Notes under the pieces: model-generated | Database searches by the model: none | Seen by the model: the letters and a program-made list of their open reading frames with translations, nothing else | What the model was told of the DNA's origin: nothing | Part shown: piece by piece, positions 1 through 64,000 of the stretch | Layout: each line of letters opens with the position of its first letter | How positions within the stretch are numbered: position 1 is the stretch's first letter | Origin: Thermoplasmata archaeon | GTDB lineage: Archaea > Thermoplasmatota > Thermoplasmata > Lutacidiplasmatales > UBA184 | Assembly (NCBI GenBank): GCA_035504395.1 | Contig: DATJRX010000005.1 | Location: forward strand, 3,334-67,333 | Reading direction: 5' to 3' | DNA: 64,000 bases | Made by a program: the position numbers and the translations under genes

Positions 1-37
1 TTCGAGTGCCGGGCACGGCGATCCGGAAGTGACGCGG

Positions 38-1465
38 TTACGTCGAGATCAATTCGTAGCCGCCGAGGGTCGTGTTGTAGAACGTCTGATCCCAGGTGGG
101 GGGCGAATTCTCCAGGATCGGAGTCATGTACGCCGCCGAGAGGTCCTCGGCGACCGCGCCCACCGGTCGAATCTCGAGGTTCGTCAGCCACCCCGTCATC
201 TTGTACTTCGCAATGGCCGCGCTGAACTGAGGTTGCGCCTCGAACTGCGTCGAGGCCGCCACAAAGGCTGGGCCCGCGTAGGGGATCGCGTGCGTCCAGG
301 TCATCGAGAGGTTGAGATCGACGATCGTGAACACCACCGTGTGGCTGGGCTTCTTGTAGTCGATCGTGAGCTCGAGGACTGTCCCGGCTGGCGTGACCGT
401 ACCGGGCCCCGGCCAGTTGCCGGGCCAATAGTTCGCCTCGCAGTTGTCGGAGCCGTTGCCGTTCACGTACCACGGTGCGATGCGCCCGCCGGCATCCAGG
501 TCCACCCCCAACTGGAAGAACCCCGAGCAACCGTCGTCCCGCGCATTCGAGACGTTCATCGCGTTGATTTGCCAGCTGATGTCGTGCGACTTTGGAACGG
601 ACCAGCTGTCCAGCGTCATGGTCGCGGAGAACTCATCGTAGGTCGGGAGCAACCGCACGTTGGATCCGGAGCCCTCGCCGTAGAGCGTCATGTTGTTCAG
701 CCCCGGAAAGTAACCGGGGATGTAGTCGGTCGTGACCATCAGGTCGGAATAGTACACGGTTCCGCTTGTCGTCTCGACCTGAACGGAAGTGGAGTTGAGC
801 GCGTTGGCGTCGTACGCCACGAACGGCGGGGAACTGCTCCCGTCGACGGAGACGAGGAATCGGTTGGTCGTCGGATAATCCCAGCCCGCGGTAATGTAGA
901 CCCAGCCCGCCGGGTAGGCGCCGTGTGCCGGGACCACTCCGACGACGGTCAGGTTGCTCAGATTCCCTCCCGCCACGACCTTGCCGGATTTGACCCCGAT
1001 CACCAGTCCGAATTGATGACCCGGCACCCCCAGACCGAAGTATCCGGCGGAGTCTCCGGTCGCTCGGATCGCTGCCTCCAGCGACCAGCCGGCGTTCCCG
1101 CGGACGAACCCGCTCTTATCGAACTCGATCTGGGGTGTGGCCGATGTCGCGACCGATCGGAGGGCGGGCTCCCCGGAGTAATTGACACTGGTCTGGATCC
1201 TCGGGGTTGCGCCGCTGGCCTTCTGCCATCCGGCCAGCGACCCATTCTCGAAGTTCGCGACGAATGTGAAGGCGAGGTCCTTATCCAGCGCGGTTCCGGC
1301 AGGATCGGGCAGCGCTTTCCCGGACCCGGCTGGGGAGGTAGTCAGCGCCGTCGAGGCGGGGAACACCCCGAGCCCCAGCAGACCGACTACCGCCAAGGCG
1401 ACGATGGGCCGAAGGTTGCGTTCGAGGCGGGACCCGTGGGTCCCTGACTCCGAACGCGAGGACAC
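38..1465 (-). CDS. secreted hypothetical protein (475 aa), N-terminal signal/TM segment, many N-x-S/T sequons
   Basis: Full-length ORF on the minus strand. Hydrophobic N-terminus (IVALAVVGLLGLGVF) follows a short basic leader; composition is Gly/Ser/Thr/Asn-rich and non-repetitive. No recognisable catalytic motif. Confidence 0.6.
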   Translation of the reverse strand: MSSRSESGTHGSRLERNLRPIVALAVVGLLGLGVFPASTALTTSPAGSGKALPDPAGTALDKDLAFTFVANFENGSLAGWQKASGATPRIQTSVNYSGEPALRSVATSATPQIEFDKSGFVRGNAGWSLEAAIRATGDSAGYFGLGVPGHQFGLVIGVKSGKVVAGGNLSNLTVVGVVPAHGAYPAGWVYITAGWDYPTTNRFLVSVDGSSSPPFVAYDANALNSTSVQVETTSGTVYYSDLMVTTDYIPGYFPGLNNMTLYGEGSGSNVRLLPTYDEFSATMTLDSWSVPKSHDISWQINAMNVSNARDDGCSGFFQLGVDLDAGGRIAPWYVNGNGSDNCEANYWPGNWPGPGTVTPAGTVLELTIDYKKPSHTVVFTIVDLNLSMTWTHAIPYAGPAFVAASTQFEAQPQFSAAIAKYKMTGWLTNLEIRPVGAVAEDLSAAYMTPILENSPPTWDQTFYNTTLGGYELIST

Positions 1466-1662
1466 GCCCTCGGAGCGCGATGCGGGATATTAAGCGGAGT
1501 CGACCGAGGGCACGAACCGGGTAGCGCCGTGGAGCTCCCCGTCGGCGATCCGTCGGTCAAGTGCCCTTGACTTCACGGCCTTGTATGCGCGGGTCGTTCC
1601 CAAGAGCGGCGTGCCGAGACGGCTCGCCGGTCAACGCTGTGCTGAGGACGGTGGAGCGGAAT

Positions 1663-1797
1663 ATGAGCTTCAAGTGCCCGTGGGGATGCGCGGAGGGCGT
1701 CGAGCATGAGGTGGCCTGGGAGTGTCCCAAGTACTCCCAGAAATTTCTCGGAGCGCTTCAGTCGGTAGCACAGAAGTTGGAGAAGAGCAAGGACTGA
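1663..1797 (+). CDS. small Cys-rich (zinc-finger-like) protein, 44 aa (MSFKCPWGCAEGVEHEVAWECPKY...)
   Basis: Internal ATG of ORF 1561..1797. Local GC is lower and codon usage is Lys/Phe-rich, unlike the surrounding DNA. Has a CPxGC...EC spacing. Speculative. Confidence 0.25.
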   Translation: MSFKCPWGCAEGVEHEVAWECPKYSQKFLGALQSVAQKLEKSKD

Positions 1798-1931
1798 ATC
1801 CCGCGGCCCTGCGCTCCCACCGGAGTGCGGCCCATCTGTCCGAAGGCGCCCACGGCGCCAGGTGCTCCGGACGCCCACAGATAGGTCAATCGGAGCGTGT
1901 GACTCCGCGCCCCACCCGAGCGGGCCGATGA

Positions 1932-2993
1932 TCACGCCGGTGGGGGATCGTCCATCTGAAGGAGCTGCTTCCCGAAGCCGGCGCCGGAGTAGAGCCGCGC
2001 CAGCCCGCTTGGGGCGCTCCTAAGTCCCTGCAGCAGATCCTCCTTGGCCTTCAGTCGCCCCGATTGGAGGAGCGGGAGCATGGCCGTGACGGCCTCGTCG
2101 ATCCGGGGGATGTAATCGCGGCCGAGAAGGCCTTCCATCCGACCGTTCACCATGATCAGATTGTAGTAGTTCGGCGGACCCGGCGTGTCGCCCGTGACCG
2201 CGTAGAGCGACGTGATCCCACACAGGACCACCCGCCCGCCCTGGCGGAGTCGTTGCAAGGCCAGGTCCAGGGTAGGTCCGCCCACGTTGTCGAAGTAGAT
2301 GTCGATCCCATCGGGGCAGAGCTCGGTCAGTCGCTTCCCGACGTCCTCCTTTCGGTAGTCGATCGACGCGTCGATGCCGGCCTCCCGCACCAGCCAGTCG
2401 CACTTGGCCGAACTTCCCGCGATGCCGATCACGCGCAGACCGTGGATCTTGGCCACCTGAGCGGCGATCGTGCCGACCCCGCCCGCGGCCCCCGAGATCA
2501 CGAACGTCTCCCCCGGCTTGGGCCGTGCGACCTCGTGGACGCCGAAGTACGCCACGAGGCCCGTGATTCCCAACGCGCCGACCGCCCAGTTCGGGGACAC
2601 GCCGTCGGGAACCCGGTACGTCGGGATGAACCCGCTTCCGTCGGAGACCGAGTAGTCCTCCCAGCCCATGCTGCCATGGACGATGTCGCCCGCCCGGAAT
2701 TTCGGGTGCCGGGACTCGAGTACCTTGGAGACGGCCAGGCCCGTCATCGGCTGGCCGATCGGGATCGCTCCGCCCGCCTCGTCCTGAGGAATGCCCCGTC
2801 CCAACAGGAAGAGCTGGGTGGGGTCGAACGAATACCACAGGTTCCGAGCGAGGAATTGGCCCTCGCCCGGAGACGGGATCGAGCTCTCGGCCCATCGGAA
2901 GCAGTCCTCCGTGATCGCTCCGTTCGACCGCTTGGCGACAAGCCATTGGCGATTGATTCCCGCGGGCATCGGCCCCTTCCCGATCGGCCCCAC
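1932..2993 (-). CDS. NADP-dependent oxidoreductase, medium-chain dehydrogenase/reductase family (leukotriene B4 dehydrogenase/YncB-like)
   Basis: Rossmann motif GAAGGVGTIAAQVAKIHG. An N-terminal GroES-like region and a C-terminal MDR fold are consistent with non-zinc MDR enzymes. Confidence 0.8.
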   Translation of the reverse strand: MGPIGKGPMPAGINRQWLVAKRSNGAITEDCFRWAESSIPSPGEGQFLARNLWYSFDPTQLFLLGRGIPQDEAGGAIPIGQPMTGLAVSKVLESRHPKFRAGDIVHGSMGWEDYSVSDGSGFIPTYRVPDGVSPNWAVGALGITGLVAYFGVHEVARPKPGETFVISGAAGGVGTIAAQVAKIHGLRVIGIAGSSAKCDWLVREAGIDASIDYRKEDVGKRLTELCPDGIDIYFDNVGGPTLDLALQRLRQGGRVVLCGITSLYAVTGDTPGPPNYYNLIMVNGRMEGLLGRDYIPRIDEAVTAMLPLLQSGRLKAKEDLLQGLRSAPSGLARLYSGAGFGKQLLQMDDPPPA

Positions 2994-3133
2994 GGCCGAC
3001 CGTCTCTCGCGATCGCTGGGCTCGGCATATACCTACCAAGGTCGAAATCGGTCGAGACTCGACCGATCGATCAAGATCTGCCGCCTCCGAGAGGAGGTTG
3101 CAATCCGCGTTGCGCCCCCGGCTCCGACCCGGC

Positions 3134-5629
3134 TCACGACGAAGGTGCGCGCCGCGTCACCTCGAGCCCGGCCCGCCGCGCCGCGTCGAGCACGTTCTCG
3201 AACGCGGCGAGCATCCCGAGGCCCTTCTTCGCGCCCTCTTCGCCCTCCCGGATCGGATGATCGGCCACCCACTGGCGAATCTCGGCGGGGCGATCGAGCC
3301 CCGCCACCGGGAGGCTGTACTGGAGGACGAGCGCCATCGTCCCGCCCCCGGTCGCGAGCGAGCTCACGCGGGACTCGAGGTTGCCGGAGAGGAACGCCCA
3401 CAGCGCGTCGCCGCTGGTGGGGTTGAGCCACGTCGCTGCGTAGGCGAGTGCGATCCACGAACTCACCTGCATCTCGCCGGAACCGAGCCGGTTGAGGCAC
3501 TCGAGCAGCCATTCCGTCCGAGAGAGCATGCCGAGGCCGGTCGCGATCATCCGGCCTTCGTGGCCCGGCGGGGCTTCCCGCATCTGGCGGATCAGTCCGG
3601 AATACTCCACCCCGCTCGCCGTCGCGGCGTAGGCCATGTAGATCGCCTGCCGGACCTCGGGGGCCGCCGATCCGATCGCCTCGAATCGATGCCGCATCTC
3701 CAGGCGATAGAGCGGGTCTAGGGCGACCCGGGCTCGGGTCACCATGTCGCGCGCCGTCGTGGTCGCGGGCGACTCTCCGGGGGAGGCCGCCGGTCCGAGT
3801 CGCTCTCCCTGGCTTGTGAACACCCGTCGGAACGCCTCCTCCCACGCGGGGATCCGGTACACGAGCGGCCGGACCCAGGTCAACGCGTCGTACGCCTGTG
3901 AGACGAGCGAGGGATTCGTCTCTGTTTCGCCACGGCGGAGCAGGTCGAGGTACTCAGGGAAGTCCATCTCGCCGGCGAGGAGGAACGCGAGCCCGTCGTC
4001 CTGCAGACCGAGCCGGTCCAGCGGGGCGAGCGCACGATATCGAGCCAGGATCCGCTGTCGTACCGGGCCTTTGTATCGCACGCGAAAGAACCCGGTCCGT
4101 CCCGGCGCTACCAGAACGTCGGCGTCCCGCGAAATCGGGATCTCGGCCGTCGGTTCGTGCATCAGCCGCTCGACGCGGGTGCCGTCGACCTGCACCGTGA
4201 GCGGGATCGGCCACGGTGGATCGTTCGGAGACCCGACCAGCGAGAATCGCCGCTGGTTCAGCACCAGGTTGAGGTCTCGCTGCTCGACGGTGACGACCGG
4301 GTAGCCGGGCCGAAGGATCCACTCCGGCATGACTCGGTCCACCGGTTGACGCGAGGTCCGGGCGACCGCTCCCCAGAGGTCCGTGGCCTCCGCGTTTCCC
4401 CACGCATGCTCGCGCAGGTAGAGGGCAACCCCGTCTCGGAACGCGGCCTCGCCGACGAACCCTTCGAGCATTCGGAGCACCGACGAACCCTTCGCATAGC
4501 TGACGTCGTCGAAGAACTCCGCCGCGCGGGCGGGGTCCGTGACCGAGACTTGGATCGGATGGGTCCCGGGGAGGGAGTCGACCATAAGTCCGGTGCCGGT
4601 CTCGTAGTAGCAGAACTCGGACCAACTGTCCCAGTCGGGATGGAGCGCATCGCGCGCCTTGTACCCGGCGAAGGTCGCGAAGCTTTCGTTGAGCCAAAGG
4701 TCGTCCCACGTTCGCATGGTGACGAGGTTGCCGAACCACTGATGCGCCACCTCATGCGCCGCGATGTTCACGACGACCATCCGGGTCATGACCGAGGTGT
4801 TCTCGTCGACCAGGACGAACGGCTCGGCGAACACGATGGCGCCCCAGTTTTCCATCGCGCCCGAGAGGAATTTCGGCATCCCGACCAGATGCATCTTGGG
4901 AAGAGGGTACGGGATCCCGTAGTAGTCCCCGAAGAACCGGATCGCGCGGGCCGCGGCGTCCGCCACGAATCCCGTCCGCGCCGCCGCACCTCGGGCCGTC
5001 GCGCAGATCGTGCGGATCCCTTCGATCTCGCGCTCCGCTTGCTCGAACGGTCCGATGCCGAGGTAGAACAGGTACGTCGACATCGGGGGCGTGGGATCGA
5101 ACCGGGTCCATCCGCGCCCGTCCGGGGCGCGGTCCTTGGTCCGCGCGGGCGCGTTCGAGATCACCGTGAACTCGTCCGGCGCGACGACCTCGAGTTCGAA
5201 CACCGCCTTGGCGTCGGGTCGATCAAAGCACGGAAAGACCCGCCGCGCCCGGGCGGGTTCCAGGTGGGTGGTCACGGCGACTCCGTCTCCCAACGGGCTC
5301 TGATAGATGCCGATCGGAGCCTCCCGATCGACGGTCGATTCGAAATCGATGGTCAGCCCGGTCGCCGGAGCATCACGGACGATGAGCCGCCCCGGGTCGT
5401 TCTCGACCGTGAACGGCAGCCCTCGTCCGTCGGCTGCCACCGAGAGGACGGTCAGGGCCTCGAGATCGAACGTCACTTCCGGAGTCGGCGGAAGGCCTGT
5501 GACCCGAACACGTCCGCGGTAGACGGATTCGAGATCTGGGAAGTCCAAGTGGAGCTCGTAGCGGAGACCGACCACGGGCCCGGCAACGACGTACGGTGGA
5601 TAACGGATGGCCGAGACCGGCCGGCCCAT
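3134..5629 (-). CDS. pepN: M1-family zinc aminopeptidase (aminopeptidase N-like) with ERAP1-like C-terminal domain
   Basis: GAMEN exopeptidase motif (SGAMENWG), HEXXH zinc motif (HEVAHQWFGN) and the downstream E (WLNESFA). The longest ORF runs to 5785. The start was chosen at the internal M (MGRPVSAIRY...) because the upstream extension is R/A-rich. Confidence 0.9.
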   Translation of the reverse strand: MGRPVSAIRYPPYVVAGPVVGLRYELHLDFPDLESVYRGRVRVTGLPPTPEVTFDLEALTVLSVAADGRGLPFTVENDPGRLIVRDAPATGLTIDFESTVDREAPIGIYQSPLGDGVAVTTHLEPARARRVFPCFDRPDAKAVFELEVVAPDEFTVISNAPARTKDRAPDGRGWTRFDPTPPMSTYLFYLGIGPFEQAEREIEGIRTICATARGAAARTGFVADAAARAIRFFGDYYGIPYPLPKMHLVGMPKFLSGAMENWGAIVFAEPFVLVDENTSVMTRMVVVNIAAHEVAHQWFGNLVTMRTWDDLWLNESFATFAGYKARDALHPDWDSWSEFCYYETGTGLMVDSLPGTHPIQVSVTDPARAAEFFDDVSYAKGSSVLRMLEGFVGEAAFRDGVALYLREHAWGNAEATDLWGAVARTSRQPVDRVMPEWILRPGYPVVTVEQRDLNLVLNQRRFSLVGSPNDPPWPIPLTVQVDGTRVERLMHEPTAEIPISRDADVLVAPGRTGFFRVRYKGPVRQRILARYRALAPLDRLGLQDDGLAFLLAGEMDFPEYLDLLRRGETETNPSLVSQAYDALTWVRPLVYRIPAWEEAFRRVFTSQGERLGPAASPGESPATTTARDMVTRARVALDPLYRLEMRHRFEAIGSAAPEVRQAIYMAYAATASGVEYSGLIRQMREAPPGHEGRMIATGLGMLSRTEWLLECLNRLGSGEMQVSSWIALAYAATWLNPTSGDALWAFLSGNLESRVSSLATGGGTMALVLQYSLPVAGLDRPAEIRQWVADHPIREGEEGAKKGLGMLAAFENVLDAARRAGLEVTRRAPSS

Positions 5630-5778
5630 TCCACCTACGCACGCATGCGCGCCTCGCGCGGCGGCGACACCCGACGCCGGTTCCCTCGGCGGATGCCTTC
5701 TCGGGCTTCGTCGCCGGACCGAGGCCGCGCCCGACGGAGCGCTTAGGTACCAGCGGCGGGCTCCCGCGGTCCGGATCG

Positions 5779-6687
5779 ATGTCAACGTCCGGGGCGAGGG
5801 AGCGCGCGGATCGGGCGAAGACCTCGATTCTCGAGTCGTGGGACCAGCTCGCGGAAGACTGGGACCGCTGGACGCCGGTCGTCAACCGTTGGTTTGCGCC
5901 GGCGTCTCGCCACTTGATCTCCTCCCTCGGGTTGCGGCCCGGGGAACGGGTCGTGGAGTTCGCGGCGGGATCCGGGGGATTCACCCCCGATCTCTCCCGG
6001 GCGGTCGGGCCGTCCGGTCATGTCCTCGCGACGGATGGCGCGCCCGGGATGGCACGGTTGGCCGCGCGAAACGCGCGCCGCGACCGGCTAGAGAACGTCG
6101 AGGTCGTTCCCATCGACGGAGAGCGACCCGACCTTCCCCAGGACTCCTTCGACGCCGTGACGTGCCGTCAGGGGCTGATGTTCTTTCCCCGACCGGCGGA
6201 GACCCTGCGCGCCTGGCGCGATCTACTGAGACCCGGGGGGCGGATCGCCTTCAGCGCGTTCTCCGCGCCGGCGCGCAATGCCTTCCTGGTGCGGCCCGCC
6301 GAAGTGCTGTCTCGCTGGGCCCACCCGGAGGGTGGCCCGCCGGAGCCGCCCGATGCGCCGGGCCCTTTCCGGCTCTCGCGCCCCGGAGAGGCCGCGTCGC
6401 TGCTCGCTGGCGCCGGTCTCGTGGACGTTCGTGTGATCTCGGTCGATTGCCCGCTGGAGCTCCCCGACCTCGGGACCCTGGTTTCGTTCTATCACATGAT
6501 CCTCGGAGGGATCGTCGAGGACCTCTCTCCCGACGAATCCCGCCGAGCGTGGGACGAGGTCGCCGAGCGCTGCGCTGGGTTCGTGACGCCCGAGGGCGTT
6601 CGGGCGCCCTGCGAACTCGTAGTCGCGGCCGGACGCCGAGGCCCGTCGGGCCGATCTCCGGTCCCCTCCCGAGCGGGTCTCAACTGA
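5779..6687 (+). CDS. class I SAM-dependent methyltransferase
   Basis: Motif I VVEFAAGSGGF, an acidic residue after a beta strand (ATDGAP) and a post-I motif (DAVTCRQGLMFF). The start is an internal M of ORF 5596..6687 (MSTSGARERA...). Divergent from pepN. Confidence 0.75.
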   Translation: MSTSGARERADRAKTSILESWDQLAEDWDRWTPVVNRWFAPASRHLISSLGLRPGERVVEFAAGSGGFTPDLSRAVGPSGHVLATDGAPGMARLAARNARRDRLENVEVVPIDGERPDLPQDSFDAVTCRQGLMFFPRPAETLRAWRDLLRPGGRIAFSAFSAPARNAFLVRPAEVLSRWAHPEGGPPEPPDAPGPFRLSRPGEAASLLAGAGLVDVRVISVDCPLELPDLGTLVSFYHMILGGIVEDLSPDESRRAWDEVAERCAGFVTPEGVRAPCELVVAAGRRGPSGRSPVPSRAGLN

Positions 6688-6906
6688 GCGGGGTCTGCCG
6701 GGCGTACGGCGGGGTCGGCCGACTGCCGACCGGGCGCCATCGCACCGCCAACCCCGCCCACCAGCGCGAAGAACATGGGCCGGAGGAGCAGCGGGACGGC
6801 GACCAGAATGGCGACCGGGACTTCGGTGAGGCGGATCACGTACCCGAAGATCGCCGCGATCGGACCCCCACAAGGCCTAACCGAGCGCGCGGCCGTGCGT
6901 CCCGCG

Positions 6907-7197
6907 ATGATCGTTCACGTCGTGCTGATGCAATGGAAGGATCGGGTCGGCCCCTTGGAGATCGAGCGGGCGAAGGCCGCCTACCTCGGATTGGCTTCGA
7001 AAGTACCCGGTATCACGAGCGCATACTGGGGGCGGTCCACCGAGCGGCGGGGAGCGAAGTTCCAGGGAATGGCGATGTTGGTGGCGGAGAGTCGGGCCGC
7101 GCTCGATGCGTACAACGCGCACCCCGACCACGCGGCGCTCGCGAAGATGGTCGACGCGATGGTGAGGAAGTTCGTCGACGCCGACATGGAGACGTAG
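6907..7197 (+). CDS. Dabb-family stress-responsive protein (dimeric alpha/beta barrel)
   Basis: About 96 aa. MIVHVVLMQWKD...AHPDHAAL...MVRKFVDADME is typical of the Dabb (PF07876) architecture. Internal ATG of ORF 6775..7197. Confidence 0.6.
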   Translation: MIVHVVLMQWKDRVGPLEIERAKAAYLGLASKVPGITSAYWGRSTERRGAKFQGMAMLVAESRAALDAYNAHPDHAALAKMVDAMVRKFVDADMET

Positions 7198-7432
7198 GCG
7201 GACACGATCCAGTCCCTGGCTGCCGATCCCGGGCGGGCCAGCGGGGTCCCGCTACGGATCACTCCGCGGCGTCCATTGGATGCGCCCATCCGAACGTTGG
7301 GCAGGATCTCGAGTGCCGCGCCCGCCCGATGCGAAGGTGGTCCCTCGCATGGGGGCCGCCGACTCCCCGGCGGCTCTGCCCCATCGATGTGACGGTCCGT
7401 GCGGACGAAGGGAGGATTCCGGGACGGCGGGG

Positions 7433-8182
7433 CTACGCCCGAAGGAAGTCGTGGGCTCCTTGGATGAGAAATCTCAGGTCGGCTGCGAGCGAGATGAACC
7501 GGAAGCCCATCTCGACGGCCGTCTTCTTTTCCTCGGGGTTCACGACCAACGTGCCCGGGACCTTCCCGTGTCGCTCGCACGCGGTCACGACCTGTCGCAT
7601 GGCCTCGCGCACGCGGGGATCGCCCCGGGCGTCGACGAGCCCGAGGCTCAGCGTCAGATCCTGCGGACCCACGAAGAGCAGATCGACCCCGTCGACTCCG
7701 GCGATCGCTTCGAGATTCTCGAGCGCCTGACGGGTCTCGATCTGCACCCCGACCAGGGTCTCCTCGTTCGCGCGTCGAAGATACGGGCCGAGCTGGTTCC
7801 CGTAGCGCGAGGCCGCCGCGGCCGCCGCGCCTCGCACCCCCTGCGGCGGGTACTTGGCGAACGAGACCGCACTGCGCGCCTGCGCCTCGGAGTTGACGAG
7901 CGGCGCCAGGATGCCGTGGGCCCCGGCGTCCAGCGCCTGCTTGATCAGGTACTGGTCCACGTCGCCGACCCGGACGAGCGGGGTCGGCCCGCCGCGACTT
8001 AGGATCGCGACCATCGCTGCGAGGGTCTCGGAGTTCACCGGCGAGTGCTCCGTGTCGATCATGAACCAATCGAATCCCAGGTCCCGAAGGGCGTCGACGG
8101 CGACGACCGACGCCGAGGAGATCCACGTCCCGAACGATCGGACCGACGCGTCGTGCAGCCGGACCTTCAGGGAGGTCTCCAT
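7433..8182 (-). CDS. HpcH/HpaI-family aldolase (2-keto-3-deoxy-sugar-acid / 2,4-dihydroxyhept-2-enedioate aldolase-like)
   Basis: C-terminal 249 aa of the 558-aa ORF. Start METSLKVRL was confirmed as ATG at 8180-8182 on the minus strand. Family motifs: FMIDTEHSP, LVRV, GILAPLVNSEAQAR, VQIETRQAL, DLLFVGPQDLTLSLG. Confidence 0.85.
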   Translation of the reverse strand: METSLKVRLHDASVRSFGTWISSASVVAVDALRDLGFDWFMIDTEHSPVNSETLAAMVAILSRGGPTPLVRVGDVDQYLIKQALDAGAHGILAPLVNSEAQARSAVSFAKYPPQGVRGAAAAAASRYGNQLGPYLRRANEETLVGVQIETRQALENLEAIAGVDGVDLLFVGPQDLTLSLGLVDARGDPRVREAMRQVVTACERHGKVPGTLVVNPEEKKTAVEMGFRFISLAADLRFLIQGAHDFLRA

Positions 8183-8307
8183 CGACTCCGCGCCTGCCCG
8201 GAGCGGCGAGGGAGGATAAGCGTTCGAGGCCCCTCTGCTTCCCACGGGCGTTCTGCCGCGTGCGATGCGCCGGCGTGAGCTCGGGCCGGGAGCCCCCCAC
8301 GCCACGC

Positions 8308-9435
8308 TCAGCGCTGAAATCGATCCGGCGCAAATGGGGTCAGGTCGAATCCGGGCGCCTCGTGCTGTGCCAGACGCGCGACGATCTCTCCGATCACGCT
8401 CGTGAACTTGAATCCGTGGCCAGAACAGGCGCTCACGACGATCACGTTCGGGTGCCGCGGGTGCACTCCGATCACGAAGTCCCGGTCGGGCGTGTTCGTG
8501 TAGAGGCACGCGACGTGCGCGATCTCGTGAGGCTCGACCCCACGCAGTCGCTGTTCCACGAACGCACGGATCGGCGCCCCGTCCGATTCCCGGTACTCCC
8601 GATCGGCCTCCTCGGGAGACGCCGCGACCTTGCCGTTCCAGGCGCCGACCTTGACCCCGTCGCCGAAGTCCGGCACCCCGTACGTCCGCGCTTCCTCGCC
8701 CCGGTCCCACACGAACACCGGCATCCGATGCGGGCCGACCAGAGCGGCGTTGCGCGCGCGGAACCAGAGCATGAACTGCCGCTCGATCTCGAGCGGCAGC
8801 GCCAGGCCGCCGTCGAATCGCGAGGTCCAGGCGCCCACGGTCAGCACGAGCGTCCTCGCCCGAAGCTCCGCGGACTCGGTGCGCACGGTGACCCCGCTCG
8901 CGTCGGCCGACCACTCCTTGACGCGGGTCCCGTATCGGAGCTCTGCCCCGGCCTCCACCGCACCGGACGCGTGCGCGCGGACGCAGGTCTCCGGGAAGAG
9001 CGCCCCCGCGTTCGGGTCGAACACCGCCATTTCGTCCGGAGCGAGCGCGAACTGGGGGAACCGCCGCTCGACCTGCCAGGGGTCGAGCACCTCGTGGGGA
9101 AGGCGACACTCGATCGCGGTCCGCAAGGACTCCGACGCGAACGAGTTCGTCCGACGGCCGATGACGAGACCCCCGGTGGGACGCAGGACCGACTCGCCGG
9201 AGTCGAGCTCAAGCTGGCGCCAGAGTTCTTGGGCGCGCAGGCACAGCGGGACGTACCGGGCGCCCTCCATGTACGCGGTCCGGTAGATGCGGGTCCTCCC
9301 ATGGGACGACCCATGCCCGTGGACGGGCCCGAACTGCTCGAGGCCCAGTACCCGGCCCCCGCTACGGGCAACGTGGTACGCGGCCGCCGAGCCCGCCCCG
9401 CCGAGCCCCACGACGACGCATTCGATCTCGGTCAA
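8308..9435 (-). CDS. solA: FAD-dependent monomeric sarcosine oxidase / N-methyl-L-tryptophan oxidase family (MSOX/MTOX)
   Basis: N-terminal dinucleotide fold VVVGLGGAGSAAAYHVARSG. C-terminal SACSGHGFKF matches the covalent-FAD Cys region of MSOX-family enzymes. Confidence 0.8.
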   Translation of the reverse strand: MTEIECVVVGLGGAGSAAAYHVARSGGRVLGLEQFGPVHGHGSSHGRTRIYRTAYMEGARYVPLCLRAQELWRQLELDSGESVLRPTGGLVIGRRTNSFASESLRTAIECRLPHEVLDPWQVERRFPQFALAPDEMAVFDPNAGALFPETCVRAHASGAVEAGAELRYGTRVKEWSADASGVTVRTESAELRARTLVLTVGAWTSRFDGGLALPLEIERQFMLWFRARNAALVGPHRMPVFVWDRGEEARTYGVPDFGDGVKVGAWNGKVAASPEEADREYRESDGAPIRAFVEQRLRGVEPHEIAHVACLYTNTPDRDFVIGVHPRHPNVIVVSACSGHGFKFTSVIGEIVARLAQHEAPGFDLTPFAPDRFQR

Positions 9436-9637
9436 CGATCCTTCCGCGGGCGCCCCATCCCGGCGCAGGTCAAAGGGCCACCGCCGCGGGGGGGTCCATC
9501 CGAATCCGAAGGGATCCCAGGGCAGGTCGCCGTGCTACGGCGCGGGGACCCTTCCGCGGCCCCGGGTCGGCCCCGCCCCCGCTCGAGTCGACCGGGCGGT
9601 TCCGGTCGGGAGCGGCCCGGATCCTCCGGACCCAAGC

Positions 9638-10624
9638 CTATGCGATCGAACCGGCGCTCAGGGCGCTCTCGATGAGCTTCCGCTCGATCACCGCGATCCC
9701 CTCGGAGACCGAGGACTTGCTCCGGTCGAGCCGCCGGGCCAGCTCGGTGAGCGTGACGCCGCGGGGGACCGCGAAGTAGCCCGCGGCCATCGCCTCGCTC
9801 AACAGCGACTGCTGGGTCTGGGTGAGCATCGGTAGGTGGCTGCGGAGGGACCGACGCCGGACCGAGACCACTTGGACATCGGAGTCGGCCCGACGAGCGT
9901 GCCGGAGCACTTCCTTGAACTCCGCGTAGCGCGCGACGACCTCCCATGTGATGACCCCGGCCTGAAGTCGAAGGGGAAACTGCAGGGGGAGCCGAAGTCG
10001 CCGGTAGAGAGCGATCACGGGGGGGTTTCGGTACTTGATACGGTAGAGACACCCGTCCGCGACCTCCGCAAGACTGTCGACCTGGAGCACGTCCCGGAAT
10101 CGGCCGATCTCATCGGCCCACTCTCCCGGGCTCCCGCCGCCGATCCAGTAGTCCGAGACCGAGACGTCGGGGGTCACCTCGGTACGGTTGAGCGCCTCCA
10201 GCCTCAGTTGCGGGTGGCGCAGGCTGAACGGGCCCGTCCAGAGTTGCGAGGGGATCCGCACCTTGAGCGTCGCCACGAGGAGCCGTCCGGCCGACTCGTC
10301 CGCGGACTCCCGGAGCTTCCGCAATCGTTCGGAATCGGACCTCGAGGAGCTCGAGCCAGCGCGAGCCTTCGTCGCGCCCGTCCCCCGGGCCCGCTTCGTC
10401 ACATCGATCCCGGCGAGTGGGCCCCATCGGTCGCGCAGGGGATATACCCTCCGAAGCGCCCTCGCCGGCCGCCGCCGACGCGGCACGGGCGTCGCCCTCC
10501 GGCACCCGAACCCGTTCGGTTCGGCGAAGAGGTTCGGTGGAAGCTCATCCCCCGGGGCCAACCTCGCCCGAACCACGCCGATGATGTCTCCGAATGTGCC
10601 GCCGGACCGACGCGAAGCGACCAC
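9638..10624 (-). CDS. Bat-type HTH_10 (bacterio-opsin-activator-like) DNA-binding regulator
   Basis: C-terminal HTH_10 signature LTQTQQSLLSEAMAAGYFAVPRGVTLTELARRLDRSKSSVSEGIAVIERKLIE. Paralog of 11498..12241. Start uncertain; no internal ATG, so GTG/TTG is possible. Confidence 0.75.
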   Translation of the reverse strand: MVASRRSGGTFGDIIGVVRARLAPGDELPPNLFAEPNGFGCRRATPVPRRRRPARALRRVYPLRDRWGPLAGIDVTKRARGTGATKARAGSSSSRSDSERLRKLRESADESAGRLLVATLKVRIPSQLWTGPFSLRHPQLRLEALNRTEVTPDVSVSDYWIGGGSPGEWADEIGRFRDVLQVDSLAEVADGCLYRIKYRNPPVIALYRRLRLPLQFPLRLQAGVITWEVVARYAEFKEVLRHARRADSDVQVVSVRRRSLRSHLPMLTQTQQSLLSEAMAAGYFAVPRGVTLTELARRLDRSKSSVSEGIAVIERKLIESALSAGSIA

Positions 10625-11435
10625 GCCCGACTCCGCGCAGGGCCTCCCGGCCCCGTCGCGCTCCCGGCGGCCGACGACCCCTCCCGCCCGCCCGGCGACC
10701 GGAGTGACCTCCCGCCGTCTCCCGCCTTCCCTCCCCCCGGACCCGGCCTCGGCCCCGGGGACGGACCGCGTGCCCCGCGTCCCCTCGGCGCTGGTGTATG
10801 GGGAGGACCGGGACCTGGTGAACCTCCTCCTCTTCGCGCTGGCCGAGCAGGCGGACCGCGATCTCCACTGGCTGGAGGTACGCGACGACCGGGGGGGCGC
10901 CGACGGATGGGACGCGGCGCGAGCGGGGTGGGTCGATCCCCAGCATGCGTGGACGACCGATCCCGTGCGCGACCTCGTCCCCGATCACGCCCGGGCGAAC
11001 GCCGCGATATTCGAGCTCGTGCGCTCGGACGAACCCCCCGCGATGCTCGCCCGCCTAGCCGATTTCCTCCGCCTGCCGGAGACGATGCAGCGGATCATCG
11101 GGGAGATGGCGCCGGCGGGCGGCGCCCATCTGCTGGCGGTCGCGAACAGCGACCGGATCGCGGGCCGATTCCCCGACTCGGTGCTGGGCCCGATCCTGGA
11201 CGCGTTCGAGTGGGCGCGCTGCTCCCTGTTCGTCGGCTATGCGGGAACGAACCCGCCGAAGAGCTCCCGGTTCACGCACATCGTGCGGATCGAGCGGGGA
11301 TCCCGGGCGGATTGGAGGCAGGCCCGGATCTTCTTCGAGCGGGAGGCGCTCTTCGCCGGCACTCGTACCGGCGGGATCGCCTCCCCTCTCGATCTCCCTC
11401 CGGTCGCCCGGGTCTTCGAACGCGCCGCGCCCTGA
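10581..11435 (+). CDS. hypothetical protein flanked by the two HTH_10 regulators
   Basis: Globular-looking C-terminal approximately 230 aa of ORF 10188..11435 (LVYGEDRDLVNLLLFALAEQ...HWLEV...FVGYAGTNPP). The start was chosen at MMSPN; upstream is low-complexity. Confidence 0.5.
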   Translation: MMSPNVPPDRREATTPDSAQGLPAPSRSRRPTTPPARPATGVTSRRLPPSLPPDPASAPGTDRVPRVPSALVYGEDRDLVNLLLFALAEQADRDLHWLEVRDDRGGADGWDAARAGWVDPQHAWTTDPVRDLVPDHARANAAIFELVRSDEPPAMLARLADFLRLPETMQRIIGEMAPAGGAHLLAVANSDRIAGRFPDSVLGPILDAFEWARCSLFVGYAGTNPPKSSRFTHIVRIERGSRADWRQARIFFEREALFAGTRTGGIASPLDLPPVARVFERAAP

Positions 11436-11497
11436 GCGGAGCGCCGAACCCGAGGACAACTGAAGAGGCCGACCTCCATCCGGCGAGCGGGGGAGAC

Positions 11498-12241
11498 ATG
11501 CCCGGTCCATCACAGGCGGCTCTCGCGTCGGGGCGGGAAGGCGCGGCCCGCGACCGCGACGCGTCCGGGCGGGCGCCGCTCCTCCTCGCGACCCTTCGAT
11601 TGCGCGTCCCCGATCGAACCTGGCCGGGACCCTTCTCGCGGCGGCATCCCGACGTGTTCATCGAGATCCTGGGCCGGAGCGAGATCGATCCGCGCACGAT
11701 GGTCGCGGACGTCTGGATCAGCGGCTCGCGCCCGGGGGTCTGGGCCGCCGAGCTGCGGCGCTTCCCCGACGTACAGGCCGTGGAGGCGCTGGCCGAGGTC
11801 GGAAGCGGGTCCCTCTACCGGATCCGGTTCGTGAGCCCCCCGATCGTCGGATTCTACCGCACGCTCCAGATCCCGCTCCCGTTCCCCGTCCGCATCCACG
11901 CCGGGCACGTGCTCTGGGAAGCCGTGGCGCGCGCGCCCGAGTTCGCCCGGATTCTCGAGTTCACGCGCGGCATCGATCCCTCGACCAAGATCGCCTGGAC
12001 CCGGCGACCGCCCCTGAAGGACCATCTTCCCACGTTCACGCCCTCCCAGCGGGCCCTCCTGCATCGCGCGATCGCGGAGGGCTACTTTGCCGTCCCCCGG
12101 GGGATCAGCCTGAGCGAGCTCGCCCGCCTCTCGAACCGCAGCAAGTCGGCGGTCTCCCAGGCGATGGCCCTCATCGAACAGCGACTGCTGGAGAGCACGC
12201 TTCGACAGCACTCGTTCGTCGTCGGCCCCCACCCGGAGTAG
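11498..12241 (+). CDS. Bat-type HTH_10 DNA-binding regulator (paralog of 9638..10624, opposite strand)
   Basis: C-terminal 247 aa of the 801-aa ORF. Start ATG confirmed at 11498 (MPGPSQ). HTH_10 signature FTPSQRALLHRAIAEGYFAVPRGISLSELARLSNRSKSAVSQAMALIEQRLL. About 40% identity with the paralog across the N-domain. Confidence 0.8.
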   Translation: MPGPSQAALASGREGAARDRDASGRAPLLLATLRLRVPDRTWPGPFSRRHPDVFIEILGRSEIDPRTMVADVWISGSRPGVWAAELRRFPDVQAVEALAEVGSGSLYRIRFVSPPIVGFYRTLQIPLPFPVRIHAGHVLWEAVARAPEFARILEFTRGIDPSTKIAWTRRPPLKDHLPTFTPSQRALLHRAIAEGYFAVPRGISLSELARLSNRSKSAVSQAMALIEQRLLESTLRQHSFVVGPHPE

Positions 12242-12286
12242 TCGACCGAGGGCTTTTGTCCCGCCCCGCCGTCCTCGGTCGGGCCG

Positions 12287-12541
12287 ATGGTCAGCCTGGT
12301 CATCTGGAAGGGCGCCTCGCCGCGCCAGTTCGCCCTGCTCGCGGCCGGGATCGGCTCGCTGATCGCGATCCTCGGAGCGGGCGTGCTGTGGGTCGCGCCG
12401 GGCCTCGCCGACCGGTCCCTCGCCGACGCGCTCGGGATCGGCGCGCTGGTCCTGGGCGCGGTCATCCTCGTTCCCGCCGTCTGGGTGCTGAGGCGACACC
12501 GCGGCGCGGCCGGCACCGCCGACGCTCCAGAGAGCCGATAG
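12287..12541 (+). CDS. small membrane protein (2 TM helices)
   Basis: 84 aa with two hydrophobic segments (LLAAGIGSLIAILGAGVLWVAPG; IGALVLGAVILVPAVWVL). Confidence 0.45.
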   Translation: MVSLVIWKGASPRQFALLAAGIGSLIAILGAGVLWVAPGLADRSLADALGIGALVLGAVILVPAVWVLRRHRGAAGTADAPESR

Positions 12542-12677
12542 ACCGCTCGGGGAGACCGCCGAGCGCGACTCCTCTTCGGCCGCGTTCCAGGGCCCCTTAG
12601 CTCGCTCGGGAGCGCGCCAATGCGCATAATCCTGTATCAGAACCATTTTAGGCTCGGACCGGCCAGTTCGAAGGACC

Positions 12678-14615
12678 ATGCGGCCTCACCTTGCCGTCGG
12701 ACTGACCGTCGTGACGATCGCCCTGCTCCTGCTGTTTGTCCCGGGCTCACTCCCGCGGACGACGGCCGCCCCGGCCTCGGGCCCGGCATTCGCCGTCGTG
12801 GGTCCGGCGGCCGCGGTCGCCCCCAACCCGTTCTGGTCCGGAATGCCGGCCTCGGTCGCGATCGGCCAGCCCAACCTGACCTCAGCCTCCTCCCCCACGC
12901 AAGCGAACCAGTCGAACATCATTCCCGATCCGGAACTGAGCTGCATGGACGCAAGCGGGAACCTGTGGGTCCCGAACTTCGGCGGTGCGCGCGTGACCGA
13001 GTATCTCGCCCCGCTCTCGACGAACGAGTCCGCCTCGCTCGTGATCGGGCAGTCCGGGTTCTACTCCGACCTCGAAGGCATCAACCAGTCGACCTTTGGC
13101 GCGCCCGCGTCGTGTACGTTCGATTCCCATGGCGATCTCTGGGTGCCGGACTTCTTCGGGGGTCGCGTCCTCGAGTTCGTGCCGCCGTTCTCGAACGGCA
13201 TGAACGCGTCGCTCGTGCTGGGCGCGCCGAACTTCAACTCGACGGGCGGTACGGCGACGGCCTCGACCTTCGGTGGCCCGGCGTCGGTCGCCTTTGACGC
13301 GCAGGGGAATCTGTACGTCGCCGACGCGTCCGCCAACCGGATCCTCGAGTTCACTCCGCCGTTCTCGACCGGGATGTCCGCCTCGGCGGTCCTCGGTCAG
13401 ACGACCTTCCTCGGGGTTCAGGGTGGAACGACCGCGGTGAATCTGAGCTTCCCGATCGGGCTCGGCTTCGGCGGCGGCGTGCTCTGGGTCGCCGACGCTG
13501 ACAACGGGCGGGTGCTGGGCTTCCCGACCCCGGCCGTGGCCGGCGAGGGTGCCCGCTACGTCCTGGGCCAGCCGAACTTCACGTCCCTCGCGGGAGTGGG
13601 GGAGTTCTCCCTCAATAGCCCGGAGAGCGTTGCGGTCGACGCCCAAGGGAATCTGTGGGTCTCGGACTCCCGCAACAACCGGGTGCTGGAGTACGTCGCC
13701 CCCCTCGCGACGAACGAATCCCCCTCCGTGGTCATCGGCCAAACCTCCTTCCTCGGAATCGCGCCCGGCACCAGTCCGACCACCCTGTCGTTCCCGCTCG
13801 GCGCCTTCACGTCTCCGACGACCGGCGACCTGATCGTCAGCGACGGGAGCAACGATCGGGTGCTCGAGTACGTCCCCAGTTCCTACCCGGTGAAGTTCGT
13901 GGCCACCGGTCTCCCCGCGAGCGCCGCGTGGTCGGTCACCTTCGCCGGCGCGTCCGAGTCCGGCTCGGCCTCGGGCATCGACCTGATCGAATGGAACGGA
14001 AGCTACGCTTGGAGCGCGGCCCCGGTGGCGGGGTACGTCGTGGCGCCCGCGTCCGGAGTGCTCAACCTCAACGGGACCGGCGCCACGATCACCCTCGCGT
14101 TCACGCCGGTGACCTTCTCCGTGACGTTCAACGCGATCGGCCTGCCCTCCACCGCCACGTGGACCGTGACGCTGGACGGGGTGGCGCACTCGGGGGCCGG
14201 TGACGCCGCGGTCAGCTTCGCCATCGCCAACGGATCGTACTCATACTCGGTCGCGAGCGTCAGCGGCTACACGACGTCGCCGGCGAGCGGGACGGTCTCC
14301 GTCGCCGGGGAGCCCCAGGAGGTCGGGATCGGATTCTTCTCGACGTCCTCGGGGTCGCCGTCCGGCTCGGGCTCGTCCTCCAACGGGATCAGCCCGCTCC
14401 TCGCGGCGTTGCTTGCCGTAGTGGGCCTCATCGTGGGCGCGGTCGTCGGTGTCCTGATCGGACGTCGCCGGGGCGGGAGCCCGCCTCCCCCGCCCTCGCC
14501 GTCGACCCTCTCGCCGCCCGCGAAGGCGACGAGCGTCAGTCCCCCGGCTCCATGGTCGGAGTCCCCCTCTGCTCCGTCGGGCCCCGGAACGCCGCCGCCG
14601 GGCGCGCTCCAGTAG
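12678..14615 (+). CDS. NHL-repeat beta-propeller surface protein with signal peptide, Ig-like region, C-terminal TM anchor and Pro-rich tail
   Basis: Repeated D(A/S)xGNL(W/Y)V(A/S/P)D...NR(V/I)LE(F/Y) units, at least 5. An N-terminal signal-like segment, a C-terminal TM helix (LLAALLAVVGLIVGAVVGVLIG) and an RRRG..PPPPPSP tail. More than 20 N-x-S/T sequons. TATA-like ATTTTA about 28 nt upstream of the ATG. Confidence 0.8.
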   Translation: MRPHLAVGLTVVTIALLLLFVPGSLPRTTAAPASGPAFAVVGPAAAVAPNPFWSGMPASVAIGQPNLTSASSPTQANQSNIIPDPELSCMDASGNLWVPNFGGARVTEYLAPLSTNESASLVIGQSGFYSDLEGINQSTFGAPASCTFDSHGDLWVPDFFGGRVLEFVPPFSNGMNASLVLGAPNFNSTGGTATASTFGGPASVAFDAQGNLYVADASANRILEFTPPFSTGMSASAVLGQTTFLGVQGGTTAVNLSFPIGLGFGGGVLWVADADNGRVLGFPTPAVAGEGARYVLGQPNFTSLAGVGEFSLNSPESVAVDAQGNLWVSDSRNNRVLEYVAPLATNESPSVVIGQTSFLGIAPGTSPTTLSFPLGAFTSPTTGDLIVSDGSNDRVLEYVPSSYPVKFVATGLPASAAWSVTFAGASESGSASGIDLIEWNGSYAWSAAPVAGYVVAPASGVLNLNGTGATITLAFTPVTFSVTFNAIGLPSTATWTVTLDGVAHSGAGDAAVSFAIANGSYSYSVASVSGYTTSPASGTVSVAGEPQEVGIGFFSTSSGSPSGSGSSSNGISPLLAALLAVVGLIVGAVVGVLIGRRRGGSPPPPPSPSTLSPPAKATSVSPPAPWSESPSAPSGPGTPPPGALQ

Positions 14616-14747
14616 CCGCGGTCGGGCCCCCGAGACCAACCCTTTCCCTCGATCCGTCGCGCACGGATCGCCGCAAGCCCCGTGTCGGGTTCGCCGAGGC
14701 GGCGGCGGCTCGGCGCCACGTATATACCTCGGCCCGTTGCCGGCAGC

Positions 14748-14870
14748 ATGCCCGACGCCGGTGAGACCCAGGTCAGGTGCACCCAGTGCAACACGACGTT
14801 CCCGACTTCGGACGCGGCCGCGGCGCAGCAACACGCCGGGCACCCGCTCGAGCACATCCAGCAGGGCTGA
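14748..14870 (+). CDS. small C2H2-like zinc-finger protein (40 aa)
   Basis: MPDAGETQVRCTQCNTTFPTSDAAAAQQHAGHPLEH has C-x2-C...H-x3-H spacing. Internal ATG of ORF 14682..14870. Speculative. Confidence 0.3.
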   Translation: MPDAGETQVRCTQCNTTFPTSDAAAAQQHAGHPLEHIQQG

Positions 14871-14903
14871 CGCCGGGTCGGGCGACCACGAGCCCGCCCG
14901 GGA

Positions 14904-15779
14904 TCAGAAGTGGGCGAGGAGCCAGGCGTGGATCTCGGGAATGCGTTCGCTTAGGAGACCCAGGTGCCCCGCGTCCGGGAGCAGGTGCGGTTCCGCACGG
15001 GGAAGGTGGGCCGCCAGCCACTGGCCGTGCGCGAACGGGACGAACCGGTCATGGGCTCCGTGCCAGATCTGCAGAGGGCAGCGCACGCTGGACAGGTCGA
15101 ATCCCCACGGGATCGTGTCGGAAAGGTTGTCGTCCCTCATGCCGTCCGCCCCGTGGCGCAGGCCCTCGCGCCCCTCCTCGACGAAGAAGCGGACCAGCTC
15201 GGGCGTCAGCGCGGCCCGGTCGACCTCCGAGAGGAGCGTCGTGAGGATGGACTGGAGCTGTTCGGGGGTCGCGCGAGCATACTCGATCGACTCTCGCTGG
15301 AGCTTCGCTTCCCACGCCGCCGGATCTGAGAGCATGAGGTGCACGTCCTCGCGGTTGGCCTCCCCCATCCCCTCGAGCGGGTCGAGCCCCTCCGCCCCCG
15401 GGGGCGCCACGCCCGCCAGACTCGTCGCCGCGACGACCCGCCCGGGCAGCCGGGCCGCGCAGGCGATCGCCGGAGCGCCTCCCCCGGAGTGACCCCAGAC
15501 CGCGAACCGGTCGATCCCGAGCTGATCGGCGACCGCGGCAACGTCCGGAGCGACGTCGCCGACCCGCCGGCCGCGCCGGGCGGTCGATCCTCCGTAGCCG
15601 GGGCGGTCGTAGCCGATCAGCCGGATGCCTCTCCGCCGGGCGTCGGCGACGTGCGGTGGGTACAGCAAGCGGGACCCCGGGGTCCCGTGGAGCCGAAAGA
15701 CCGGCCGACCGTCCGGATCCCCGTCCTCACGCACCGTCAGGCGGCGCCCGTCGTCCCGCCGGACCTCGTGCTCGCGCAT
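14904..15779 (-). CDS. alpha/beta hydrolase fold protein (proline iminopeptidase/epoxide hydrolase-like)
   Basis: C-terminal 291 aa of the 747-aa ORF. ATG confirmed at 15777-15779. Nucleophile elbow GHSGGG, HGTPGS oxyanion region, and C-terminal Asp/His (HGAHDRFVP ... DAGHL). Confidence 0.8.
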   Translation of the reverse strand: MREHEVRRDDGRRLTVREDGDPDGRPVFRLHGTPGSRLLYPPHVADARRRGIRLIGYDRPGYGGSTARRGRRVGDVAPDVAAVADQLGIDRFAVWGHSGGGAPAIACAARLPGRVVAATSLAGVAPPGAEGLDPLEGMGEANREDVHLMLSDPAAWEAKLQRESIEYARATPEQLQSILTTLLSEVDRAALTPELVRFFVEEGREGLRHGADGMRDDNLSDTIPWGFDLSSVRCPLQIWHGAHDRFVPFAHGQWLAAHLPRAEPHLLPDAGHLGLLSERIPEIHAWLLAHF

Positions 15780-15802
15780 GGAGCGAGACGTGGGCAGCGC
15801 CG

Positions 15803-16207
15803 TCAGGTGACCGGCCCTTCCTGCCACAGCATGAGCAGATTGCCCTCGGGGTCCTGGAAGAACGCCAGCGCGCCGATCCGCTCGAAGGCGATGGGCCCCT
15901 CGGTCCGAAGGGTCATCCCTCCGCGCGGCGCCCGCTGGAACTTGGCTCCCGCGCGACGCAGCTGCTTCACCGCCTTGCGGATGTTCTTCACGACGAACGT
16001 CGAGTACGCGAGGCTCCGCTTCTCCCGCTCCGGGGGCGCGATCAGCCAGACCTCGGCGCCTCCGACGCGGATGTGCGCCCAGGAGTTGCGCATCGCGCCA
16101 GCGCCGCGCGCCCGGAGCTTCGCGCCGAGCGCCTGGGTATAGAATCGGAGAGCCCGGGGGAGTTTCCGGACCGGGATCAACGTCACATGCTCGGACTTGA
16201 ATGCCAT
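15803..16207 (-). CDS. VOC-family protein (glyoxalase/bleomycin-resistance/dioxygenase fold)
   Basis: 134 aa. ATG confirmed at 16205-16207. HVTLIPVRKLPRALRFYTQALGAKL is a typical VOC betaalphabetabetabeta start. Immediately upstream of the hydrolase on the same strand. Confidence 0.7.
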   Translation of the reverse strand: MAFKSEHVTLIPVRKLPRALRFYTQALGAKLRARGAGAMRNSWAHIRVGGAEVWLIAPPEREKRSLAYSTFVVKNIRKAVKQLRRAGAKFQRAPRGGMTLRTEGPIAFERIGALAFFQDPEGNLLMLWQEGPVT

Positions 16208-16478
16208 CGTGTTTCCTCTCACCGAGGTCCCGCGGACCCCCGCGCGCCGGGGACTCTCCCGTACCATATCTAGCTGACCGAGCGCCCCGAGGGTGCGTCG
16301 GTCGTGGCCCGCGACTGGGAAACCCCGGGAGCGGCGATCGAGTCTCGACCGCGGGCCCGACGGGCCGGTACCGCCCGAGCGGGGCGGACGCCCCCGGGAC
16401 CGCGTCAACTCCGATTGACTCCGCGCCTAAGTCGTTCCCGCTCCCATGACCACTGGATGTCGGACAGGGGGGAGAACG

Positions 16479-17126
16479 ATGCAACCGGGAGCGCATCTCG
16501 CCGTGTTCGCCACTGTGCTGGTCGTGCTCGCCTTCATCGTCGGCTCGGCCGTGATGTTCGTGGCCGGCTCGATCCACCCCGGGGCCACGGGACCGCAGGG
16601 CACCGGGGGACAGAACGGCACCGCCGGTGCTAGCGGTGCCAACGGGACCAGCGGGGCTCCCGGCACGAACGGTTCCAACGGGCAGAACGGTACGGACGGT
16701 ACCAATGGCACCACGTGGATCAGCCAATGGTACGGATTCAACGCGAGCTTCCTGCCAACGGGGAACCTCACCTACCTCGCGGTGTCGGTCGAGGGCTGCA
16801 CCGGTGTGGGCAGCGGTGCGTACTACTGCACGGTCAATGTCTCGAACACGTGCGGACCCAAGGACACCGCCCTGATCCAGCCGGCGTGGGCCTGTAAGAA
16901 CTACGAGTTCGCGCTCGTGAACGTCTCCTACGCGATCAACGGGTCGTTCTATTTCGCCGGATCCAACCCCAGCCTCGGGTACGCCCTCGGGTGGGGGCAA
17001 TCCATCGAGATCCAGCTCTGGTTCCAAACGATCGTCTGCGGAGTCTACGCGAGCGGGAGTTCGGCGCCCACGGTACCCACCCTGACTCCGGCCGTCGAGC
17101 TGGGGTTCGCTCAGGTGGCGAACTGA
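16479..17126 (+). CDS. membrane-anchored collagen-like (Gly-X-Y)15 repeat protein with Cys-rich C-terminal domain
   Basis: N-terminal TM (LAVFATVLVVLAFIVGSAVMFVAG), then 15 uninterrupted G-X-Y triplets (GATGPQGTGGQNGTAGASGANGTSGAPGTNGSNGQNGTDGTNGT) carrying N-G-T/S sequons, then a 140-aa Cys-containing domain. Preceded by a G-rich SD (GGGGGGAGAACG). Confidence 0.7.
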   Translation: MQPGAHLAVFATVLVVLAFIVGSAVMFVAGSIHPGATGPQGTGGQNGTAGASGANGTSGAPGTNGSNGQNGTDGTNGTTWISQWYGFNASFLPTGNLTYLAVSVEGCTGVGSGAYYCTVNVSNTCGPKDTALIQPAWACKNYEFALVNVSYAINGSFYFAGSNPSLGYALGWGQSIEIQLWFQTIVCGVYASGSSAPTVPTLTPAVELGFAQVAN

Positions 17127-17207
17127 CCGGGAACGGTCCGAGGGCACGCCCTGCCCACGACGCCGCCGGACTCGCGCTCCGAGCGGCGGGCCTTCTCTCG
17201 GCTCGCG

Positions 17208-17603
17208 TCAGCGCGGCGTAGGGCGGAAGCGCCTCCGACCGGCCCTGTAGAGACTGATGCGATGGCCGTCGGGGTCCCGCAGATAGGCGTGCTCCCAGCC
17301 CCACGGCATCCGCTTCGGCGGTTGGTCGAGGTGCACCCCGTTCCTGACCAGAGACCGGCAGAGAGCCCTCAGATCGGCGGTCTCGAAGTACAGGACGACC
17401 GGCCGCCGGCCGGCTTGTCGACCGCGCTCGTCGCTCGCGTGGAGCGCGAGGGTGGCGCTGCCCCGAGGTCCTTTCAACCGAGCGTATCCGGGCATCGACT
17501 CGATCTCCTGGAAGCCGAGCCGATCGCGGTAGAATCGGAGCGCGGGCCCGACTTTCCGGACATAGATGATCACGTGATTCAGCGCCGCCCGAGGACCGGC
17601 CAT
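17208..17603 (-). CDS. VOC-family protein (glyoxalase-like)
   Basis: LNHVIIYVRKVGPALRFYRDRLGFQEI...DPDGHRISLY is a VOC fold signature. Confidence 0.7.
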   Translation of the reverse strand: MAGPRAALNHVIIYVRKVGPALRFYRDRLGFQEIESMPGYARLKGPRGSATLALHASDERGRQAGRRPVVLYFETADLRALCRSLVRNGVHLDQPPKRMPWGWEHAYLRDPDGHRISLYRAGRRRFRPTPR

Positions 17604-17728
17604 GCGACCCGGAAGCCCGGCGCGCGTAAAGGCCGGCCCGTCGAAATGATTCGTGGACCTCGCGGTCGGTTCGCGGTGTCAACTGCCGTTGACGCCGGGG
17701 TTAACCTTGGTCGGGTCCAGTCCCCGTC

Positions 17729-18220
17729 ATGGCGCTGATCCGCACGATCGTGGTGGCCGTCGACGGTTCAAAGAACGCGGACCATGCCTTCGAGACCGCG
17801 GTCGAGCTGGCCCGGATGTCCTCGGCGGCGCTCACCATCCTCGGCGTCGCACCTACCCACCGGGACTACACGGGCACCTATGGCGGGGTGCGGGCGTCCG
17901 ACCCCGAAGAACGCCGATGGTTCCGGGAGCTCCTCAGCCGGTACTCCAAGTCCGCCCGGGAGGGTGGGGTCTCGGAGATCTCGACGGAACAGTTCGAGGG
18001 TTCCCCGGTCGACTGCATCGTCACCTACTTGGAAGGCGCGCATCCGGATCTGGTCATCATGGGCGCGCGAGGACTCTCGACCACGCGTCGTCTCTTCCTC
18101 GGGAGCGTGAGCGAAGGCGTGCTCCACCATAGTACGTGCTCGGTCCTCATCGTCCGGTCGCCTCCGCCGAAGCCGGCCCGCGACCCGAAGCCGAGACGGA
18201 CCAAGTCGCCCAAGACCTGA
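17729..18220 (+). CDS. universal stress protein (UspA family)
   Basis: IVVAVDGS...A...A..LA ... DLVIMGARGLSTTRRLFLGSVSEGVLHHSTCSVLIV is the canonical UspA ATP-binding pattern G-x2-G-x9-G(S/T). Confidence 0.85.
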   Translation: MALIRTIVVAVDGSKNADHAFETAVELARMSSAALTILGVAPTHRDYTGTYGGVRASDPEERRWFRELLSRYSKSAREGGVSEISTEQFEGSPVDCIVTYLEGAHPDLVIMGARGLSTTRRLFLGSVSEGVLHHSTCSVLIVRSPPPKPARDPKPRRTKSPKT

Positions 18221-18247
18221 CCGCGCGACGCGAGAGGGCCCCGCTCC

Positions 18248-18676
18248 CTACGGGCCCACCGCGCGCTTCAGGAGGGCCGCGATCCTCACCTCGTCCGCCG
18301 GAGTGAGGCGCCGGATCGCGTAGGTGACCGGCCACATCTGTCCTTCGTCGAGCTTCGCCTCGTCGCTGAATCCCAAGGTGGCGTAGCGGACCTTGAACTT
18401 GGAGGCGGGCTGAAAGAAGCAGACGATCTCGTCATCCTTGGCATACGCGGGCATCCCGTACCACGTGCGCGACGACAGCGAGGGGACGGTCGACTTGATG
18501 AGGGCGTGGAGGCGCTCCCCGAGGGCTCGATCCGGGGGCGGCATTTCGGCGATCTTCTTGAGGACCTCGCGTTCCGCTTCGGCGCGCGAGGCGTTGGCCT
18601 TCAGCTCCTTCGCGCGCTCGCGCATCGCGGCGCGTTCCTCAGCCGTGAACCCCTGGGTCGACTTGCTTTCCGACAT
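18248..18676 (-). CDS. DUF1801 (YdhG-like) domain protein
   Basis: RTWYGMPAYAKDDEIVCFFQ...KVRYATLGF resembles YdhG/DUF1801-family proteins. Confidence 0.5.
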   Translation of the reverse strand: MSESKSTQGFTAEERAAMRERAKELKANASRAEAEREVLKKIAEMPPPDRALGERLHALIKSTVPSLSSRTWYGMPAYAKDDEIVCFFQPASKFKVRYATLGFSDEAKLDEGQMWPVTYAIRRLTPADEVRIAALLKRAVGP

Positions 18677-18895
18677 CGGCTCGTGCGCCCCGCTCGCGGA
18701 CGGAGGGAGCGCGGTCGGGGCGAGGGTCGACGGAATAGAAATCGTACGTCGTCCCGAACTCGGGGCTATCTGGGGGCGAGGGCGTGACGTGCACCGAGTC
18801 CGTTCGATAGTGGGTGGGCGCGCCCAGCGCGCGCACCTATCTCGAGGGGGCCGGATTCGCGGCCGTCGAGCGCTAAGTGACCGTGGAAGAAGGCT

Positions 18896-19327
18896 CTACG
18901 CGTGTGCCGGCGGTCGTCTCGGATCGTCGGCGGGCTGGACGTAGTCCGTCGAGGTCGGTCCCATGCTGTTGATCTGGATCGTATACCCTTCCGGCCCCGC
19001 GATCCGGAAGTGGGGCTGACGTGCCGGAACCACGAGAACGCTGCCCGGCGCGAAGACGGCTTGCCGGGAGAGATCGAGAGCGTCCGCGAAGCCGAATCGA
19101 AACTCTCCGGTGAGGACGGTATAGACCCGGTCCTCGGGATGGGAATGGGGCATCACGCGGTGTCCCGCCGGCGCCTCCACGCGGAACGTCAACGGGCCCT
19201 CCCCTGACATGTCTCCGACGAGCACGGCGAACCGAGCCCCGGGCGGAAGGGCCGGTTGCGGCTTCCACACAATGTCGCTCGGGCGGACGAAGAGCGGCGT
19301 CGGCATCGATGGGCCTGACCACGCCAC
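18896..19327 (-). CDS. cupin-domain protein
   Basis: Two-motif cupin pattern (HSHPEDRVYTVLTGEF ... PGSVLVVPARQPHF). Confidence 0.6.
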   Translation of the reverse strand: MAWSGPSMPTPLFVRPSDIVWKPQPALPPGARFAVLVGDMSGEGPLTFRVEAPAGHRVMPHSHPEDRVYTVLTGEFRFGFADALDLSRQAVFAPGSVLVVPARQPHFRIAGPEGYTIQINSMGPTSTDYVQPADDPRRPPAHA

Positions 19328-19426
19328 GAATGTCCGGTGAGATGATAGCGGTCGCGGCCGTTCCGGAGCCCGCCCCGACCGGTTCGGCCCCCAGCCTAAA
19401 GCCCTTCCTCGGTCCTCGACCGTCCG

Positions 19427-20497
19427 ATGATCTCGTCCCTGCCTCCCGCCCCCGTCGTCGCTCGGTCGGTTCGCGCCAGCTGGCCGGGGCCCCCGGTGCG
19501 TCGCTTGGTCGTGCGGGAGACGGGCTGGACCAACCTGGTCTTCGAGGCCGACCAGCGCTGGATCATACGGATCCCCCGGCGTCGCGCGGGCGCGGAGTCG
19601 TTGGACCGCGAACTCCGCGTGCTGGAGTTCCTATCGGATCGGCTGCGGGCCGGCATCCCTCGACCGCTCGTCGTCGGCACGCTCGACGCCCCCGACGGGT
19701 GGCCGTTCATGGTGTACGAGAGACTTCGGGGCCGCCCGATCGCGAACGTTCGCGCGATGGGGCGACGATCGCGGGAGCGGCTCGGGCTCTTTCTTGAGGA
19801 CCTTCTCACCGATCTCGCCGCCGTCCCCGTGGATCCGTTGCTGGCCCTCGGCGTCGATCCGGGGCGACCGGCCGACCTTGTGGCCTCCTTCCGGCGTCTT
19901 CGCTCGCGGTACCGTCGGCGCGCGCGCTCGCGGATGCCCCCGTCGGTTCGCTCCGGATTGGACCGAGCGTTTGAGGATCTGCTCTCGACCCTCGCTGTGT
20001 CTCGCTTCCAGCCCGTCGTCGCCCACAACGACCTCTGGCCGAACCACATCATCTGGGACGAGTCGCGCGATCGCGCGACCGGGGTCATTGACTGGGAAGA
20101 CACCCGGGTGGGTGACCCGGCGACCGATCTGGTCATGCTGTCCGATCTCGACCCGGATCTGTGGGACCGGCTGCGCGATCTTCGCCGTCGCGGCTCCGAC
20201 CGGCAGTTCGACGCTCGCCTCGGGCTCTACCGGAAGGTCCTTCCGATCCACGGCTACCTGTATGGTCTCGAATCCGGCGACGCGCGCCTTGCGGCCGACC
20301 ACTTGCATGCGCTCGCCTCCAGGCTGCGCGCGCCGACCCGGAGTCGGCACGGCGGTCGCCTTCGGGGAGGCGTCGGCTTGCCCGTCCGCGGTTCGCTTAG
20401 TTCGACCGAACGGGCGGCCCGCTCGAGCGGTCCGGCGCTGAGTCGAAGAAGCTCGACCCGCACACTCGACAGTACGCGGAGCCCGAACCCCACGTGA
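19427..20497 (+). CDS. aminoglycoside/choline-kinase-like phosphotransferase (APH family)
   Basis: Brenner/catalytic loop VVAHNDLWPNHIIWD and the D-x-E/GD activation segment GVIDWEDTRVGDPATDL. The C-terminal approximately 55 aa is low-complexity and may be read-through. Confidence 0.75.
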   Translation: MISSLPPAPVVARSVRASWPGPPVRRLVVRETGWTNLVFEADQRWIIRIPRRRAGAESLDRELRVLEFLSDRLRAGIPRPLVVGTLDAPDGWPFMVYERLRGRPIANVRAMGRRSRERLGLFLEDLLTDLAAVPVDPLLALGVDPGRPADLVASFRRLRSRYRRRARSRMPPSVRSGLDRAFEDLLSTLAVSRFQPVVAHNDLWPNHIIWDESRDRATGVIDWEDTRVGDPATDLVMLSDLDPDLWDRLRDLRRRGSDRQFDARLGLYRKVLPIHGYLYGLESGDARLAADHLHALASRLRAPTRSRHGGRLRGGVGLPVRGSLSSTERAARSSGPALSRRSSTRTLDSTRSPNPT

Positions 20498-20996
20498 TGA
20501 GTCCGCACCGAAGGCAGGTGGTGATGGAGGAATCCTCGACCTCGCCCGCCAGCCGCGACCCACAACCGCGACAGTAGCTGGATCCGGCTCCCACGGTGGT
20601 GGTCCCGCACTTCCCACAGGAGGTACTTCGACCGACGGGCGATGCGGGCGGGCGCCGGCCCGCGGCCGGGGGCCCGGTGGGAGCGCCTCGCGGGAAGGTG
20701 GACCCCCCGCCGCCCGTCGCTCCGCCCACGGAGCCGAACGCCGAGCCGGGGGGATCGGCGACCACGTTGAACCCGAGAGCGCCCAGGAGCCCGGGCATGG
20801 GAGCCCCCCCAAACTCCGCCACGGCCCGGTTCGCCCACCCCAGCGCGGCGCCGACGATCACGAGCCCGATCACGCCGAGCAGGATCACGAACGCGATCCC
20901 CGTTGGGCCGAGGGCGCCGAGCAGCGCGGCGCTCATGCCGGCCCAGACCACGACGAATCCGACCAGCAGGGTCAGTGCGTACCTCGAGTACCGCAT
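20397..20996 (-). CDS. membrane protein with C-terminal double zinc ribbon
   Basis: 199 aa. ATG confirmed at 20994-20996. Two TM helices, a Gly-rich linker, then two CxxC...CxxC ribbons (CGKCG...YCRGCG and CLRCG...YCRVCG). Confidence 0.6.
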   Translation of the reverse strand: MRYSRYALTLLVGFVVVWAGMSAALLGALGPTGIAFVILLGVIGLVIVGAALGWANRAVAEFGGAPMPGLLGALGFNVVADPPGSAFGSVGGATGGGGSTFPRGAPTGPPAAGRRPPASPVGRSTSCGKCGTTTVGAGSSYCRGCGSRLAGEVEDSSITTCLRCGLITWGSGSAYCRVCGSSFFDSAPDRSSGPPVRSN

Positions 20997-21075
20997 CGTG
21001 CCGTCCCCCCACGCGTCGGCGGCTCTTGGGCGTGTCGACCTCGCCGCGTCCGACCGCACCTGCCCCGGACGCGCG

Positions 21076-21747
21076 TCACGCAAGACCTCGAGCGCGCCGG
21101 CCCGCCCCGTCACCCGCGCGCTCCGGACCCCAGGTCCCCCGCGAGGGTCGGACGCTTGGGAGCGCCGAAACCGAGTCCCAGCTTCGGAGATCGCCGCGGA
21201 GGAGCCCGAAGAGGAGCATGTCCATCGTTCTTCCGCGCACCCGGACCGCGGCGCGCTCGCGTCCCTCGGGGACGAACCCCAGTCGGCGGAGCACGGCGAG
21301 GGAAGCTCGGTTCCCCTCGAGGGCCGAGGAGCCGATGCGTCGGAGGCGAAGGTGACGGAATGCCGCACGGCAGAGGTACCACGACGCCTCGGTCGCGTAG
21401 CCCTGGTTCCAGTACTTCGGGTCGATCCAGTACGAGAGGCTCTCGACCTTGCGCCATTTCCAGTCGAGGCCTCGGAGCCCGATCCGGCCAATGCATGCGC
21501 CGTCGTGCCGGAGAACGACCGAGAGCGATAGATGCTCGCCCGAGCGATACTCTCGGCGCGTGCGAGCGACCATCAGTCCGGGGTCCCGACGTTCGGCCGG
21601 AGAATGAAGCGAAGCCCCGACGGACCGGGCCGTTCGCGGATCTCGAAAGCTGCGCTTCAGCGCGGGCACATCGTCCGGGCGGGGAAGCCGCAGCAGCAGG
21701 CGGGGAGTTCGGATCGGAAGCGCGATCCGCTCGAGCGAGCCCGTCAC
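21076..21747 (-). CDS. GNAT-family N-acetyltransferase (RimJ/RimL-like)
   Basis: Acetyl-CoA motif A region RIGLRGLD...QGYATEA...LRRIGSSALEGNRASLAVLRRLGF. Confidence 0.75.
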   Translation of the reverse strand: MTGSLERIALPIRTPRLLLRLPRPDDVPALKRSFRDPRTARSVGASLHSPAERRDPGLMVARTRREYRSGEHLSLSVVLRHDGACIGRIGLRGLDWKWRKVESLSYWIDPKYWNQGYATEASWYLCRAAFRHLRLRRIGSSALEGNRASLAVLRRLGFVPEGRERAAVRVRGRTMDMLLFGLLRGDLRSWDSVSALPSVRPSRGTWGPERAGDGAGRRARGLA

Positions 21748-22051
21748 GGTCGAGTCTCGACCCGGACTTCGCTTTCAGAGATTCGCCGGTTCGGGGCGCC
21801 CGCCCGGGGCAGCACCTCGCTACCGGGGTCGTCGCGGCCGCCCGGTGCGCGACCCTCGTCGTACGACCCGCCCCGCCGAGTACTCTCCATCGTCCCGCGC
21901 GGCGAACGATCCAGGCGTACCGACCCCACATTCCGGCAGAGCTCCGGCGGGGATGGGTCTAACGGTGGCCCCGTACATCCTCGGGAGGGGACCCGACACC
22001 GGAACGCAACCCGTCTCGAGGCGGTCGCCTCTCCCCTCAGAGGGGACGAGC

Positions 22052-22471
22052 TCAGCGGTTCGAGCCGAAGACGATCATCAGGAGGCCGCCGAGCAGCGCG
22101 AGTCCGCCCAGTCCCTCCATGCCGTACAGCGCCCCGTTGGACTGGCCCCCGAACAGGAAGACGAATCCGGCAGCGACCGCTCCGAGCGAGGACAGGAACG
22201 TCACTCCGGAAGATACCTGGGCCGTCGCCTTCCGAGTGCGCCGGACCGAGAGCCCAAAGGCGTGACCGGTGATGGCAACCAGCAGCAGGCCCACGGCGAT
22301 GTGGATCCCGATCCAACTCCAGGGATATGGGGGTCCGATCACCGCGAGCTCGTTCCCGATCAGGATCTCCGCCAGAACCACGATCAGGATCACGAGCCCC
22401 CGGACTCGGAGGGACGGGTGCACCCCCGGCAACTCGGACACGGCTCCGGCGTTCGTAGGAGAACTCGCCAT
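22052..22471 (-). CDS. small integral membrane protein (4 predicted TM)
   Basis: 139 aa. ATG confirmed at 22469-22471. Four hydrophobic segments. A 7-bp-arm hairpin (22032-22046) lies 6 nt after the stop codon. Confidence 0.55.
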   Translation of the reverse strand: MASSPTNAGAVSELPGVHPSLRVRGLVILIVVLAEILIGNELAVIGPPYPWSWIGIHIAVGLLLVAITGHAFGLSVRRTRKATAQVSSGVTFLSSLGAVAAGFVFLFGGQSNGALYGMEGLGGLALLGGLLMIVFGSNR

Positions 22472-22596
22472 GGATCGTCGGCGCCTCCCTCCCTCGACTC
22501 GACTTGAGGTTAACTCTGTGCTCCGGGGGTGGCCGGCAAGCGGTGGGCCGTGTCGGCGCGCCGCCGACGCTAGCTCGAACAGAGGCGGAACGATCG

Positions 22597-22620
22597 GGGG
22601 ACCGGCGATCGCCGGTCCCC
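22597..22620. promoter_or_regulatory. perfect 24-bp palindrome GGGGACCGGCGATCGCCGGTCCCC in divergent intergenic region; candidate operator
   Basis: Read directly: the 12-nt left arm equals the reverse complement of the right arm, with no spacer. It lies between the start of 22052..22471 (-) and the small ORF at 22729 (+). Confidence 0.5.
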
Positions 22621-22728
22621 GGCTCCGCACAGGTTCCGCGATTGCCGAACCGGCTCCCGTTCCGGGCGAGACCGGCGAGACATCCCTTCATGATGGGCCT
22701 GGCCGGATGGGCCCATCGGTGACGCGGC

Positions 22729-22887
22729 ATGCTCGGTCGGGCGAACCGATGGAACACGCGGGGCGGGCTGCTGCTCGATCTCGTCCTCGCGGCCGGCACC
22801 GTCCTGATCGCCGCCTTCCTTCTCACCCTCCTCGGTCTGAGCTTCGCCGAACTTCTCTCGGGAGCCGGAAGGTTCTTCGGCCTATGA
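22729..22887 (+). CDS. small single-TM peptide (52 aa)
   Basis: Not in the ORF track (<60 aa). ATG at 22729 follows an in-frame TGA. A hydrophobic core (LLLDLVLAAGTVLIAAFLLTLLGLSFA) ends 17 nt before the next gene, which has a GGGGGGAGTGA SD. Confidence 0.3.
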   Translation: MLGRANRWNTRGGLLLDLVLAAGTVLIAAFLLTLLGLSFAELLSGAGRFFGL

Positions 22888-22904
22888 GGGGGGAGTGAGC
22901 CACG

Positions 22905-23321
22905 ATGTCGGGGTACGCGAACGCGCCCGTCGTTCCGGGTCTCCCCCTCGGGGTGGCGGTCCTGGCCGTGCTGACCGGTTTGGTCGGTGCGTTCCTGCTC
23001 TTCGGCGGGATCCTCGTCGTCGCGGTCGCGCTGTTCGGGATCGCTTCGCTGGGCTGGGCGAGCATGTTCGGGACCGGCCTTTTCGCGGGCCTGATCGTGC
23101 TGCTGGTCGGGGCGGTCATTCTGGCCGTCGCATCGGGGCTCTGGGACCAGGAGATGTGGGCGTACGTCCTCGCGGTGATCGTGACGGGGGCCGCCGCGCT
23201 CTGGTTCGTCGCCCGTCCGCTCTGGGACGGAGGCGGGCTGGCGTCGGTCGAGACGCTGCCCGCGCTCGTGTCCGGCGTGCTGTTCGTCTACCTGCTGGCG
23301 GTCAAGAACCACTTCTGGTGA
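22905..23321 (+). CDS. integral membrane protein (4 TM)
   Basis: 138 aa, four long hydrophobic helices, with an SD-like GGGGGGAG 8 nt upstream. Confidence 0.6.
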   Translation: MSGYANAPVVPGLPLGVAVLAVLTGLVGAFLLFGGILVVAVALFGIASLGWASMFGTGLFAGLIVLLVGAVILAVASGLWDQEMWAYVLAVIVTGAAALWFVARPLWDGGGLASVETLPALVSGVLFVYLLAVKNHFW

Positions 23322-23360
23322 GGGACCGAACCGGTCCCTCCTTCCCGCGTTCTCGATGGC

Positions 23361-23849
23361 TCACGTGGGACCCGTACCCGACGCTCGGCTCGGCCGTCGA
23401 CGGCCCCGAGGTCCGACCGGATCGAAGGGGAGGGTCAAGCCCGGAGAGAGTCGTCCGCGCCGTGGCTCGTCCGAGTCTTGCGTCCAGGGGCTCGAAGACT
23501 CTCTCGGGCGTCCCGAGCCTCTCCTCATCGGAGTCCACGCGTGCCGATCCATTCGAACCCGGCCTCCCTCGAACGTGACCCCTTCGATCCGGAGCCGCAA
23601 CCGTTGTTCTTGCGCTTCCGTTCCGGTCAGTGCGATCCGTCCGCCGGCGGCGACCACGCGCTGCCACGGAAGATCTGGGGCGGAGTAGAGAGCTCGGACC
23701 GTAAGGCGCGCCGCGCCCGGAACTCCGGCCAGGGCGGCCACCTGTCCGTAGGTCGCGACCTTGCCTCGCGGGATCGCTCGGATCACACGACGGAGCGACG
23801 CGAGCCGTCCGCCCGATCCGGTGCGTAGGGCGCGCGACGTCCGCCTCAT
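23361..23849 (-). CDS. alkyltransferase-like (ATL) protein: MGMT DNA-binding domain with Trp replacing the acceptor Cys
   Basis: ATYGQVAALAGVPGAARLTVRALYSAPDLPWQRVVAAGG aligns with the MGMT helix-turn-helix plus the PCHRV active site, but reads PWQRV. Start chosen at the internal M (MRRTSRAL...); the 5' extension to 24029 is low-complexity. Confidence 0.6.
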   Translation of the reverse strand: MRRTSRALRTGSGGRLASLRRVIRAIPRGKVATYGQVAALAGVPGAARLTVRALYSAPDLPWQRVVAAGGRIALTGTEAQEQRLRLRIEGVTFEGGRVRMDRHAWTPMRRGSGRPRESSSPWTQDSDEPRRGRLSPGLTLPFDPVGPRGRRRPSRASGTGPT

Positions 23850-23997
23850 CCGGTGGAGGAGCACGGCCGATCCCCACAGGGTCCCCGCTGGGTCGGAGTC
23901 GGCGGTCCGACCGATCGGCATGGCCCCGGTCCCGGACCGATCGGGGGCTCGATCGGATCGGCACGGCCCCCACGGCCTCCGGGGACCCGGCTCTGGC

Positions 23998-25512
23998 TCA
24001 TGAGCGCCCCCGAGCGGGGGGTCCCTCAAGTTCTCGAGCGTCCGGCGGCAAGACGCTCCCGAGACGTCCCCATGCGGCCCATGCCTGCAGCTCGGGCGGC
24101 AGAGGGCGATCCGGATCGGAATTCGACGCGGTCCGAGCCGTTCGGGGCGGGACCTTCGGCCCGCGGAACCGGAGGACCCCGACGACCGCCGCGACCGAAG
24201 CGCCGACGGCGAGGATGGCGAGGCTCGTGGGCAGCCAGAGGAGCGTGGTGAGCACCGAGTAGCTCCCGTGCTGCAGCTGGATCATGAAGCCCGGGAGCGG
24301 CTGAGCGATCAGGTTGTACGCTCCGTAGATCCGATCGGCGCCGGGGACATACGCCCCGGAGCCCTGACGGCCGTCCCCGTAGTCGAAGACGGTCGCCACG
24401 ATCGACAGCGTGGTGAGATTGAGCACGTCGAGCGCGAGGCTCGTCAAGAGGTACGCGTCCCCGTGCAGCGGGTCCACGAGCACTGCCTCGGCGTCGCCCG
24501 CCGCACACGCACCGGGGAGGCACGACGGCAGGGCGATGCGGGCCTCGACGGCGAGAGTGCTCGCGTCCAGGACCTCGACGAAGAACGGACCGCCGGTCGT
24601 AACGAGCACCTCGTTCGTCTGCGGAACATCGGTGATGCTCAGGATCGGCGCTCCGATCGGCACGAAGGATCGGTTCGCCCCGTCGGGCGCGCTGAGCGCG
24701 ACGAGGGAATATCCGCTAAACCTCGCGGAGATGTTCGGGAGGAGGAGCGCGTCGTTCGAGGGGTCGAACGCGAGCAAGTAGCCGTCGCCCGCATCCCCGC
24801 CGCCCGCGACCGCGGCCATCGGGGTGACCAGGACGCGCGTTACGTCGAGCGTGGTAAGGTCGACCTCGCCGAGCATCGGGGATCCGCTCGTGTTCCACCC
24901 CGCCGCGATCAAGGAGTCCGTCTGGGGGTCGAACGTCGTCGCCGAGATCCAGAACGGGAGCGCCACGGTCGCGACCAGCTCGTCCCCCGCCGCCCGCACC
25001 ACCAGGATCGACTGGTTCGAGCATGGAACGTAGACGTTGGGGCCCGATCCCGGGTAGAGCGGCAGTCCAGGGGTGCAGTTGAGGTCGAGTCGGCCGAGCG
25101 GCTGCAGCGACGTCGCATTGAACTCGGCCACCGCCGGCGCCTCGATTCCCGGCAGGGCCAGACCGCCCGTCCAATTGGTCTCGGTCAGCACGAGGGCATT
25201 GTCGGGCGCAACGTACGCGAGCCCCACCGGGTCCGTGCACGGCGAGTCCGGATCGGACGGAGCGCAGTAGGTCTCCCAGTACGGTGTCGCGGCTACCGTC
25301 TGCACGGAGGAGTACCCCGCGAGCCCGTGGGCGAGGCTGGCGGCGCCCCGAACGCTCGCTCCCGACCCCGACGTGGGTCCGAGGTGGGGCGCCGGCCCGA
25401 AGCTCGCCACGCCCGTCGGCAGTGCGAGCACGACGGCAAGCGCCACGACGCCCGCGAGAACCGAACGAGGACGGCGCCGACCCCGGGCGGCGGGATCCGA
25501 TCGCACGCCCAT
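23998..25512 (-). CDS. secreted surface protein with signal peptide, beta-propeller-like repeats and C-terminal TM anchor
   Basis: N-terminal RR...LAGVVALAVVLALP signal and a C-terminal TM (LLWLPTSLAILAVGASVAAVVGVL) followed by a basic stretch. More than 15 N-x-S/T sequons. Repeated LVxT/DP...YL units suggest YVTN/PQQ-like blades. Confidence 0.65.
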   Translation of the reverse strand: MGVRSDPAARGRRRPRSVLAGVVALAVVLALPTGVASFGPAPHLGPTSGSGASVRGAASLAHGLAGYSSVQTVAATPYWETYCAPSDPDSPCTDPVGLAYVAPDNALVLTETNWTGGLALPGIEAPAVAEFNATSLQPLGRLDLNCTPGLPLYPGSGPNVYVPCSNQSILVVRAAGDELVATVALPFWISATTFDPQTDSLIAAGWNTSGSPMLGEVDLTTLDVTRVLVTPMAAVAGGGDAGDGYLLAFDPSNDALLLPNISARFSGYSLVALSAPDGANRSFVPIGAPILSITDVPQTNEVLVTTGGPFFVEVLDASTLAVEARIALPSCLPGACAAGDAEAVLVDPLHGDAYLLTSLALDVLNLTTLSIVATVFDYGDGRQGSGAYVPGADRIYGAYNLIAQPLPGFMIQLQHGSYSVLTTLLWLPTSLAILAVGASVAAVVGVLRFRGPKVPPRTARTASNSDPDRPLPPELQAWAAWGRLGSVLPPDARELEGPPARGRS

Positions 25513-25736
25513 GGGGCTCCGACCGCCCCGAGGTCACCCCGCCGTAAAAGGCAGTGGGAGCACGCCGACCCTCGGCGGAGGTCGGCGGGTCCGCGGCGCC
25601 CGAGGGGTTTCGCTCTACGCCCCGGGCGCGTCCCATCCGAGGGTCGGCCCGCTACGGCCGAGCGAACCCCGACCCAACCCTCAAGACCCCCGGCCGACCT
25701 TGCAATGGTGAGGTCGCAGGGCCTCCGGGTTCTCCA

Positions 25737-27842
25737 GTGTCGCTCCTCCGTCCGGCGGGGCCGCCCGCGGCGATCGCGACCGCGATCGGGATCGCATTCG
25801 TGCTGGTCGTGGCGCTGTTCGCCCCAACCGTCCCGGCTGGCGGGGGCGCCAGTTCCTCCCGGGAGCCGACCGGTCCCGCGTCGGGACCGCCCGACCTGTC
25901 TACGAGCGACCTCGGCACCGGCTACGACGGGAGCGCGCCGGCATCGCCGCCCGTGCGGATCTGCGGGAACGGGTCCGAGCTCGACGGTCCGACCACTCCG
26001 CCCGACGGAGCGGTGGTCCTCCCGGCCGGCGACAACGAGAACATGACCGCGAGCTACGAGCTCGCTCCCAACACGACCTACTGGCTCGCCCCGGGGGCGC
26101 ACACCCTCGGGACCGGACCGTACTCCCAGTTCCAGCCCGACTGGGGCGACACGTTCGTGGGTGGGCCGGGCGCGGTCGTCAACGGTCAGTCCCTCAACCA
26201 GTTCGCCTTCACCGCGAACCCCAACGTCGGGTCGCCGAACGTCACGATCGAGTACCTCACGATCGAGGACTTCGTCTCGGGAGAGGGAGAGGGCGTGGTC
26301 AATCAGGCGAACCAATCCGGCTGGGTCGTCGCGCACAACACCGTCGGTCCGAACGAGTTCAACTGCTCGAACCCCGGGGGAGCCGGCGTCATGCTCGGCT
26401 CGAACACCGAGGTCGAGTACAACTGTCTCGCGAGCAACGGCGAGTACGGGTTCAGCTCGTTCGGCGGGGCGACGAACATCACGCTGTCGGACAACGAGAT
26501 CGCGGACAACGATGCCCTCGGGGGCTACGACCACCCCGACAGCGCGATCCAGTGCGGCTGCTCCGGTGGCGGGAAGTTCTGGATCTCGAGCGACGTCACC
26601 ATCGAGGACAACTACATCCACGATAACGGCGACCCCGGGATCTGGGTCGACACCGACAACACGGGGTTCCTCATCGCGCACAACTTCATCGCGGACAACT
26701 ACGCGGAGGGGATCATCTACGAGATCAGCTACAATGGCCTGATTGAGAACAACACGCTCCTCGGGAACGCGATCGGCGAGGCGCCCGAGGTCGCCGGGTT
26801 CCCGGCGTCCGCGATCTACATCTCCGAGTCCGGGTTCGACGACCGGGTCGCGAACCCGTTCCACGCGACGTCGTTCGAGATCGAGTACAACGTTCTCAGC
26901 GACAACCGGGGCGGGGTCGTCATCTGGGAGAACGCGAACCGATACTGCTCGGACGGCAGCGACCAGGTCTGCACGCTGGTCGATCCGGCCGTCTATACCC
27001 TCGCGAGCTGCGCCACCCACCTGGGCGAGCGAACGCCCGTCGACTATTACGACGGCTGCCGGTGGAAGGCCCAGAACGTGACGGTGGCCCGCAACCAGTT
27101 CTCCTTCACGGCGGCCGCGCTCGGACCCCAGTGCACGGTCGACAACCTCTGCGGGGACAACGGGCTATTCAGCGACTACGGCGAGGCGCCGTACGCGGGT
27201 CCGGCGGTCCCGACGAACATCACCTTCCTCCAGCACGACCAGTTCGAGGACAACAGCTACTCCGGACCGTGGAACTTCGAGGCCTGGAGCCAGGGCAACC
27301 TCGACAACCCGGTCAACTGGACCGTCTGGCGGGCGAACGTGACCGACCGATGCAGCACGGCGGGCGAGAACGAATCGGGCACCTGCGACAGCGGCTTCGG
27401 CCAGGACTCGGGGAGCATCTTCAACGCCTCCGTCGACCCCGAGATCGAGGCGTTCACCGCCGCGCCCGCGAGCGTTCCCGTCGGACATACGAGCCTCCTG
27501 ACCGTCACCGCCGAGGGCGGGATCGGCTCGCTGTCGTTCGCCTACGTCGGGCTTCCGCCCGGGTGCGCATCGGCGAACTTGGCCGAGCTCACCTGCGCCC
27601 CGACCGCTCCGGGCGATTTCACGCCCGCGATCTTCGTCAACGACTCCGAGGATCACTCGTCCGAGGCGAGCACCTCGCTCGCGGTGACGCGCGTCGCTCC
27701 GACGCCTTCTCCTCCGGGCCACTCGAGCGAGGCGCCCGGCGACCTCCTGTTCGGACTCTGGCCCTACCTGCTCGCCGCCGGCCTGGCGCTCGTCGCGGTC
27801 GTGGCCGCTGTGGCTTGGACGGCACGTCGCCGGAAGGTCTAG
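25737..27842 (+). CDS. right-handed parallel beta-helix repeat surface protein with C-terminal TM anchor
   Basis: Multiple pectate-lyase-like turns (NNTLLGNAIG, IADNYAEGIIYEIS, IHDNGDPGIWVD, SDNEIADND). An N-terminal signal-like helix and a C-terminal TM (LWPYLLAAGLALVAVVAAVAW) plus RRRKV. The start was set at the in-frame GTG 25737 before the signal peptide; the ORF extends to 25554. Confidence 0.7.
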   Translation: MSLLRPAGPPAAIATAIGIAFVLVVALFAPTVPAGGGASSSREPTGPASGPPDLSTSDLGTGYDGSAPASPPVRICGNGSELDGPTTPPDGAVVLPAGDNENMTASYELAPNTTYWLAPGAHTLGTGPYSQFQPDWGDTFVGGPGAVVNGQSLNQFAFTANPNVGSPNVTIEYLTIEDFVSGEGEGVVNQANQSGWVVAHNTVGPNEFNCSNPGGAGVMLGSNTEVEYNCLASNGEYGFSSFGGATNITLSDNEIADNDALGGYDHPDSAIQCGCSGGGKFWISSDVTIEDNYIHDNGDPGIWVDTDNTGFLIAHNFIADNYAEGIIYEISYNGLIENNTLLGNAIGEAPEVAGFPASAIYISESGFDDRVANPFHATSFEIEYNVLSDNRGGVVIWENANRYCSDGSDQVCTLVDPAVYTLASCATHLGERTPVDYYDGCRWKAQNVTVARNQFSFTAAALGPQCTVDNLCGDNGLFSDYGEAPYAGPAVPTNITFLQHDQFEDNSYSGPWNFEAWSQGNLDNPVNWTVWRANVTDRCSTAGENESGTCDSGFGQDSGSIFNASVDPEIEAFTAAPASVPVGHTSLLTVTAEGGIGSLSFAYVGLPPGCASANLAELTCAPTAPGDFTPAIFVNDSEDHSSEASTSLAVTRVAPTPSPPGHSSEAPGDLLFGLWPYLLAAGLALVAVVAAVAWTARRRKV

Positions 27843-27955
27843 GCCGTGACCGGAACGTACCGATTCGGCGCGCCGCTCGCGAGGACTTCGGCGCTTCGGC
27901 GCGAGGTGGACCCCCGACCTTCCGGTCGCGGGTCGACGGATCGGACCGTCGCGAG

Positions 27956-27978
27956 AAATTTAATATATATATTTAGTT
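27956..27978 (+). promoter_or_regulatory. AT-only island containing BRE/TATA-like promoter (GAGAAATTTAATATATATATTTAG) for gene at 27995
   Basis: 23 consecutive A/T in a roughly 70% GC genome, 17-39 nt upstream of ATG 27995. It is palindromic (AATATATATATT). T-runs could also terminate the upstream gene. Confidence 0.6.
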
Positions 27979-27994
27979 GCTAGGGGGAACAACG

Positions 27995-28561
27995 ATGCGA
28001 CTGGAGTCGGGGCTGTTTCGGGAACCGGGGGAGCGGCCGCTTCCGTCCGCGCTGCTCGAGCGAGTGGAGCGGCGCCGGGGCCGTCCCCGACTCGAGTACC
28101 GTCCCCGCCTCGAGAACCCCGGGGACGTGGAGCAGCTCCGACGGCTCGGGGTCCCCGCGGTGCTGGTGACCCCCGAGTGGGTCCGCGCGAGCGGCTATCC
28201 GGTCCGCTTCCAGCCCTGGCTCGCCGTCCCCGAGGGGCTCGCGGACAAGTTCGCCACGGCCTATCGGATCCTTCCGGTGCGCGACGCGGACGCCCTGCGG
28301 GCGCCGGGGATCGTCGAGCTGATCGCGCTCCTCCTCCGGTTCGATCCGCTCGCCGCCCGAGTGGTCGCCCGGCGGAACCGCGGACGGATCGACCCGAACG
28401 AGCTCTACCGTCGGGTCCGGAACGAAGGCCTCGAACGCGCCGCAACGCGCGTGCGGTTGCAAGAGATCGCGCCGGCGATACCGGTGGTGGGAGAAGCGCT
28501 GCCCCGCGAGGAGCTCCGGTGGGTCGAACGGAACAACCCGGCCGAGGGCGATCCGCCGTGA
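27995..28561 (+). CDS. hypothetical protein, first gene of a 2-gene cassette
   Basis: 188 aa. Its stop overlaps the start of the next gene (GTGA). Confidence 0.5.
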   Translation: MRLESGLFREPGERPLPSALLERVERRRGRPRLEYRPRLENPGDVEQLRRLGVPAVLVTPEWVRASGYPVRFQPWLAVPEGLADKFATAYRILPVRDADALRAPGIVELIALLLRFDPLAARVVARRNRGRIDPNELYRRVRNEGLERAATRVRLQEIAPAIPVVGEALPREELRWVERNNPAEGDPP

Positions 28562-29136
28562 TCGACCCCGAGATCGCCGCGGCGCGCGAGATCCTCCGCG
28601 CCGCGGGCGTCCCGTTCGTCGTGGTCGGGGGCCAGGCGATCGCCCGGCGCGCGGCGACCGCCACCCGCGACATTGACGTGATGGTCGCGACGCGCGACTA
28701 CGCGAAGGCGCTCGTCGCCCTGCATCGAGTTCCCGGACTCGCGTTCGACTGGGACGACGGGAAGCTCGCCCGGTTCCGGATCCTCGCTCTCGGCGGGGTG
28801 CCGCTCGACATCATCAACTCGGGCGCGTTCGCGGGCGCTCACGGGGAGGGGGAGTTCTTCGACTTCCTGCTCCGCGAGGCGTCGACCGAGGAGGACGGGG
28901 TCTCGTACGGGACCCCCGAAGCGGTCTGGTACACCCGGCTCCTGACCAAGCGGTGGCGGTCGTACGCCGAGAAGATCGTCACGAACGTGATCGACGGCGT
29001 CACGCCCGACACCCTGACCGGGGTCGAGGGGATCGCCGAGCGGTTCGGCACCGACGGGACGCTGGCGGAGAGGATCCAGCTCGTCCGGGACGAACTGGCC
29101 CGGCCCGAGGTGGCGGCGCTCGTGCGCCGCCGGTGA
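28558..29136 (+). CDS. nucleotidyltransferase-fold protein (minimal NTase motif near N-terminus)
   Basis: GTG start overlaps the upstream stop. VVGGQAIARRAATATRDIDVMV fits the G(G/S)-x9-13-DxD polymerase-beta-type NTase signature. Confidence 0.5.
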   Translation: MIDPEIAAAREILRAAGVPFVVVGGQAIARRAATATRDIDVMVATRDYAKALVALHRVPGLAFDWDDGKLARFRILALGGVPLDIINSGAFAGAHGEGEFFDFLLREASTEEDGVSYGTPEAVWYTRLLTKRWRSYAEKIVTNVIDGVTPDTLTGVEGIAERFGTDGTLAERIQLVRDELARPEVAALVRRR

Positions 29137-29149
29137 GCGCGCGGGGGAT

Positions 29150-29671
29150 CTACTTCGCTCCCGTGGCGGCGTCCGGGACGAACTCCTCGGTCCACTTCTG
29201 GGACAGGGCGTCCCGCCGGGGCTTGTACACCTGCGCGTAGAAGGCGTTGGGAGACTCGAGCGTCCGCCGGTCCGAGGCGCGGACGATCGACTCCGCTTCC
29301 TTCCACGCCGCGTCGAACTGGCGCTTCCCGCCGAACCGGGCGGCGATCTGCCGCTCGAACTCGACCTCCGTCTGGGTGTCGTCCCCGATCGTGAAGTACA
29401 GCTTCGACCGGGACGTATCCCGGAACGCCTCGTCCTGGCCGAGGTGGTAGAGCTCCCGGCCCGGGTGTTCCGCCGGGGCCCCGCCCTCTCCTCCGCCCCC
29501 GCCTCCGCTGCGGCCGCCGAACCCGCGCTTCGCGGCGGCGTAGAAGATCGCCCGGTTGAGGCCCCAGGAGTAGGCCGACTCGAGCGGGAGCCCCAGGGCC
29601 CTCGCTCGGGCGGCCTGGAGCATCGCCATGACGATGAAGCGCGAGATCGCGAGGCGCTTCCGCCCCGGCAT
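29150..29671 (-). CDS. hypothetical protein with internal poly-Gly linker
   Basis: 173 aa. ATG confirmed at 29669-29671. The rest of the 640-aa ORF upstream is non-coding or other genes. Confidence 0.5.
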   Translation of the reverse strand: MPGRKRLAISRFIVMAMLQAARARALGLPLESAYSWGLNRAIFYAAAKRGFGGRSGGGGGGEGGAPAEHPGRELYHLGQDEAFRDTSRSKLYFTIGDDTQTEVEFERQIAARFGGKRQFDAAWKEAESIVRASDRRTLESPNAFYAQVYKPRRDALSQKWTEEFVPDAATGAK

Positions 29672-29682
29672 CGCCCGCCCCG

Positions 29683-30234
29683 CTACGCGTCGGACTCGGG
29701 CGGCTCGTGCGACGGGTGCTCGCCCCGGTCGAACATCGCCATCGCCGCGCGCCGCTTCTCCTCGCGTTCCTTTCGGCTCATCCGGATCGGCATCGAGAGC
29801 GACCAGTGGTGACCGAACGGATCGCGCAGGTGACCGTACCGCTCGCCCCAGAACTGATCCTCGAGGGGCATCGTGACCGTCGCCCCGGCGGCGACCGCGC
29901 GGTTCCAGAGCGTCTCGACGTCGGTCGTGTAGACGTGGAGCGCGACCGTGGTCGTCTCGAGGGTCGACGGGGCCGTGCGGTCCGACCCCTGGAACACGTC
30001 CGAGAGGAACAGCATCGAGTCGCCGATCTTGAGCCGCCCGTGGATCAGCTTGCCGTCCGGCGTCAGCTGTCGGAGCAGCTCTCGGGCGCCGAACGCCTTC
30101 TTGTAGAAGTCCATCGCCGCGGCGCCGCCGACCACCGCGAGATACGGGGTGATCGTGTGGAAGCCGGCCGGGATCCGGGGCTTGGGTTTCGTTCGGCGGC
30201 GGCGCGCGGTGCGAGGCTTCCTGCGAGTGGGCAT
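29683..30234 (-). CDS. VOC-family protein (PhnB/glyoxalase-like)
   Basis: ITPYLAVVGGAAAMDFYKKAFGA...DQFWGERYGHLRDPFGHHWSL is a VOC fold. A basic N-terminal tail precedes it. Confidence 0.7.
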   Translation of the reverse strand: MPTRRKPRTARRRRTKPKPRIPAGFHTITPYLAVVGGAAAMDFYKKAFGARELLRQLTPDGKLIHGRLKIGDSMLFLSDVFQGSDRTAPSTLETTTVALHVYTTDVETLWNRAVAAGATVTMPLEDQFWGERYGHLRDPFGHHWSLSMPIRMSRKEREEKRRAAMAMFDRGEHPSHEPPESDA

Positions 30235-30297
30235 GCGGATACCGCCGGGTCGAGCCGGCGGACCTACATAATGGGCGGGACGCCCGTTCGCTTCCGC

Positions 30298-30933
30298 TCA
30301 GGGAAGGGAGATCGAGACCTCGCCCGAGTACCCGTCCACCCCGAGCACCTCGAGCGTGTGGCCCTGGCCGAACGGGGAGGTCTTCGTGCTCCCGAACTGG
30401 ATCCAGATCGTGTCCTGGTTGGACACGAGCGAGCTCGCGGTGACCCCGCCGCCGTACCGCTCCCAGGCCGTGGTCTCGAACGCCTTGTTCTTCGCGATCG
30501 TCGAGGAGGCAAGGACCGAGTTCGTCGAGCCCACGAGCGAGATCAGCGCGGAGTTCATGCTGACCGTGTGGACGCGCCCGGTCGAGTCCGTCACCTGGAA
30601 CGCGAGGTTCGAGACCTTGAGCCCGTCCGACGCCTCGTCCACCGGGATGGCGTAGCAGTAGCGGCCCTCGGCGCAGTACGTCGACGGGTGTGCGCTGCCC
30701 GACACCTGCTCGGCCGGGCCGGCGTAGAAGGAGGACTCGAGCGGCTGGGACGCTCCCGAATGGACGTCCCCGACGATGAGCACGTAGAGCACCGCGGCCA
30801 GGACGACGGTGATCGCGACCAGCAGGAGCGTCGCGATGATGGGGGCGACGGCCCGTCCCCGAGCGTGGGGCCGGGCGAGCCCCCCCGATCGGCGGCCTCG
30901 GCGTGGGCGCTCGGCTGCGGCGGTCCCGGTCAT
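30298..30933 (-). CDS. archaeal type IV pilin-like protein (class III signal peptide)
   Basis: ATG confirmed at 30931-30933. RGRAVAPIIATLLLVAITVVLAAVLYVLI matches the archaeal pilin N-terminal motif ((R/K)G-x-S/A-P-V-I...L-x-x-I-T-V). A beta-rich Ser/Thr globular domain follows. Confidence 0.7.
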   Translation of the reverse strand: MTGTAAAERPRRGRRSGGLARPHARGRAVAPIIATLLLVAITVVLAAVLYVLIVGDVHSGASQPLESSFYAGPAEQVSGSAHPSTYCAEGRYCYAIPVDEASDGLKVSNLAFQVTDSTGRVHTVSMNSALISLVGSTNSVLASSTIAKNKAFETTAWERYGGGVTASSLVSNQDTIWIQFGSTKTSPFGQGHTLEVLGVDGYSGEVSISLP

Positions 30934-31022
30934 GCCGTTGGATTGGTCCGGCCCCCATCTTATACGCTTCGATTTCGGGGATTCCGGCCCGCCCGGGAAG
31001 GGGTGCGTTCCCGGTCGCGCGC

Positions 31023-32987
31023 TCAGCCGCTCGAACGCGCCGGACGCACCAGGGGTCGCGTCGGGAGCCCATACTTTCGCAGCAGGTCCACGAACCGCGG
31101 GTCGGTGCGGATCGAGTCGAACGTGGCCGACCGGTAGTAGAGCCACAGCGTCGGATCCCCTTCGCGGTACTCCTTCTCGAGCAGGTCGAGGGCGATCGAT
31201 CCTTCGCCGAGGGCCGCGTGCAGCATCGCGAGGTGGGAGTCCGAGGTGTACGACTGGGTCTCGCCCCGGGCCGCCTCGGCGAGGATCTCGCGGGCGACCT
31301 TGGGCCGGCCGAGCACCGCGTTCAGCATGGCGTGATCGAACCGCTCGTTGTCGTCTGCCGGGGCGATCGCGACGTCGGCTTCGCGCGTCGCCTCGTCGCG
31401 GCGGCCGAGCTCGAGCAGCGTGAGGCCGAGCATCGTGTGCGGGGAGAGCGAGGTGGGTTCCCGCGCGATCCGGGCCCGGCCATGACGAACGCTCGCCTCG
31501 GGGTCGTCGGACGCCGACTCGGCCCACGCGAGGGTCCCCTCGTGCTCGCCGGCCGGGTCCAGGCGTACCGCAAGAGCCAGCTCGGCGCGCGCCTCGGCGA
31601 ACCGCTCGAGGGCGATCAGCATCAGCCCAAAGAACGTGTGCGCGTCGATGTTGCTGGGATTCAGCTCGATCGCCCGGCGGAACTCCCGCTCCGCGGTCGC
31701 CCAGTCATGATCGTACTGCATCGCGATGTTGCCGAGCGCGGCGTGGGCCTCCGCCGAGTCCGGGTCGAGCGCGAGGGCCTTCGCGGCGAGCTCGCGGGCG
31801 CGGGGGATCGCCTCCCGGAACGACAGGTGGTCGCCCGCCGCTCGCACGTAGAGGTTCGCCCACGAGGCGAACGCCTCGGCGAACTTGGGGTCGAGGCGGG
31901 TGGCGGCCTCGAACGAGCGCACCGCCTCGATGTGGTGCGCCGCGTCGAACCCGGACGAGGCGGCGAGTCCACGGAGGTAGAGGTCGTACGCCTCGAGGCT
32001 GGTGGTCGGCGGCCGGCGCGCGCGGGCCGGCTCCGACCGGGCCAGCTGCAATCGAAGCGCCTCGGCGGTCCGTTCGGCGATGTCCGACTGCACCTCGAAG
32101 ACGTCGGTGAGCTCCCGATTGTAGGTCCCGGCCCAGACATGCCGCTGGGTGCTCACGTCGATGAGCTGGAGCGTGATCCGGATCTTCTGTCCGGACTTCC
32201 GGACGCTGCCTTCGAGGACCGTGTCGACCCCGAGCTCCTGGCCGACCTGGGCGATCGACTTCGGCGCGGTCTTGTACGGCAGGATCGACGTCCGGGCGGT
32301 CACGCTGAGGCCCGGCACCTGGGAGAGGACCGCGATCAGCTCCTCCGTCAGCCCGTCGGCGAAGTACTCGTCGTGCGGATCCGGGCTGATGTTGGCGAGC
32401 GGCAGCACCGCGAGCTGGCGCCCCAACGACTCGGCCGCCATCCGACCCTCCTTGCGTACGGCCGCCCACGGGGGGACGACCCGGTACACCCCCATCGGCA
32501 CGCGGATGTTCTTGAGCGCGACGGGCGGCAGCCGGGTGAAGGTCGCCTCGAGCTTGTTCTGGATCTGGTCGTAGACCTGCTGGGTCACGCTGATCCCGCC
32601 CGGCTCGGAGAGCGGTTCCACGCGCGACGCGATGTTGACGGCATCCCCCAGCACGTCGCCGTCCGCCTGCACCACGTCCCCGACATGCAGCCCGATGCGC
32701 ACGAGGATCCGCTCGGAGGCGGGCAGCGCGGCGTTCCGCTCGTGGAGCGCTTTCTGCACGTCGAGCGCGCACTGGCCCGCGTCCAGGGCACTCTCGAACT
32801 CGATGAGGAACGCGTCCCCGACCGTCTTGATCTCGCGTCCGTGGTGGCGGGCGAAGATCGGGCGGAGCAGCGCGTTGTGCGTTTCGAGCGCCGAGAGCGC
32901 GGCGGCCTCGTCGGTCTGGGCGAGAGCCGAGTACCCCACCATGTCCGTGAACATGATGGCAGCCAAGCGGCGGTGCGAAGCGGCCAC
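31023..32987 (-). CDS. class III adenylyl/guanylyl cyclase (CHD) fused to TolB-N-like region and TPR repeats
   Basis: CHD metal-binding Asp residues in AIMFTDMVGYS and KTVGDAFL. Middle region LAVLPLANISPDPHDEYFADGLTEELI. C-terminal TPR-like helices. Start chosen at the GTG 24-30 nt downstream of the TTTATTT element; the ORF extends to 33119. Confidence 0.8.
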   Translation of the reverse strand: MAASHRRLAAIMFTDMVGYSALAQTDEAAALSALETHNALLRPIFARHHGREIKTVGDAFLIEFESALDAGQCALDVQKALHERNAALPASERILVRIGLHVGDVVQADGDVLGDAVNIASRVEPLSEPGGISVTQQVYDQIQNKLEATFTRLPPVALKNIRVPMGVYRVVPPWAAVRKEGRMAAESLGRQLAVLPLANISPDPHDEYFADGLTEELIAVLSQVPGLSVTARTSILPYKTAPKSIAQVGQELGVDTVLEGSVRKSGQKIRITLQLIDVSTQRHVWAGTYNRELTDVFEVQSDIAERTAEALRLQLARSEPARARRPPTTSLEAYDLYLRGLAASSGFDAAHHIEAVRSFEAATRLDPKFAEAFASWANLYVRAAGDHLSFREAIPRARELAAKALALDPDSAEAHAALGNIAMQYDHDWATAEREFRRAIELNPSNIDAHTFFGLMLIALERFAEARAELALAVRLDPAGEHEGTLAWAESASDDPEASVRHGRARIAREPTSLSPHTMLGLTLLELGRRDEATREADVAIAPADDNERFDHAMLNAVLGRPKVAREILAEAARGETQSYTSDSHLAMLHAALGEGSIALDLLEKEYREGDPTLWLYYRSATFDSIRTDPRFVDLLRKYGLPTRPLVRPARSSG

Positions 32988-33006
32988 GATCCCCGGACGG
33001 CGCTCC

Positions 33007-33025
33007 GGCGAAATAAACGCTCGCC
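33007..33025. promoter_or_regulatory. GGCGA-AATAAACGC-TCGCC palindromic TATA-like element between divergent cyclase genes
   Basis: 5-bp inverted arms flank an AT-rich core. It sits 24-30 nt upstream of the candidate GTG start (32987) of the minus-strand cyclase. Confidence 0.4.
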
Positions 33026-33128
33026 GGGATGCTGAAACGGGGCGGGACCCGGCCGTCCGGCCGGCGCGGGCTCCGGTCGCCCGGGGGAGGTCGTCGCCCC
33101 GCGGGAGACGTCGGCGCACGCACGCCTA

Positions 33129-35147
33129 ATGAGGCCGGGTTCGGTCCCCCGATCCGTGGCGCGGGAGTCCCGTCGGCTCGCCGCGATCATGTTCACCGAC
33201 CTCGTGGGGTTCACGTCCCTCGGCCAGCGCAACGAGGGAGAGGCGCTCCGCCTCCGTCGGGAGCATCAGGAGATCGTCCGACCCCTCCTCGCGGCGCACG
33301 GCGGTCGGGAGGTCAAGACGACCGGCGATGGGTTCCTCGTCGAGTTCCCGAGCGCCGTGGAGTCGGTCCGCTGCGCGGTCGAGATCCAGGGCGCCGTCGG
33401 GCGACGGAACGCGCTCGCCGGATCCGCAGAGCCGATCCGGCTCCGCATCGGCATCCACGTGGGCGACGTCGTGGACGACGCCGGCGACATCGTCGGCGAC
33501 GCGGTGAACGTCGCGTCCCGGATCGAACCGCTCGCGGAACCGGGCGGCGTCTGCGTCTCGGGCTCGGTGTACGACCAGGTGCGCAACAAGCTCGAGGTGC
33601 CGCTCGAGCGGGTCGGCACGCGCGAGCTGAAGCACGTGGAGTTCCCGGTCGACATCTACCGGGTCCGGCTCGGCGAGACGTTCGAGCCGCGAGAGCGGGT
33701 CGTCGAGCCGGGACCGGACGCGCGCCCGCGCCTGGCCGTGCTTCCGATGGCCAACTTGAGCCCGGATACCGCGGACGATTACTTCGCGGACGGGCTCACC
33801 GAGGAACTGATCTCCCAGACCTCGAGGATCCCGGACCTCCGCGTCATCGCCCGGACCTCGGTACTGCAGTACAAGGGGTCGACGAAGCCGCTCCGCACCG
33901 TGGCCCACGAGCTCGGCGTGGGGCTCGCGCTCGAGGGGTCGGTGCGCAAGTCCGGCGACCGCCTCCGCGTGACCGTCCAGCTGGTCGACGCGCGCTCCGA
34001 GGAACATCTCTGGTCGTCGCGCTACGACCGGCCGCTCGGCGACATCTTCGCGATCCAGGACGATATCGCGCAGCAGGTCGCCGCCTCGATGGCCGCCCAC
34101 ATGACCGGGCGGGGCGCTGCTCCGGGGCGCCGGGTCCTCCCGGCGGTCCGCGACACGACGGACCTTCGGGCGTACACCGCCTACCTGCACGGCCGCAAGC
34201 TCCTCTCCGAGAAGGATTCGGAGACGACCGTGGCGCGGGCCGTCGAACTGTTCGAGGAAGCGGAGCGCATCGATCCGAATTTCGCGCGCGCCCGCGTCGC
34301 CCGGGCCGAGGCCCTGATGTGGCTCATGAACGAGGGCGCGGTCCCGTTGCTCGACGGCGAGAAGGAGGTGCGCACGGAGCTCGCCCGGGCCATCGAGCTC
34401 GACGCCTCGCTGGCGGAGGCGCACGCCGCGCTCGCCGGCCTCCTCCTCGGGACCGACGAGCTCGCGGCGTCCGAGCGCGAGAGCCGCCGGGCGATGGAGC
34501 TCAACCCGAACGTCATCGACTCGTACCGGTGGCTCGCCCAGATCGCGGCGGGTGATGGGCGCCTGGACGAGGCGGCGCGGCTGCTCGAGACCGCGGTCCA
34601 GATCGACCCCCTCGACATCAACATCCTCGCCTTCCTCGGCCGGATCTACTTCTACGCCGGGCACATCGATCGCGCGCTCGAGCATTGGAAGCGCACGGAG
34701 ACGCTCGTGCCGTACCGGACGCAAGCACACCGGGCGGAGTACGCGCTCTCGATCGGGGACCTCGACGCGGCGCAGACCTACGTCCGCGACCTGGAGCGGC
34801 TGCGACCGGAGAGCGTGTGGACCGAGGTCTACCGCGGGGCGCTCGCGGCCCGCCGCGGCCGTCCGGAGGAGACGCGCGCCGCGATCGAGCGCCTCGAACG
34901 CCGGGGCCAGACGGGCGAGATGACCGCGCTGTTCACCGGCGCGCTCTACCACGCCCTCGGGGAGGACGACGCGTTCGTGCGCTGCATGGAGGAAGCGTTC
35001 GACCAACACTCGTTGCCGTTCCTGGAGCTCCTGTACTCGCCCCTCTACGAGCGCGCCCGCGCCGACCCCCGGATCCGCGCCCTGATCGAGCGCCAGCGGG
35101 CGCTGCGCACGGCCGAGGGGGATACCCCCCCGCGCCGAACGCCTTAA
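33129..35147 (+). CDS. class III adenylyl/guanylyl cyclase-TolB-N-like-TPR protein (paralog of 31023..32987, divergent)
   Basis: AIMFTDLVGFTS, KTTGDGFLVEF and LAVLPMANLSPDTADDYFADGLTEELI, then C-terminal TPRs. About 45% identity to the neighbour across the cyclase domain. Confidence 0.85.
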   Translation: MRPGSVPRSVARESRRLAAIMFTDLVGFTSLGQRNEGEALRLRREHQEIVRPLLAAHGGREVKTTGDGFLVEFPSAVESVRCAVEIQGAVGRRNALAGSAEPIRLRIGIHVGDVVDDAGDIVGDAVNVASRIEPLAEPGGVCVSGSVYDQVRNKLEVPLERVGTRELKHVEFPVDIYRVRLGETFEPRERVVEPGPDARPRLAVLPMANLSPDTADDYFADGLTEELISQTSRIPDLRVIARTSVLQYKGSTKPLRTVAHELGVGLALEGSVRKSGDRLRVTVQLVDARSEEHLWSSRYDRPLGDIFAIQDDIAQQVAASMAAHMTGRGAAPGRRVLPAVRDTTDLRAYTAYLHGRKLLSEKDSETTVARAVELFEEAERIDPNFARARVARAEALMWLMNEGAVPLLDGEKEVRTELARAIELDASLAEAHAALAGLLLGTDELAASERESRRAMELNPNVIDSYRWLAQIAAGDGRLDEAARLLETAVQIDPLDINILAFLGRIYFYAGHIDRALEHWKRTETLVPYRTQAHRAEYALSIGDLDAAQTYVRDLERLRPESVWTEVYRGALAARRGRPEETRAAIERLERRGQTGEMTALFTGALYHALGEDDAFVRCMEEAFDQHSLPFLELLYSPLYERARADPRIRALIERQRALRTAEGDTPPRRTP

Positions 35148-35173
35148 CTCGGCCCGCCATCGGTGGGACAGCC

Positions 35174-35878
35174 ATGTACGGGCGGGGCGAGGGAGGGACC
35201 TTCTCGATCGCGGCGTCGGACGTCGACGCGGGATTCTGGGGCGTCGCGGTCTCCACGATGCCGATCGCCGTCGGGGCGATCGTCCCTTGGGCCGAGTGGA
35301 AGGTCGGGGCCGTTGCGACCCAGGCCGACGCGAACTACTGGCTCGGTCCCCGCGGTCTCGAGCTGCTCCGGGCCGGGCGGTCCGCGGAGGCGACGCTCGC
35401 CCGGCTGCTCCGCGCGGACGCGCGACGGGCCCACCGACAGGTCGGCGTCGTCGACCGGAAGGGTCGGGCGGCGGCCTGGACGGGCGCGAAGTGCATGGAG
35501 AGCGCGACCCACGTCGTCGGCGACGGCTTCACCTGCCAGGGGAACATCGTCGCCAGCGACGAGGTCGTCCGCGCGATGGCCTCGGCGTTCGAGTCGAGCC
35601 GGGGCTCGCTCGCGGCCCGGATGATGAGGGCGCTCCGGGCCGGGGAGCGGAAGGGCGGCGACCGGCGCGGCATCCGATCGGCGGCGATCCTGATCGTGCA
35701 TCGGGAACCCTGGTTCCTGTCGTCGTGGGGGAACCACTGGATCGACCTTCGGGTCGACATGCACGCGCACCCGATCCGGGAGCTCGACCGGATTGTGCGA
35801 TACGACGAAGCGCAGACCGAGAAGTTCCTCCGGTCGAAGATGGCCCGCGACCTTCGTCGCAAGGCCGCGCGACGCTGA
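35174..35878 (+). CDS. DUF1028-family (Ntn-hydrolase-like) protein
   Basis: 234 aa. ATG confirmed at 35174. N-terminal TFSIAASD...GVAVST is typical of DUF1028. Confidence 0.6.
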   Translation: MYGRGEGGTFSIAASDVDAGFWGVAVSTMPIAVGAIVPWAEWKVGAVATQADANYWLGPRGLELLRAGRSAEATLARLLRADARRAHRQVGVVDRKGRAAAWTGAKCMESATHVVGDGFTCQGNIVASDEVVRAMASAFESSRGSLAARMMRALRAGERKGGDRRGIRSAAILIVHREPWFLSSWGNHWIDLRVDMHAHPIRELDRIVRYDEAQTEKFLRSKMARDLRRKAARR

Positions 35879-35897
35879 TGCCGAGCGCGGGGGCCGG

Positions 35898-36680
35898 CTA
35901 CGGCTTGCGGACCTGCCAGACCATCTCCGCGGGGAAGCGATGCGCCCACCGCTCGTCCCGCTCGGCGAGGTAGCGGGACCGGTCGCCGGGACGGGGTCGG
36001 GTCTCCGACAGGTGCTCGACGACGAGGCCGCTCGCGGCGAAGATCTCGATCCACTCGCCGGCCGACGGTCGGTACTCGAACATGTTCCCGACCTCCCGAC
36101 GCAGCGGGCCGAAGTAGGGGGTCCGCAGGCGACGGGAGAAGTGGTCCGCCCGGCGGTCGAGCGTGAGCAGGCTCAGCAGCGTCCCGGTCACGAAGACGAG
36201 GCGCCCTCCCCGGCGGAGCACCCGGGCGCACTCCGGGATGGAGCGCTCCGGATCGGAGAAGGAGAGCGCGCCCCAATCGCAGAAGGCGAGGTCGAAGTGG
36301 CCGTCGCGAAACGGAAGACGTTCGGCGTTCGCGCACACGAGCGGGACCCGGACCCGGGCCCCTCGGGCGAGTCGGTTCGCCTTGGAGAGCTGAGCGCCGG
36401 ACTGGTCGATCCCGACGACCCGCGCGCCCGCCCGGCGCAGCGCGATCGCCCATCGACCCGCACCGCAGCCGACCTCGAGGATGCGGCGGCCCCGAACGGG
36501 GCCGAGCCAACGGGCCCGGGACTCGGGGATCCTCCAGAGCCCCCACGCCCGCGCGTACGGCCCGCCGAGGATCGGTTCGAACCGCCGGTCGTAGGCGTCG
36601 CTCTGCCGGTCCCAGGCGTGGCGATTGTGGACCGCCGGCGGGAGGGTCGGCCGCGACGCGGAGCGGCGGGAGGTCGTCAT
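35898..36680 (-). CDS. class I SAM-dependent methyltransferase
   Basis: Motif I ILEVGCGAGRWAIAL and an acidic residue in VVGIDQS, then post-I LVCANAERLPFRDGHFDLAF. The internal M (MTTSRR) was taken as the start. Confidence 0.75.
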   Translation of the reverse strand: MTTSRRSASRPTLPPAVHNRHAWDRQSDAYDRRFEPILGGPYARAWGLWRIPESRARWLGPVRGRRILEVGCGAGRWAIALRRAGARVVGIDQSGAQLSKANRLARGARVRVPLVCANAERLPFRDGHFDLAFCDWGALSFSDPERSIPECARVLRRGGRLVFVTGTLLSLLTLDRRADHFSRRLRTPYFGPLRREVGNMFEYRPSAGEWIEIFAASGLVVEHLSETRPRPGDRSRYLAERDERWAHRFPAEMVWQVRKP

Positions 36681-36845
36681 CGGTCCGGTCGCCCGGCAAA
36701 GCGCCGATAAGTCGGTTGCGTCCCCCTCCGGCCCCGGAACTCTCCCACTGCGGAGGGATGCCGGCGGCATTCGGGAGCGATTCCGGGGGCTTCTCGGAAA
36801 ATCCGCATCCCCCGTCCGACCCTCGTCCTCCCAAGGAGGTGAACC

Positions 36846-37229
36846 ATGCGTCGAAGCAACGCGCTGATGCTCGGCGCGGCGGTCCTGGGCGGGCTTCTGG
36901 TCCTTTCGGTCGTCGCGTTCGGGGTGCTCAGCACGGCGTCGGCCTTCCCGGCAACGGGGAGCGACTCGGCGGTCGCGTCGAGCTCCGGCTCCAACAACAC
37001 GACGAACGGCACCGCGCTCCCGCCCCCGTGCCCGGGTCCGGGCCTGCCGCCGCCGCCGAACCCAGTCGGGAATGCCACGGGCAACGCCACCGCGGCCGGG
37101 AACGGTACGGGTCTTCCGCCGCCGCCCTGCGGCGGACCCCGCGGACCGCCGCCGATCGGGTCGGGCGGCTGCCCCAACATGACGGCCGTGTCGAACTCGA
37201 CCACCAGCGGGGACGGAACGGAGGACTGA
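36846..37229 (+). CDS. small secreted Pro/Gly/Asn-rich protein with signal peptide
   Basis: Strong SD GGAGGTGA 6 nt upstream. A hydrophobic signal, then NxT-rich and PPPP segments containing 4 Cys. Confidence 0.55.
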   Translation: MRRSNALMLGAAVLGGLLVLSVVAFGVLSTASAFPATGSDSAVASSSGSNNTTNGTALPPPCPGPGLPPPPNPVGNATGNATAAGNGTGLPPPPCGGPRGPPPIGSGGCPNMTAVSNSTTSGDGTED

Positions 37230-37283
37230 CGTCCCCCTTCGCCCCCCCGCCGGACGCCCAACCCTTTCCCCCGCGCGCGCCGG

Positions 37284-37715
37284 CTATTCCAGGCTCAGGT
37301 AGAGGAATACCGCGAACGCGACGGCCTCGAAGAACCCGCCGAGCAGGAAGAAGAAGCCGAGGTTTCCCGGGGCGTACCCGAGCGCGCCGAAGACCGCGGG
37401 GGATGCGACCACGGTCTCGAAGAAGAGGGCGAACAGGACGACCAACAGTCCGAGCGCGAATCGGGCGTGCGTCTCCGAGTAGGTGCGGACGTACACTCCG
37501 ATGAGGGCCACGACCAGGACCAGGTCGAGCCCGGACACGAACAACGGCGCCCGGTAGGGAACGGCAGGCGCCGGTCCGGGGTGCGGCCCCGGGGGCGACG
37601 CCGGCGCCGGTCCGAGCGCCGCGAGGGCCACTCCCGCGAGGAGCCCGATCGCGAGGACGACCAGCACCCAGACCCAGGGAGGGATCCGGGGCCCGGCCGG
37701 TGGGGCCTCGCTCAT
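37284..37715 (-). CDS. integral membrane protein (4 TM)
   Basis: 143 aa, four hydrophobic helices. Its start overlaps the stop of the upstream ArsR-like gene (ATGA). Confidence 0.55.
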   Translation of the reverse strand: MSEAPPAGPRIPPWVWVLVVLAIGLLAGVALAALGPAPASPPGPHPGPAPAVPYRAPLFVSGLDLVLVVALIGVYVRTYSETHARFALGLLVVLFALFFETVVASPAVFGALGYAPGNLGFFFLLGGFFEAVAFAVFLYLSLE

Positions 37716-38116
37716 CGCGGTCTCCTCGGCGACCGGTGGCGGTCAAGGATCGTCTCGAGCTCGCTCCACCGCGCTTCGGCGGACGGCGCAAGCGAGTACA
37801 CCTGGCCATAGTGCTCGCCGGTCGAGTCGATGAGTCCGTTCTCGCGCAGGACCTTGAGGTGGTGTCGGATCGTCGTGTAGTCGAGGGCCAGTTCGGTGGC
37901 GAGCTGCTGCGCGTTCCTCGGCTCGGCCCGGAGCGTCGTTACGATCCGCCCCCGGGTGGCCGCACCGGCGCTGCTGGCGAAGAGCCACCACAGCACGCGG
38001 GAGAAGCTGTCCACGTTGGCCGGACGGAGGGCCGCGCCCGCATTAGCGTTCGCCGCGGGCGGGCGCGCCCCGGGCCCGGCCCGCCCGCGTGCGAGGGACG
38101 GCGGTCGGACGGTCAC
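37712..38116 (-). CDS. ArsR/winged-helix transcriptional regulator
   Basis: RIVTTLRAEPRNAQQLATELALDYTTIRHHLKVLRENGLI is an ArsR-type HTH. Co-oriented and overlapping with the membrane-protein gene. Confidence 0.65.
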   Translation of the reverse strand: MTVRPPSLARGRAGPGARPPAANANAGAALRPANVDSFSRVLWWLFASSAGAATRGRIVTTLRAEPRNAQQLATELALDYTTIRHHLKVLRENGLIDSTGEHYGQVYSLAPSAEARWSELETILDRHRSPRRPR

Positions 38117-38190
38117 CGATCGGAAGGAGGCCGACGTTCCTTTTGGGAATCCTCCGAGATCGTTCCCAAATCTCCGTCCCCTGGCCCGTC

Positions 38191-38940
38191 CTACTCATCC
38201 GACGGGCCGAAACCGGTCCGGTCGATGCGCTGGAGGATGCCCGCGAGCACGGTCCGGTGCTCGAACGGCACGCCGTGCCGTGCGAAGAACCGCTCGAGAA
38301 GCTCAAGCGAGCGGGCCAGGGTCCGGTGGGCGTCCTCGAGGCGCTGCAGCGGGTCCCCGCCCAGCCGGTCGACCCTCAGCCCCCGGCCAAGGTCGATGAT
38401 CCACGGGTGTCCCCGGTGGACCAGCACGTTGAACGGACTGAGGTCCGTGTGCACGATCCCCCCGGCGGCGAGGGTATCGATCGCGTCGAGCAGCTCCCGG
38501 GCGATCCGCGCGGGATCGTCGAGCGGGGCTCGGCGCAGCTGCGGCGCGGGCCCGTCCTCGGTGCCCAGAAACTCCATGGAGAACGCGTTCGCCTCGCGCC
38601 GGATCGGTTCGGGGACCGGCGCGCGGTACGCCCACGCGTACCCGAGGAGGTTGAACTCGCGCATCGCGAGCTGTCCCATCCCGTCGGCCTTGACCGCCCC
38701 GCGAGACCGATTCGAGGTCCGGTAGAGTCGATACGCCTTCGCCGCGACCAGCCGTGCACCGTCGCGTGCGAGAAAGACGTCGGCCTCCTTGCCGGCGCCG
38801 ATCGGGCGCAGGACCTCGGTCACGAGTCCGGCATCGAGCAGGCCGGCGGCCACCTCGGCGACGCGGGGCTCGCGGGTCTCGAGCTGGCCCGTCGAGACCT
38901 TCCAGCGTACGCTGGCGTCGAGGTACGGCGTGTTGGGCAT
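38191..38940 (-). CDS. RIO-type atypical serine protein kinase
   Basis: Catalytic loop IVHTDLSPFNVLV and metal-binding IIDLGRG. N-terminal lysine region GAGKEADVF...VAAKAY. Confidence 0.75.
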   Translation of the reverse strand: MPNTPYLDASVRWKVSTGQLETREPRVAEVAAGLLDAGLVTEVLRPIGAGKEADVFLARDGARLVAAKAYRLYRTSNRSRGAVKADGMGQLAMREFNLLGYAWAYRAPVPEPIRREANAFSMEFLGTEDGPAPQLRRAPLDDPARIARELLDAIDTLAAGGIVHTDLSPFNVLVHRGHPWIIDLGRGLRVDRLGGDPLQRLEDAHRTLARSLELLERFFARHGVPFEHRTVLAGILQRIDRTGFGPSDE

Positions 38941-39134
38941 CCGGTGCTTCGGTGGTGTTCCGCAGGGGTTCGTTCTCTCGGCGGCGCTCCCGCGCCGGCA
39001 GCCGAGCGATTACCCGGTTCCCGGCGCGTCGCGGAGTTCGATCTCGACCTGCATTTCCGGGAACCTCCTGGCCCAAGGCCGAACGCACCGAGAGCCCTAC
39101 TCGAGGTAAACCTTGCGGCCGATGGGAGAGCCGC

Positions 39135-39509
39135 TCAGAAGAACTCGATCCAGTTATTGTCGGGGTCGAGCACGTAGTAGACCCCCCGCACCCCGTGGGC
39201 GTCTTCGGGGGCGAGGGCCGGGCGCGCGCCGCCCCGCAGCAGGCGTCGGTAGGCCGCCCGCGGATTCGTCACATGGAACCCGATGTGGTCGAGGCCATCT
39301 CCGGGAGCGAACGGGGTCGCGAAGGGGTGGTCCGGCGGGTACCAGTTCAACTCGAGCCGCTGGCGGGTCCGCGGATCCTCGAGCAGGACCCAGTATCCCC
39401 CGTGATGCATCCGGCCCCGTCGCGCTTCCTTGAGCCCGAGGAGCTCCGAGTAGAACCGAACCGAACGCCCGAGGTCCGTGACCCGAATGCCGACGTATCG
39501 AAGTCCCAT
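39135..39509 (-). CDS. VOC-family protein (glyoxalase-like)
   Basis: YVGIRVTDLGRSVRFYSELLGL ... HIGFHV ... DPDNNWIEF. Confidence 0.75.
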   Translation of the reverse strand: MGLRYVGIRVTDLGRSVRFYSELLGLKEARRGRMHHGGYWVLLEDPRTRQRLELNWYPPDHPFATPFAPGDGLDHIGFHVTNPRAAYRRLLRGGARPALAPEDAHGVRGVYYVLDPDNNWIEFF

Positions 39510-39757
39510 GTAGATTCCGCCGATCGGGAGGGATCCGGCTCAGCCGAACCCGCGGGCCGCGCGCGTCCGAGGGCCGCTCCCCCTCGCCGTCCGGGAGGGG
39601 GCCGGGAGGCCCGATTTCGATCGCGCGGTCGGCCGGCGGCCCAACGTCATGAGACGTTCCGCCCCTCGCAGTGGATCCCATCGGATGAACCCGGGGGCGT
39701 GGGCCCGAACGCCCTTGGGACCACCGAACCCCGGCGGCCGCTCGAACCGCAAGGGAG

Positions 39758-40375
39758 ATGACCCGCCTGCGGTCTCGCGCCGACGTGTCGGCCCAGTTCT
39801 GCTCCGGCTGCGGCGCGCCGGTCTCCCCGGGATCCCAGTTCTGCGCCTACTGCGGCCAGGCGGTCGCCTCGGGACCGGGAGGGGCCGCCGGGGGCGTGCC
39901 GCTCCCACCCGCCGGACCGACACCGCCGCCCTATCCCGCCGCGCCGGGGATGGGGATGCCAGCCCCGCGCGGGCGGCCGCGTCGATGGCTCGTGGTCGCG
40001 GTGGTCGTGATCCTGGTGATCGCGGTCGTCGGCGTCCTGCTCTACTACGAGGCGAACCAGGACAACGTCGACGTGAACGTCTTCATCGTCTGGGCGCCGG
40101 ACAATGTCTGCGGCCTGAACGAGCCGGACAACCTGCTGGCCTACAGCGGGCTCAACGATACCCCGGGGAACACCGATTACATCCAGTTCCCCGTGCCGAA
40201 CTACAACGCCACCGCGTGCTCGCTCGAATCGGTCTCGACGAACACGAGCGGGTTCACCGCGGTCCCCTCGAGCCTCCCGGTGGTCGTGCCGGTGAACGGC
40301 ACGGGCATTCTCAACCTGAACCTCACACTGCCCGGCAGCCCATGGTCGGGCGACGTGAACCTGGTCTTCGGTTGA
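39758..40375 (+). CDS. zinc-ribbon membrane protein with N-glycosylation-sequon-rich extracellular domain
   Basis: N-terminal CSGCG...CAYCG ribbon, a Pro-rich linker, a TM helix (WLVVAVVVILVIAVVGVLLYY), then an NxS/T-rich domain. Confidence 0.6.
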   Translation: MTRLRSRADVSAQFCSGCGAPVSPGSQFCAYCGQAVASGPGGAAGGVPLPPAGPTPPPYPAAPGMGMPAPRGRPRRWLVVAVVVILVIAVVGVLLYYEANQDNVDVNVFIVWAPDNVCGLNEPDNLLAYSGLNDTPGNTDYIQFPVPNYNATACSLESVSTNTSGFTAVPSSLPVVVPVNGTGILNLNLTLPGSPWSGDVNLVFG

Positions 40376-40472
40376 CCCGGACCCCCGGGCGGGGTCCGGA
40401 CCGCTCCCCTCGGGCGCCGCGAGCCCCCGCGCGAGGCTATCTCCCGTCCGGACTCTCGGCCCTCGGGACCGC

Positions 40473-41546
40473 GTGACCGGAACGACGGCCGACGCCCGCT
40501 CCTTCTTCGCCGACCTCGCGCGATTCCGCTTCGACCGGCTCGACCTGCCCCTCGGGGTCGGCGGCGCGATCCTCATCGTCGGGCCGCTCCTCGTCTCCAA
40601 CGCCCTCCACCTGGGGTCGCCGGCGGTCATCGCGACGTTCGGACTGCTCAACCTCTTCCTGGTGATTCTGCCCCGACCCCAGAGGTCCCGGGCTAAGATC
40701 GCGGCCCTCGCGGTCGGTACGAACGCCCTCGGGTTCGGAGTCGGGAGCCTCATCGTGCTCCTGCCGGATCCGCTCGAGGTCGCGGTCGTGGCCATCGCGA
40801 CCACCGTCGCGTTGGTCGCGGGGCGCGATCCGCGGTGGGAGAATCTGGGAACCTTCTCGGTGATCCTGATGGTCGTCGGCGTCGGGATCCCGTCGGCGGG
40901 ACTCCCCGGCGTCCCGTTCCGGATGTTCTACGTCCTGGTGGGCGGGGCCATCGCCTGGGCCGGTTGGATGGTCCTGGTCCGCTGGCTCCCGCCGCTGGTG
41001 ACACGGGACCCGCCGCCGGCGCCCCCCGACCTCACGACGCGCGTGCCCGTCCGCAGCGAGCTCCCGTACGCCGCGGTCACGGGGATCACGGCCGCGGTCG
41101 GCCTCGCGATCGGGCTCGGACTCGGCCTCGAGCGCGACTACTGGGTGATGCTCACGGTCGTGGTCGCGCTGCGGATGCAGCTGAGCGCGACGATCACCAC
41201 GTCGACGGCGCGGGTCCTCGGGACGGTGATCGGCGCGGGCCTGGGATCGGTGCTGACCCTGGTCGTCACAGATCCGTGGGTCCTCGCCACCGTCCTCGGC
41301 ATCAGCGCCGCCCTCACGCTGGCGACCCGGACGGTCAACGGAACGTTCTACGTGGTGTGGGTCACGCTGTTCATCGTGGGGCTGCTCAACCTGCTCTACT
41401 CGGGCGGCCCGGCCTACGCGTACATCCGCGTGCTGGACACGCTGATCGGGGGAGCGCTCGCGCTCACCGCGGCCCTCGTCGTGACCCAGGTCGTTCCCGC
41501 GGTGCGGTCGCGGCTCGCGCCGAGGCGGCTCGCTCCACGGACGTAA
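40473..41546 (+). CDS. FUSC-family (fusaric acid resistance/ArAE-like) integral membrane protein
   Basis: Multi-helix hydrophobic protein with the central YWVMLTVVVALRMQLSATITTS...RVLGTVIGAGLG pattern typical of FUSC/ArAE. Confidence 0.6.
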   Translation: MTGTTADARSFFADLARFRFDRLDLPLGVGGAILIVGPLLVSNALHLGSPAVIATFGLLNLFLVILPRPQRSRAKIAALAVGTNALGFGVGSLIVLLPDPLEVAVVAIATTVALVAGRDPRWENLGTFSVILMVVGVGIPSAGLPGVPFRMFYVLVGGAIAWAGWMVLVRWLPPLVTRDPPPAPPDLTTRVPVRSELPYAAVTGITAAVGLAIGLGLGLERDYWVMLTVVVALRMQLSATITTSTARVLGTVIGAGLGSVLTLVVTDPWVLATVLGISAALTLATRTVNGTFYVVWVTLFIVGLLNLLYSGGPAYAYIRVLDTLIGGALALTAALVVTQVVPAVRSRLAPRRLAPRT

Positions 41547-41583
41547 TGTTATGAACCCGGCCCCGGTCGGAGGGGCGATCGTA

Positions 41584-42051
41584 ATGGCGAGCGCGACCCC
41601 GACCCCGAACGACAACCCCGAGGCCGAGGTCCAGGAGGACCTGATGCGCCTCGATGCGTACCGCAATCAGCTCAACGCGATGCTCCAGCAGTTCCAGATC
41701 CTCTCCGCGTCGCGCACGGAGCATGCTCGGGCCCGCGAGAGCCTCGAGGGGATCGACCGCGCGGACCCGGCGACCGAGATGCTGCTGCCGCTCGGTGGCG
41801 AAGCCTACGTGCGGGGCGCGATCGCGCGCGACGTGCCCGTGCTCATCGGCATGGGGTCGGGCGTCGTGGTCGAGATGGAGCGCGCCAAGGTCACCGAGCT
41901 CCTCGCCGAGCGGCTCGTTCGGATCGACCAGGCGCTCCGGGAGACCGAGGGTCAGATGGCCGCCCTCGACGAACGGATCCAGATCCTCTCCCGCCGCCTC
42001 GACGACCTCGCCCGGGCGGCCTCGACGGGGCCGGATGTGGGCCGCGTTTAA
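41584..42051 (+). CDS. pfdA: prefoldin alpha subunit
   Basis: Coiled-coil/beta-hairpin/coiled-coil layout (LDAYRNQLNAMLQQFQIL ... LLPLGGEAYVRGAI ... VEMERAKVTELLAERL...LDERIQIL). Sits immediately upstream of ftsY as in many archaea. Start at M12 of the ORF. Confidence 0.75.
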   Translation: MASATPTPNDNPEAEVQEDLMRLDAYRNQLNAMLQQFQILSASRTEHARARESLEGIDRADPATEMLLPLGGEAYVRGAIARDVPVLIGMGSGVVVEMERAKVTELLAERLVRIDQALRETEGQMAALDERIQILSRRLDDLARAASTGPDVGRV

Positions 42052-43135
42052 GGCGCGGCTCCGCCGCCGCGAAGAGCCCGAAGCCCCGGGAACTCCCGCG
42101 TCGAAGGCCTCGCCGCCGGCGTCCTCGGCCGCCCCCCCGGGCGTTCCCTCGGCGGCGCGATCCTCGCCTCCGGCGGCCCCGGCGTCGGGCCCGACGGGCA
42201 AGGCGCCCTCGATCACCCGCGCCGCGGTGCGAAGCGCCGCGGACGATTCCTCGATGTTCACGGACGGGTTCCTCGGCCACCGGCTCACCGAAGGGACGGT
42301 CGACGAGGTGCTCGACGACCTCGAGATCGCGCTCCTGCAGTCCGATGTGGCCCTGCCCGTCGTGGAGCGGCTCCGGCGGGACCTGCGGAAGGAGCTCGCC
42401 GGTCGGAAGCTCCGCTTCGGGGTGGACGCGGAGGCCGCGATCAAGACGTGCCTCGAGCGGTCGACGCGCGCGATGCTGGCCCGCCCGACCTTCGACCTCG
42501 CCGCCGCGATCCGGGCCCACCAGCCGAAGCCGTACGTGATCCTCTTCGTCGGGGTCAACGGCACGGGCAAGACCACCACGGTCGCGAAGTTCGCGGGCTG
42601 GCTCCGCCGGCAGGGCCTCACGAGCGTCATCGCCGCCGGCGATACGTTCCGGGCCGGCGCGATCGAGCAGCTCCTCGTGCACGGGGAACGGCTCGGGATC
42701 CGGGTGGTCCGCCAGCAGGAAGGGAGCGATCCCGCGGCGGTCGCGTTCGATGCGGTCGAGCACGCGAAGGCGAAGCACTTGGACGTGGTGCTCGTCGACA
42801 CGGCGGGGCGCCAGCACACGAACGAGAACTTGATCGACGAGGCGAAGAAGATCCGTCGGGTGGCCCAGCCCGCCCTGACGCTGTTCGTCGGGGACGCGCT
42901 GAGCGGGAACGATCTCCTCGAGCAGGCGCGGCTGTTCGACCAGGCCCTGGGCCTCGACGGCCTGGTCCTCAACAAGCTCGACGCGGACACCAAGGGCGGA
43001 GGGGCCCTCAGCGTCACGTACGTGACGAAGAAGCCGATCCTGTTCGTCGGGGTCGGACAGGGGTACGAGGACTTCCGTGCGTTCGACCCCGACTGGATGG
43101 TCGGTCGCCTCTTCGCGGAGGGGACCGCCGCGTGA
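42035..43135 (+). CDS. ftsY: signal recognition particle receptor FtsY
   Basis: SRP-GTPase motifs: GVNGTGKTTT (G1), DTFRAGA (G2), DTAGR (G3), LNKLD (G4). Begins MWAAFKARL; coordinate taken from the ORF-track frame. Confidence 0.9.
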   Translation: MWAAFKARLRRREEPEAPGTPASKASPPASSAAPPGVPSAARSSPPAAPASGPTGKAPSITRAAVRSAADDSSMFTDGFLGHRLTEGTVDEVLDDLEIALLQSDVALPVVERLRRDLRKELAGRKLRFGVDAEAAIKTCLERSTRAMLARPTFDLAAAIRAHQPKPYVILFVGVNGTGKTTTVAKFAGWLRRQGLTSVIAAGDTFRAGAIEQLLVHGERLGIRVVRQQEGSDPAAVAFDAVEHAKAKHLDVVLVDTAGRQHTNENLIDEAKKIRRVAQPALTLFVGDALSGNDLLEQARLFDQALGLDGLVLNKLDADTKGGGALSVTYVTKKPILFVGVGQGYEDFRAFDPDWMVGRLFAEGTAA

Positions 43136-43899
43136 CGGCGCGGATCGACGTCGTCCTCGTCCGGCCGAAGGAGGACGGCAACGTCGGCGCCGTGGCCCGG
43201 CTCGCCCGGAACTTCGGGGCCACCCGCCTGGCGTTGGTCGCCCCGCGCGCGACCCTGGGTCCCGAGGCGCGCCGGCGCGCCATGGCCGGGCTCCCGTTCC
43301 TCGAGGCCGCTCGGCGGTTCCCGACGGTCGCCAAGGCGACCGCGGACGCGGACCTGGTGATCGGCACCACGGACCTGTCGACCGGACGGTCGACCGCCTA
43401 CCTTCGGCGGTCCGTGAGCCCGGAGCGCCTCGGCGAGATGCTGCTCCCGGTCGAGGGGCGGATCGCCCTCCTGTTCGGCCCCGAGGACAACGGCCTCTCG
43501 CGGGACGAGCTCAACGCCTGTGACCTGCTGGTCCACATTCCGGCCCGGCGGGAGTTCCCGACCCTGAACCTGTCGCACGCGGTCGCCATTCTCCTGTACG
43601 CGATCCACCGCGCGAAGGGGGAGGCCGACCCGGAGACGACCCCCGCCCCGCTCCCGATCGCCCTCAACGGGACCGAGAAGGAGCTGTTCCTCGCCCGCGG
43701 GGGGGAGCTGTTGCGGCGGATCGGCTACCCGGCCCACAAACGGAGGGGTTTAATCCTCCTCCTTCGTCGCCTTCTGGGCCGGTCTACGCCGTCCGAGGCG
43801 GAGTACCGGATGATGCTCGGGCTGTTTCGCAGCCTCGCGCACACGATGGACCGGGAAGTACATGTCCGAAGGGAACGGCAACGGCGGCGGCACGGGTGA
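43132..43899 (+). CDS. SpoU/TrmH-family RNA 2'-O-methyltransferase (SPOUT)
   Basis: The GTG start overlaps the ftsY stop (GTGA). N-terminal IDVVLVRPKEDGNVGAVARLARNFG and C-terminal LLFGPEDNGLS...LNLSHAVAILLYA are SPOUT motifs. Confidence 0.75.
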   Translation: MTARIDVVLVRPKEDGNVGAVARLARNFGATRLALVAPRATLGPEARRRAMAGLPFLEAARRFPTVAKATADADLVIGTTDLSTGRSTAYLRRSVSPERLGEMLLPVEGRIALLFGPEDNGLSRDELNACDLLVHIPARREFPTLNLSHAVAILLYAIHRAKGEADPETTPAPLPIALNGTEKELFLARGGELLRRIGYPAHKRRGLILLLRRLLGRSTPSEAEYRMMLGLFRSLAHTMDREVHVRRERQRRRHG

Positions 43900-44302
43900 C
43901 TGGCTACGGGCCCGCGGCATCGGGCGGGAGCGGTTCGCCGGGTACCTCGCCGACTACCTGACCACGCTCGGCTACGCGGTCGAGCGGGTCGACTCGACCG
44001 AGCCGTCGCAGAGCCGCGTCACCGGCAAGCTCGAGCGGATGAACCCGGCGGTCCCCCCGGTGGCAGCGGATCTGGCCTTCCGCCTGTATCCGACGAGCGG
44101 GGGCGCGGCGCTCGTCTGGGTCGCCCCGACCGAGATCCCGGCGGACCAGCGCGCGCGGATGGACCGGCTCGTCGCCGAGATCTCGAGCCACCTCGTCCGG
44201 GCGGTCGCGACCGAGAGCCATGCGACCGCCAAGGTCACCGCCCCGTCCGACTCCCGCCTGCCGTGGCAGGGGAACGGGACCGCGACGACGGCGAAGCCGT
44301 AG
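43862..44302 (+). CDS. hypothetical protein
   Basis: 146-aa ORF with no recognisable motif. Overlaps the upstream gene by about 38 nt. Confidence 0.4.
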   Translation: MSEGNGNGGGTGDWLRARGIGRERFAGYLADYLTTLGYAVERVDSTEPSQSRVTGKLERMNPAVPPVAADLAFRLYPTSGGAALVWVAPTEIPADQRARMDRLVAEISSHLVRAVATESHATAKVTAPSDSRLPWQGNGTATTAKP

Positions 44303-44345
44303 CGCGAGGCCGGGACGCCTTCTCGGCGAGCGCCGACCCTCACGC

Positions 44346-44352
44346 TTATAAT
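44346..44352 (+). promoter_or_regulatory. TATA box (TTATAAT) about 29 nt upstream of rpl15e ATG; leaderless-type promoter
   Basis: Only AT-rich heptamer in the GC-rich intergenic region, at the canonical archaeal -26/-30 distance from the start codon. Confidence 0.5.
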
Positions 44353-44380
44353 CCGGACCCGGGTCGGGGCCCCGCTTTCC

Positions 44381-44995
44381 ATGGGCAGTTCGGCCTACCG
44401 CTACATGGCCCGTTCGTTCCGGCAGACCCTCGGCGCCGAGGGGGCCGCGCTCCGTCATGAGCGGCTGCTCACCTGGCGCGGCGAGCACACGGTCCAGCGC
44501 CTCGAGCACCCGACCCGGCTCGACCGGGCGCGGGCCCTCGGCTTCAAGGCGAAGGGCGGGTTCGTCGTGGTCCGCGTCCGGGTCCGGCGCGGCGGCCAGC
44601 GCAAGCGCGCGATCATCGCGGGGCGCCGCCCGAAGCACAAGGGGGTGCTCCGGATGACCCTCAAGAAGAGCCTGCGACGCATCGCCGAGGAGCGCGCGCA
44701 GAAGCACTTCCCGAACCTCGAGGTCCTGAACTCCTACTGGGTCGGCGAGGACGGGAAGCAGAAGTTCTTCGAAGTGCTGCTCCTCGACCCGTCCCACCCC
44801 GAGGTCCGCGCGGATCCCGCGCTCTCGTGGATCACCGCGCCGGCGCAGACGCGCCGGGTCTACCGCGGGCTCACGAGCGCGGGCAAGGAAGGCCGGGGCC
44901 TCCGCTGGAAGGGCAAGGGCACGGAGCGGTTCCGCCCGTCGTACCAGCGCAACCGGCGCGACACGCGGCGCACGCAGTCGAAGGTCATCCCGTAG
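44381..44995 (+). CDS. rpl15e: 50S ribosomal protein L15e
   Basis: SAYRY...RLLTWR...PTRLDRARALGFKAKGGFVVVRVRVRRGG...SLRRIAEERAQKHFPNLEVLNSYWVGEDGKQKFFEVLLLDPSHP is highly conserved across L15e. Confidence 0.95.
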   Translation: MGSSAYRYMARSFRQTLGAEGAALRHERLLTWRGEHTVQRLEHPTRLDRARALGFKAKGGFVVVRVRVRRGGQRKRAIIAGRRPKHKGVLRMTLKKSLRRIAEERAQKHFPNLEVLNSYWVGEDGKQKFFEVLLLDPSHPEVRADPALSWITAPAQTRRVYRGLTSAGKEGRGLRWKGKGTERFRPSYQRNRRDTRRTQSKVIP

Positions 44996-45001
44996 GCCGG
45001 C

Positions 45002-45460
45002 TCACGGGCCCGGGAACCGGTCGAGGCGCTCCTCGATCGAGTCGCCGCACACCTCGGCGAGCCGTCGGGCCCATCCGTAGAGGCCCTCGACGTGGACGAG
45101 CTCGCCGCGCACGATCCGCGCGAGGCGCCGGCGGTACTCGAGGTCGAGCGACGGCCGGTCCGCTTCGAGGAACTCCTTGAGCCGCCGGGCGAAGTGTCCT
45201 CCTTCGGTGTCCCAGTCCGTGAGCACGATCACGCGCGCGGCCCGGTCGACGAGGTCGTGCGCGGTCCCGCTCAGCGGCCGCCCGCGGTGCAGCGCGACGA
45301 TACGGCCGTCGATCCCGAGGCGGCGGAGCGAACGTCGGTCCCGTTCGCCTTCCACGACGACGACCGTGCCGGGCTCGCCGGACTCCGCGCGGAGATCGTG
45401 CCAGAGCTTCAGGAACTCCTCGAGCGTGTCGCGGGCGGTCGGACGGACGCGGAGCGGCAT
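45002..45460 (-). CDS. small Toprim-domain protein
   Basis: The conserved Glu of VVVVEGERD and the DxD of VIVLTDWDTEGG match the Toprim signature. Internal M (MPLRVRP) taken as the start. Confidence 0.55.
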   Translation of the reverse strand: MPLRVRPTARDTLEEFLKLWHDLRAESGEPGTVVVVEGERDRRSLRRLGIDGRIVALHRGRPLSGTAHDLVDRAARVIVLTDWDTEGGHFARRLKEFLEADRPSLDLEYRRRLARIVRGELVHVEGLYGWARRLAEVCGDSIEERLDRFPGP

Positions 45461-45662
45461 CGGTGCGGACCGGGGGCCTCGCCCTCCGCCGGGGACCGAC
45501 GGGAGGGCGAAGATAACCCCGCCGACCCTCGGTCCGCTCGCGGACGCCCCGAGCGACCCGCCGCGTCCGACCGTCGTCGCCGCCATTCCCGGGCGCGTCC
45601 CCGGCGCGACCGCGAAGTTCCTATACGCGCGCGCGTCTCGCGCCTCTCCCCGAAGGTCTCGG

Positions 45663-46328
45663 ATGCCCGACCACTACACGCAGCTGCTGGAGTGGCGACG
45701 CACCGAGGCGTCCGTGCGGGGCCTCGCGAAGCTCCCGCACGACTTCTACCGGACCACGACGGCCTACCTCACCGAGATGCGGGCGAGCTACGAGGCCGAG
45801 CTCCGGGAGAACCCATCGAGCCGCAAGGGCGAGATCCTCCGGCAGACCTACCAGCGGGCGACGCAGGTCGCGCGGGACGTGATCGAGGCGCGCGCGCAGA
45901 AGGTGATGACCGCGGCGTTCCAGGCGTCGATCGGGGGCGCGAAGGAGCTGCCGAACGCCCTCCCCGAGGAGCGCGCGATCTTCGACGCGATGCTCGGGAC
46001 GCTCTCCGACCATCGTCGCGCGTCCGCGCCGTATCTCGAGCCGCACGCGCCCGCCGCCGCGGGCCCCGCGCCCCGCAAGCCCGAGCCGGCGGCCGTCGCC
46101 GCCCCGGCGCCCCCGCCGGGCGCCCCGAGCGCGCGGCCCCCCCGGGCGCCGGGACCGTCGACCTGGGTGCGCATCCTGCAGGGGGGCCGCCGCGTCGAGC
46201 TCGGTTCCGAGACGATCGATCTCCGGACGGACGATGTGCTCTCCCTGCCCGCCGAGCAGGCGAAGCTCCTGATCGACGCGAAGGTCGCCGAACCGGTGCA
46301 GGCGTCCGCGCCCGTCCCCGCTACGTAG
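45663..46328 (+). CDS. putative GINS subunit (Gins51/Gins15-like) DNA replication protein
   Basis: N-terminal LLEWRRTE..L..LPHDFYRTTTAYLTEMR resembles the archaeal Gins51 A-domain. A small C-terminal beta domain follows an Ala/Pro-rich linker. TATA-like TTCCTATAC lies about 37 nt upstream. The assignment is tentative. Confidence 0.45.
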   Translation: MPDHYTQLLEWRRTEASVRGLAKLPHDFYRTTTAYLTEMRASYEAELRENPSSRKGEILRQTYQRATQVARDVIEARAQKVMTAAFQASIGGAKELPNALPEERAIFDAMLGTLSDHRRASAPYLEPHAPAAAGPAPRKPEPAAVAAPAPPPGAPSARPPRAPGPSTWVRILQGGRRVELGSETIDLRTDDVLSLPAEQAKLLIDAKVAEPVQASAPVPAT

Positions 46329-47316
46329 CCGGCGGGCGCGCCGCGAGCTCGAGCACCCGGAACCGCTCGAAGCCGAACAGCAGATTCTTCGCGGCGAGCC
46401 GCAGGCGGACCTCGGCTTCCGCCGAGCCGGCGCTCTTCAGCGCCGCGTCGAGCAGCGCGGGGAATCCCCACTCCCCGAGCGCCTCGGCCTGGGAGCGGAA
46501 CGCGATCTCGGTGAGGCCGCTGCCCCGGGCGACCGCCCGGACCCGGGAGAAGTTCACGAACATCGATAGGTCCGAGGTGCCGGGCGCCTCGAACGGGGCC
46601 TCGAGCGACCGATGCCCCCGGACGGCGGCGAGGGTGCCGCGGGGATGCGCCGCGAGCAGCTCGGGTTCCTCGAGGCCGTAGTCGATAAGGATCGCGACCC
46701 CCGCGGCGAGGTGATCGCCGATCTCGCGCACGGCCGCCTCCGCCCCCGCGGAGACCTCGACGACCGTCCCCGCCTCGAGGTGGATCGGCAGCGCGGGACC
46801 GGGCACGGCCCGGTCCATCGGCCGGTCCGCGGGCCCGAGGCCGTCCCCTCGCAGTTCCACGCCGAGCTCGCGCCAGTAGCTCCCGTCCCAGAGGAGCCGC
46901 CGGGCGGGTTGCGCATCGAGGTACTCGTTGGCGATCACGGCGCCGGCGAACGGCCCGTCGGCTCCGAGCGACGGGAGTCGCACCACCCGAACCGTTGCGG
47001 AGGTCGCGCGGATCCGATGCGCCGCCTCCGCCGCCCGGGCCTCCGAGCGCTCGACGAGGGCGTACTCGAGCTCCGCCTCCTCGGGCCGAAGGGCGGAGAC
47101 GATCCCGGCGGCGAGGGTGCCATCGCCCGGCCCGAGCTCGACGATGCGGAACGGGCGGGCGGCGATCGACGCGCGAACCGCCCCGATCCGCTGGGCGAGC
47201 GACCGCGCGAACAGCGGCGAGACGTGGGCCGCCGTGTAGTAGTCGCCCATCGGCCCGAGCGGCGAGCGGGCCGCCGAGTAGTAGCCCGCGACCGGGTCGT
47301 AGAGGGCGATCTCCAT
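46321..47316 (-). CDS. DUF185/MidA-family (NDUFAF7-like) SAM-dependent methyltransferase
   Basis: FMEIALYDPVAGYY, IVELGPGDGTLAA and ANEYLDAQP are hallmarks of DUF185. ATG confirmed at 47314-47316; a possible GTG extension reaches 47427. Confidence 0.75.
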   Translation of the reverse strand: MEIALYDPVAGYYSAARSPLGPMGDYYTAAHVSPLFARSLAQRIGAVRASIAARPFRIVELGPGDGTLAAGIVSALRPEEAELEYALVERSEARAAEAAHRIRATSATVRVVRLPSLGADGPFAGAVIANEYLDAQPARRLLWDGSYWRELGVELRGDGLGPADRPMDRAVPGPALPIHLEAGTVVEVSAGAEAAVREIGDHLAAGVAILIDYGLEEPELLAAHPRGTLAAVRGHRSLEAPFEAPGTSDLSMFVNFSRVRAVARGSGLTEIAFRSQAEALGEWGFPALLDAALKSAGSAEAEVRLRLAAKNLLFGFERFRVLELAARPPAT

Positions 47317-47444
47317 GAACCGGTCGAACGGGACGAAGCCCGAACCGTCCTGGGCCGCGCGCAGCCGCGCGCGGATCCGGTCCGTCCGCGACGCGCGGTC
47401 CGGGTCCGGGGAAGGGACGGCCGCCACGCGCGTCCGCTCCCCGA

Positions 47445-48227
47445 TCAGCCGATGTAGCCCAGGTCCTCGCGGGCCGCCGGGCCCGGCGAGGTCGTGCCCT
47501 CGGAGTGCTGCTCGGCCTCGTGGATCTTCTGGGCGATGCGGTCGATCTCCTGGGCCTTGGCCTGGAGCGCCGCGAAGTCGATCGGAAGCTGGAGCGCCTG
47601 GGTCAGGACCTTGAGGACCGCTTCCGCGGCCCGGGGGTCGACGAAGTAGCCGCTCGTCTCGCCCATGAGGCAGACCCCCTCCATGCCGAACAGCCGGCCG
47701 AGCCCGAGGAAGAGGCCGCTCGCGCCGATGAGGCCGCCGCCCGGGTCGTTCCGCGAGAAGACGACGTTGAACTTCTTCATCGCCTCGACCTGGGCCGGCG
47801 CGGTGGCCGCGCCGAGGACCCGCGGGGCGTCGACGATCCGGCCCTGTGCGAACCCGGCGAGCGTGAAGACGGTGCGGACGCCGAGGCCGCGGCAGAAGTC
47901 GAGCACGCGCTCGGTGATCTCGTACTGGCCCTCGGGGCTGATCCCCTGGTAGTCGCCCCCCAGGATCAGGAGGTCGTGCTCGGCGGTCGCGGGCGCCCTC
48001 CAGTACGCGAGCTCGTTCGAGACCAGGCGGATGATGCCGGTCTCGGAGACGTACACCTGCGGCGGGAAGAACTTCGAGAAGATCGTGGCGAGCGGCTTCG
48101 CGGCGAGCTGGTCGCGGAGGTAGTCGGCGGCGAGCTTTCCGACGTTGCCGACGCCCGGCAGTCCCTCGATCAGGATCGGGTCGCGCAGCGCGACCTTCTC
48201 CAGCGGCCGGATGACGACGTCCTCCAC
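47445..48227 (-). CDS. PAC2-family proteasome assembly chaperone-like protein
   Basis: LIEGLPGVGNVGKLAADYL ... LLILGGDYQ is the PAC2/DUF75 pattern. Confidence 0.7.
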   Translation of the reverse strand: MEDVVIRPLEKVALRDPILIEGLPGVGNVGKLAADYLRDQLAAKPLATIFSKFFPPQVYVSETGIIRLVSNELAYWRAPATAEHDLLILGGDYQGISPEGQYEITERVLDFCRGLGVRTVFTLAGFAQGRIVDAPRVLGAATAPAQVEAMKKFNVVFSRNDPGGGLIGASGLFLGLGRLFGMEGVCLMGETSGYFVDPRAAEAVLKVLTQALQLPIDFAALQAKAQEIDRIAQKIHEAEQHSEGTTSPGPAAREDLGYIG

Positions 48228-48290
48228 GGTGGCTCCTCCGTTCCGAGCGGACCGGCGAGGATAAAGCCTCGCTGGCGGCCGGGTAGGCCG

Positions 48291-49055
48291 CTATCCCGGG
48301 CTCCGCTCGCCCGGTCCGGTCGCCCAGCCGTTCTCCGCTACGTGGAGGCGGACGATCCGGCCGAGATCGGGGCGGTTCGCGACCTTCTGGATCTGCAGCT
48401 CGTGCTCGTAGCGCTCGCCTCGCGGCTCGCTCTTCAGCTCGAAGACGAGATCCGAGAGGTCGTGGAGGAGGCCGTACATCGCCCGGTCGTGGCCGATCGA
48501 GTGCGCGGTGAGCAGCGCCTGGCCGCCGATCGTGCGGCACCGGTGCCGGATCTGGCGGGCGACGGTCGTCACGTCGTGGGGCTCGAGGACCTCGAGGAAG
48601 AAGTCGACCGAGTCGAGCACCAGCCGGAACGGGTGGTCGATCTCGGCGAGGTCGCTCAGCATGCGGTTCGTGAGGCTGAACGATTTCGGCGGCGTCGCCT
48701 GGTTGCGCGCGACGACCAGCTCGTCGAGCGAGATCCCCTTCTCGCGCGCCCGGGCGATGTCGAGCCCGTGGACGAGCACGCGCTCGTAGTACTCGTCGGC
48801 GAGGTTCACCACCTTGATCTCGGACGGGTCCCAGCCGAAGTCGGTGAACGCCTTCGTGACGTCCTCGGTCCGCTCGAACGTCGTGTAGAACAGGACCGGG
48901 ACGCTGCCGACGCCGGCGTGCGCGAACTGCTTGGCGAGCAGCGGCGCCCCCGAGCCGGACGAGCCGGTGAGGAGCGCGAGCCATCCCGGAGGGAGCGCCG
49001 GCCACAGCGCGCCGTCGATCTCGGGCATCCCGAGGATGCGCTCGTCGTCCCCCAC
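48291..49055 (-). CDS. KaiC-like RecA-superfamily protein with degenerate Walker A (GSSGSGAP)
   Basis: KaiC-like features FGWD and LVLDSVDFF (Walker B) are present, but the P-loop reads LLTGSSGSGAPLL and lacks Lys-Thr/Ser. Confidence 0.65.
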   Translation of the reverse strand: MGDDERILGMPEIDGALWPALPPGWLALLTGSSGSGAPLLAKQFAHAGVGSVPVLFYTTFERTEDVTKAFTDFGWDPSEIKVVNLADEYYERVLVHGLDIARAREKGISLDELVVARNQATPPKSFSLTNRMLSDLAEIDHPFRLVLDSVDFFLEVLEPHDVTTVARQIRHRCRTIGGQALLTAHSIGHDRAMYGLLHDLSDLVFELKSEPRGERYEHELQIQKVANRPDLGRIVRLHVAENGWATGPGERSPG

Positions 49056-49057
49056 GG

Positions 49058-49636
49058 CTAGCGGCCCCGCCCGACGTCGATCGTCTCGTCGACCAGGAGG
49101 TTCAGCATCTGCTCGATCCCCGTCGCCTCCTCGTCCGAGGTCTCGAGGACGACCGCGAGCACGTTGCGGCTCTTCAGGTTCGTCAGGAAGATGTGGAAGA
49201 ACTCGTTGAGGAGGTCGACCGGGTTGTGAATCGCGAGGGCGTTCACGCTGTCGATCACCACGATCGAGCGGGGGTGCGGGAACTTCCGCAGCAGGTAGTC
49301 GACCCGCAGCATGATCTCCTCGAGCGCCCGCGGGGTCTCGATGTACGTCGAGTTCGGGAGCGGGTTCGAGTAGTTCATCATGATGTGGCTGATCGCGTCG
49401 ACGAACGAGATCCGGTCCGCCGGCACGTCGAGCGCCTGCGCGAGCGACCAGACGAACGCGGCCGGGTTCGTCACGGTGACGTAGATCGTGTGCGCGTTGG
49501 TCTCGCTGCCGACGTCCCGCAACGTCGCGTTCAGGACCGCGAAGTAGTGGTCCGCGTACTCGCGGGGATCCAGCTTGAGCGCGACCGCGCTCCCGCCGGG
49601 CAACGACCGCAGCCGGTCCCCGATGTCCGCCGGCAT
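49058..49636 (-). CDS. KaiC-like RecA-superfamily protein lacking the P-loop
   Basis: Aligns with the neighbouring KaiC-like genes (IYVTVTNPAAF...ADRISFVDAIS...IVVIDSVNALAI), but the Walker A segment is replaced by LDPREYADHY. Confidence 0.55.
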   Translation of the reverse strand: MPADIGDRLRSLPGGSAVALKLDPREYADHYFAVLNATLRDVGSETNAHTIYVTVTNPAAFVWSLAQALDVPADRISFVDAISHIMMNYSNPLPNSTYIETPRALEEIMLRVDYLLRKFPHPRSIVVIDSVNALAIHNPVDLLNEFFHIFLTNLKSRNVLAVVLETSDEEATGIEQMLNLLVDETIDVGRGR

Positions 49637-49645
49637 CGAGCGACC

Positions 49646-50449
49646 CTACTCCTCCGGGTTCTGGCCCTTGAGGTGCGGCGCCATCAACATCCCGATCGGC
49701 GTCAGCTCGATGACGTACTGGGCCCGCGAGTGCGTCGTCCCGCGCATCTTCACGATCTGGAGCACGCGCAGGATGTCGCCCTGCCGCCGGGTGTTCCAGA
49801 GGAGGATCACGCCGTCGACGATCGCTTCCTCGACCCCGTGGAGCGAGTAGCGGCCGGCCTGCGGTCCGATCTCCGACACGAGGAGCGAGGTGCAGCCGAG
49901 CTCGGTCAGCGTCTGGCCGAGGCGGAGCATGAAGTCCCGGATCCGCTCGTCCCGACGGATCCGGTAGCAGACCGACGTCAGCGAGTCGAGGACGAGCCGC
50001 TTCACGCCGAGCGAGGCGACCAGGTCCCGGATCGTCCGGATCAGGATGTCGATCTCGTCGGCCGTGAGCTCCTCGTGCTCGAGGCCGAGCTTGTCGTAGA
50101 TCGCGGGGAGATCGACGAACACGAGCGAGCCGATGTCGATCAGGTCCCGCCGGAAGAACTCGAACGTCGAGAGGTTCTGGATCAGCTTCGCGGACGCCTC
50201 GGTCACGGAGAGGAAGAGCGAACGCTCCCCCCGTTCCGCGCCGCGGACCAGGAACTCGAGGCTCAGCGTCGTTTTCCCCGTCCCGACCGACCCGGCGACC
50301 AGGACCATGTTCCCGCGCGGGATCCCGCCGCCCAGCACGTTGTCGAGGCCCTCGATGCCGGTGGCGCAGCGCTCCAGCACCGCGGCCGGCGCGAGCAGCG
50401 GCCGGGGGGGACCGTCGGGCGGGGCGGCCGTCTCCGGCGGAGCCTCCAT
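49646..50449 (-). CDS. KaiC-like RecA-superfamily ATPase with intact Walker A/B
   Basis: TGIEGLDNVLGGGIPRGNMVLVAGSVGTGKTTLSLEF (Walker A) and RLVLDSLTSV (Walker B). Internal M (MEAPPET) taken as the start; the ORF extends to 50620. Confidence 0.8.
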   Translation of the reverse strand: MEAPPETAAPPDGPPRPLLAPAAVLERCATGIEGLDNVLGGGIPRGNMVLVAGSVGTGKTTLSLEFLVRGAERGERSLFLSVTEASAKLIQNLSTFEFFRRDLIDIGSLVFVDLPAIYDKLGLEHEELTADEIDILIRTIRDLVASLGVKRLVLDSLTSVCYRIRRDERIRDFMLRLGQTLTELGCTSLLVSEIGPQAGRYSLHGVEEAIVDGVILLWNTRRQGDILRVLQIVKMRGTTHSRAQYVIELTPIGMLMAPHLKGQNPEE

Positions 50450-50489
50450 CGAGAAAACGAGCGAGCCCGAGCCTAAGAGCGTATCGTTT

Positions 50490-52940
50490 CTATCCGCGGT
50501 CGGGACCGTCGTCCGACCGCCCCTCCGCCCCCGGCTCCGGGGGCCCGACGAGGCGCGCGGGATCGATCCACCAGCACGCGCCCCGCGCGTCGCGACCGGT
50601 CGAGAGGAGCGCCCCTTCACGGCGGAGCGCGTCGCCCGTCGCCCGCACCGCCGCGCCGGTCGGGTCGACCTCGTGGCGCAGCTCGGCCAGCGAGATCTTC
50701 AGCGGACGGTCCCGCGGAGCCGCGCGCGCGCGCTCCGCGAGGGCTCGCCGCACGCGATCCTCGGGCGCGTCCGCCGACGCGGCGGAGCCGGGGGCCAGGA
50801 CGCCAGGGTCGGCCGCCGCCGTCGCGCCGGGGGATGGGGCCGGAGCGGGGGGCCCACCCGCCGGAGCCGGTCGGCGGGCGGTGCGGAGTCGGAGGACCTC
50901 CTGTCCCTTCCCGAGCAGAACCACGGCCTCTCCGCGGGGCAACGACACGAGGGCTCCCGGCTCGGCCCCCCGGACCGAACGCGCGAGCTCGCGCGCCTCC
51001 CCGGGGGAACCCCGGAACGCGACGAAGTCCGCGACGTTCGTCCAGATCGCCTCGGCGACGCCCTCCGGCAGCGATCCGATCGACTGCGTGGCGAGCACGA
51101 CGTGCACGTTGCGACGGCGGGCGAGGCGCAGCATTTCGGCGAGGCTCTCGTGACCGAACCACTGCGCTTCGTCGAGCACGACCCAGGTCTTCGGGGTCCC
51201 GGGGCGTGCCAGCAGCTCGTTCCAGACCAGGGCGAGGTACACCGACATGAGGTAGCGCGCGGTCGACTCTCCGACGTCGCGCGCGTCTCCGGCGATCAGG
51301 ACGACCCGGCCCTCACCGACCAGGTCCTCGGCCCAGAGCTCAGGGGACCGCGCGCACAGCATGCGAACGAGCGTGGGGCTGCGGACCACCTCGTGGAGGA
51401 GGCGCCGGGCGCCATCGGCGTCCTCGGGACGGTGTCGGATGCGGTCGGCGAGCTCCCGAACGGCCTCCATCGCCTCGGGCGGCACTCCGCGAGTTCCGCG
51501 GCCCTCGGCGGCGAGCAGCGCGTGCGCGTCGACGAGCGTTCCGTCGGGCATCGCCGCCGCCGCCCGAAGGGCCCTCGTCAGCATCTCGTCGAGGCGGGGT
51601 CCCCAGAACGCCCCGCTGGAATACCGGCCTTCCCGCACGAGGCGCAGGGCGTGCACCAGGTCGTTGACCTGGCGCTCGGCCCGGCCTCCGTCCGCGGCGT
51701 CGCGGACCAACGAGCGGCCGAGCGCGTTCAGCCCCCCCACCGACCGAGTGTCGATCCAGGTCAGCCGGTCCCGCGCGGCCGGGGGGAGGTCGTCCCGCAC
51801 GGCCCGCGCGGTCTCCCCGAGCGGGTCGAGCAGCACCAGGCCTCCCCGGCTCGCGGCTCGCCGGGCGAGCACGACGAGCAGGGAACTCTTGCCCATCCCC
51901 GTCTCCCCCACGATCGCCAGGTGCCGACCCTGGTGAGGCTCGGAGGGAGCGCGCACGATCTGGCCGTCCGAGGTCCGCCCGAGCGGAAGGCCGTCGGCCT
52001 CGGAGAGGTCGGCGCCGAGTCCGGGGCATCGATCCGTGGGGAACGTCGCGAGCAGGTCGACCTCGGGAAGGGGGAACGCCGGACCTCGGCGGCCATGCCA
52101 GGGTCGGAATCGGGAGAACCGGAGCCCGTTCCCTTCGGCGGTCCGGGTGGCCGACTCCCAGGAGCGCGCGGAGGCCCGGAGCTCGAGCGGGGACCGCGCC
52201 GGGTCGGTGCGCCGAAGCCGAAGCCGGCTCTCCCACACCGGGCGCAGGTCCGGCGCCGGCTCGGGCCGGGCCATCGACGGGCGGGGGATCGGGCGGGTCC
52301 CGGGCGGCAGCGTTCGGTGATCGATCGAACCGACCGGTTCCGGTCTCGACGGGCTGGCCGCCAGCCGCGTCGGCCGGCTCGACCACGCGAGCTCGAGTCC
52401 CGGCGGCAGGAGCGACGCCTGCTGCACGACGGCGTCCATCAGCGCGACGACCCCGGCCGACCGGCCGATCAGCGGCTCGGGCCAGGCGCGGGCAGGGGTC
52501 GCGAACCACTCCCACGGACCCGGCGCATCCCGCTCACCTGACGGCGCCGGTTTCCACTGGCCGGGGGGATACACCGGCAGCAGCACCCGGATCCACCATC
52601 GGGCGGCCGCGGCGTCGCCGGGCCGGAAGGTGAGGCCGGCGGGTCGGCCGGACCGGATCCTCCACTCGAACGAGACCCCCGCCCCGTGCGCGGCCCGAAC
52701 GGCGAGCGCGAGCTCCCGCGGATACGGTTCGCGGTCCGACGGCCGGCGATCGTCCGAGGGCAGCGATCGGAACCGCCAGGCCGGGACCGATGTCGTGCGA
52801 GGACCGGTGTCCGGGTCCACGCCGCTCGCTGACGGCCGGCTCGAAGAATCCGTCGGGGTGGGCGGACGGTGAAGCGTGCCCATCGCCACCCTCAAGTGGC
52901 CGCCCGCGTGGGACCGGCTTCGGGTCCGGTCGCATGTCAT
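50490..52940 (-). CDS. HerA/FtsK-like (DUF87) P-loop ATPase with long N-terminal extension
   Basis: HLAIVGETGMGKSS (Walker A), LLDPLGE (HerA DPxGE motif), VVLDEAQWF (Walker B) and VLATQS (sensor). Coordinates are the maximal ORF. The true start must be internal, because the first ATG would overlap the divergent DRG gene; candidates are M168 at 52439 and M223 at 52274. Confidence 0.65.
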   Translation of the reverse strand: MTCDRTRSRSHAGGHLRVAMGTLHRPPTPTDSSSRPSASGVDPDTGPRTTSVPAWRFRSLPSDDRRPSDREPYPRELALAVRAAHGAGVSFEWRIRSGRPAGLTFRPGDAAAARWWIRVLLPVYPPGQWKPAPSGERDAPGPWEWFATPARAWPEPLIGRSAGVVALMDAVVQQASLLPPGLELAWSSRPTRLAASPSRPEPVGSIDHRTLPPGTRPIPRPSMARPEPAPDLRPVWESRLRLRRTDPARSPLELRASARSWESATRTAEGNGLRFSRFRPWHGRRGPAFPLPEVDLLATFPTDRCPGLGADLSEADGLPLGRTSDGQIVRAPSEPHQGRHLAIVGETGMGKSSLLVVLARRAASRGGLVLLDPLGETARAVRDDLPPAARDRLTWIDTRSVGGLNALGRSLVRDAADGGRAERQVNDLVHALRLVREGRYSSGAFWGPRLDEMLTRALRAAAAMPDGTLVDAHALLAAEGRGTRGVPPEAMEAVRELADRIRHRPEDADGARRLLHEVVRSPTLVRMLCARSPELWAEDLVGEGRVVLIAGDARDVGESTARYLMSVYLALVWNELLARPGTPKTWVVLDEAQWFGHESLAEMLRLARRRNVHVVLATQSIGSLPEGVAEAIWTNVADFVAFRGSPGEARELARSVRGAEPGALVSLPRGEAVVLLGKGQEVLRLRTARRPAPAGGPPAPAPSPGATAAADPGVLAPGSAASADAPEDRVRRALAERARAAPRDRPLKISLAELRHEVDPTGAAVRATGDALRREGALLSTGRDARGACWWIDPARLVGPPEPGAEGRSDDGPDRG

Positions 52941-54055
52941 CGCTCGAAGAGCAGATCACCGCGGTCGAGGACGAGATCCGGAACACCGCGTACAACAAGG
53001 CGACCAGCGGCCACATCGGGCGGCTCAAGGCGAAGCTCGCGGTGCTCCGCCTCGAGCGCGAGACCCGGGCGAAGGGGAAGGGCGGTGGGGTCGGCTACGG
53101 CGTCCGGAAGAGCGGCCACGCCACGGTCGGGCTCGTCGGGTACCCGTCGGTCGGAAAGTCGACGTTGCTCAACCGGTTGACCGCGGCGGAGAGCGAGACC
53201 GGGGCCTACGACTTCACGACGGTCTCGATCATTCCCGGGATGCTCCGCTGGGGCGGAGCCTCGATCCAGATCCTCGACATGCCCGGGCTCGTGCCGGGGG
53301 CGGCCAAGGGACGTGGTCGCGGGCGGGAGGTGCTGTCGGTCGTGCGCTCGGTCGACCTGATCCTGTTCATGATCGACCCGGAGCACACCAACCTGCGCGC
53401 CCTGGTCACGGAACTCGAGGGGGCCGGGGTCCGCATCAACGGGCGACCGCCCAAGATCGTCGTGACGAAGGCGGATCGGGGCGGGCTCACGATCTCGAGC
53501 ACCGTTCGGCTCACGCATCTCGCCGGCGGGCTCGCGAGCCAGATCGCCCGGGAGTTCGGGATGCACAACGGCTCGATCGTGTTCCGCGAGGACGCGACGG
53601 CCGACCAGCTCATCGACGTCCTCGCCGGGAATCGCGTCTACGTGCCGGCGTTGCTCTCGGTCAACAAGAGCGAGCTCCTGACGCCCGCCGACCGGGCGCG
53701 CATGGTGCTGGAGCAGCGACCCTTCGATCCGATCTTCGTCTCGGCGCGGGACCGGCTCGGCCTGGACGCGCTGGTCGACCGCATCGGCCACGCGCTGCGC
53801 TTCATCCGGGTGTACGTCAAGCCGCCCGGGCTGCCGCCCGACAAGGACGAGCCGGTGATCCTTCGGGAAGGGGACACGATCCAGTCGCTGCTCGGGCGGC
53901 TCCCCACGGACCTCGATCGGGGGTTCCGAACCGCGCTCGTGTGGGGGAAGAGCGCCCGATTCCCGGGTCAGACCGTCGGTCGGGAGCACGTCCTCGCGGA
54001 CGAGGACATCGTCACGATCATCATCGCGCGCGGGGCGGCCCGCGCAGCGGTCTAA
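52934..54055 (+). CDS. developmentally regulated GTP-binding protein (DRG/Rbg1-family Obg-like GTPase with TGS domain)
   Basis: N-terminal [38 protein letters not shown]. G1 [9 protein letters not shown], G3 DMPG, G4 TKAD. C-terminal TGS ([10 protein letters not shown]...GDTI). Confidence 0.9.
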   Translation: [373 protein letters not shown]

Positions 54056-54782
54056 CGCGGAGCGTCCCCCGCCCGCCGAACAGCTCCGCGCGGGCGAGGC
54101 CCCCGACGAGGTAGTGGCCCCGGTGGAACGGGTCAAGGCGAACCGAGGGCGCGAGGTCGACCCACGAACGGAGCGCCCGCTCGGCGTCCGCGAGGTGCTC
54201 GGACGCCTCCCGCCCGCGTCCCATGCTGGCCGTCTTGAGCGCGACCACGACCGAGGCCCCGGGACCGGCGAGGAACAGCTCCGCGTTCGCCCGGACGATC
54301 GCGACCTGATCCGGTTGGGCGATGTCCGCGTAGACCCCTCGAACCTCGGGGACGAACGGGGCGTACTCCCGGGGCACGCGCGCGTCCCCCAGGATCGGCA
54401 GGAGTCCGGGCCAGCGCTGCGCGAGGGCGAGCAACCGGGCGAACGATCGGGGACTGCGCTCCACCGCGTAGACCCGGCCCGAGGGAGCGATGAGGTCGGC
54501 CGCGTGGGACGCCGTCGTCCCCGTGGCCGCCCCGAGGTAGAGCCAGTCCTCCCCGCTCGCCGGGACCGGTCCCTTCCAGTCGTGGACGAGGGCGGCGGCG
54601 AGCTTGCTCCGCCCCGGCTCGAACGAGCGGTAGGTGCGATCCTCTCGGTGGATCCATCGCTCGCCGTAGACCGGTGGGAGGCTCCCGGCGGTCTCGGTGA
54701 CGAGCTCGATCCGCTCGGCGGAGGCGATCCGAGCGAGCCGGGGCGAGCGAGCGTCCGGGACAGGGCGACGACGCTCCCTCAT
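54021..54782 (-). CDS. flpA: fibrillarin-like rRNA/tRNA 2'-O-methyltransferase
   Basis: LYLGAATGTTASHAADLIAPSGRVYAVERSPR ... ILGDARVP ... VYADIAQPDQ matches the fibrillarin SAM motifs. Follows nop5 on the same strand. Confidence 0.8.
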   Translation of the reverse strand: MRERRRPVPDARSPRLARIASAERIELVTETAGSLPPVYGERWIHREDRTYRSFEPGRSKLAAALVHDWKGPVPASGEDWLYLGAATGTTASHAADLIAPSGRVYAVERSPRSFARLLALAQRWPGLLPILGDARVPREYAPFVPEVRGVYADIAQPDQVAIVRANAELFLAGPGASVVVALKTASMGRGREASEHLADAERALRSWVDLAPSVRLDPFHRGHYLVGGLARAELFGGRGTLRVRPLRGPPRAR

Positions 54783-55675
54783 CGGCCCTGCCGCCGGAGT
54801 TGTTCGATCCGTCGATCGCGACGAGCGACGAGCCGGCGGGCGAGATCGGCGTGGGTGAGCGCGTCGGCGCGCACCGCGATCGCGGCGATCGCGGCGAGGC
54901 TCCGGGCGTACGCGCCGCGGCGGTCCGCCGGCACATCGCCCATCCGGTCCGCGCGGTAGATCGCTCCGTACCGGGGTCCGCGCTCGGGGGAGGGTCGGCG
55001 ACGGCTGCCCAGGAGCTGGATCCTCGGAGCCCGCATCCGGGCGAGCGCCCCGACCCCGCCGGCCGCCGCGACCAGACGGGCGGCGACGGTGGGACCTACG
55101 ACCGCTCCGAGGTTCGGGACGACCTCACGGACCTGCTGCCGCATCCGCTCGACGAGCGCCGTGCGATGCCGCTCGAGAACGTTCCGTACCTCCGTCCAGG
55201 AACGGGCATACTCCTCCAGCGGCGAACCGGCCGGTGCGAGGAACGCCTCGGAGGCGCGCGCCTCGCGACCGACCGCGCGCTCGAGGCGCTCGTCCTCCCG
55301 CGCGAGCGAGATCAGGATCTCCTCGGGAGAGGCGAGGACCCGTTCGAGGGTCGCGGAGGCCACGGCGAGGAGGACGCGCCGCTCGGTCGCCGGATCCGGC
55401 GCGGGGAGCCGTCGGCGGGCCGCCCGCAGCTCGGCGATCGATGCGACCTCCACCCGGGCTCGCCCGAACGAGCGCGCGAGGGCCGCGCGCGTGGGGGTGT
55501 CCGCCCGAACCTCCGAATCCTCCGGAAGACTCCGGATCGCGCGCTCGAGCCCTACGGGGATCGCCTCGGCGTCGGTCGGGTCCCGGCGCGGGGGGATCGG
55601 GAATCGCTGCGGCGGGACGTCGCCCGCGAGCAGGTAGAGGTCCCCGAGACGTCCGACGACCAGGGCCGTCGCCAC
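54779..55675 (-). CDS. nop5: Nop5/Nop56/Nop58-family C/D box snoRNP protein
   Basis: Nop domain VVPNLGAVVGPTVAARLVAAAGGVGALARMRAPRIQLLG...RGPRYGAIY. Its stop overlaps the flpA start. Confidence 0.8.
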   Translation of the reverse strand: MATALVVGRLGDLYLLAGDVPPQRFPIPPRRDPTDAEAIPVGLERAIRSLPEDSEVRADTPTRAALARSFGRARVEVASIAELRAARRRLPAPDPATERRVLLAVASATLERVLASPEEILISLAREDERLERAVGREARASEAFLAPAGSPLEEYARSWTEVRNVLERHRTALVERMRQQVREVVPNLGAVVGPTVAARLVAAAGGVGALARMRAPRIQLLGSRRRPSPERGPRYGAIYRADRMGDVPADRRGAYARSLAAIAAIAVRADALTHADLARRLVARRDRRIEQLRRQGR

Positions 55676-55678
55676 ACC

Positions 55679-57085
55679 CTAGAACTCCTCGAGCAGCTTC
55701 TGGAACCGGTGGTGCTCCTCGGGCACCTCCACCGGGTAGCGACCGGTGAGGCAGCCGAGGCAGAGGCTCTCCGCGGGCATCGTGATCGCCTCGACCAGGC
55801 CGTCGATCGAGAGGTAGTGCACGGAGTCGGCCCCCACGATCTTCGCGACCTCGGCCTCGTCGCGCCCGTGGGCCACGAGATCGCGTCGGTCCTTCATGTC
55901 AATCCCGAAGTAGCAGGGGGCGCGGATCGGGGGGCATCCGACGCGCACGTCGACCCGGGTCGCGCCGGCGCCCCGCACCATCTGGACGATCTCCCGGAGG
56001 GTGGTGCCGCGGACGATCGAGTCGTCGATCAGGACGACGCGCTTTCCCTTGAGCAGTCCCGGGACGGGATGGAGCTTCACGCGGACCTCGAACTCCCGTC
56101 GCCGCTGGTCCGGCAGGATGAACGTGCGCTCGACGAACCGGTTCTTGATCAGGGCCTCGGCGTACGGGATCTTCGACTCCTCGGCGAAGCCGAGCGCCTG
56201 CGGACGGGCCGAGTCCGGGACGGGGACGATCAGGTCGGCCTCGATCGGGCTCTCGCGCGCGAGTCGCTGGCCGATGCGGTGGCGGACCTCGTAGATCGGG
56301 ACGTTCTCCGCGATCGAGTCCGGTCGGGAGAAGTAGACCCACTCGAACATGCAGTGCGCGCGGTCCCCCGAGCTCGGGATGCGCGAGGAGCGAGCGAGCT
56401 GGCCCTTCTCGAGGACCAGGACCTCCCCGGGCAGTACGTCGCGGACGAGCTTCCCGCCCATCAGCTCGAGCGCGACCGACTCACTCGCGACCGCGACGCC
56501 GCCCTCGACCGTGCCGAAGACCATCGGTCGGATCCCGAGCGGGTCCCGGAACGCGTAGACGCGGTTGCCGACGAGGAGCACGACCGCGTAGCCGCCGATC
56601 AGCTCGGCGCACGCGCGCCGGATCGACGCCTCGAGGTCCCGGGTGTGGGAGTGCTCGATCGCGATCGCCTGCGCCATCGACTCGGTGTCGGCGTTCCCGA
56701 GCAGCTCGATCCCCTGCGTCTGGATGCGGCGCCGGATCCGCTCGTAGTTGACGAGGTCGCCGTTCGCGCCCAGCGCGGCGTCCTCCTCCCGCAGCTTGAA
56801 GACGATCGGCTGCGCGTTCTCGAGGTCCGAGTCGCCGGTGGTCGGGTAGCGGACGTGCCCGATCCCGGTCGAGCCGCGAAGCGCGTCTAGCATCTCCTGC
56901 GTGAAGATCTCGTGGACGAGCCCCATCCCCTTGCGGTGGTGGAGCGTGCCGTGGCTGGTGGTCGCGATCCCGGCGGACTCCTGCCCTCGGTGCTGGAGGG
57001 CGCGCAGCCCGCGGAAGAGGTACGGGGCGGCGCCCTTTCCCTGGAGCGAGACCCCTACCACGCCGCAGCGATCCCGGGCCGGCAT
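55679..57085 (-). CDS. purF: amidophosphoribosyltransferase
   Basis: Ntn Cys in CGVVGV. PRTase motif VVLIDDSIVRGTTL. Conserved YFSRPDS and 4Fe-4S Cys ligands (PCYFGID...CLGCLTGRYP). Confidence 0.95.
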   Translation of the reverse strand: MPARDRCGVVGVSLQGKGAAPYLFRGLRALQHRGQESAGIATTSHGTLHHRKGMGLVHEIFTQEMLDALRGSTGIGHVRYPTTGDSDLENAQPIVFKLREEDAALGANGDLVNYERIRRRIQTQGIELLGNADTESMAQAIAIEHSHTRDLEASIRRACAELIGGYAVVLLVGNRVYAFRDPLGIRPMVFGTVEGGVAVASESVALELMGGKLVRDVLPGEVLVLEKGQLARSSRIPSSGDRAHCMFEWVYFSRPDSIAENVPIYEVRHRIGQRLARESPIEADLIVPVPDSARPQALGFAEESKIPYAEALIKNRFVERTFILPDQRRREFEVRVKLHPVPGLLKGKRVVLIDDSIVRGTTLREIVQMVRGAGATRVDVRVGCPPIRAPCYFGIDMKDRRDLVAHGRDEAEVAKIVGADSVHYLSIDGLVEAITMPAESLCLGCLTGRYPVEVPEEHHRFQKLLEEF

Positions 57086-57169
57086 CCGAGGAACCTGGGC
57101 GAGAGTAGGCCTCCCGCCCGGTCCACTCGGCCCCGCTTCTTAAGCGGTGCGCACGCGGTTACGCGGGGT

Positions 57170-57487
57170 TCAGCCGAAGAGGGCGGAAAGTCCCTCGGCC
57201 GCCTCTTCCTCGGAGACGCCCTTCTCTTCCTTCTTTTCCTCTTCCTTCTTCTCGCCCTTGCCGTCCTTCTTGTCGGACGGCGGGGCGGCGGCCGGCGCCG
57301 GCGCGGCGAACGTCTCGGCCTTCGCCAGGACCTCGGTCAGGTTCACGCCTTCGAGCGACGCGAGGAGGCCCTTGACGCGGGCGGCGTCCGGGGAGAACCC
57401 GGCTGCGGTCAGGACGCCCGTGAGTCCCTTCTCGTCGATCGGCTTTCCGGCGGCGTTGAGCAGCAGCGCACCATACACGTACTCCAT
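57170..57487 (-). CDS. rpl12: 50S ribosomal protein L12 (P1 stalk protein)
   Basis: [10 protein letters not shown]...[27 protein letters not shown], an Ala/Pro hinge, an acidic KEEEKKEEK tail and C-terminal GLSALFG. Confidence 0.95.
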
Positions 57488-57518
57488 CTTTCTCACTCCG
57501 TGGACTTTCGGGGGAACC

Positions 57519-58379
57519 TCAAGTGCCTGTAAGCTTGGCGACCGCGGCCGCCTCGCGCACGGCCTTCGCGAACAGCGGCTCGATCGTCTCGGGCGTAGCG
57601 AACCCGGCGGCGATCGCGAGCCCGAGCGCGCGGCGGTGCGCCTTTGTCAGGAGCAGCGGGGCGGTCTCCTTCGTCGCGTACCCGACCTCGACCGCGAGAC
57701 CGAGCGCCGCGCGCGCGGCCCGCGCGAGCGCGGCGCGCTGGGCGTCGAGATCGATCGAAAGGACCTCGGGCGGGTAGAACGTGTCGCCGTCGACCACCGC
57801 GCGCAGATCGAGGCCGACCTCGAGCGGGAAGACCTCGAGGCGGGTCAGCATCCCCGCGACCTCGCGCGAAATAACGCCGCCGGCCTTCACGATCGTCGTG
57901 TCCTTCTTGAGGACGACCTTCCCCTTCTCGATCGCCGCCGGGAAGCCGGCGTGCTGGAGCTCGCCGACGATCGGACCCGGCTTGAAGTTGGTCGTGCCCG
58001 CGGGGACCGTGATGTCGCTGGGCGCGATCTCGCCCCCGCGCGCCGGGGTCGGCGAGCGCGTCCTCCGGAGCTCCTGGTAGAGCGCGAACGGATTCCCCTC
58101 GGCCGACATCACCGCGGTCTGGTCCTCGACCTTCTCGAGGAGCGGGCGCAGCGACGGACGCTTCTTCGACGCGTTCTCGACCGCGTGGCGGATCGAGCTG
58201 TTGGTCGCGACCCGGATCGGGTGGCCGCGCTGGCGGAGCTCGCGGCGCATCGACTGGAGGGCCGACGCGGGAACCCCTCGGATCCCGATCAACGCCGTCA
58301 TGGGGTGGCCGACGAGCACCTCCTCGAGCTCGGCGACGAGCTGGAGGCGCTCGGGCGGTACGGACCCTCGACCCGGCAT
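57519..58379 (-). CDS. rpl10: 50S ribosomal protein L10 (P0 homolog, uL10)
   Basis: Position in the L1-L10-L12 operon. N-terminal rRNA-binding domain ([21 protein letters not shown]). The C-terminal helices resemble the L12-binding region. Confidence 0.9.
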
Positions 58380-58386
58380 CGCGACC

Positions 58387-59025
58387 TCACCACATCCGGA
58401 CGGCCGGGCCCATGGTGGTCTTGAGGTAGACCGACTCGATGTTCGTGCGGCCGCGTTCGAGCTTGCCCACGATGCGGTTGAGCACCGCGTCGACGTTCTG
58501 GGCGATCAGTTCCGGCGCCATCGACTGGGTCCCGACCGGGGCGTGGAACGTGCGGTTGCCCTTCGAGCGGACGCGGATCGACCGCTTGAGCGCGTTGACG
58601 AGGTTCGTGGGGTCGCTGCCCGGTGGGACCGGCCGCGGCATCTTGCCGCGGGGACCGAGGACCACGCCGAGCCGCTTGCCGATCGTGGGCATGAGCGGCG
58701 CCTCGGCGAGGAAGAAGTCGATCGAGTTGACGGCCTTCTTCGCGGCCTTCTTGTCCTTCGCGAACTCGTCGAGCTCGTTCGCCGGGACGACGAGGTCGGC
58801 CACTCCGCGGACCTTCTGGAGCAGCTCGGGCGATCCGAACACGGCGACCTTCACGGTCTTCCCGCGGCCGTTCGGCAGCTGGACCTCGTCCTCGAGGCGG
58901 TTCTTCGGGACCGTGAGGTCAAGGTCCTTGAGATTGACCGCGAGCTCGAGCGTTTGCCCGAAGTGGCGCTCGGGCGACTTCCCGAGCACCTCGTTGACGA
59001 CCTCGAGCGACGGACGGTCGGCCAT
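58387..59025 (-). CDS. rpl1: 50S ribosomal protein L1 (uL1)
   Basis: FGQTLELAVNLK...KVAVFG ... GPRGKMP..GS are conserved uL1 motifs. Confidence 0.95.
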   Translation of the reverse strand: MADRPSLEVVNEVLGKSPERHFGQTLELAVNLKDLDLTVPKNRLEDEVQLPNGRGKTVKVAVFGSPELLQKVRGVADLVVPANELDEFAKDKKAAKKAVNSIDFFLAEAPLMPTIGKRLGVVLGPRGKMPRPVPPGSDPTNLVNALKRSIRVRSKGNRTFHAPVGTQSMAPELIAQNVDAVLNRIVGKLERGRTNIESVYLKTTMGPAVRMW

Positions 59026-59151
59026 GAACCCCTCGCGGGCGCGGCGGCCGAGCCAGCCCCTCTACATAAGGCTTAGCGACTCGTCCGTCAGAGCGGCGCC
59101 GCCCGACGCTCCGTTCCCGAGCCGGGGTCGTGAGGACCCCCGGGCTCGCCC

Positions 59152-59469
59152 CTATCCGGCCCGCAACTCGGCCCGCAAGACGCGCAGTCCGTTGCGAAAC
59201 TCCTCGGCGTCCAGCAACGCTCCCGCGGGAACCGAGTCTGCGAACTCGATCGCTTCGAGGAGAAAGGCGTCGGCGCACTGCGCGGTGCAGAACCCGCGTC
59301 CGAGGAACAGGGTCGCGATCGCCTCGGGCGCGCCCCGGAACTCGCTTCGGGGTCCGCCGGCCCGGAAGTCCGTTCCGCACGAGCAGCGCTCGGGGCCACT
59401 CGGCGGCCGCGCCACGAAGGCGAACGGGTTCGGCCGCGATCCCGGGGGTGACGAACCTGGTGCGGCCAT
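59152..59469 (-). CDS. small Cys-containing protein with TRASH-like (C-x-C ... FC-x3-C) arrangement
   Basis: RCSCGTDF...LFLGRGFCTAQCADAFL resembles YHS/TRASH metal-binding domains (the FCSxxC ending). Upstream of the L1 operon, where L11 would normally sit. Speculative. Confidence 0.3.
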   Translation of the reverse strand: MAAPGSSPPGSRPNPFAFVARPPSGPERCSCGTDFRAGGPRSEFRGAPEAIATLFLGRGFCTAQCADAFLLEAIEFADSVPAGALLDAEEFRNGLRVLRAELRAG

Positions 59470-59521
59470 ACCGCGCTGCCGGAAGTAGCAGCGAGCCCAT
59501 CGCGTATCTACGTTCCGTCGA

Positions 59522-60070
59522 TTATCGTCGCCGCCGGTCTCCGTCCAGGATCGGGTGATCCGAGCCGAGGTCGCCGACCGGCTTCTCGAACAGGGTACAG
59601 TCGAGTCCCCCGACGCGGAGGGTCCCGACCGGCCGGAAGCCGAATTCCTGATAGTACCGGTGCAGACGCGCCCGGGCCGTCAAGGTGTCGAGCCGCAGCC
59701 ACGCCCGACCCCGCCGTCGCACCTCTCCCTCCGCCCAGCCGAGGATCGCATAGCCCACTCCGTGGCCGGCGAACTCCCGCCGGACCGCAAGCCGATGGAT
59801 GTAGCCGGCGTCCGGCGGGCGGTTCCCCCAGAAGGGGGTGTCCTCCCACTGGAGGGTCACCGTGGCCAGCGACCGACCGTCCGGGTCGACGGCGACGTAG
59901 AGGTCGCCGCGGTCCAGCGAGGGTCGCACGCGCTCCGCCGGGAACGGGATCGGCCACGGACTCTCGAGCCCCCGGTCGACCTCCCATCGGGCCGCCTCCG
60001 TCAGGATCTCGAGGGCGGAGTCCAACTCGGCCGGCGAGGCTCGGAGGATCCGGAGCGTAGGGGTCGTCAT
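59522..60070 (-). CDS. GNAT-family N-acetyltransferase
   Basis: RLAVRREFAGHGVGYAILGWAEGEVRRRG is a Q/RxxGxG/A acetyl-CoA loop. Confidence 0.7.
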   Translation of the reverse strand: MTTPTLRILRASPAELDSALEILTEAARWEVDRGLESPWPIPFPAERVRPSLDRGDLYVAVDPDGRSLATVTLQWEDTPFWGNRPPDAGYIHRLAVRREFAGHGVGYAILGWAEGEVRRRGRAWLRLDTLTARARLHRYYQEFGFRPVGTLRVGGLDCTLFEKPVGDLGSDHPILDGDRRRR

Positions 60071-60174
60071 CCGCGGGCCGAGCGAACGCCCAAGGATACG
60101 GCTGACCCCGGCGGGTCCCGGCCGGGGGTCCGCAGCGCGCGTGGACCCGTCCTTCGAGGAGCCGCGCCCCCAAG

Positions 60175-60185
60175 CCTATATATGG
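60175..60185 (+). promoter_or_regulatory. TATA box (CCTATATATGG) 22-32 nt upstream of rpl44e ATG; leaderless-type promoter
   Basis: Isolated AT-rich element in a GC-rich spacer. Supports the rpl44e start at 60207 rather than the ORF-track start at 60141. Confidence 0.5.
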
Positions 60186-60206
60186 GACCCGCCTCGGCGG
60201 CCGCCG

Positions 60207-60491
60207 ATGCACTATCCAAAGGTCGTGTCCACGTATTGCCCGAAGTGCAAGACGCACACGGATCACGAAGTCGAGAAGGGGAAGAAGCGCCCCGCCTCCG
60301 AGCTCAAGTGGGGGCAGCGCCGATTCCGCCGCGCGACCAGCGGCTACGGGGGCTTTCCCCGGCCGAAGCCGGAGGGACGCGCGAAGGCCGTCCGCCGAGT
60401 CTACCTGAAGTACCGCTGCAAGAAATGCAAGTACACCGTCCAGCCCGCCAGCTGGCGCGCCACGACGCTCGAGCTCGTGGAGAAGCACTAG
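60207..60491 (+). CDS. rpl44e: 50S ribosomal protein L44e (eL42)
   Basis: YCPKCKTHTDHEVEK ... KYRCKKCKY zinc-ribbon pattern and the basic composition typical of L44e. Confidence 0.9.
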   Translation: MHYPKVVSTYCPKCKTHTDHEVEKGKKRPASELKWGQRRFRRATSGYGGFPRPKPEGRAKAVRRVYLKYRCKKCKYTVQPASWRATTLELVEKH

Positions 60492-60498
60492 GGGAACC

Positions 60499-60675
60499 AT
60501 GCGCGGTCCCTCCCCTTTCTGGGTCGTCAAGTGCCCCGATTGCTCCACGGAGCAGACGATCTTCAGCCGGCCCGCCACGACCGTGAACTGCGGCGTCTGC
60601 GGCGCGACGCTCGCGACCCCGACCGGGGGCCGCGCGAAGTTGCGCGGCGAGGTCGTCCGGACGCTCGGCGCCTAG
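60499..60675 (+). CDS. rps27e: 30S ribosomal protein S27e
   Basis: 58-aa ORF missing from the supplied track. Translated by hand: MRGPSPFWVVKCPDCSTEQTIFSRPATTVNCGVCGATLATPTGGRAKLRGEVVRTLGA. C4 zinc ribbon (CPDC...CGVC) and a conserved position after rpl44e. Confidence 0.85.
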   Translation: MRGPSPFWVVKCPDCSTEQTIFSRPATTVNCGVCGATLATPTGGRAKLRGEVVRTLGA

Positions 60676-60695
60676 GGTGAGGGTCGTCCGAACGG

Positions 60696-61472
60696 ATGCC
60701 GCTCAGGGCCGAATATCCCGAGGAGGGCGACCTCGTCATCGGGACCGTAACGTCGATCCGGAACTTCGGCGCGTTCGTCACGCTCGACGAGTACGCCGGG
60801 CGCGAGGCGTTCATCCACCTCTCGGAGGTCGCGACGGGCTGGGTCAAGTACATCCGCGACCACATCCGCGAGGGCCAGAAGATCGTCGCCCGGGTGCTCC
60901 GCGTCGACCCCGGGAAGAACCAGATCGACCTGTCGCTCAAGCGCATCAACGACCACCAGCGGCGCGAGAAGACGCAGCAGTGGAAGAACGAGGGCCGGGC
61001 GCTCCGACTGGTCGAGCAGGTCGCGCTGGCCCTGAAGGTCACCGCGGACCAGGGGGCCGACCTGTTCGGCACCTCGCTGATCGAGAAGTACGGGTCGCTG
61101 TTCGCCGCGTTCGAGATCGCCTCGGCCGATCCGAAGCGGTTCCAGAAGGAGAACGAGAAGGCGCCGTGGGTGACGGCGTTCCTCAAGGTCGCGCGCGAGA
61201 ACATCGTGCCGCCGCAGGTCACCATCCTCGGCACGCTCGAGATCACCGACCCCGGGCCGGACGGCGTCGACGGGGTCCGCGCGGCGCTCGCCGCGGCGGA
61301 GAAGGTCGACCCGGCCGCCGTGGAGGTCCACTACGTGGGCGCGCCGAAGTACCGGCTGCGCGTCGTGGCCGGCCAGTACAAGCAGGCCGAGGAGACGTTG
61401 AAGCGGGCCACCGAGGCCGCGATCCAGGCGATCACCGCCGCGGGCGGGGAGGGCTCGTTCGCCCGCGCGTGA
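60696..61472 (+). CDS. eif2a: translation initiation factor 2 alpha subunit (aIF2-alpha)
   Basis: N-terminal S1 domain (PEEGDLVIGTVTSIRNFGAFVTLDEY...EAFIHLSEV) then helical and alpha-beta domains. Conserved eif2a-nop10 adjacency. Confidence 0.9.
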   Translation: MPLRAEYPEEGDLVIGTVTSIRNFGAFVTLDEYAGREAFIHLSEVATGWVKYIRDHIREGQKIVARVLRVDPGKNQIDLSLKRINDHQRREKTQQWKNEGRALRLVEQVALALKVTADQGADLFGTSLIEKYGSLFAAFEIASADPKRFQKENEKAPWVTAFLKVARENIVPPQVTILGTLEITDPGPDGVDGVRAALAAAEKVDPAAVEVHYVGAPKYRLRVVAGQYKQAEETLKRATEAAIQAITAAGGEGSFARA

Positions 61473-61657
61473 CCGAGTCGATCCTCCGCCTGTGCCGTGG
61501 CTGCGGGCGCTACACGCTCGCCGAGAAGTGCCCGGCGTGCCGGGGCGCGACCCGCACGCCGCATCCCGCTCGCTTCAGCCCGGGAGACCGGTACGGCAAG
61601 TACCGGCGCATGCTGACCGACGCGACCGCGCCGGCGACGGGGGCCGGCCCGGAATGA
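61469..61657 (+). CDS. nop10: H/ACA ribonucleoprotein complex subunit Nop10
   Basis: The GTG start overlaps the eif2a stop. CRGCGRYTLAEKCPACRG...HPARFSPGDRYGKYRR matches the Nop10 zinc ribbon and the PxRFSPxDxY motif. Confidence 0.8.
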   Translation: MTESILRLCRGCGRYTLAEKCPACRGATRTPHPARFSPGDRYGKYRRMLTDATAPATGAGPE

Positions 61658-62184
61658 GCATGTCCGCCGCGATGCACCGCATCAAGGTCGTCAACGACGT
61701 GAGCGACCTCGTCTCGATCCTGCGGGCCGTCGACTCTCCCGTGAAGCTCAAGCTCGTGCAGCGTCTCGGCGAGAGCTGGCTCACCGGCGAGGACGTCGAG
61801 CGGGAGTTCGGGAAGGAAGGGCTCGCCGCGCTCGCGACGTTCGAGAAGCTGCGGCTGATCGACACGCGCTGGGTCGCGCGGGAGGGCCGCAAGCAGCCCG
61901 AGAAGAGCTACCACTTCTACTACTCCACGATCAACATCAACACGACCAGCCCGATCGCCGAGGCGAGCGAGGTGCTCGCGATCGCGATGATGAGCCCGAG
62001 GGAGTACGCGAAGCTCGAGCAGAAGATCCACGAGGCCGTCGGCCCCGAGGGCCGATTCTTCTCGGACGTCGCCGAGGAGCTGGGGATGTCGCCGACCCGG
62101 CTCAAGGGCCTCGTCAAGCGGTCGGACAAGCTGGAGTACCGTGGCCACCGGATCGAGCGGTTCCAGGCGGAAGCGACCCCGTAA
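61654..62184 (+). CDS. hypothetical protein (possible winged-helix)
   Basis: 176 aa. ATGA overlap with the nop10 stop. No diagnostic motif. Confidence 0.45.
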   Translation: MSMSAAMHRIKVVNDVSDLVSILRAVDSPVKLKLVQRLGESWLTGEDVEREFGKEGLAALATFEKLRLIDTRWVAREGRKQPEKSYHFYYSTININTTSPIAEASEVLAIAMMSPREYAKLEQKIHEAVGPEGRFFSDVAEELGMSPTRLKGLVKRSDKLEYRGHRIERFQAEATP

Positions 62185-62197
62185 CCGGCCGCCCCGC

Positions 62198-62713
62198 GTC
62201 TCGGTCCTGCGCGTCGGCCACCGCGCCGGACGGGATCCCCGTCTGACGACCCACCTCGCGCTTGCGGCCCGGGCGCTCGGCGCCGAGCGGATGTTCCTCC
62301 ACCCCGCGGACCCCGACCTCTCCGCCCGCCTCGCCGAGGTCGTGGCCGACTGGGGCGGGACCTTCGAGGTCGTCGGGGTACCCGACTGGAAGTCGGTGGT
62401 GCGCGCGGCTCCGGGCCCGGTCGTCCACCTCACGATGTACGGGCTGCCGCTCGACCGCGTTCTCCCGCGGATCCGCGGCGCGTCGGACCTCCTCGTCGTC
62501 GTCGGGGGCGCCAAGGTCCCCCCGGATCTCTACCGGCTCGCGGACGCGAACGTCGCGGTGAGCCACCAGCCCCACAGCGAGGTGGCGGCGCTGGCGGTGC
62601 TGCTCGACCGGGTGCTGGGCGTTCCCGGACCGGGCCGCCTCGCCGGCGGCCGACTTGCGGTCGTCCCGCGGGCACGCGGCAAGAAGGTCCGCGAAGTGCG
62701 GAGGTCGCGGTGA
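62198..62713 (+). CDS. trm56: tRNA (cytidine56-2'-O)-methyltransferase aTrm56 (SPOUT)
   Basis: VLRVGHRAGRDPRLTTHLALAARALGAE...WGG.F...W...VHLTMYG...VVVGGAKVP..LY.LAD.NVAVSHQPHSEVAALAVLLD closely matches the aTrm56 family. GTG start chosen; the ORF extends to 62141. Confidence 0.8.
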   Translation, partial: VSVLRVGHRAGRDPRLTTHLALAARALGAERMFLHPADPDLSARLAEVVADWGGTFEVVGVPDWKSVVRAAPGPVVHLTMYGLPLDRVLPRIRGASDLLVVVGGAKVPPDLYRLADANVAVSHQPHSEVAALAVLLDRVLGVPGPGRLAGGRLAVVPRARGKKVREVRRSR

Positions 62714-63696
62714 GCGAGACCCTCCCGCCGATACCGGCCCACGGGCTTCCGGTCGCCGCGCGCGCCCCCGGCAAGTGCATCGTCTTCGGCGAGCACGGGG
62801 TCGTCCACGGGACGCCCGAGCTGCTGTTCGCGCTGGACCTCGAGACGCAGGTGTTCGTTCAGCCAGCGAAGGAGACCCGCCTCAACGGCGACGTCGGCGC
62901 GGCCCGATCGAACGGGTACTTCGCCCGGGCCCTGGAAGCGATGTGGGCCGGTGGGTCGCCGGTCGAGGTTCGCAGCGTCTCGCGCATCCCTCGGGCGGCC
63001 GGGCTCGGGTCGTCGGCCGCGTTCGTCGCGGCGCTCACCGCGGCCCTCGGCGCGGCGACCGGCGGGATCGATCGGGCCACGCTCGCGGAGCGCAGCTTCG
63101 AGATCGAGCGGGGGGCCCAGGGCGTCGGGAGCCCGGGCGATACGACCGCCGTCGTCGGGGGCGGCTTCCTCACGGTGAACGGGCCCGACGGGGCCCCGCT
63201 CTGGACCGTGCGCGACGGCGACCGCCACTGGGACGTGCGCCGCGTCACGGACCCGGGATGGACGTGGGTCGTCGCCCACTCCGGGATCCCGCGCTCGACC
63301 GCCGACGCCGTGAGAGCGGTCGGCGAGCGGCTCGCCCGGCCGGACGGCCCGTCCGTCCTCGACCGGTTCCGACGGGTCGCGACGGACGGCATCTCGGCCG
63401 TCGAGCGCGCGGACCGGGCGGCGACCGCGGAGCTGATGGGCGAGAACCAGCGTCTGCTCCGGGAGGTCGGCGTCTCGCATCCCCGCCTAGAGGCCCTCCT
63501 CCGGGCGGGCGCGCCGGCGGCCGAGGGAGCGAAGTTGACCGGCGCCGGCGCCGGCGGATCGATCGTCGCTCTTCCGCGGCCGGGAAAGGAAGTGGAGCTC
63601 GTGCGACGCCTCGCCCGAGCGGGCGGGCTCGCGTTCGCCGTCCGTCCGGTGCCCGACGGGGCCCGACTGCTGACCGCGTCGGACCCCCGCGGGTGA
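62710..63696 (+). CDS. mvk: mevalonate kinase (GHMP kinase family)
   Basis: N-terminal APGKCIVFGEHGVVHG and the GHMP motif PRAAGLGSSAA. The C-terminal GAGGS lid is archaeal MVA-pathway-like. GTGA overlap with trm56. Confidence 0.85.
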   Translation: MSETLPPIPAHGLPVAARAPGKCIVFGEHGVVHGTPELLFALDLETQVFVQPAKETRLNGDVGAARSNGYFARALEAMWAGGSPVEVRSVSRIPRAAGLGSSAAFVAALTAALGAATGGIDRATLAERSFEIERGAQGVGSPGDTTAVVGGGFLTVNGPDGAPLWTVRDGDRHWDVRRVTDPGWTWVVAHSGIPRSTADAVRAVGERLARPDGPSVLDRFRRVATDGISAVERADRAATAELMGENQRLLREVGVSHPRLEALLRAGAPAAEGAKLTGAGAGGSIVALPRPGKEVELVRRLARAGGLAFAVRPVPDGARLLTASDPRG

Positions 63697-63702
63697 CGCG
63701 GA

Positions 63703-64000
63703 TCACTTGCGGGCGACGATCCGGATCACGGCGTTCGGTTCGACCGGATGGTCCGCCGCCATCGCACGGTGCGTCCGGCCGTCGACCGCGCGGATGAAGT
63801 TCTTGCCGAGATCGGTGTGGACGCGATAGGCGACCGCGCTCGCCGTGGTCCCCGCGGGGACGAGGAGGGCGTCCGGGAGCACGCGGCCCTGGCCGTCGGT
63901 CCAGTGCGTCTCGTCCTCGACCGGGTAGACCACGATGTAGTGCAACCGCTCGAACACCATCGCCTCGAGGGCCTGCTGGACGCCGGTCGAGCCCCACGTC
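63703..64000 (-). CDS. partial CDS: C-terminal TGS/beta-grasp-like domain of a GTPase-like protein (5' part outside window)
   Basis: The frame stays open to the window edge. The tail HYIVVYPVEDETHWTDGQGRVLPDALLVPAGTTASAVAYRVHTDLGKNFIRA resembles C-terminal TGS/YchF-type domains. Confidence 0.4.
   Translation of the reverse strand, partial: TWGSTGVQQALEAMVFERLHYIVVYPVEDETHWTDGQGRVLPDALLVPAGTTASAVAYRVHTDLGKNFIRAVDGRTHRAMAADHPVEPNAVIRIVARK

Follow-up and report, generated by a model that had tools for sequence, protein, structure and literature searches.

The window, which is the whole stretch of 64,000 nucleotides that was analysed, carries three neighbouring open reading frames on its minus strand, called here K1, K2 and K3 in their order of transcription (Table 1); they lie where a sequence-only reading had reported three adjacent KaiC-like paralogs. 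The host is a soil archaeon of the Thermoplasmata. K1 and K2 are separated by 9 nt and K2 and K3 by 2 nt, which corrects the spacing of 3–10 nt given in that reading. The gene upstream of K1 encodes an ATPase of the FtsK/HerA superfamily. Its stop codon precedes the start of K1 by 40 nt, and the two genes are therefore probably co-transcribed. The neighbours of the trio in the window are DUF87, PAC2 and Methyltransf_28 genes, and a Toprim-domain gene is found nearby; the nearest pilin gene in the window is 17 kb away. No RNA family was found between 44 and 56 kb in an Rfam scan, and a Pfam and neighbour survey of the operon found no KaiB-like gene in it.

Table 1. Genes and motifs of the K1–K2–K3 locus; positions refer to the window.
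Feature	Position	Strand	Basis
K3, 254 aa, KaiC-like protein of full length, P-loop dead	48291..49055	-	Pfam, PDB, hhalign
K3 Walker B, RLVLDSV	48606..48626	-	read in sequence; ortholog alignment
K3 degenerate Walker A, GSSGSGAP, residues 31-38 (Lys to Ala, Thr to Pro)	48942..48965	-	read in sequence
K2, 192 aa, iKaiC-type protein, truncated KaiC fold without P-loop	49058..49636	-	Pfam, AF2 model, Foldseek, dN/dS
K2 Walker-B-like IVVIDSV, within family motif DSxNxLAIHN	49244..49264	-	family alignment
K2 segment LDPREYAD between strand and helix, replacing Walker A, residues 22-29	49550..49573	-	AF2 model, hhalign
K1, single-domain KaiC-like ATPase, 267 aa, predicted active	49646..50449	-	Pfam, PDB matches, invariant GTGKTT
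K1 KMRGTTHS (KxRG motif)	49727..49750	-	aligns to KaiC 'kfrGtsh' segment
K1 Walker B, RLVLDSL	49979..49999	-	read in sequence; ortholog alignment
K1 Walker A, GSVGTGKTT, residues 53-61	50267..50293	-	read in sequence
FtsK/HerA-superfamily P-loop ATPase (DUF87), 797 aa	50490..52883	-	Pfam, AF2 model, Foldseek

K1 matched the Pfam KaiC family (PF06745) with E = 5.5e-56 (190 bits, gathering threshold 26.6) and KaiC in the PDB with E = 1.8e-54, the CI domain giving a higher score (117.7 bits) than CII (69.9 bits). Its similarity to RadA or RecA was far weaker (E ~2e-4). Only K1, of the three proteins, contains a Walker A motif of the form GxxxxGK[ST], which reads G(S/T/G/N)(V/C)G(T/S)GKTT across all orthologs (~80) with an invariant GKTT core. 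Residues K217, M218, R219 and G220 were invariant in an alignment of 14 genomes (A4), and this KxRG position is presumably that of the arginine finger K224/R226 of KaiC CI. The motif is KMRG in K1, its Lys alone is conserved in K3 (QKVANRP), and the whole segment is missing in K2. Similarly, a putative catalytic Glu after strand 2 is found in K1 (VTEAS) and K3 (TFER) and is absent in K2 (VTNP). The functional roles given here to the Walker B, Glu and KxRG residues are assumed by comparison with KaiC.

K1 resembles cyanobacterial KaiC in that it aligns over its full length to the CI domain (118 bits) and has Walker A, Walker B, the putative catalytic Glu and KxRG in common with it. Unlike that protein, a CI-CII double domain, K1, K2 and K3 are all single-domain proteins, and K1 is nearer to CI than to CII. 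The position that we take to be that of the CII phosphosites S431/T432 is occupied by Glu-Glu in K1, as we assume to be the case in CI. K1 could not be assigned to the circadian KaiC proteins: it scored 101.6 bits with NCBIfam circ_KaiC (cut-off 546), the domains are single, and neither KaiA nor KaiB is encoded in the operon.

K3 is also recognized as a KaiC domain by sequence. It scored 43.6 bits with PF06745, above the 26.6-bit cut-off, matched KaiC in the PDB with E = 3e-9, and was aligned by hhalign to the K1 family with 97% probability (E = 1e-11), while K2 reached only E = 1e-3 with K1 profiles. The GSGAP portion of its loop is near-invariant in the clade, where no ortholog has kept the Lys; distant orthologs contain GSGIE, GAGLE, GSGME or GAGTG, and one (L088) contains GSGKE. 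The invariant Lys of AKQFA was considered as a relocated catalytic lysine and judged unlikely from the geometry of the helix.

K2 falls narrowly under the PF06745 cut-off (23.3 bits against 26.6), which some members of its family pass (e.g., P0126, 30.3 bits). Its fold was obtained from an AlphaFold model (pLDDT 90.5, pTM 0.89). In Foldseek this model matched Sso2452 (the top match), the KaiC-family structure PH0284 (TMq 0.70–0.72), KaiC, RadA and Elp456, all with a probability of 1.0. In the model, strand 17–22 passes nearly directly into helix 24–42, and hhalign sets the LDPREYAD segment at this junction opposite the 'SGSG' of K3. The sequence LDPREYADHYF is conserved in ~80 species, and none of 20 diverse members examined from the K2 family, which comprises 425 clusters at 50% identity, has a P-loop. 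D129 and S130 are invariant across the family. K2 also lacks the C-terminal ~60 residues (the C-terminal third) of the KaiC domain, including the hairpin with the KxRG arginine finger. A KaiC/RecA fold that has lost its nucleotide-binding motifs is what characterizes inactivated KaiC (iKaiC) domains such as DUF7504, DUF7090 and MEDS, and K2 conforms to this description. K2 scored 18.8 bits with DUF7504, below the Pfam threshold of 27, while its relatives reached 24.5 bits with DUF7090 and up to 41 bits with DUF7504, both iKaiC families in Pfam; on these profile scores K2 is a sister group of DUF7504/DUF7090 and not a member by the curated cut-off. The K2-family profile had no significant match among PDB sequences, so that no solved relative of K2 is recognizable by sequence. 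Among 379 K2 homologs, the best 120 were 80–100% identical and 191–194 aa long. NCBI labels K2 a 'hypothetical protein'.

The sequence-only reading had thus quoted the three Walker A states accurately and had correctly seen a RecA/KaiC fold in all three proteins, K1 and K3 by PF06745 and K2 by its model and Foldseek. Of the shared core that it described, the Walker B pattern hhhhD is present throughout (RLVLDS in K1, IVVIDS in K2, RLVLDS in K3), but FGWD occurs literally in K3 only; the corresponding position reads TFEFF in K1 and ALDVP in K2.

The order HerA-like ATPase, K1, K2, K3, PAC2 was found in all close loci on long enough contigs (~80 species-level Thermoplasmata genomes; 75 loci among the close relatives have complete K1, K2 and K3), all three genes being retained, as had been stated, at near-zero spacing (K1–K2 gap ~1–11 nt, K2–K3 gap mostly 2 nt). 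Housekeeping genes around the module (Nop56/58, fibrillarin, DRG GTPase, PAC2 and L15e) are in conserved synteny in these ~80 genomes. We also found K2 in distant lineages, on archaeal contigs (one named Methanomassiliicoccales) where it is 27–40% identical and module genes overlap by 4 nt. A check proposed in the sequence-only reading, whether Walker-A-less paralogs always co-occur with an intact one, had a clear outcome: K2 has K1 directly on its 5' side at all loci where that flank can be read, in the ~80 close genomes and at 9 distant contig loci (~7 distinct lineages). K3 lies directly 3' of K2 in about five of eight distant lineages (L083, L086, L088, L090, L094) and is absent in L084/L085 and L093, where K1–K2 is kept, so that the triad is not obligatory.

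K1, K2 and K3 are under purifying selection, with dN/dS values (NG86, against the closest loci) of 0.09–0.13, 0.10–0.17 and 0.22–0.32, respectively. The mean p-distance was 0.18 for K2, the lowest of the five genes, 0.20 for K1 and 0.34 for K3. Judged from their profiles and motifs, they are ancient, distinct orthologous families with fixed motif states. Because the profile E-values make K2 and K3 old separate families and because dN/dS is well below 1, the 'stepwise P-loop decay' by which the sequence-only reading had described the trio is a mistaken description. Sequencing errors or frameshifts, which that reading had named as another source of the missing P-loops, are excluded, since ~80 independent genomes agree in these motifs and in the lengths of the proteins.

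The upstream protein contains the motifs GETGMGKSS and VVLDEAQ of the FtsK/HerA superfamily and matched DUF87 (31 bits, cut-off 23.2), TrwB_AAD_bind (23.9 bits, cut-off 20.5) and TraG-D_C in Pfam. Its AF2 model matched DndH-C, VirB4/TrwK, HerA and TrwB in Foldseek (E = 1e-10 to 5e-13). A protein of 797 aa (P0406) is 100% identical to it, and NCBI names its homologs 'DUF87 domain-containing protein'. The gene is 5' of K1 in essentially all close genomes and evolves fast (36–55% identity, dN/dS ~0.35–0.39). It is restricted to this clade and absent beside the module in distant lineages; for these reasons it may have joined the module late or be only loosely tied to it. Pairwise distances of the HerA-like gene, K1, K2 and K3 correlated with r = 0.70–0.84 among themselves and 0.61–0.73 with PAC2, which, with this one control gene, is weak evidence for a module. 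PADLOC matched the HerA-like ATPase to its mad8 model (E = 3e-19) and K1 only marginally to the same model (E = 9.5e-4, 16.8 bits), and had no match for K2 or K3. A defence-system reading was considered and rejected, the housekeeping synteny over ~80 genomes speaking against a mobile defence island.

We consider it somewhat probable that the conserved operon encodes a three-protein KaiC-type module of one ATPase and two inactivated partners, acting as a regulatory complex. K1, a single-domain protein of the KaiC-CI type with the full set of presumed catalytic motifs, would be the sole subunit with productive ATP binding and hydrolysis. K2 is an iKaiC protein deprived of P-loop, catalytic Glu and arginine-finger hairpin, and K3 a full-length KaiC domain that has kept the glycine-rich loop with the Walker Lys and Thr replaced. 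The three genes are translationally coupled, and their products would assemble into a physical complex, a hetero-oligomer. In it, the non-catalytic K2 and K3 would either sense which nucleotide state K1 is in or modulate that state, so that the complex would be a regulatory switch like those envisaged for the archaeal KaiC 'signal-transduction hubs'. The pairing of catalytic and pseudo-ATPase subunits that the sequence-only reading had pointed to fits with these data, Walker A being catalytic in K1 only and the trio being kept together. Tight spacing and conserved order are also displayed by genes that are merely co-regulated.

Within the Thermoplasmata clade, a coupling of the module with the FtsK/HerA-type ATPase encoded 5' of it is probable, by analogy with other KaiC-like proteins. 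This hexameric ATPase of the FtsK/HerA/VirB4 type would be its likely client, much as ArlI is for ArlH. ArlH–ArlI is a precedent for a KaiC-like protein that acts on a partner ATPase (bioRxiv 10.1101/2021.03.19.436134), and an association of KaiC families with type IV pilus (T4P) loci of archaea has been described (PMC4858521). In related lineages, the module lies beside archaeal type IV pilin genes: it is adjoined by Pilin_N genes in L084, L086 and L093, while in L091 the next ORF after it is pilin-like. ArlH (FlaH), the KaiC-like protein of the archaellum motor, differs in other respects. K1 and K3 scored 39.3 and 25.8 bits against an NCBIfam ArlH cut-off of 215, the neighbouring ATPase is of the FtsK/HerA/VirB4 superfamily and not of the ArlI/PilB type, and ArlH works as one protein species whose Walker A is intact, with no dead paralogs. 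No arl genes were present at the locus, among the DUF87, PAC2 and Methyltransf_28 neighbours.

Could K1, K2 and K3 instead alternate around a mixed hexameric ring of the canonical type (e.g., 2:2:2), as in assemblies of eukaryotic Elp4/5/6 or of Rad51 paralogs, with ATP sites at K1 interfaces only? We regard this as unlikely. Elp456, a subcomplex of eukaryotic Elongator, is described as a hetero-hexameric RecA-like ring (Glatt 2012, as cited in PMC10018365). Like it, the trio consists of three distinct RecA-fold paralogs, some without canonical ATPase signatures, here in a fixed order and with coupled translation; K3 has the whole domain and, in the KxRG region, the conserved Lys, and the K2 model superposes on the Elp4 and Elp6 chains (TMq ~0.6). 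Weak Pfam matches point the same way (K1 with PAXNEB/Elp4, E = 1.5e-3; Elong_Iki1/Elp5 with K2, E = 0.097, and with K2 relatives, 0.004), but these scores lie far under the cut-offs (PAXNEB 18.1 bits against 28, Elong_Iki1 12.6 against 22.5), and PH0284 fits K2 better than the Elp456 chains do. Membership of the Elp4/Elp5/Elp6 families was rejected on these grounds, and no Elp3 or Elp1/Elp2 context was seen at the locus. One subunit here has a perfect P-loop, unlike Elp456. K2 itself is truncated: the missing C-terminal hairpin forms one of the ring interfaces and carries the arginine finger. Domains of the K2 type are also found attached to the C-terminal end of large, unrelated TPR/CARDB proteins, and K3 is dispensable in some lineages. 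From the missing hairpin and the fusions, K2 may dock onto a ring instead of sitting in one, and the fusions to TPR/CARDB proteins also suggest that it may bind partners besides K1. A version in which K1, K2 and K3 make a true mixed RecA-type ring or half-ring, with ATP at K1 interfaces only, that docks on and gates the HerA/VirB4-like translocase or, in other lineages, a pilus-type machine is likewise improbable. If it were true, the ring would be a prokaryotic counterpart of the 'one live, several dead' rings of eukaryotic RecA paralogs (Elp456, Rad51 paralogs).

It is quite unlikely that the three are independent paralogs that form separate homo-oligomers with separate functions and owe their adjacency to an old tandem duplication and shared regulation. 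K1 and K2 are adjacent (1–11 nt gap or 4-nt overlap) in every visible case, from ~30% to 100% K2 identity, the constraint on K2 equals that on K1, and a K2 without P-loop and finger has no obvious stand-alone function. Independence would agree with the loss of K3 in some lineages, with the unequal p-distances given above, and with the many KaiC paralogs found per archaeal genome (PMC4858521, PMC5847659).

A role as a recombination mediator of the RadA/Rad51-paralog type (like Rad55–Rad57, Shu or archaeal aRadC), working with a HerA-like translocase in DNA repair, seems very doubtful. The name 'RAD55 family ATPase' given to K3 by NCBI would be in line with it, as would the Toprim-domain gene and the neighbouring HerA/FtsK-superfamily ATPase, whose best folds include HerA and DndH. 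So would the top Foldseek match of K2, Sso2452, which we take to be a RadA paralog of the aRadC kind; these complexes, too, are heteromeric RecA-fold sets in which some members lack ATPase motifs. However, the sequences of the trio are clearly of the KaiC family: K1 matches KaiC far better than RadA/RecA, and the NCBIfam RadA/RadB scores were 25–34 bits against cut-offs of 172–361. Membership of the RadA/RadB/Rad51 families was rejected accordingly (RadB 33.7 bits, cut-off 278; RadA 25.3, cut-off 259; Pfam Rad51 14.3, cut-off 22). A DNA-repair context is not conserved across lineages either, the module adjoining pilin or signalling genes in related lineages, where the HerA-like gene is missing. 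As for K2 and K3 being decaying, pseudogene-like copies or artefacts of sequencing or assembly, there is practically no probability left and we consider it refuted, because the conservation data contradict it: apart from the absent Walker residues and fragmented genes at the locus in one long-read assembly (L002) nothing speaks for it, while lengths and motifs are the same in ~80 independent genomes, dN/dS is well below 1, the P-loop is absent throughout the sampled K2 family and the K2 model folds confidently.

The best reading of the trio, as a regulatory module of one ATPase and two inactivated partners, is that it is a further case of the iKaiC-type systems already described for archaea. 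PMC5847659, with reference to Makarova, Galperin and Koonin 2017, describes KaiC hubs and iKaiC domains for archaea, and KaiC-like proteins are proposed as the main archaeal signalling hubs with inactivated KaiC domains as their partners. As in the systems outlined there, a single-domain KaiC-family ATPase (K1) is combined with KaiC-fold proteins whose ATPase motifs are destroyed (K2, K3), and several paralogs share one predicted operon. Distant K2-like proteins are likewise found beside histidine kinases, response regulators and KaiC–HK fusions; in the cluster of one very distant relative, a DUF7504 protein, the other members are a KaiC-KaiC-PAS-HisKA fusion, a response regulator and a histidine kinase. 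The searchable literature did not yield the fixed succession of K1, K2 and K3, their graded Walker A states (an intact motif, a deleted one and a loop without Lys) or the link with a DUF87/HerA-like gene, and Makarova 2017 may list this arCOG neighbourhood.

The roles of archaeal KaiC-like proteins are mostly unknown, and this locus offers a clean, strongly conserved minimal case, in which a single live ATPase is accompanied by two dead domains, one truncated and the other of full length. The three proteins look soluble, are small and are translationally coupled, and would therefore be convenient for studying how an active RecA-fold subunit cooperates with pseudo-ATPase paralogs; they could also be used to ask if such modules control FtsK/HerA-type or pilus-type machines. 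The trio further shows that tandem paralogs may lack Walker residues as an old state kept by selection and not through decay. Annotation should take this into account, K2 still being listed as a 'hypothetical protein' in NCBI records.

Three adjacent KaiC-like genes (K1, K2, and K3) lie on the minus strand of the window, and a sequence-only reading had seen in them a stepwise decay of the P-loop. The Walker A segments that it named were found in place: GSVGTGKTT in K1, LDPREYAD in K2, where a P-loop would be expected, and GSSGSGAP in K3. Walker B reads RLVLDS in K1 and K3 and IVVIDS in K2; the FGWD said to be kept by all three is literal in K3 and not in K1 or K2. Judged by its sequence, K1 is a typical KaiC-family protein with a single domain, matching Pfam PF06745 (KaiC) with E=5.5e-56 and PDB KaiC chains with up to E=1.8e-54, better for the CI domain (117.7 bits) than for CII (69.9 bits). 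Its GTGKTT was invariant in a motif comparison of the close-clade loci, and we predict K1 to be a catalytically competent KaiC-CI-like ATPase. K3 (43.6 bits against Pfam KaiC, threshold 26.6) has a full-length KaiC fold whose loop lacks the Lys; alignment to KaiC CI shows the P-loop Lys replaced by Ala and the Thr by Pro. In the same comparison GSGAP was near-invariant and no clade ortholog had the Lys, while distant K3 orthologs retained a glycine-rich loop with a variable residue at the Lys position and usually Glu at the Thr position (GSGIE, GAGLE, GSGME, GAGTG, and, in one case, GSGKE). Directly after this dead P-loop, an AKQFA motif (residues 41-45) is invariant in the K3 family, its Lys, five residues past the lost one, being kept even in orthologs of 28-30% identity; helix geometry makes it an unlikely relocated catalytic Lys. 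By curated thresholds K1 and K3 are KaiC-family members, and none of the three proteins qualifies as circadian KaiC, ArlH, RadA/RadB, or Elp4/5/6.

K2 scored slightly under the Pfam KaiC threshold (23.3 bits against 26.6). Its AlphaFold model, computed with 20 diverse relatives as input, was confident (pLDDT 90.5, pTM 0.89); strand 17-22 passes nearly straight into helix 24-42, so that the eight-residue P-loop is absent. In a Foldseek search the model fell with structures of the KaiC family and the wider RecA superfamily, with PH0284 as best match (TMq 0.70-0.72), followed by Sso2452, KaiC, RadA, and Elp456. Together with the Pfam matches of K1 and K3, this argues against any of the triad lying outside the RecA fold. 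Besides the P-loop, K2 lacks the catalytic Glu and ~60 C-terminal residues of the KaiC domain, including the arginine-finger hairpin (KxRG). Searched exhaustively, a set of 1.8 billion representatives gave 425 clusters of relatives (66 at E<1e-10), mostly stand-alone proteins of ~190 aa, some being C-terminal domains of large TPR/CARDB proteins. A P-loop was seen in 0 of 20 diverse aligned members, which share motifs of their own (IYITxTxPA, FVDCIS, YVESPTMLE, DSxNxLAIHN, LSEFLH). The Pfam neighbours are DUF7504, DUF7090, and DUF835, and the family profile found no significant match among PDB sequences. By fold and motif loss K2 fits the concept of the inactivated KaiC-like domain (iKaiC), yet it falls under the DUF7504 and DUF7090 cut-offs. 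Three homologs (P0165, P0166, P0175) are proteins of 900-1800 aa that end in a K2-like P-loop-less domain and also contain TPR/SNAP-like repeats and Ig domains of the CARDB/NPCBM type, and a 1435-aa TPR protein divergently adjoins the triad at another locus, L086. These C-termini and this neighbour suggest that iKaiC domains are recurrently linked to TPR proteins.

The window's proteins are identical or near-identical to those of uncultured soil or peat 'Thermoplasmata archaeon' genomes, including UBA184. A word index gave 379 K2 homologs, the top 120 being 80-100% identical and 191-194 aa long, and those of K3 behaved alike. A scan with one genome per species found a K2 relative in 591 species. 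Among the best 80 of these species' loci, tblastn showed the order HerA-like, K1, K2, K3, PAC2 wherever the contig was long enough; K1, K2, and K3 were all complete in 75 loci, and the K2 junction LDPREYADHYF was conserved. K2 had the lowest mean p-distance of the five genes (0.18). All three KaiC-like genes are under purifying selection, in fixed order and nearly abutting (see Table; dN/dS by Nei-Gojobori, window against the five closest loci, GC-rich genomes compressing dS and so inflating the ratio at larger distances; window G+C ~70%). The same lengths, motifs, and order recur across close genomes, which rules out sequencing error or frameshift; neither decay nor artefact explains the missing P-loops. 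In one long-read assembly (L002, ENA contig_19268, 2.18 Mb) the DUF87, K1, and K3 genes are fragmented, and they are intact in a short-read contig (L001) with an identical K2 protein. The breaks look like assembly frameshifts, a warning for pseudogene calls in such long-read assemblies. In profile-profile comparison K3 matched K1 over its full length (97% probability, E=1e-11), while K2 matched K1 with E=1.4e-3 and K3 with E=3e-3; from these sequence profiles, K1, K2, and K3 are old, separate families. Stepwise decay thus gives way to fixed motif states under purifying selection: the Walker A 'gradient' is a static, ancient division of labour and not an ongoing loss.

Co-occurrence of the P-loop-less paralog with an intact KaiC, which had been proposed as a check, was seen in distant lineages. 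We took each K2 relative with a retrievable contig (27-40% identity in K2; one bears the name Methanomassiliicoccales). Directly upstream of K2 lay a K1 ortholog of 35-62% identity, often with a 4-nt overlap, in 9/9 loci with a visible upstream side, which represent ~7 distinct lineages. K3 followed K2 directly in L083, L086, L088, L090, and L094 and was missing from L084/L085 and L093, which have a Pilin_N gene instead. The invariant core is therefore K1-K2, which K3 often joins; the HerA-like gene was added in this clade. A pilin-like N-terminus is also found downstream of the module in L091, and in L086 the triad is followed by two Pilin_N genes and accompanied by the divergent giant TPR protein. 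Among related lineages, one of them Methanomassiliicoccales, K3-less loci have the pilin gene shortly downstream of K2. Remoter K2-like proteins (DUF7504) occur in Bathyarchaeia, Geothermarchaeales, and Altiarchaeota. In one distant lineage (L095, also L096) such a protein lies in a signalling cluster. Its companions there are a kinase of PAS-HisKA-HATPase architecture, a response regulator, two unknown genes, a fusion protein of 1060 aa (KaiC-KaiC-PAS-HisKA-HATPase), and a further two short KaiC-like genes. The sole pilin-like ORF of the window by phmmer, an archaeal type IV pilin gene (Pfam Pilin_N, 26.3 bits) 17 kb from the triad, adjoins two divergent paralogs with an adenylate/guanylate cyclase domain and TPR repeats. 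Another gene probably encodes a surface protein; its 762-aa product combines a NosD-like domain (right-handed beta-helix) with a hydrophobic anchor at the C-terminus.

Table. Positions, identity to the window across loci, and dN/dS
Feature	Position	Strand	Identity	dN/dS
Methyltransf_28	46321-47439	minus		
PAC2 proteasome-assembly chaperone	47445-48227	minus	65-85%	0.14-0.17
TTTAT box and GGAGG before PAC2	48228-48290	minus		
K3	48291-49055	minus	46-77%	0.22-0.32
AKQFA of K3	48921-48935	minus		
K2	49058-49636	minus	71-91%	0.10-0.17
K1	49646-50449	minus	68-89%	0.09-0.13
DUF87/HerA-like ATPase	50490-52883	minus	36-55%	0.35-0.39; 0.14 at L004 (partial alignment of 182 codons)
DRG-type GTPase, divergent from the minus-strand string	52934-54055	plus		
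Pilin and two cyclase-TPR paralogs (three ORFs)	30298-30960, 31023-33119, 33129-35147	minus, minus, plus		
762-aa NosD-like protein	25554-27842	plus		
Pilin_N genes 150 nt-1.5 kb past K1-K2(-K3), other genomes	L084:6001-8531, L086:5267-7873, L093:7001-8213, L091:1202-1291			
1435-aa TPR protein, other genome	L086:1-4305	minus		
Signalling cluster, other genome	L095:3389-12570			

The wider surround of the triad consists of housekeeping genes (Toprim, L15e, fibrillarin, Nop56/58). The triad's intergenic gaps are 9 nt (K1-K2) and 2 nt (K2-K3), which corrects an earlier figure of 3-10 nt. Only 40 nt separate the DUF87 stop codon from the K1 start, and no TATA-like element was seen in them. PAC2 starts with GTG, and ~35 nt 5' of this codon lies a TTTAT box with GGAGG after it. 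These elements suggest a separate promoter and ribosome-binding site for PAC2, which may thus sit outside the KaiC operon even though its place beside K3 is conserved. The likely transcription unit is therefore DUF87-K1-K2-K3. The first of these genes encodes a 797-aa FtsK/HerA-superfamily ATPase, identical to P0406, whose homologs NCBI labels 'DUF87 domain-containing protein' and were found in this Thermoplasmata clade only. It has a Walker A (GETGMGKSS) and a Walker B (VVLDEAQ). In its AlphaFold model (mean pLDDT 82), residues 300-670 match DndH-C, VirB4/TrwK, HerA, and TrwB folds (E=1e-10 to 5e-13), families that form hexamers; the protein also has an N-terminal domain specific to the clade (~residues 35-280) and, at the C-terminus, a small helix-strand domain (707-775). 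The best fold match was the DndH C-domain and the best PADLOC match mad8 (E=3e-19). The protein evolves much faster than its neighbours.

We lean towards K1-K2-K3 being an obligate heteromeric module, in which K1 would bind and hydrolyse nucleotide, with K2 and K3 as its non-catalytic partners within a hetero-oligomer. By analogy with ArlH-ArlI, the client could be the neighbouring DUF87 ATPase. DUF87, K1, K2, and K3 show stronger covariation of pairwise distances among themselves than with PAC2; PAC2 being the sole control gene, the evidence is weak. A stricter reading, a mixed ring such as those of Elp456 or Rad51 paralogs, is less likely because K2 lacks a ring-interface element and K2-like domains are found in fusions with other proteins. 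A recombination-mediator role has little support, though it is possible. For the heteromeric module, the best-studied mechanistic precedent is the KaiC-like ArlH, whose hexamerisation on the ArlI ATPase is controlled by ATP binding and autophosphorylation (bioRxiv 10.1101/2021.03.19.436134). In archaea, both KaiC paralogs in tandem and inactivated domains of this family have been described before; the conserved K1-K2-K3 module with its DUF87 partner appears uncharacterised in the literature searched. The module reading agrees with the known linkage of KaiC families to type IV pilus loci of archaea (PMC4858521). An ATPase K1 with non-catalytic K2 and K3 would also match the proposal, in PMC5847659 (citing Makarova 2017), that archaeal KaiC ATPases and iKaiC domains act as signalling hubs.
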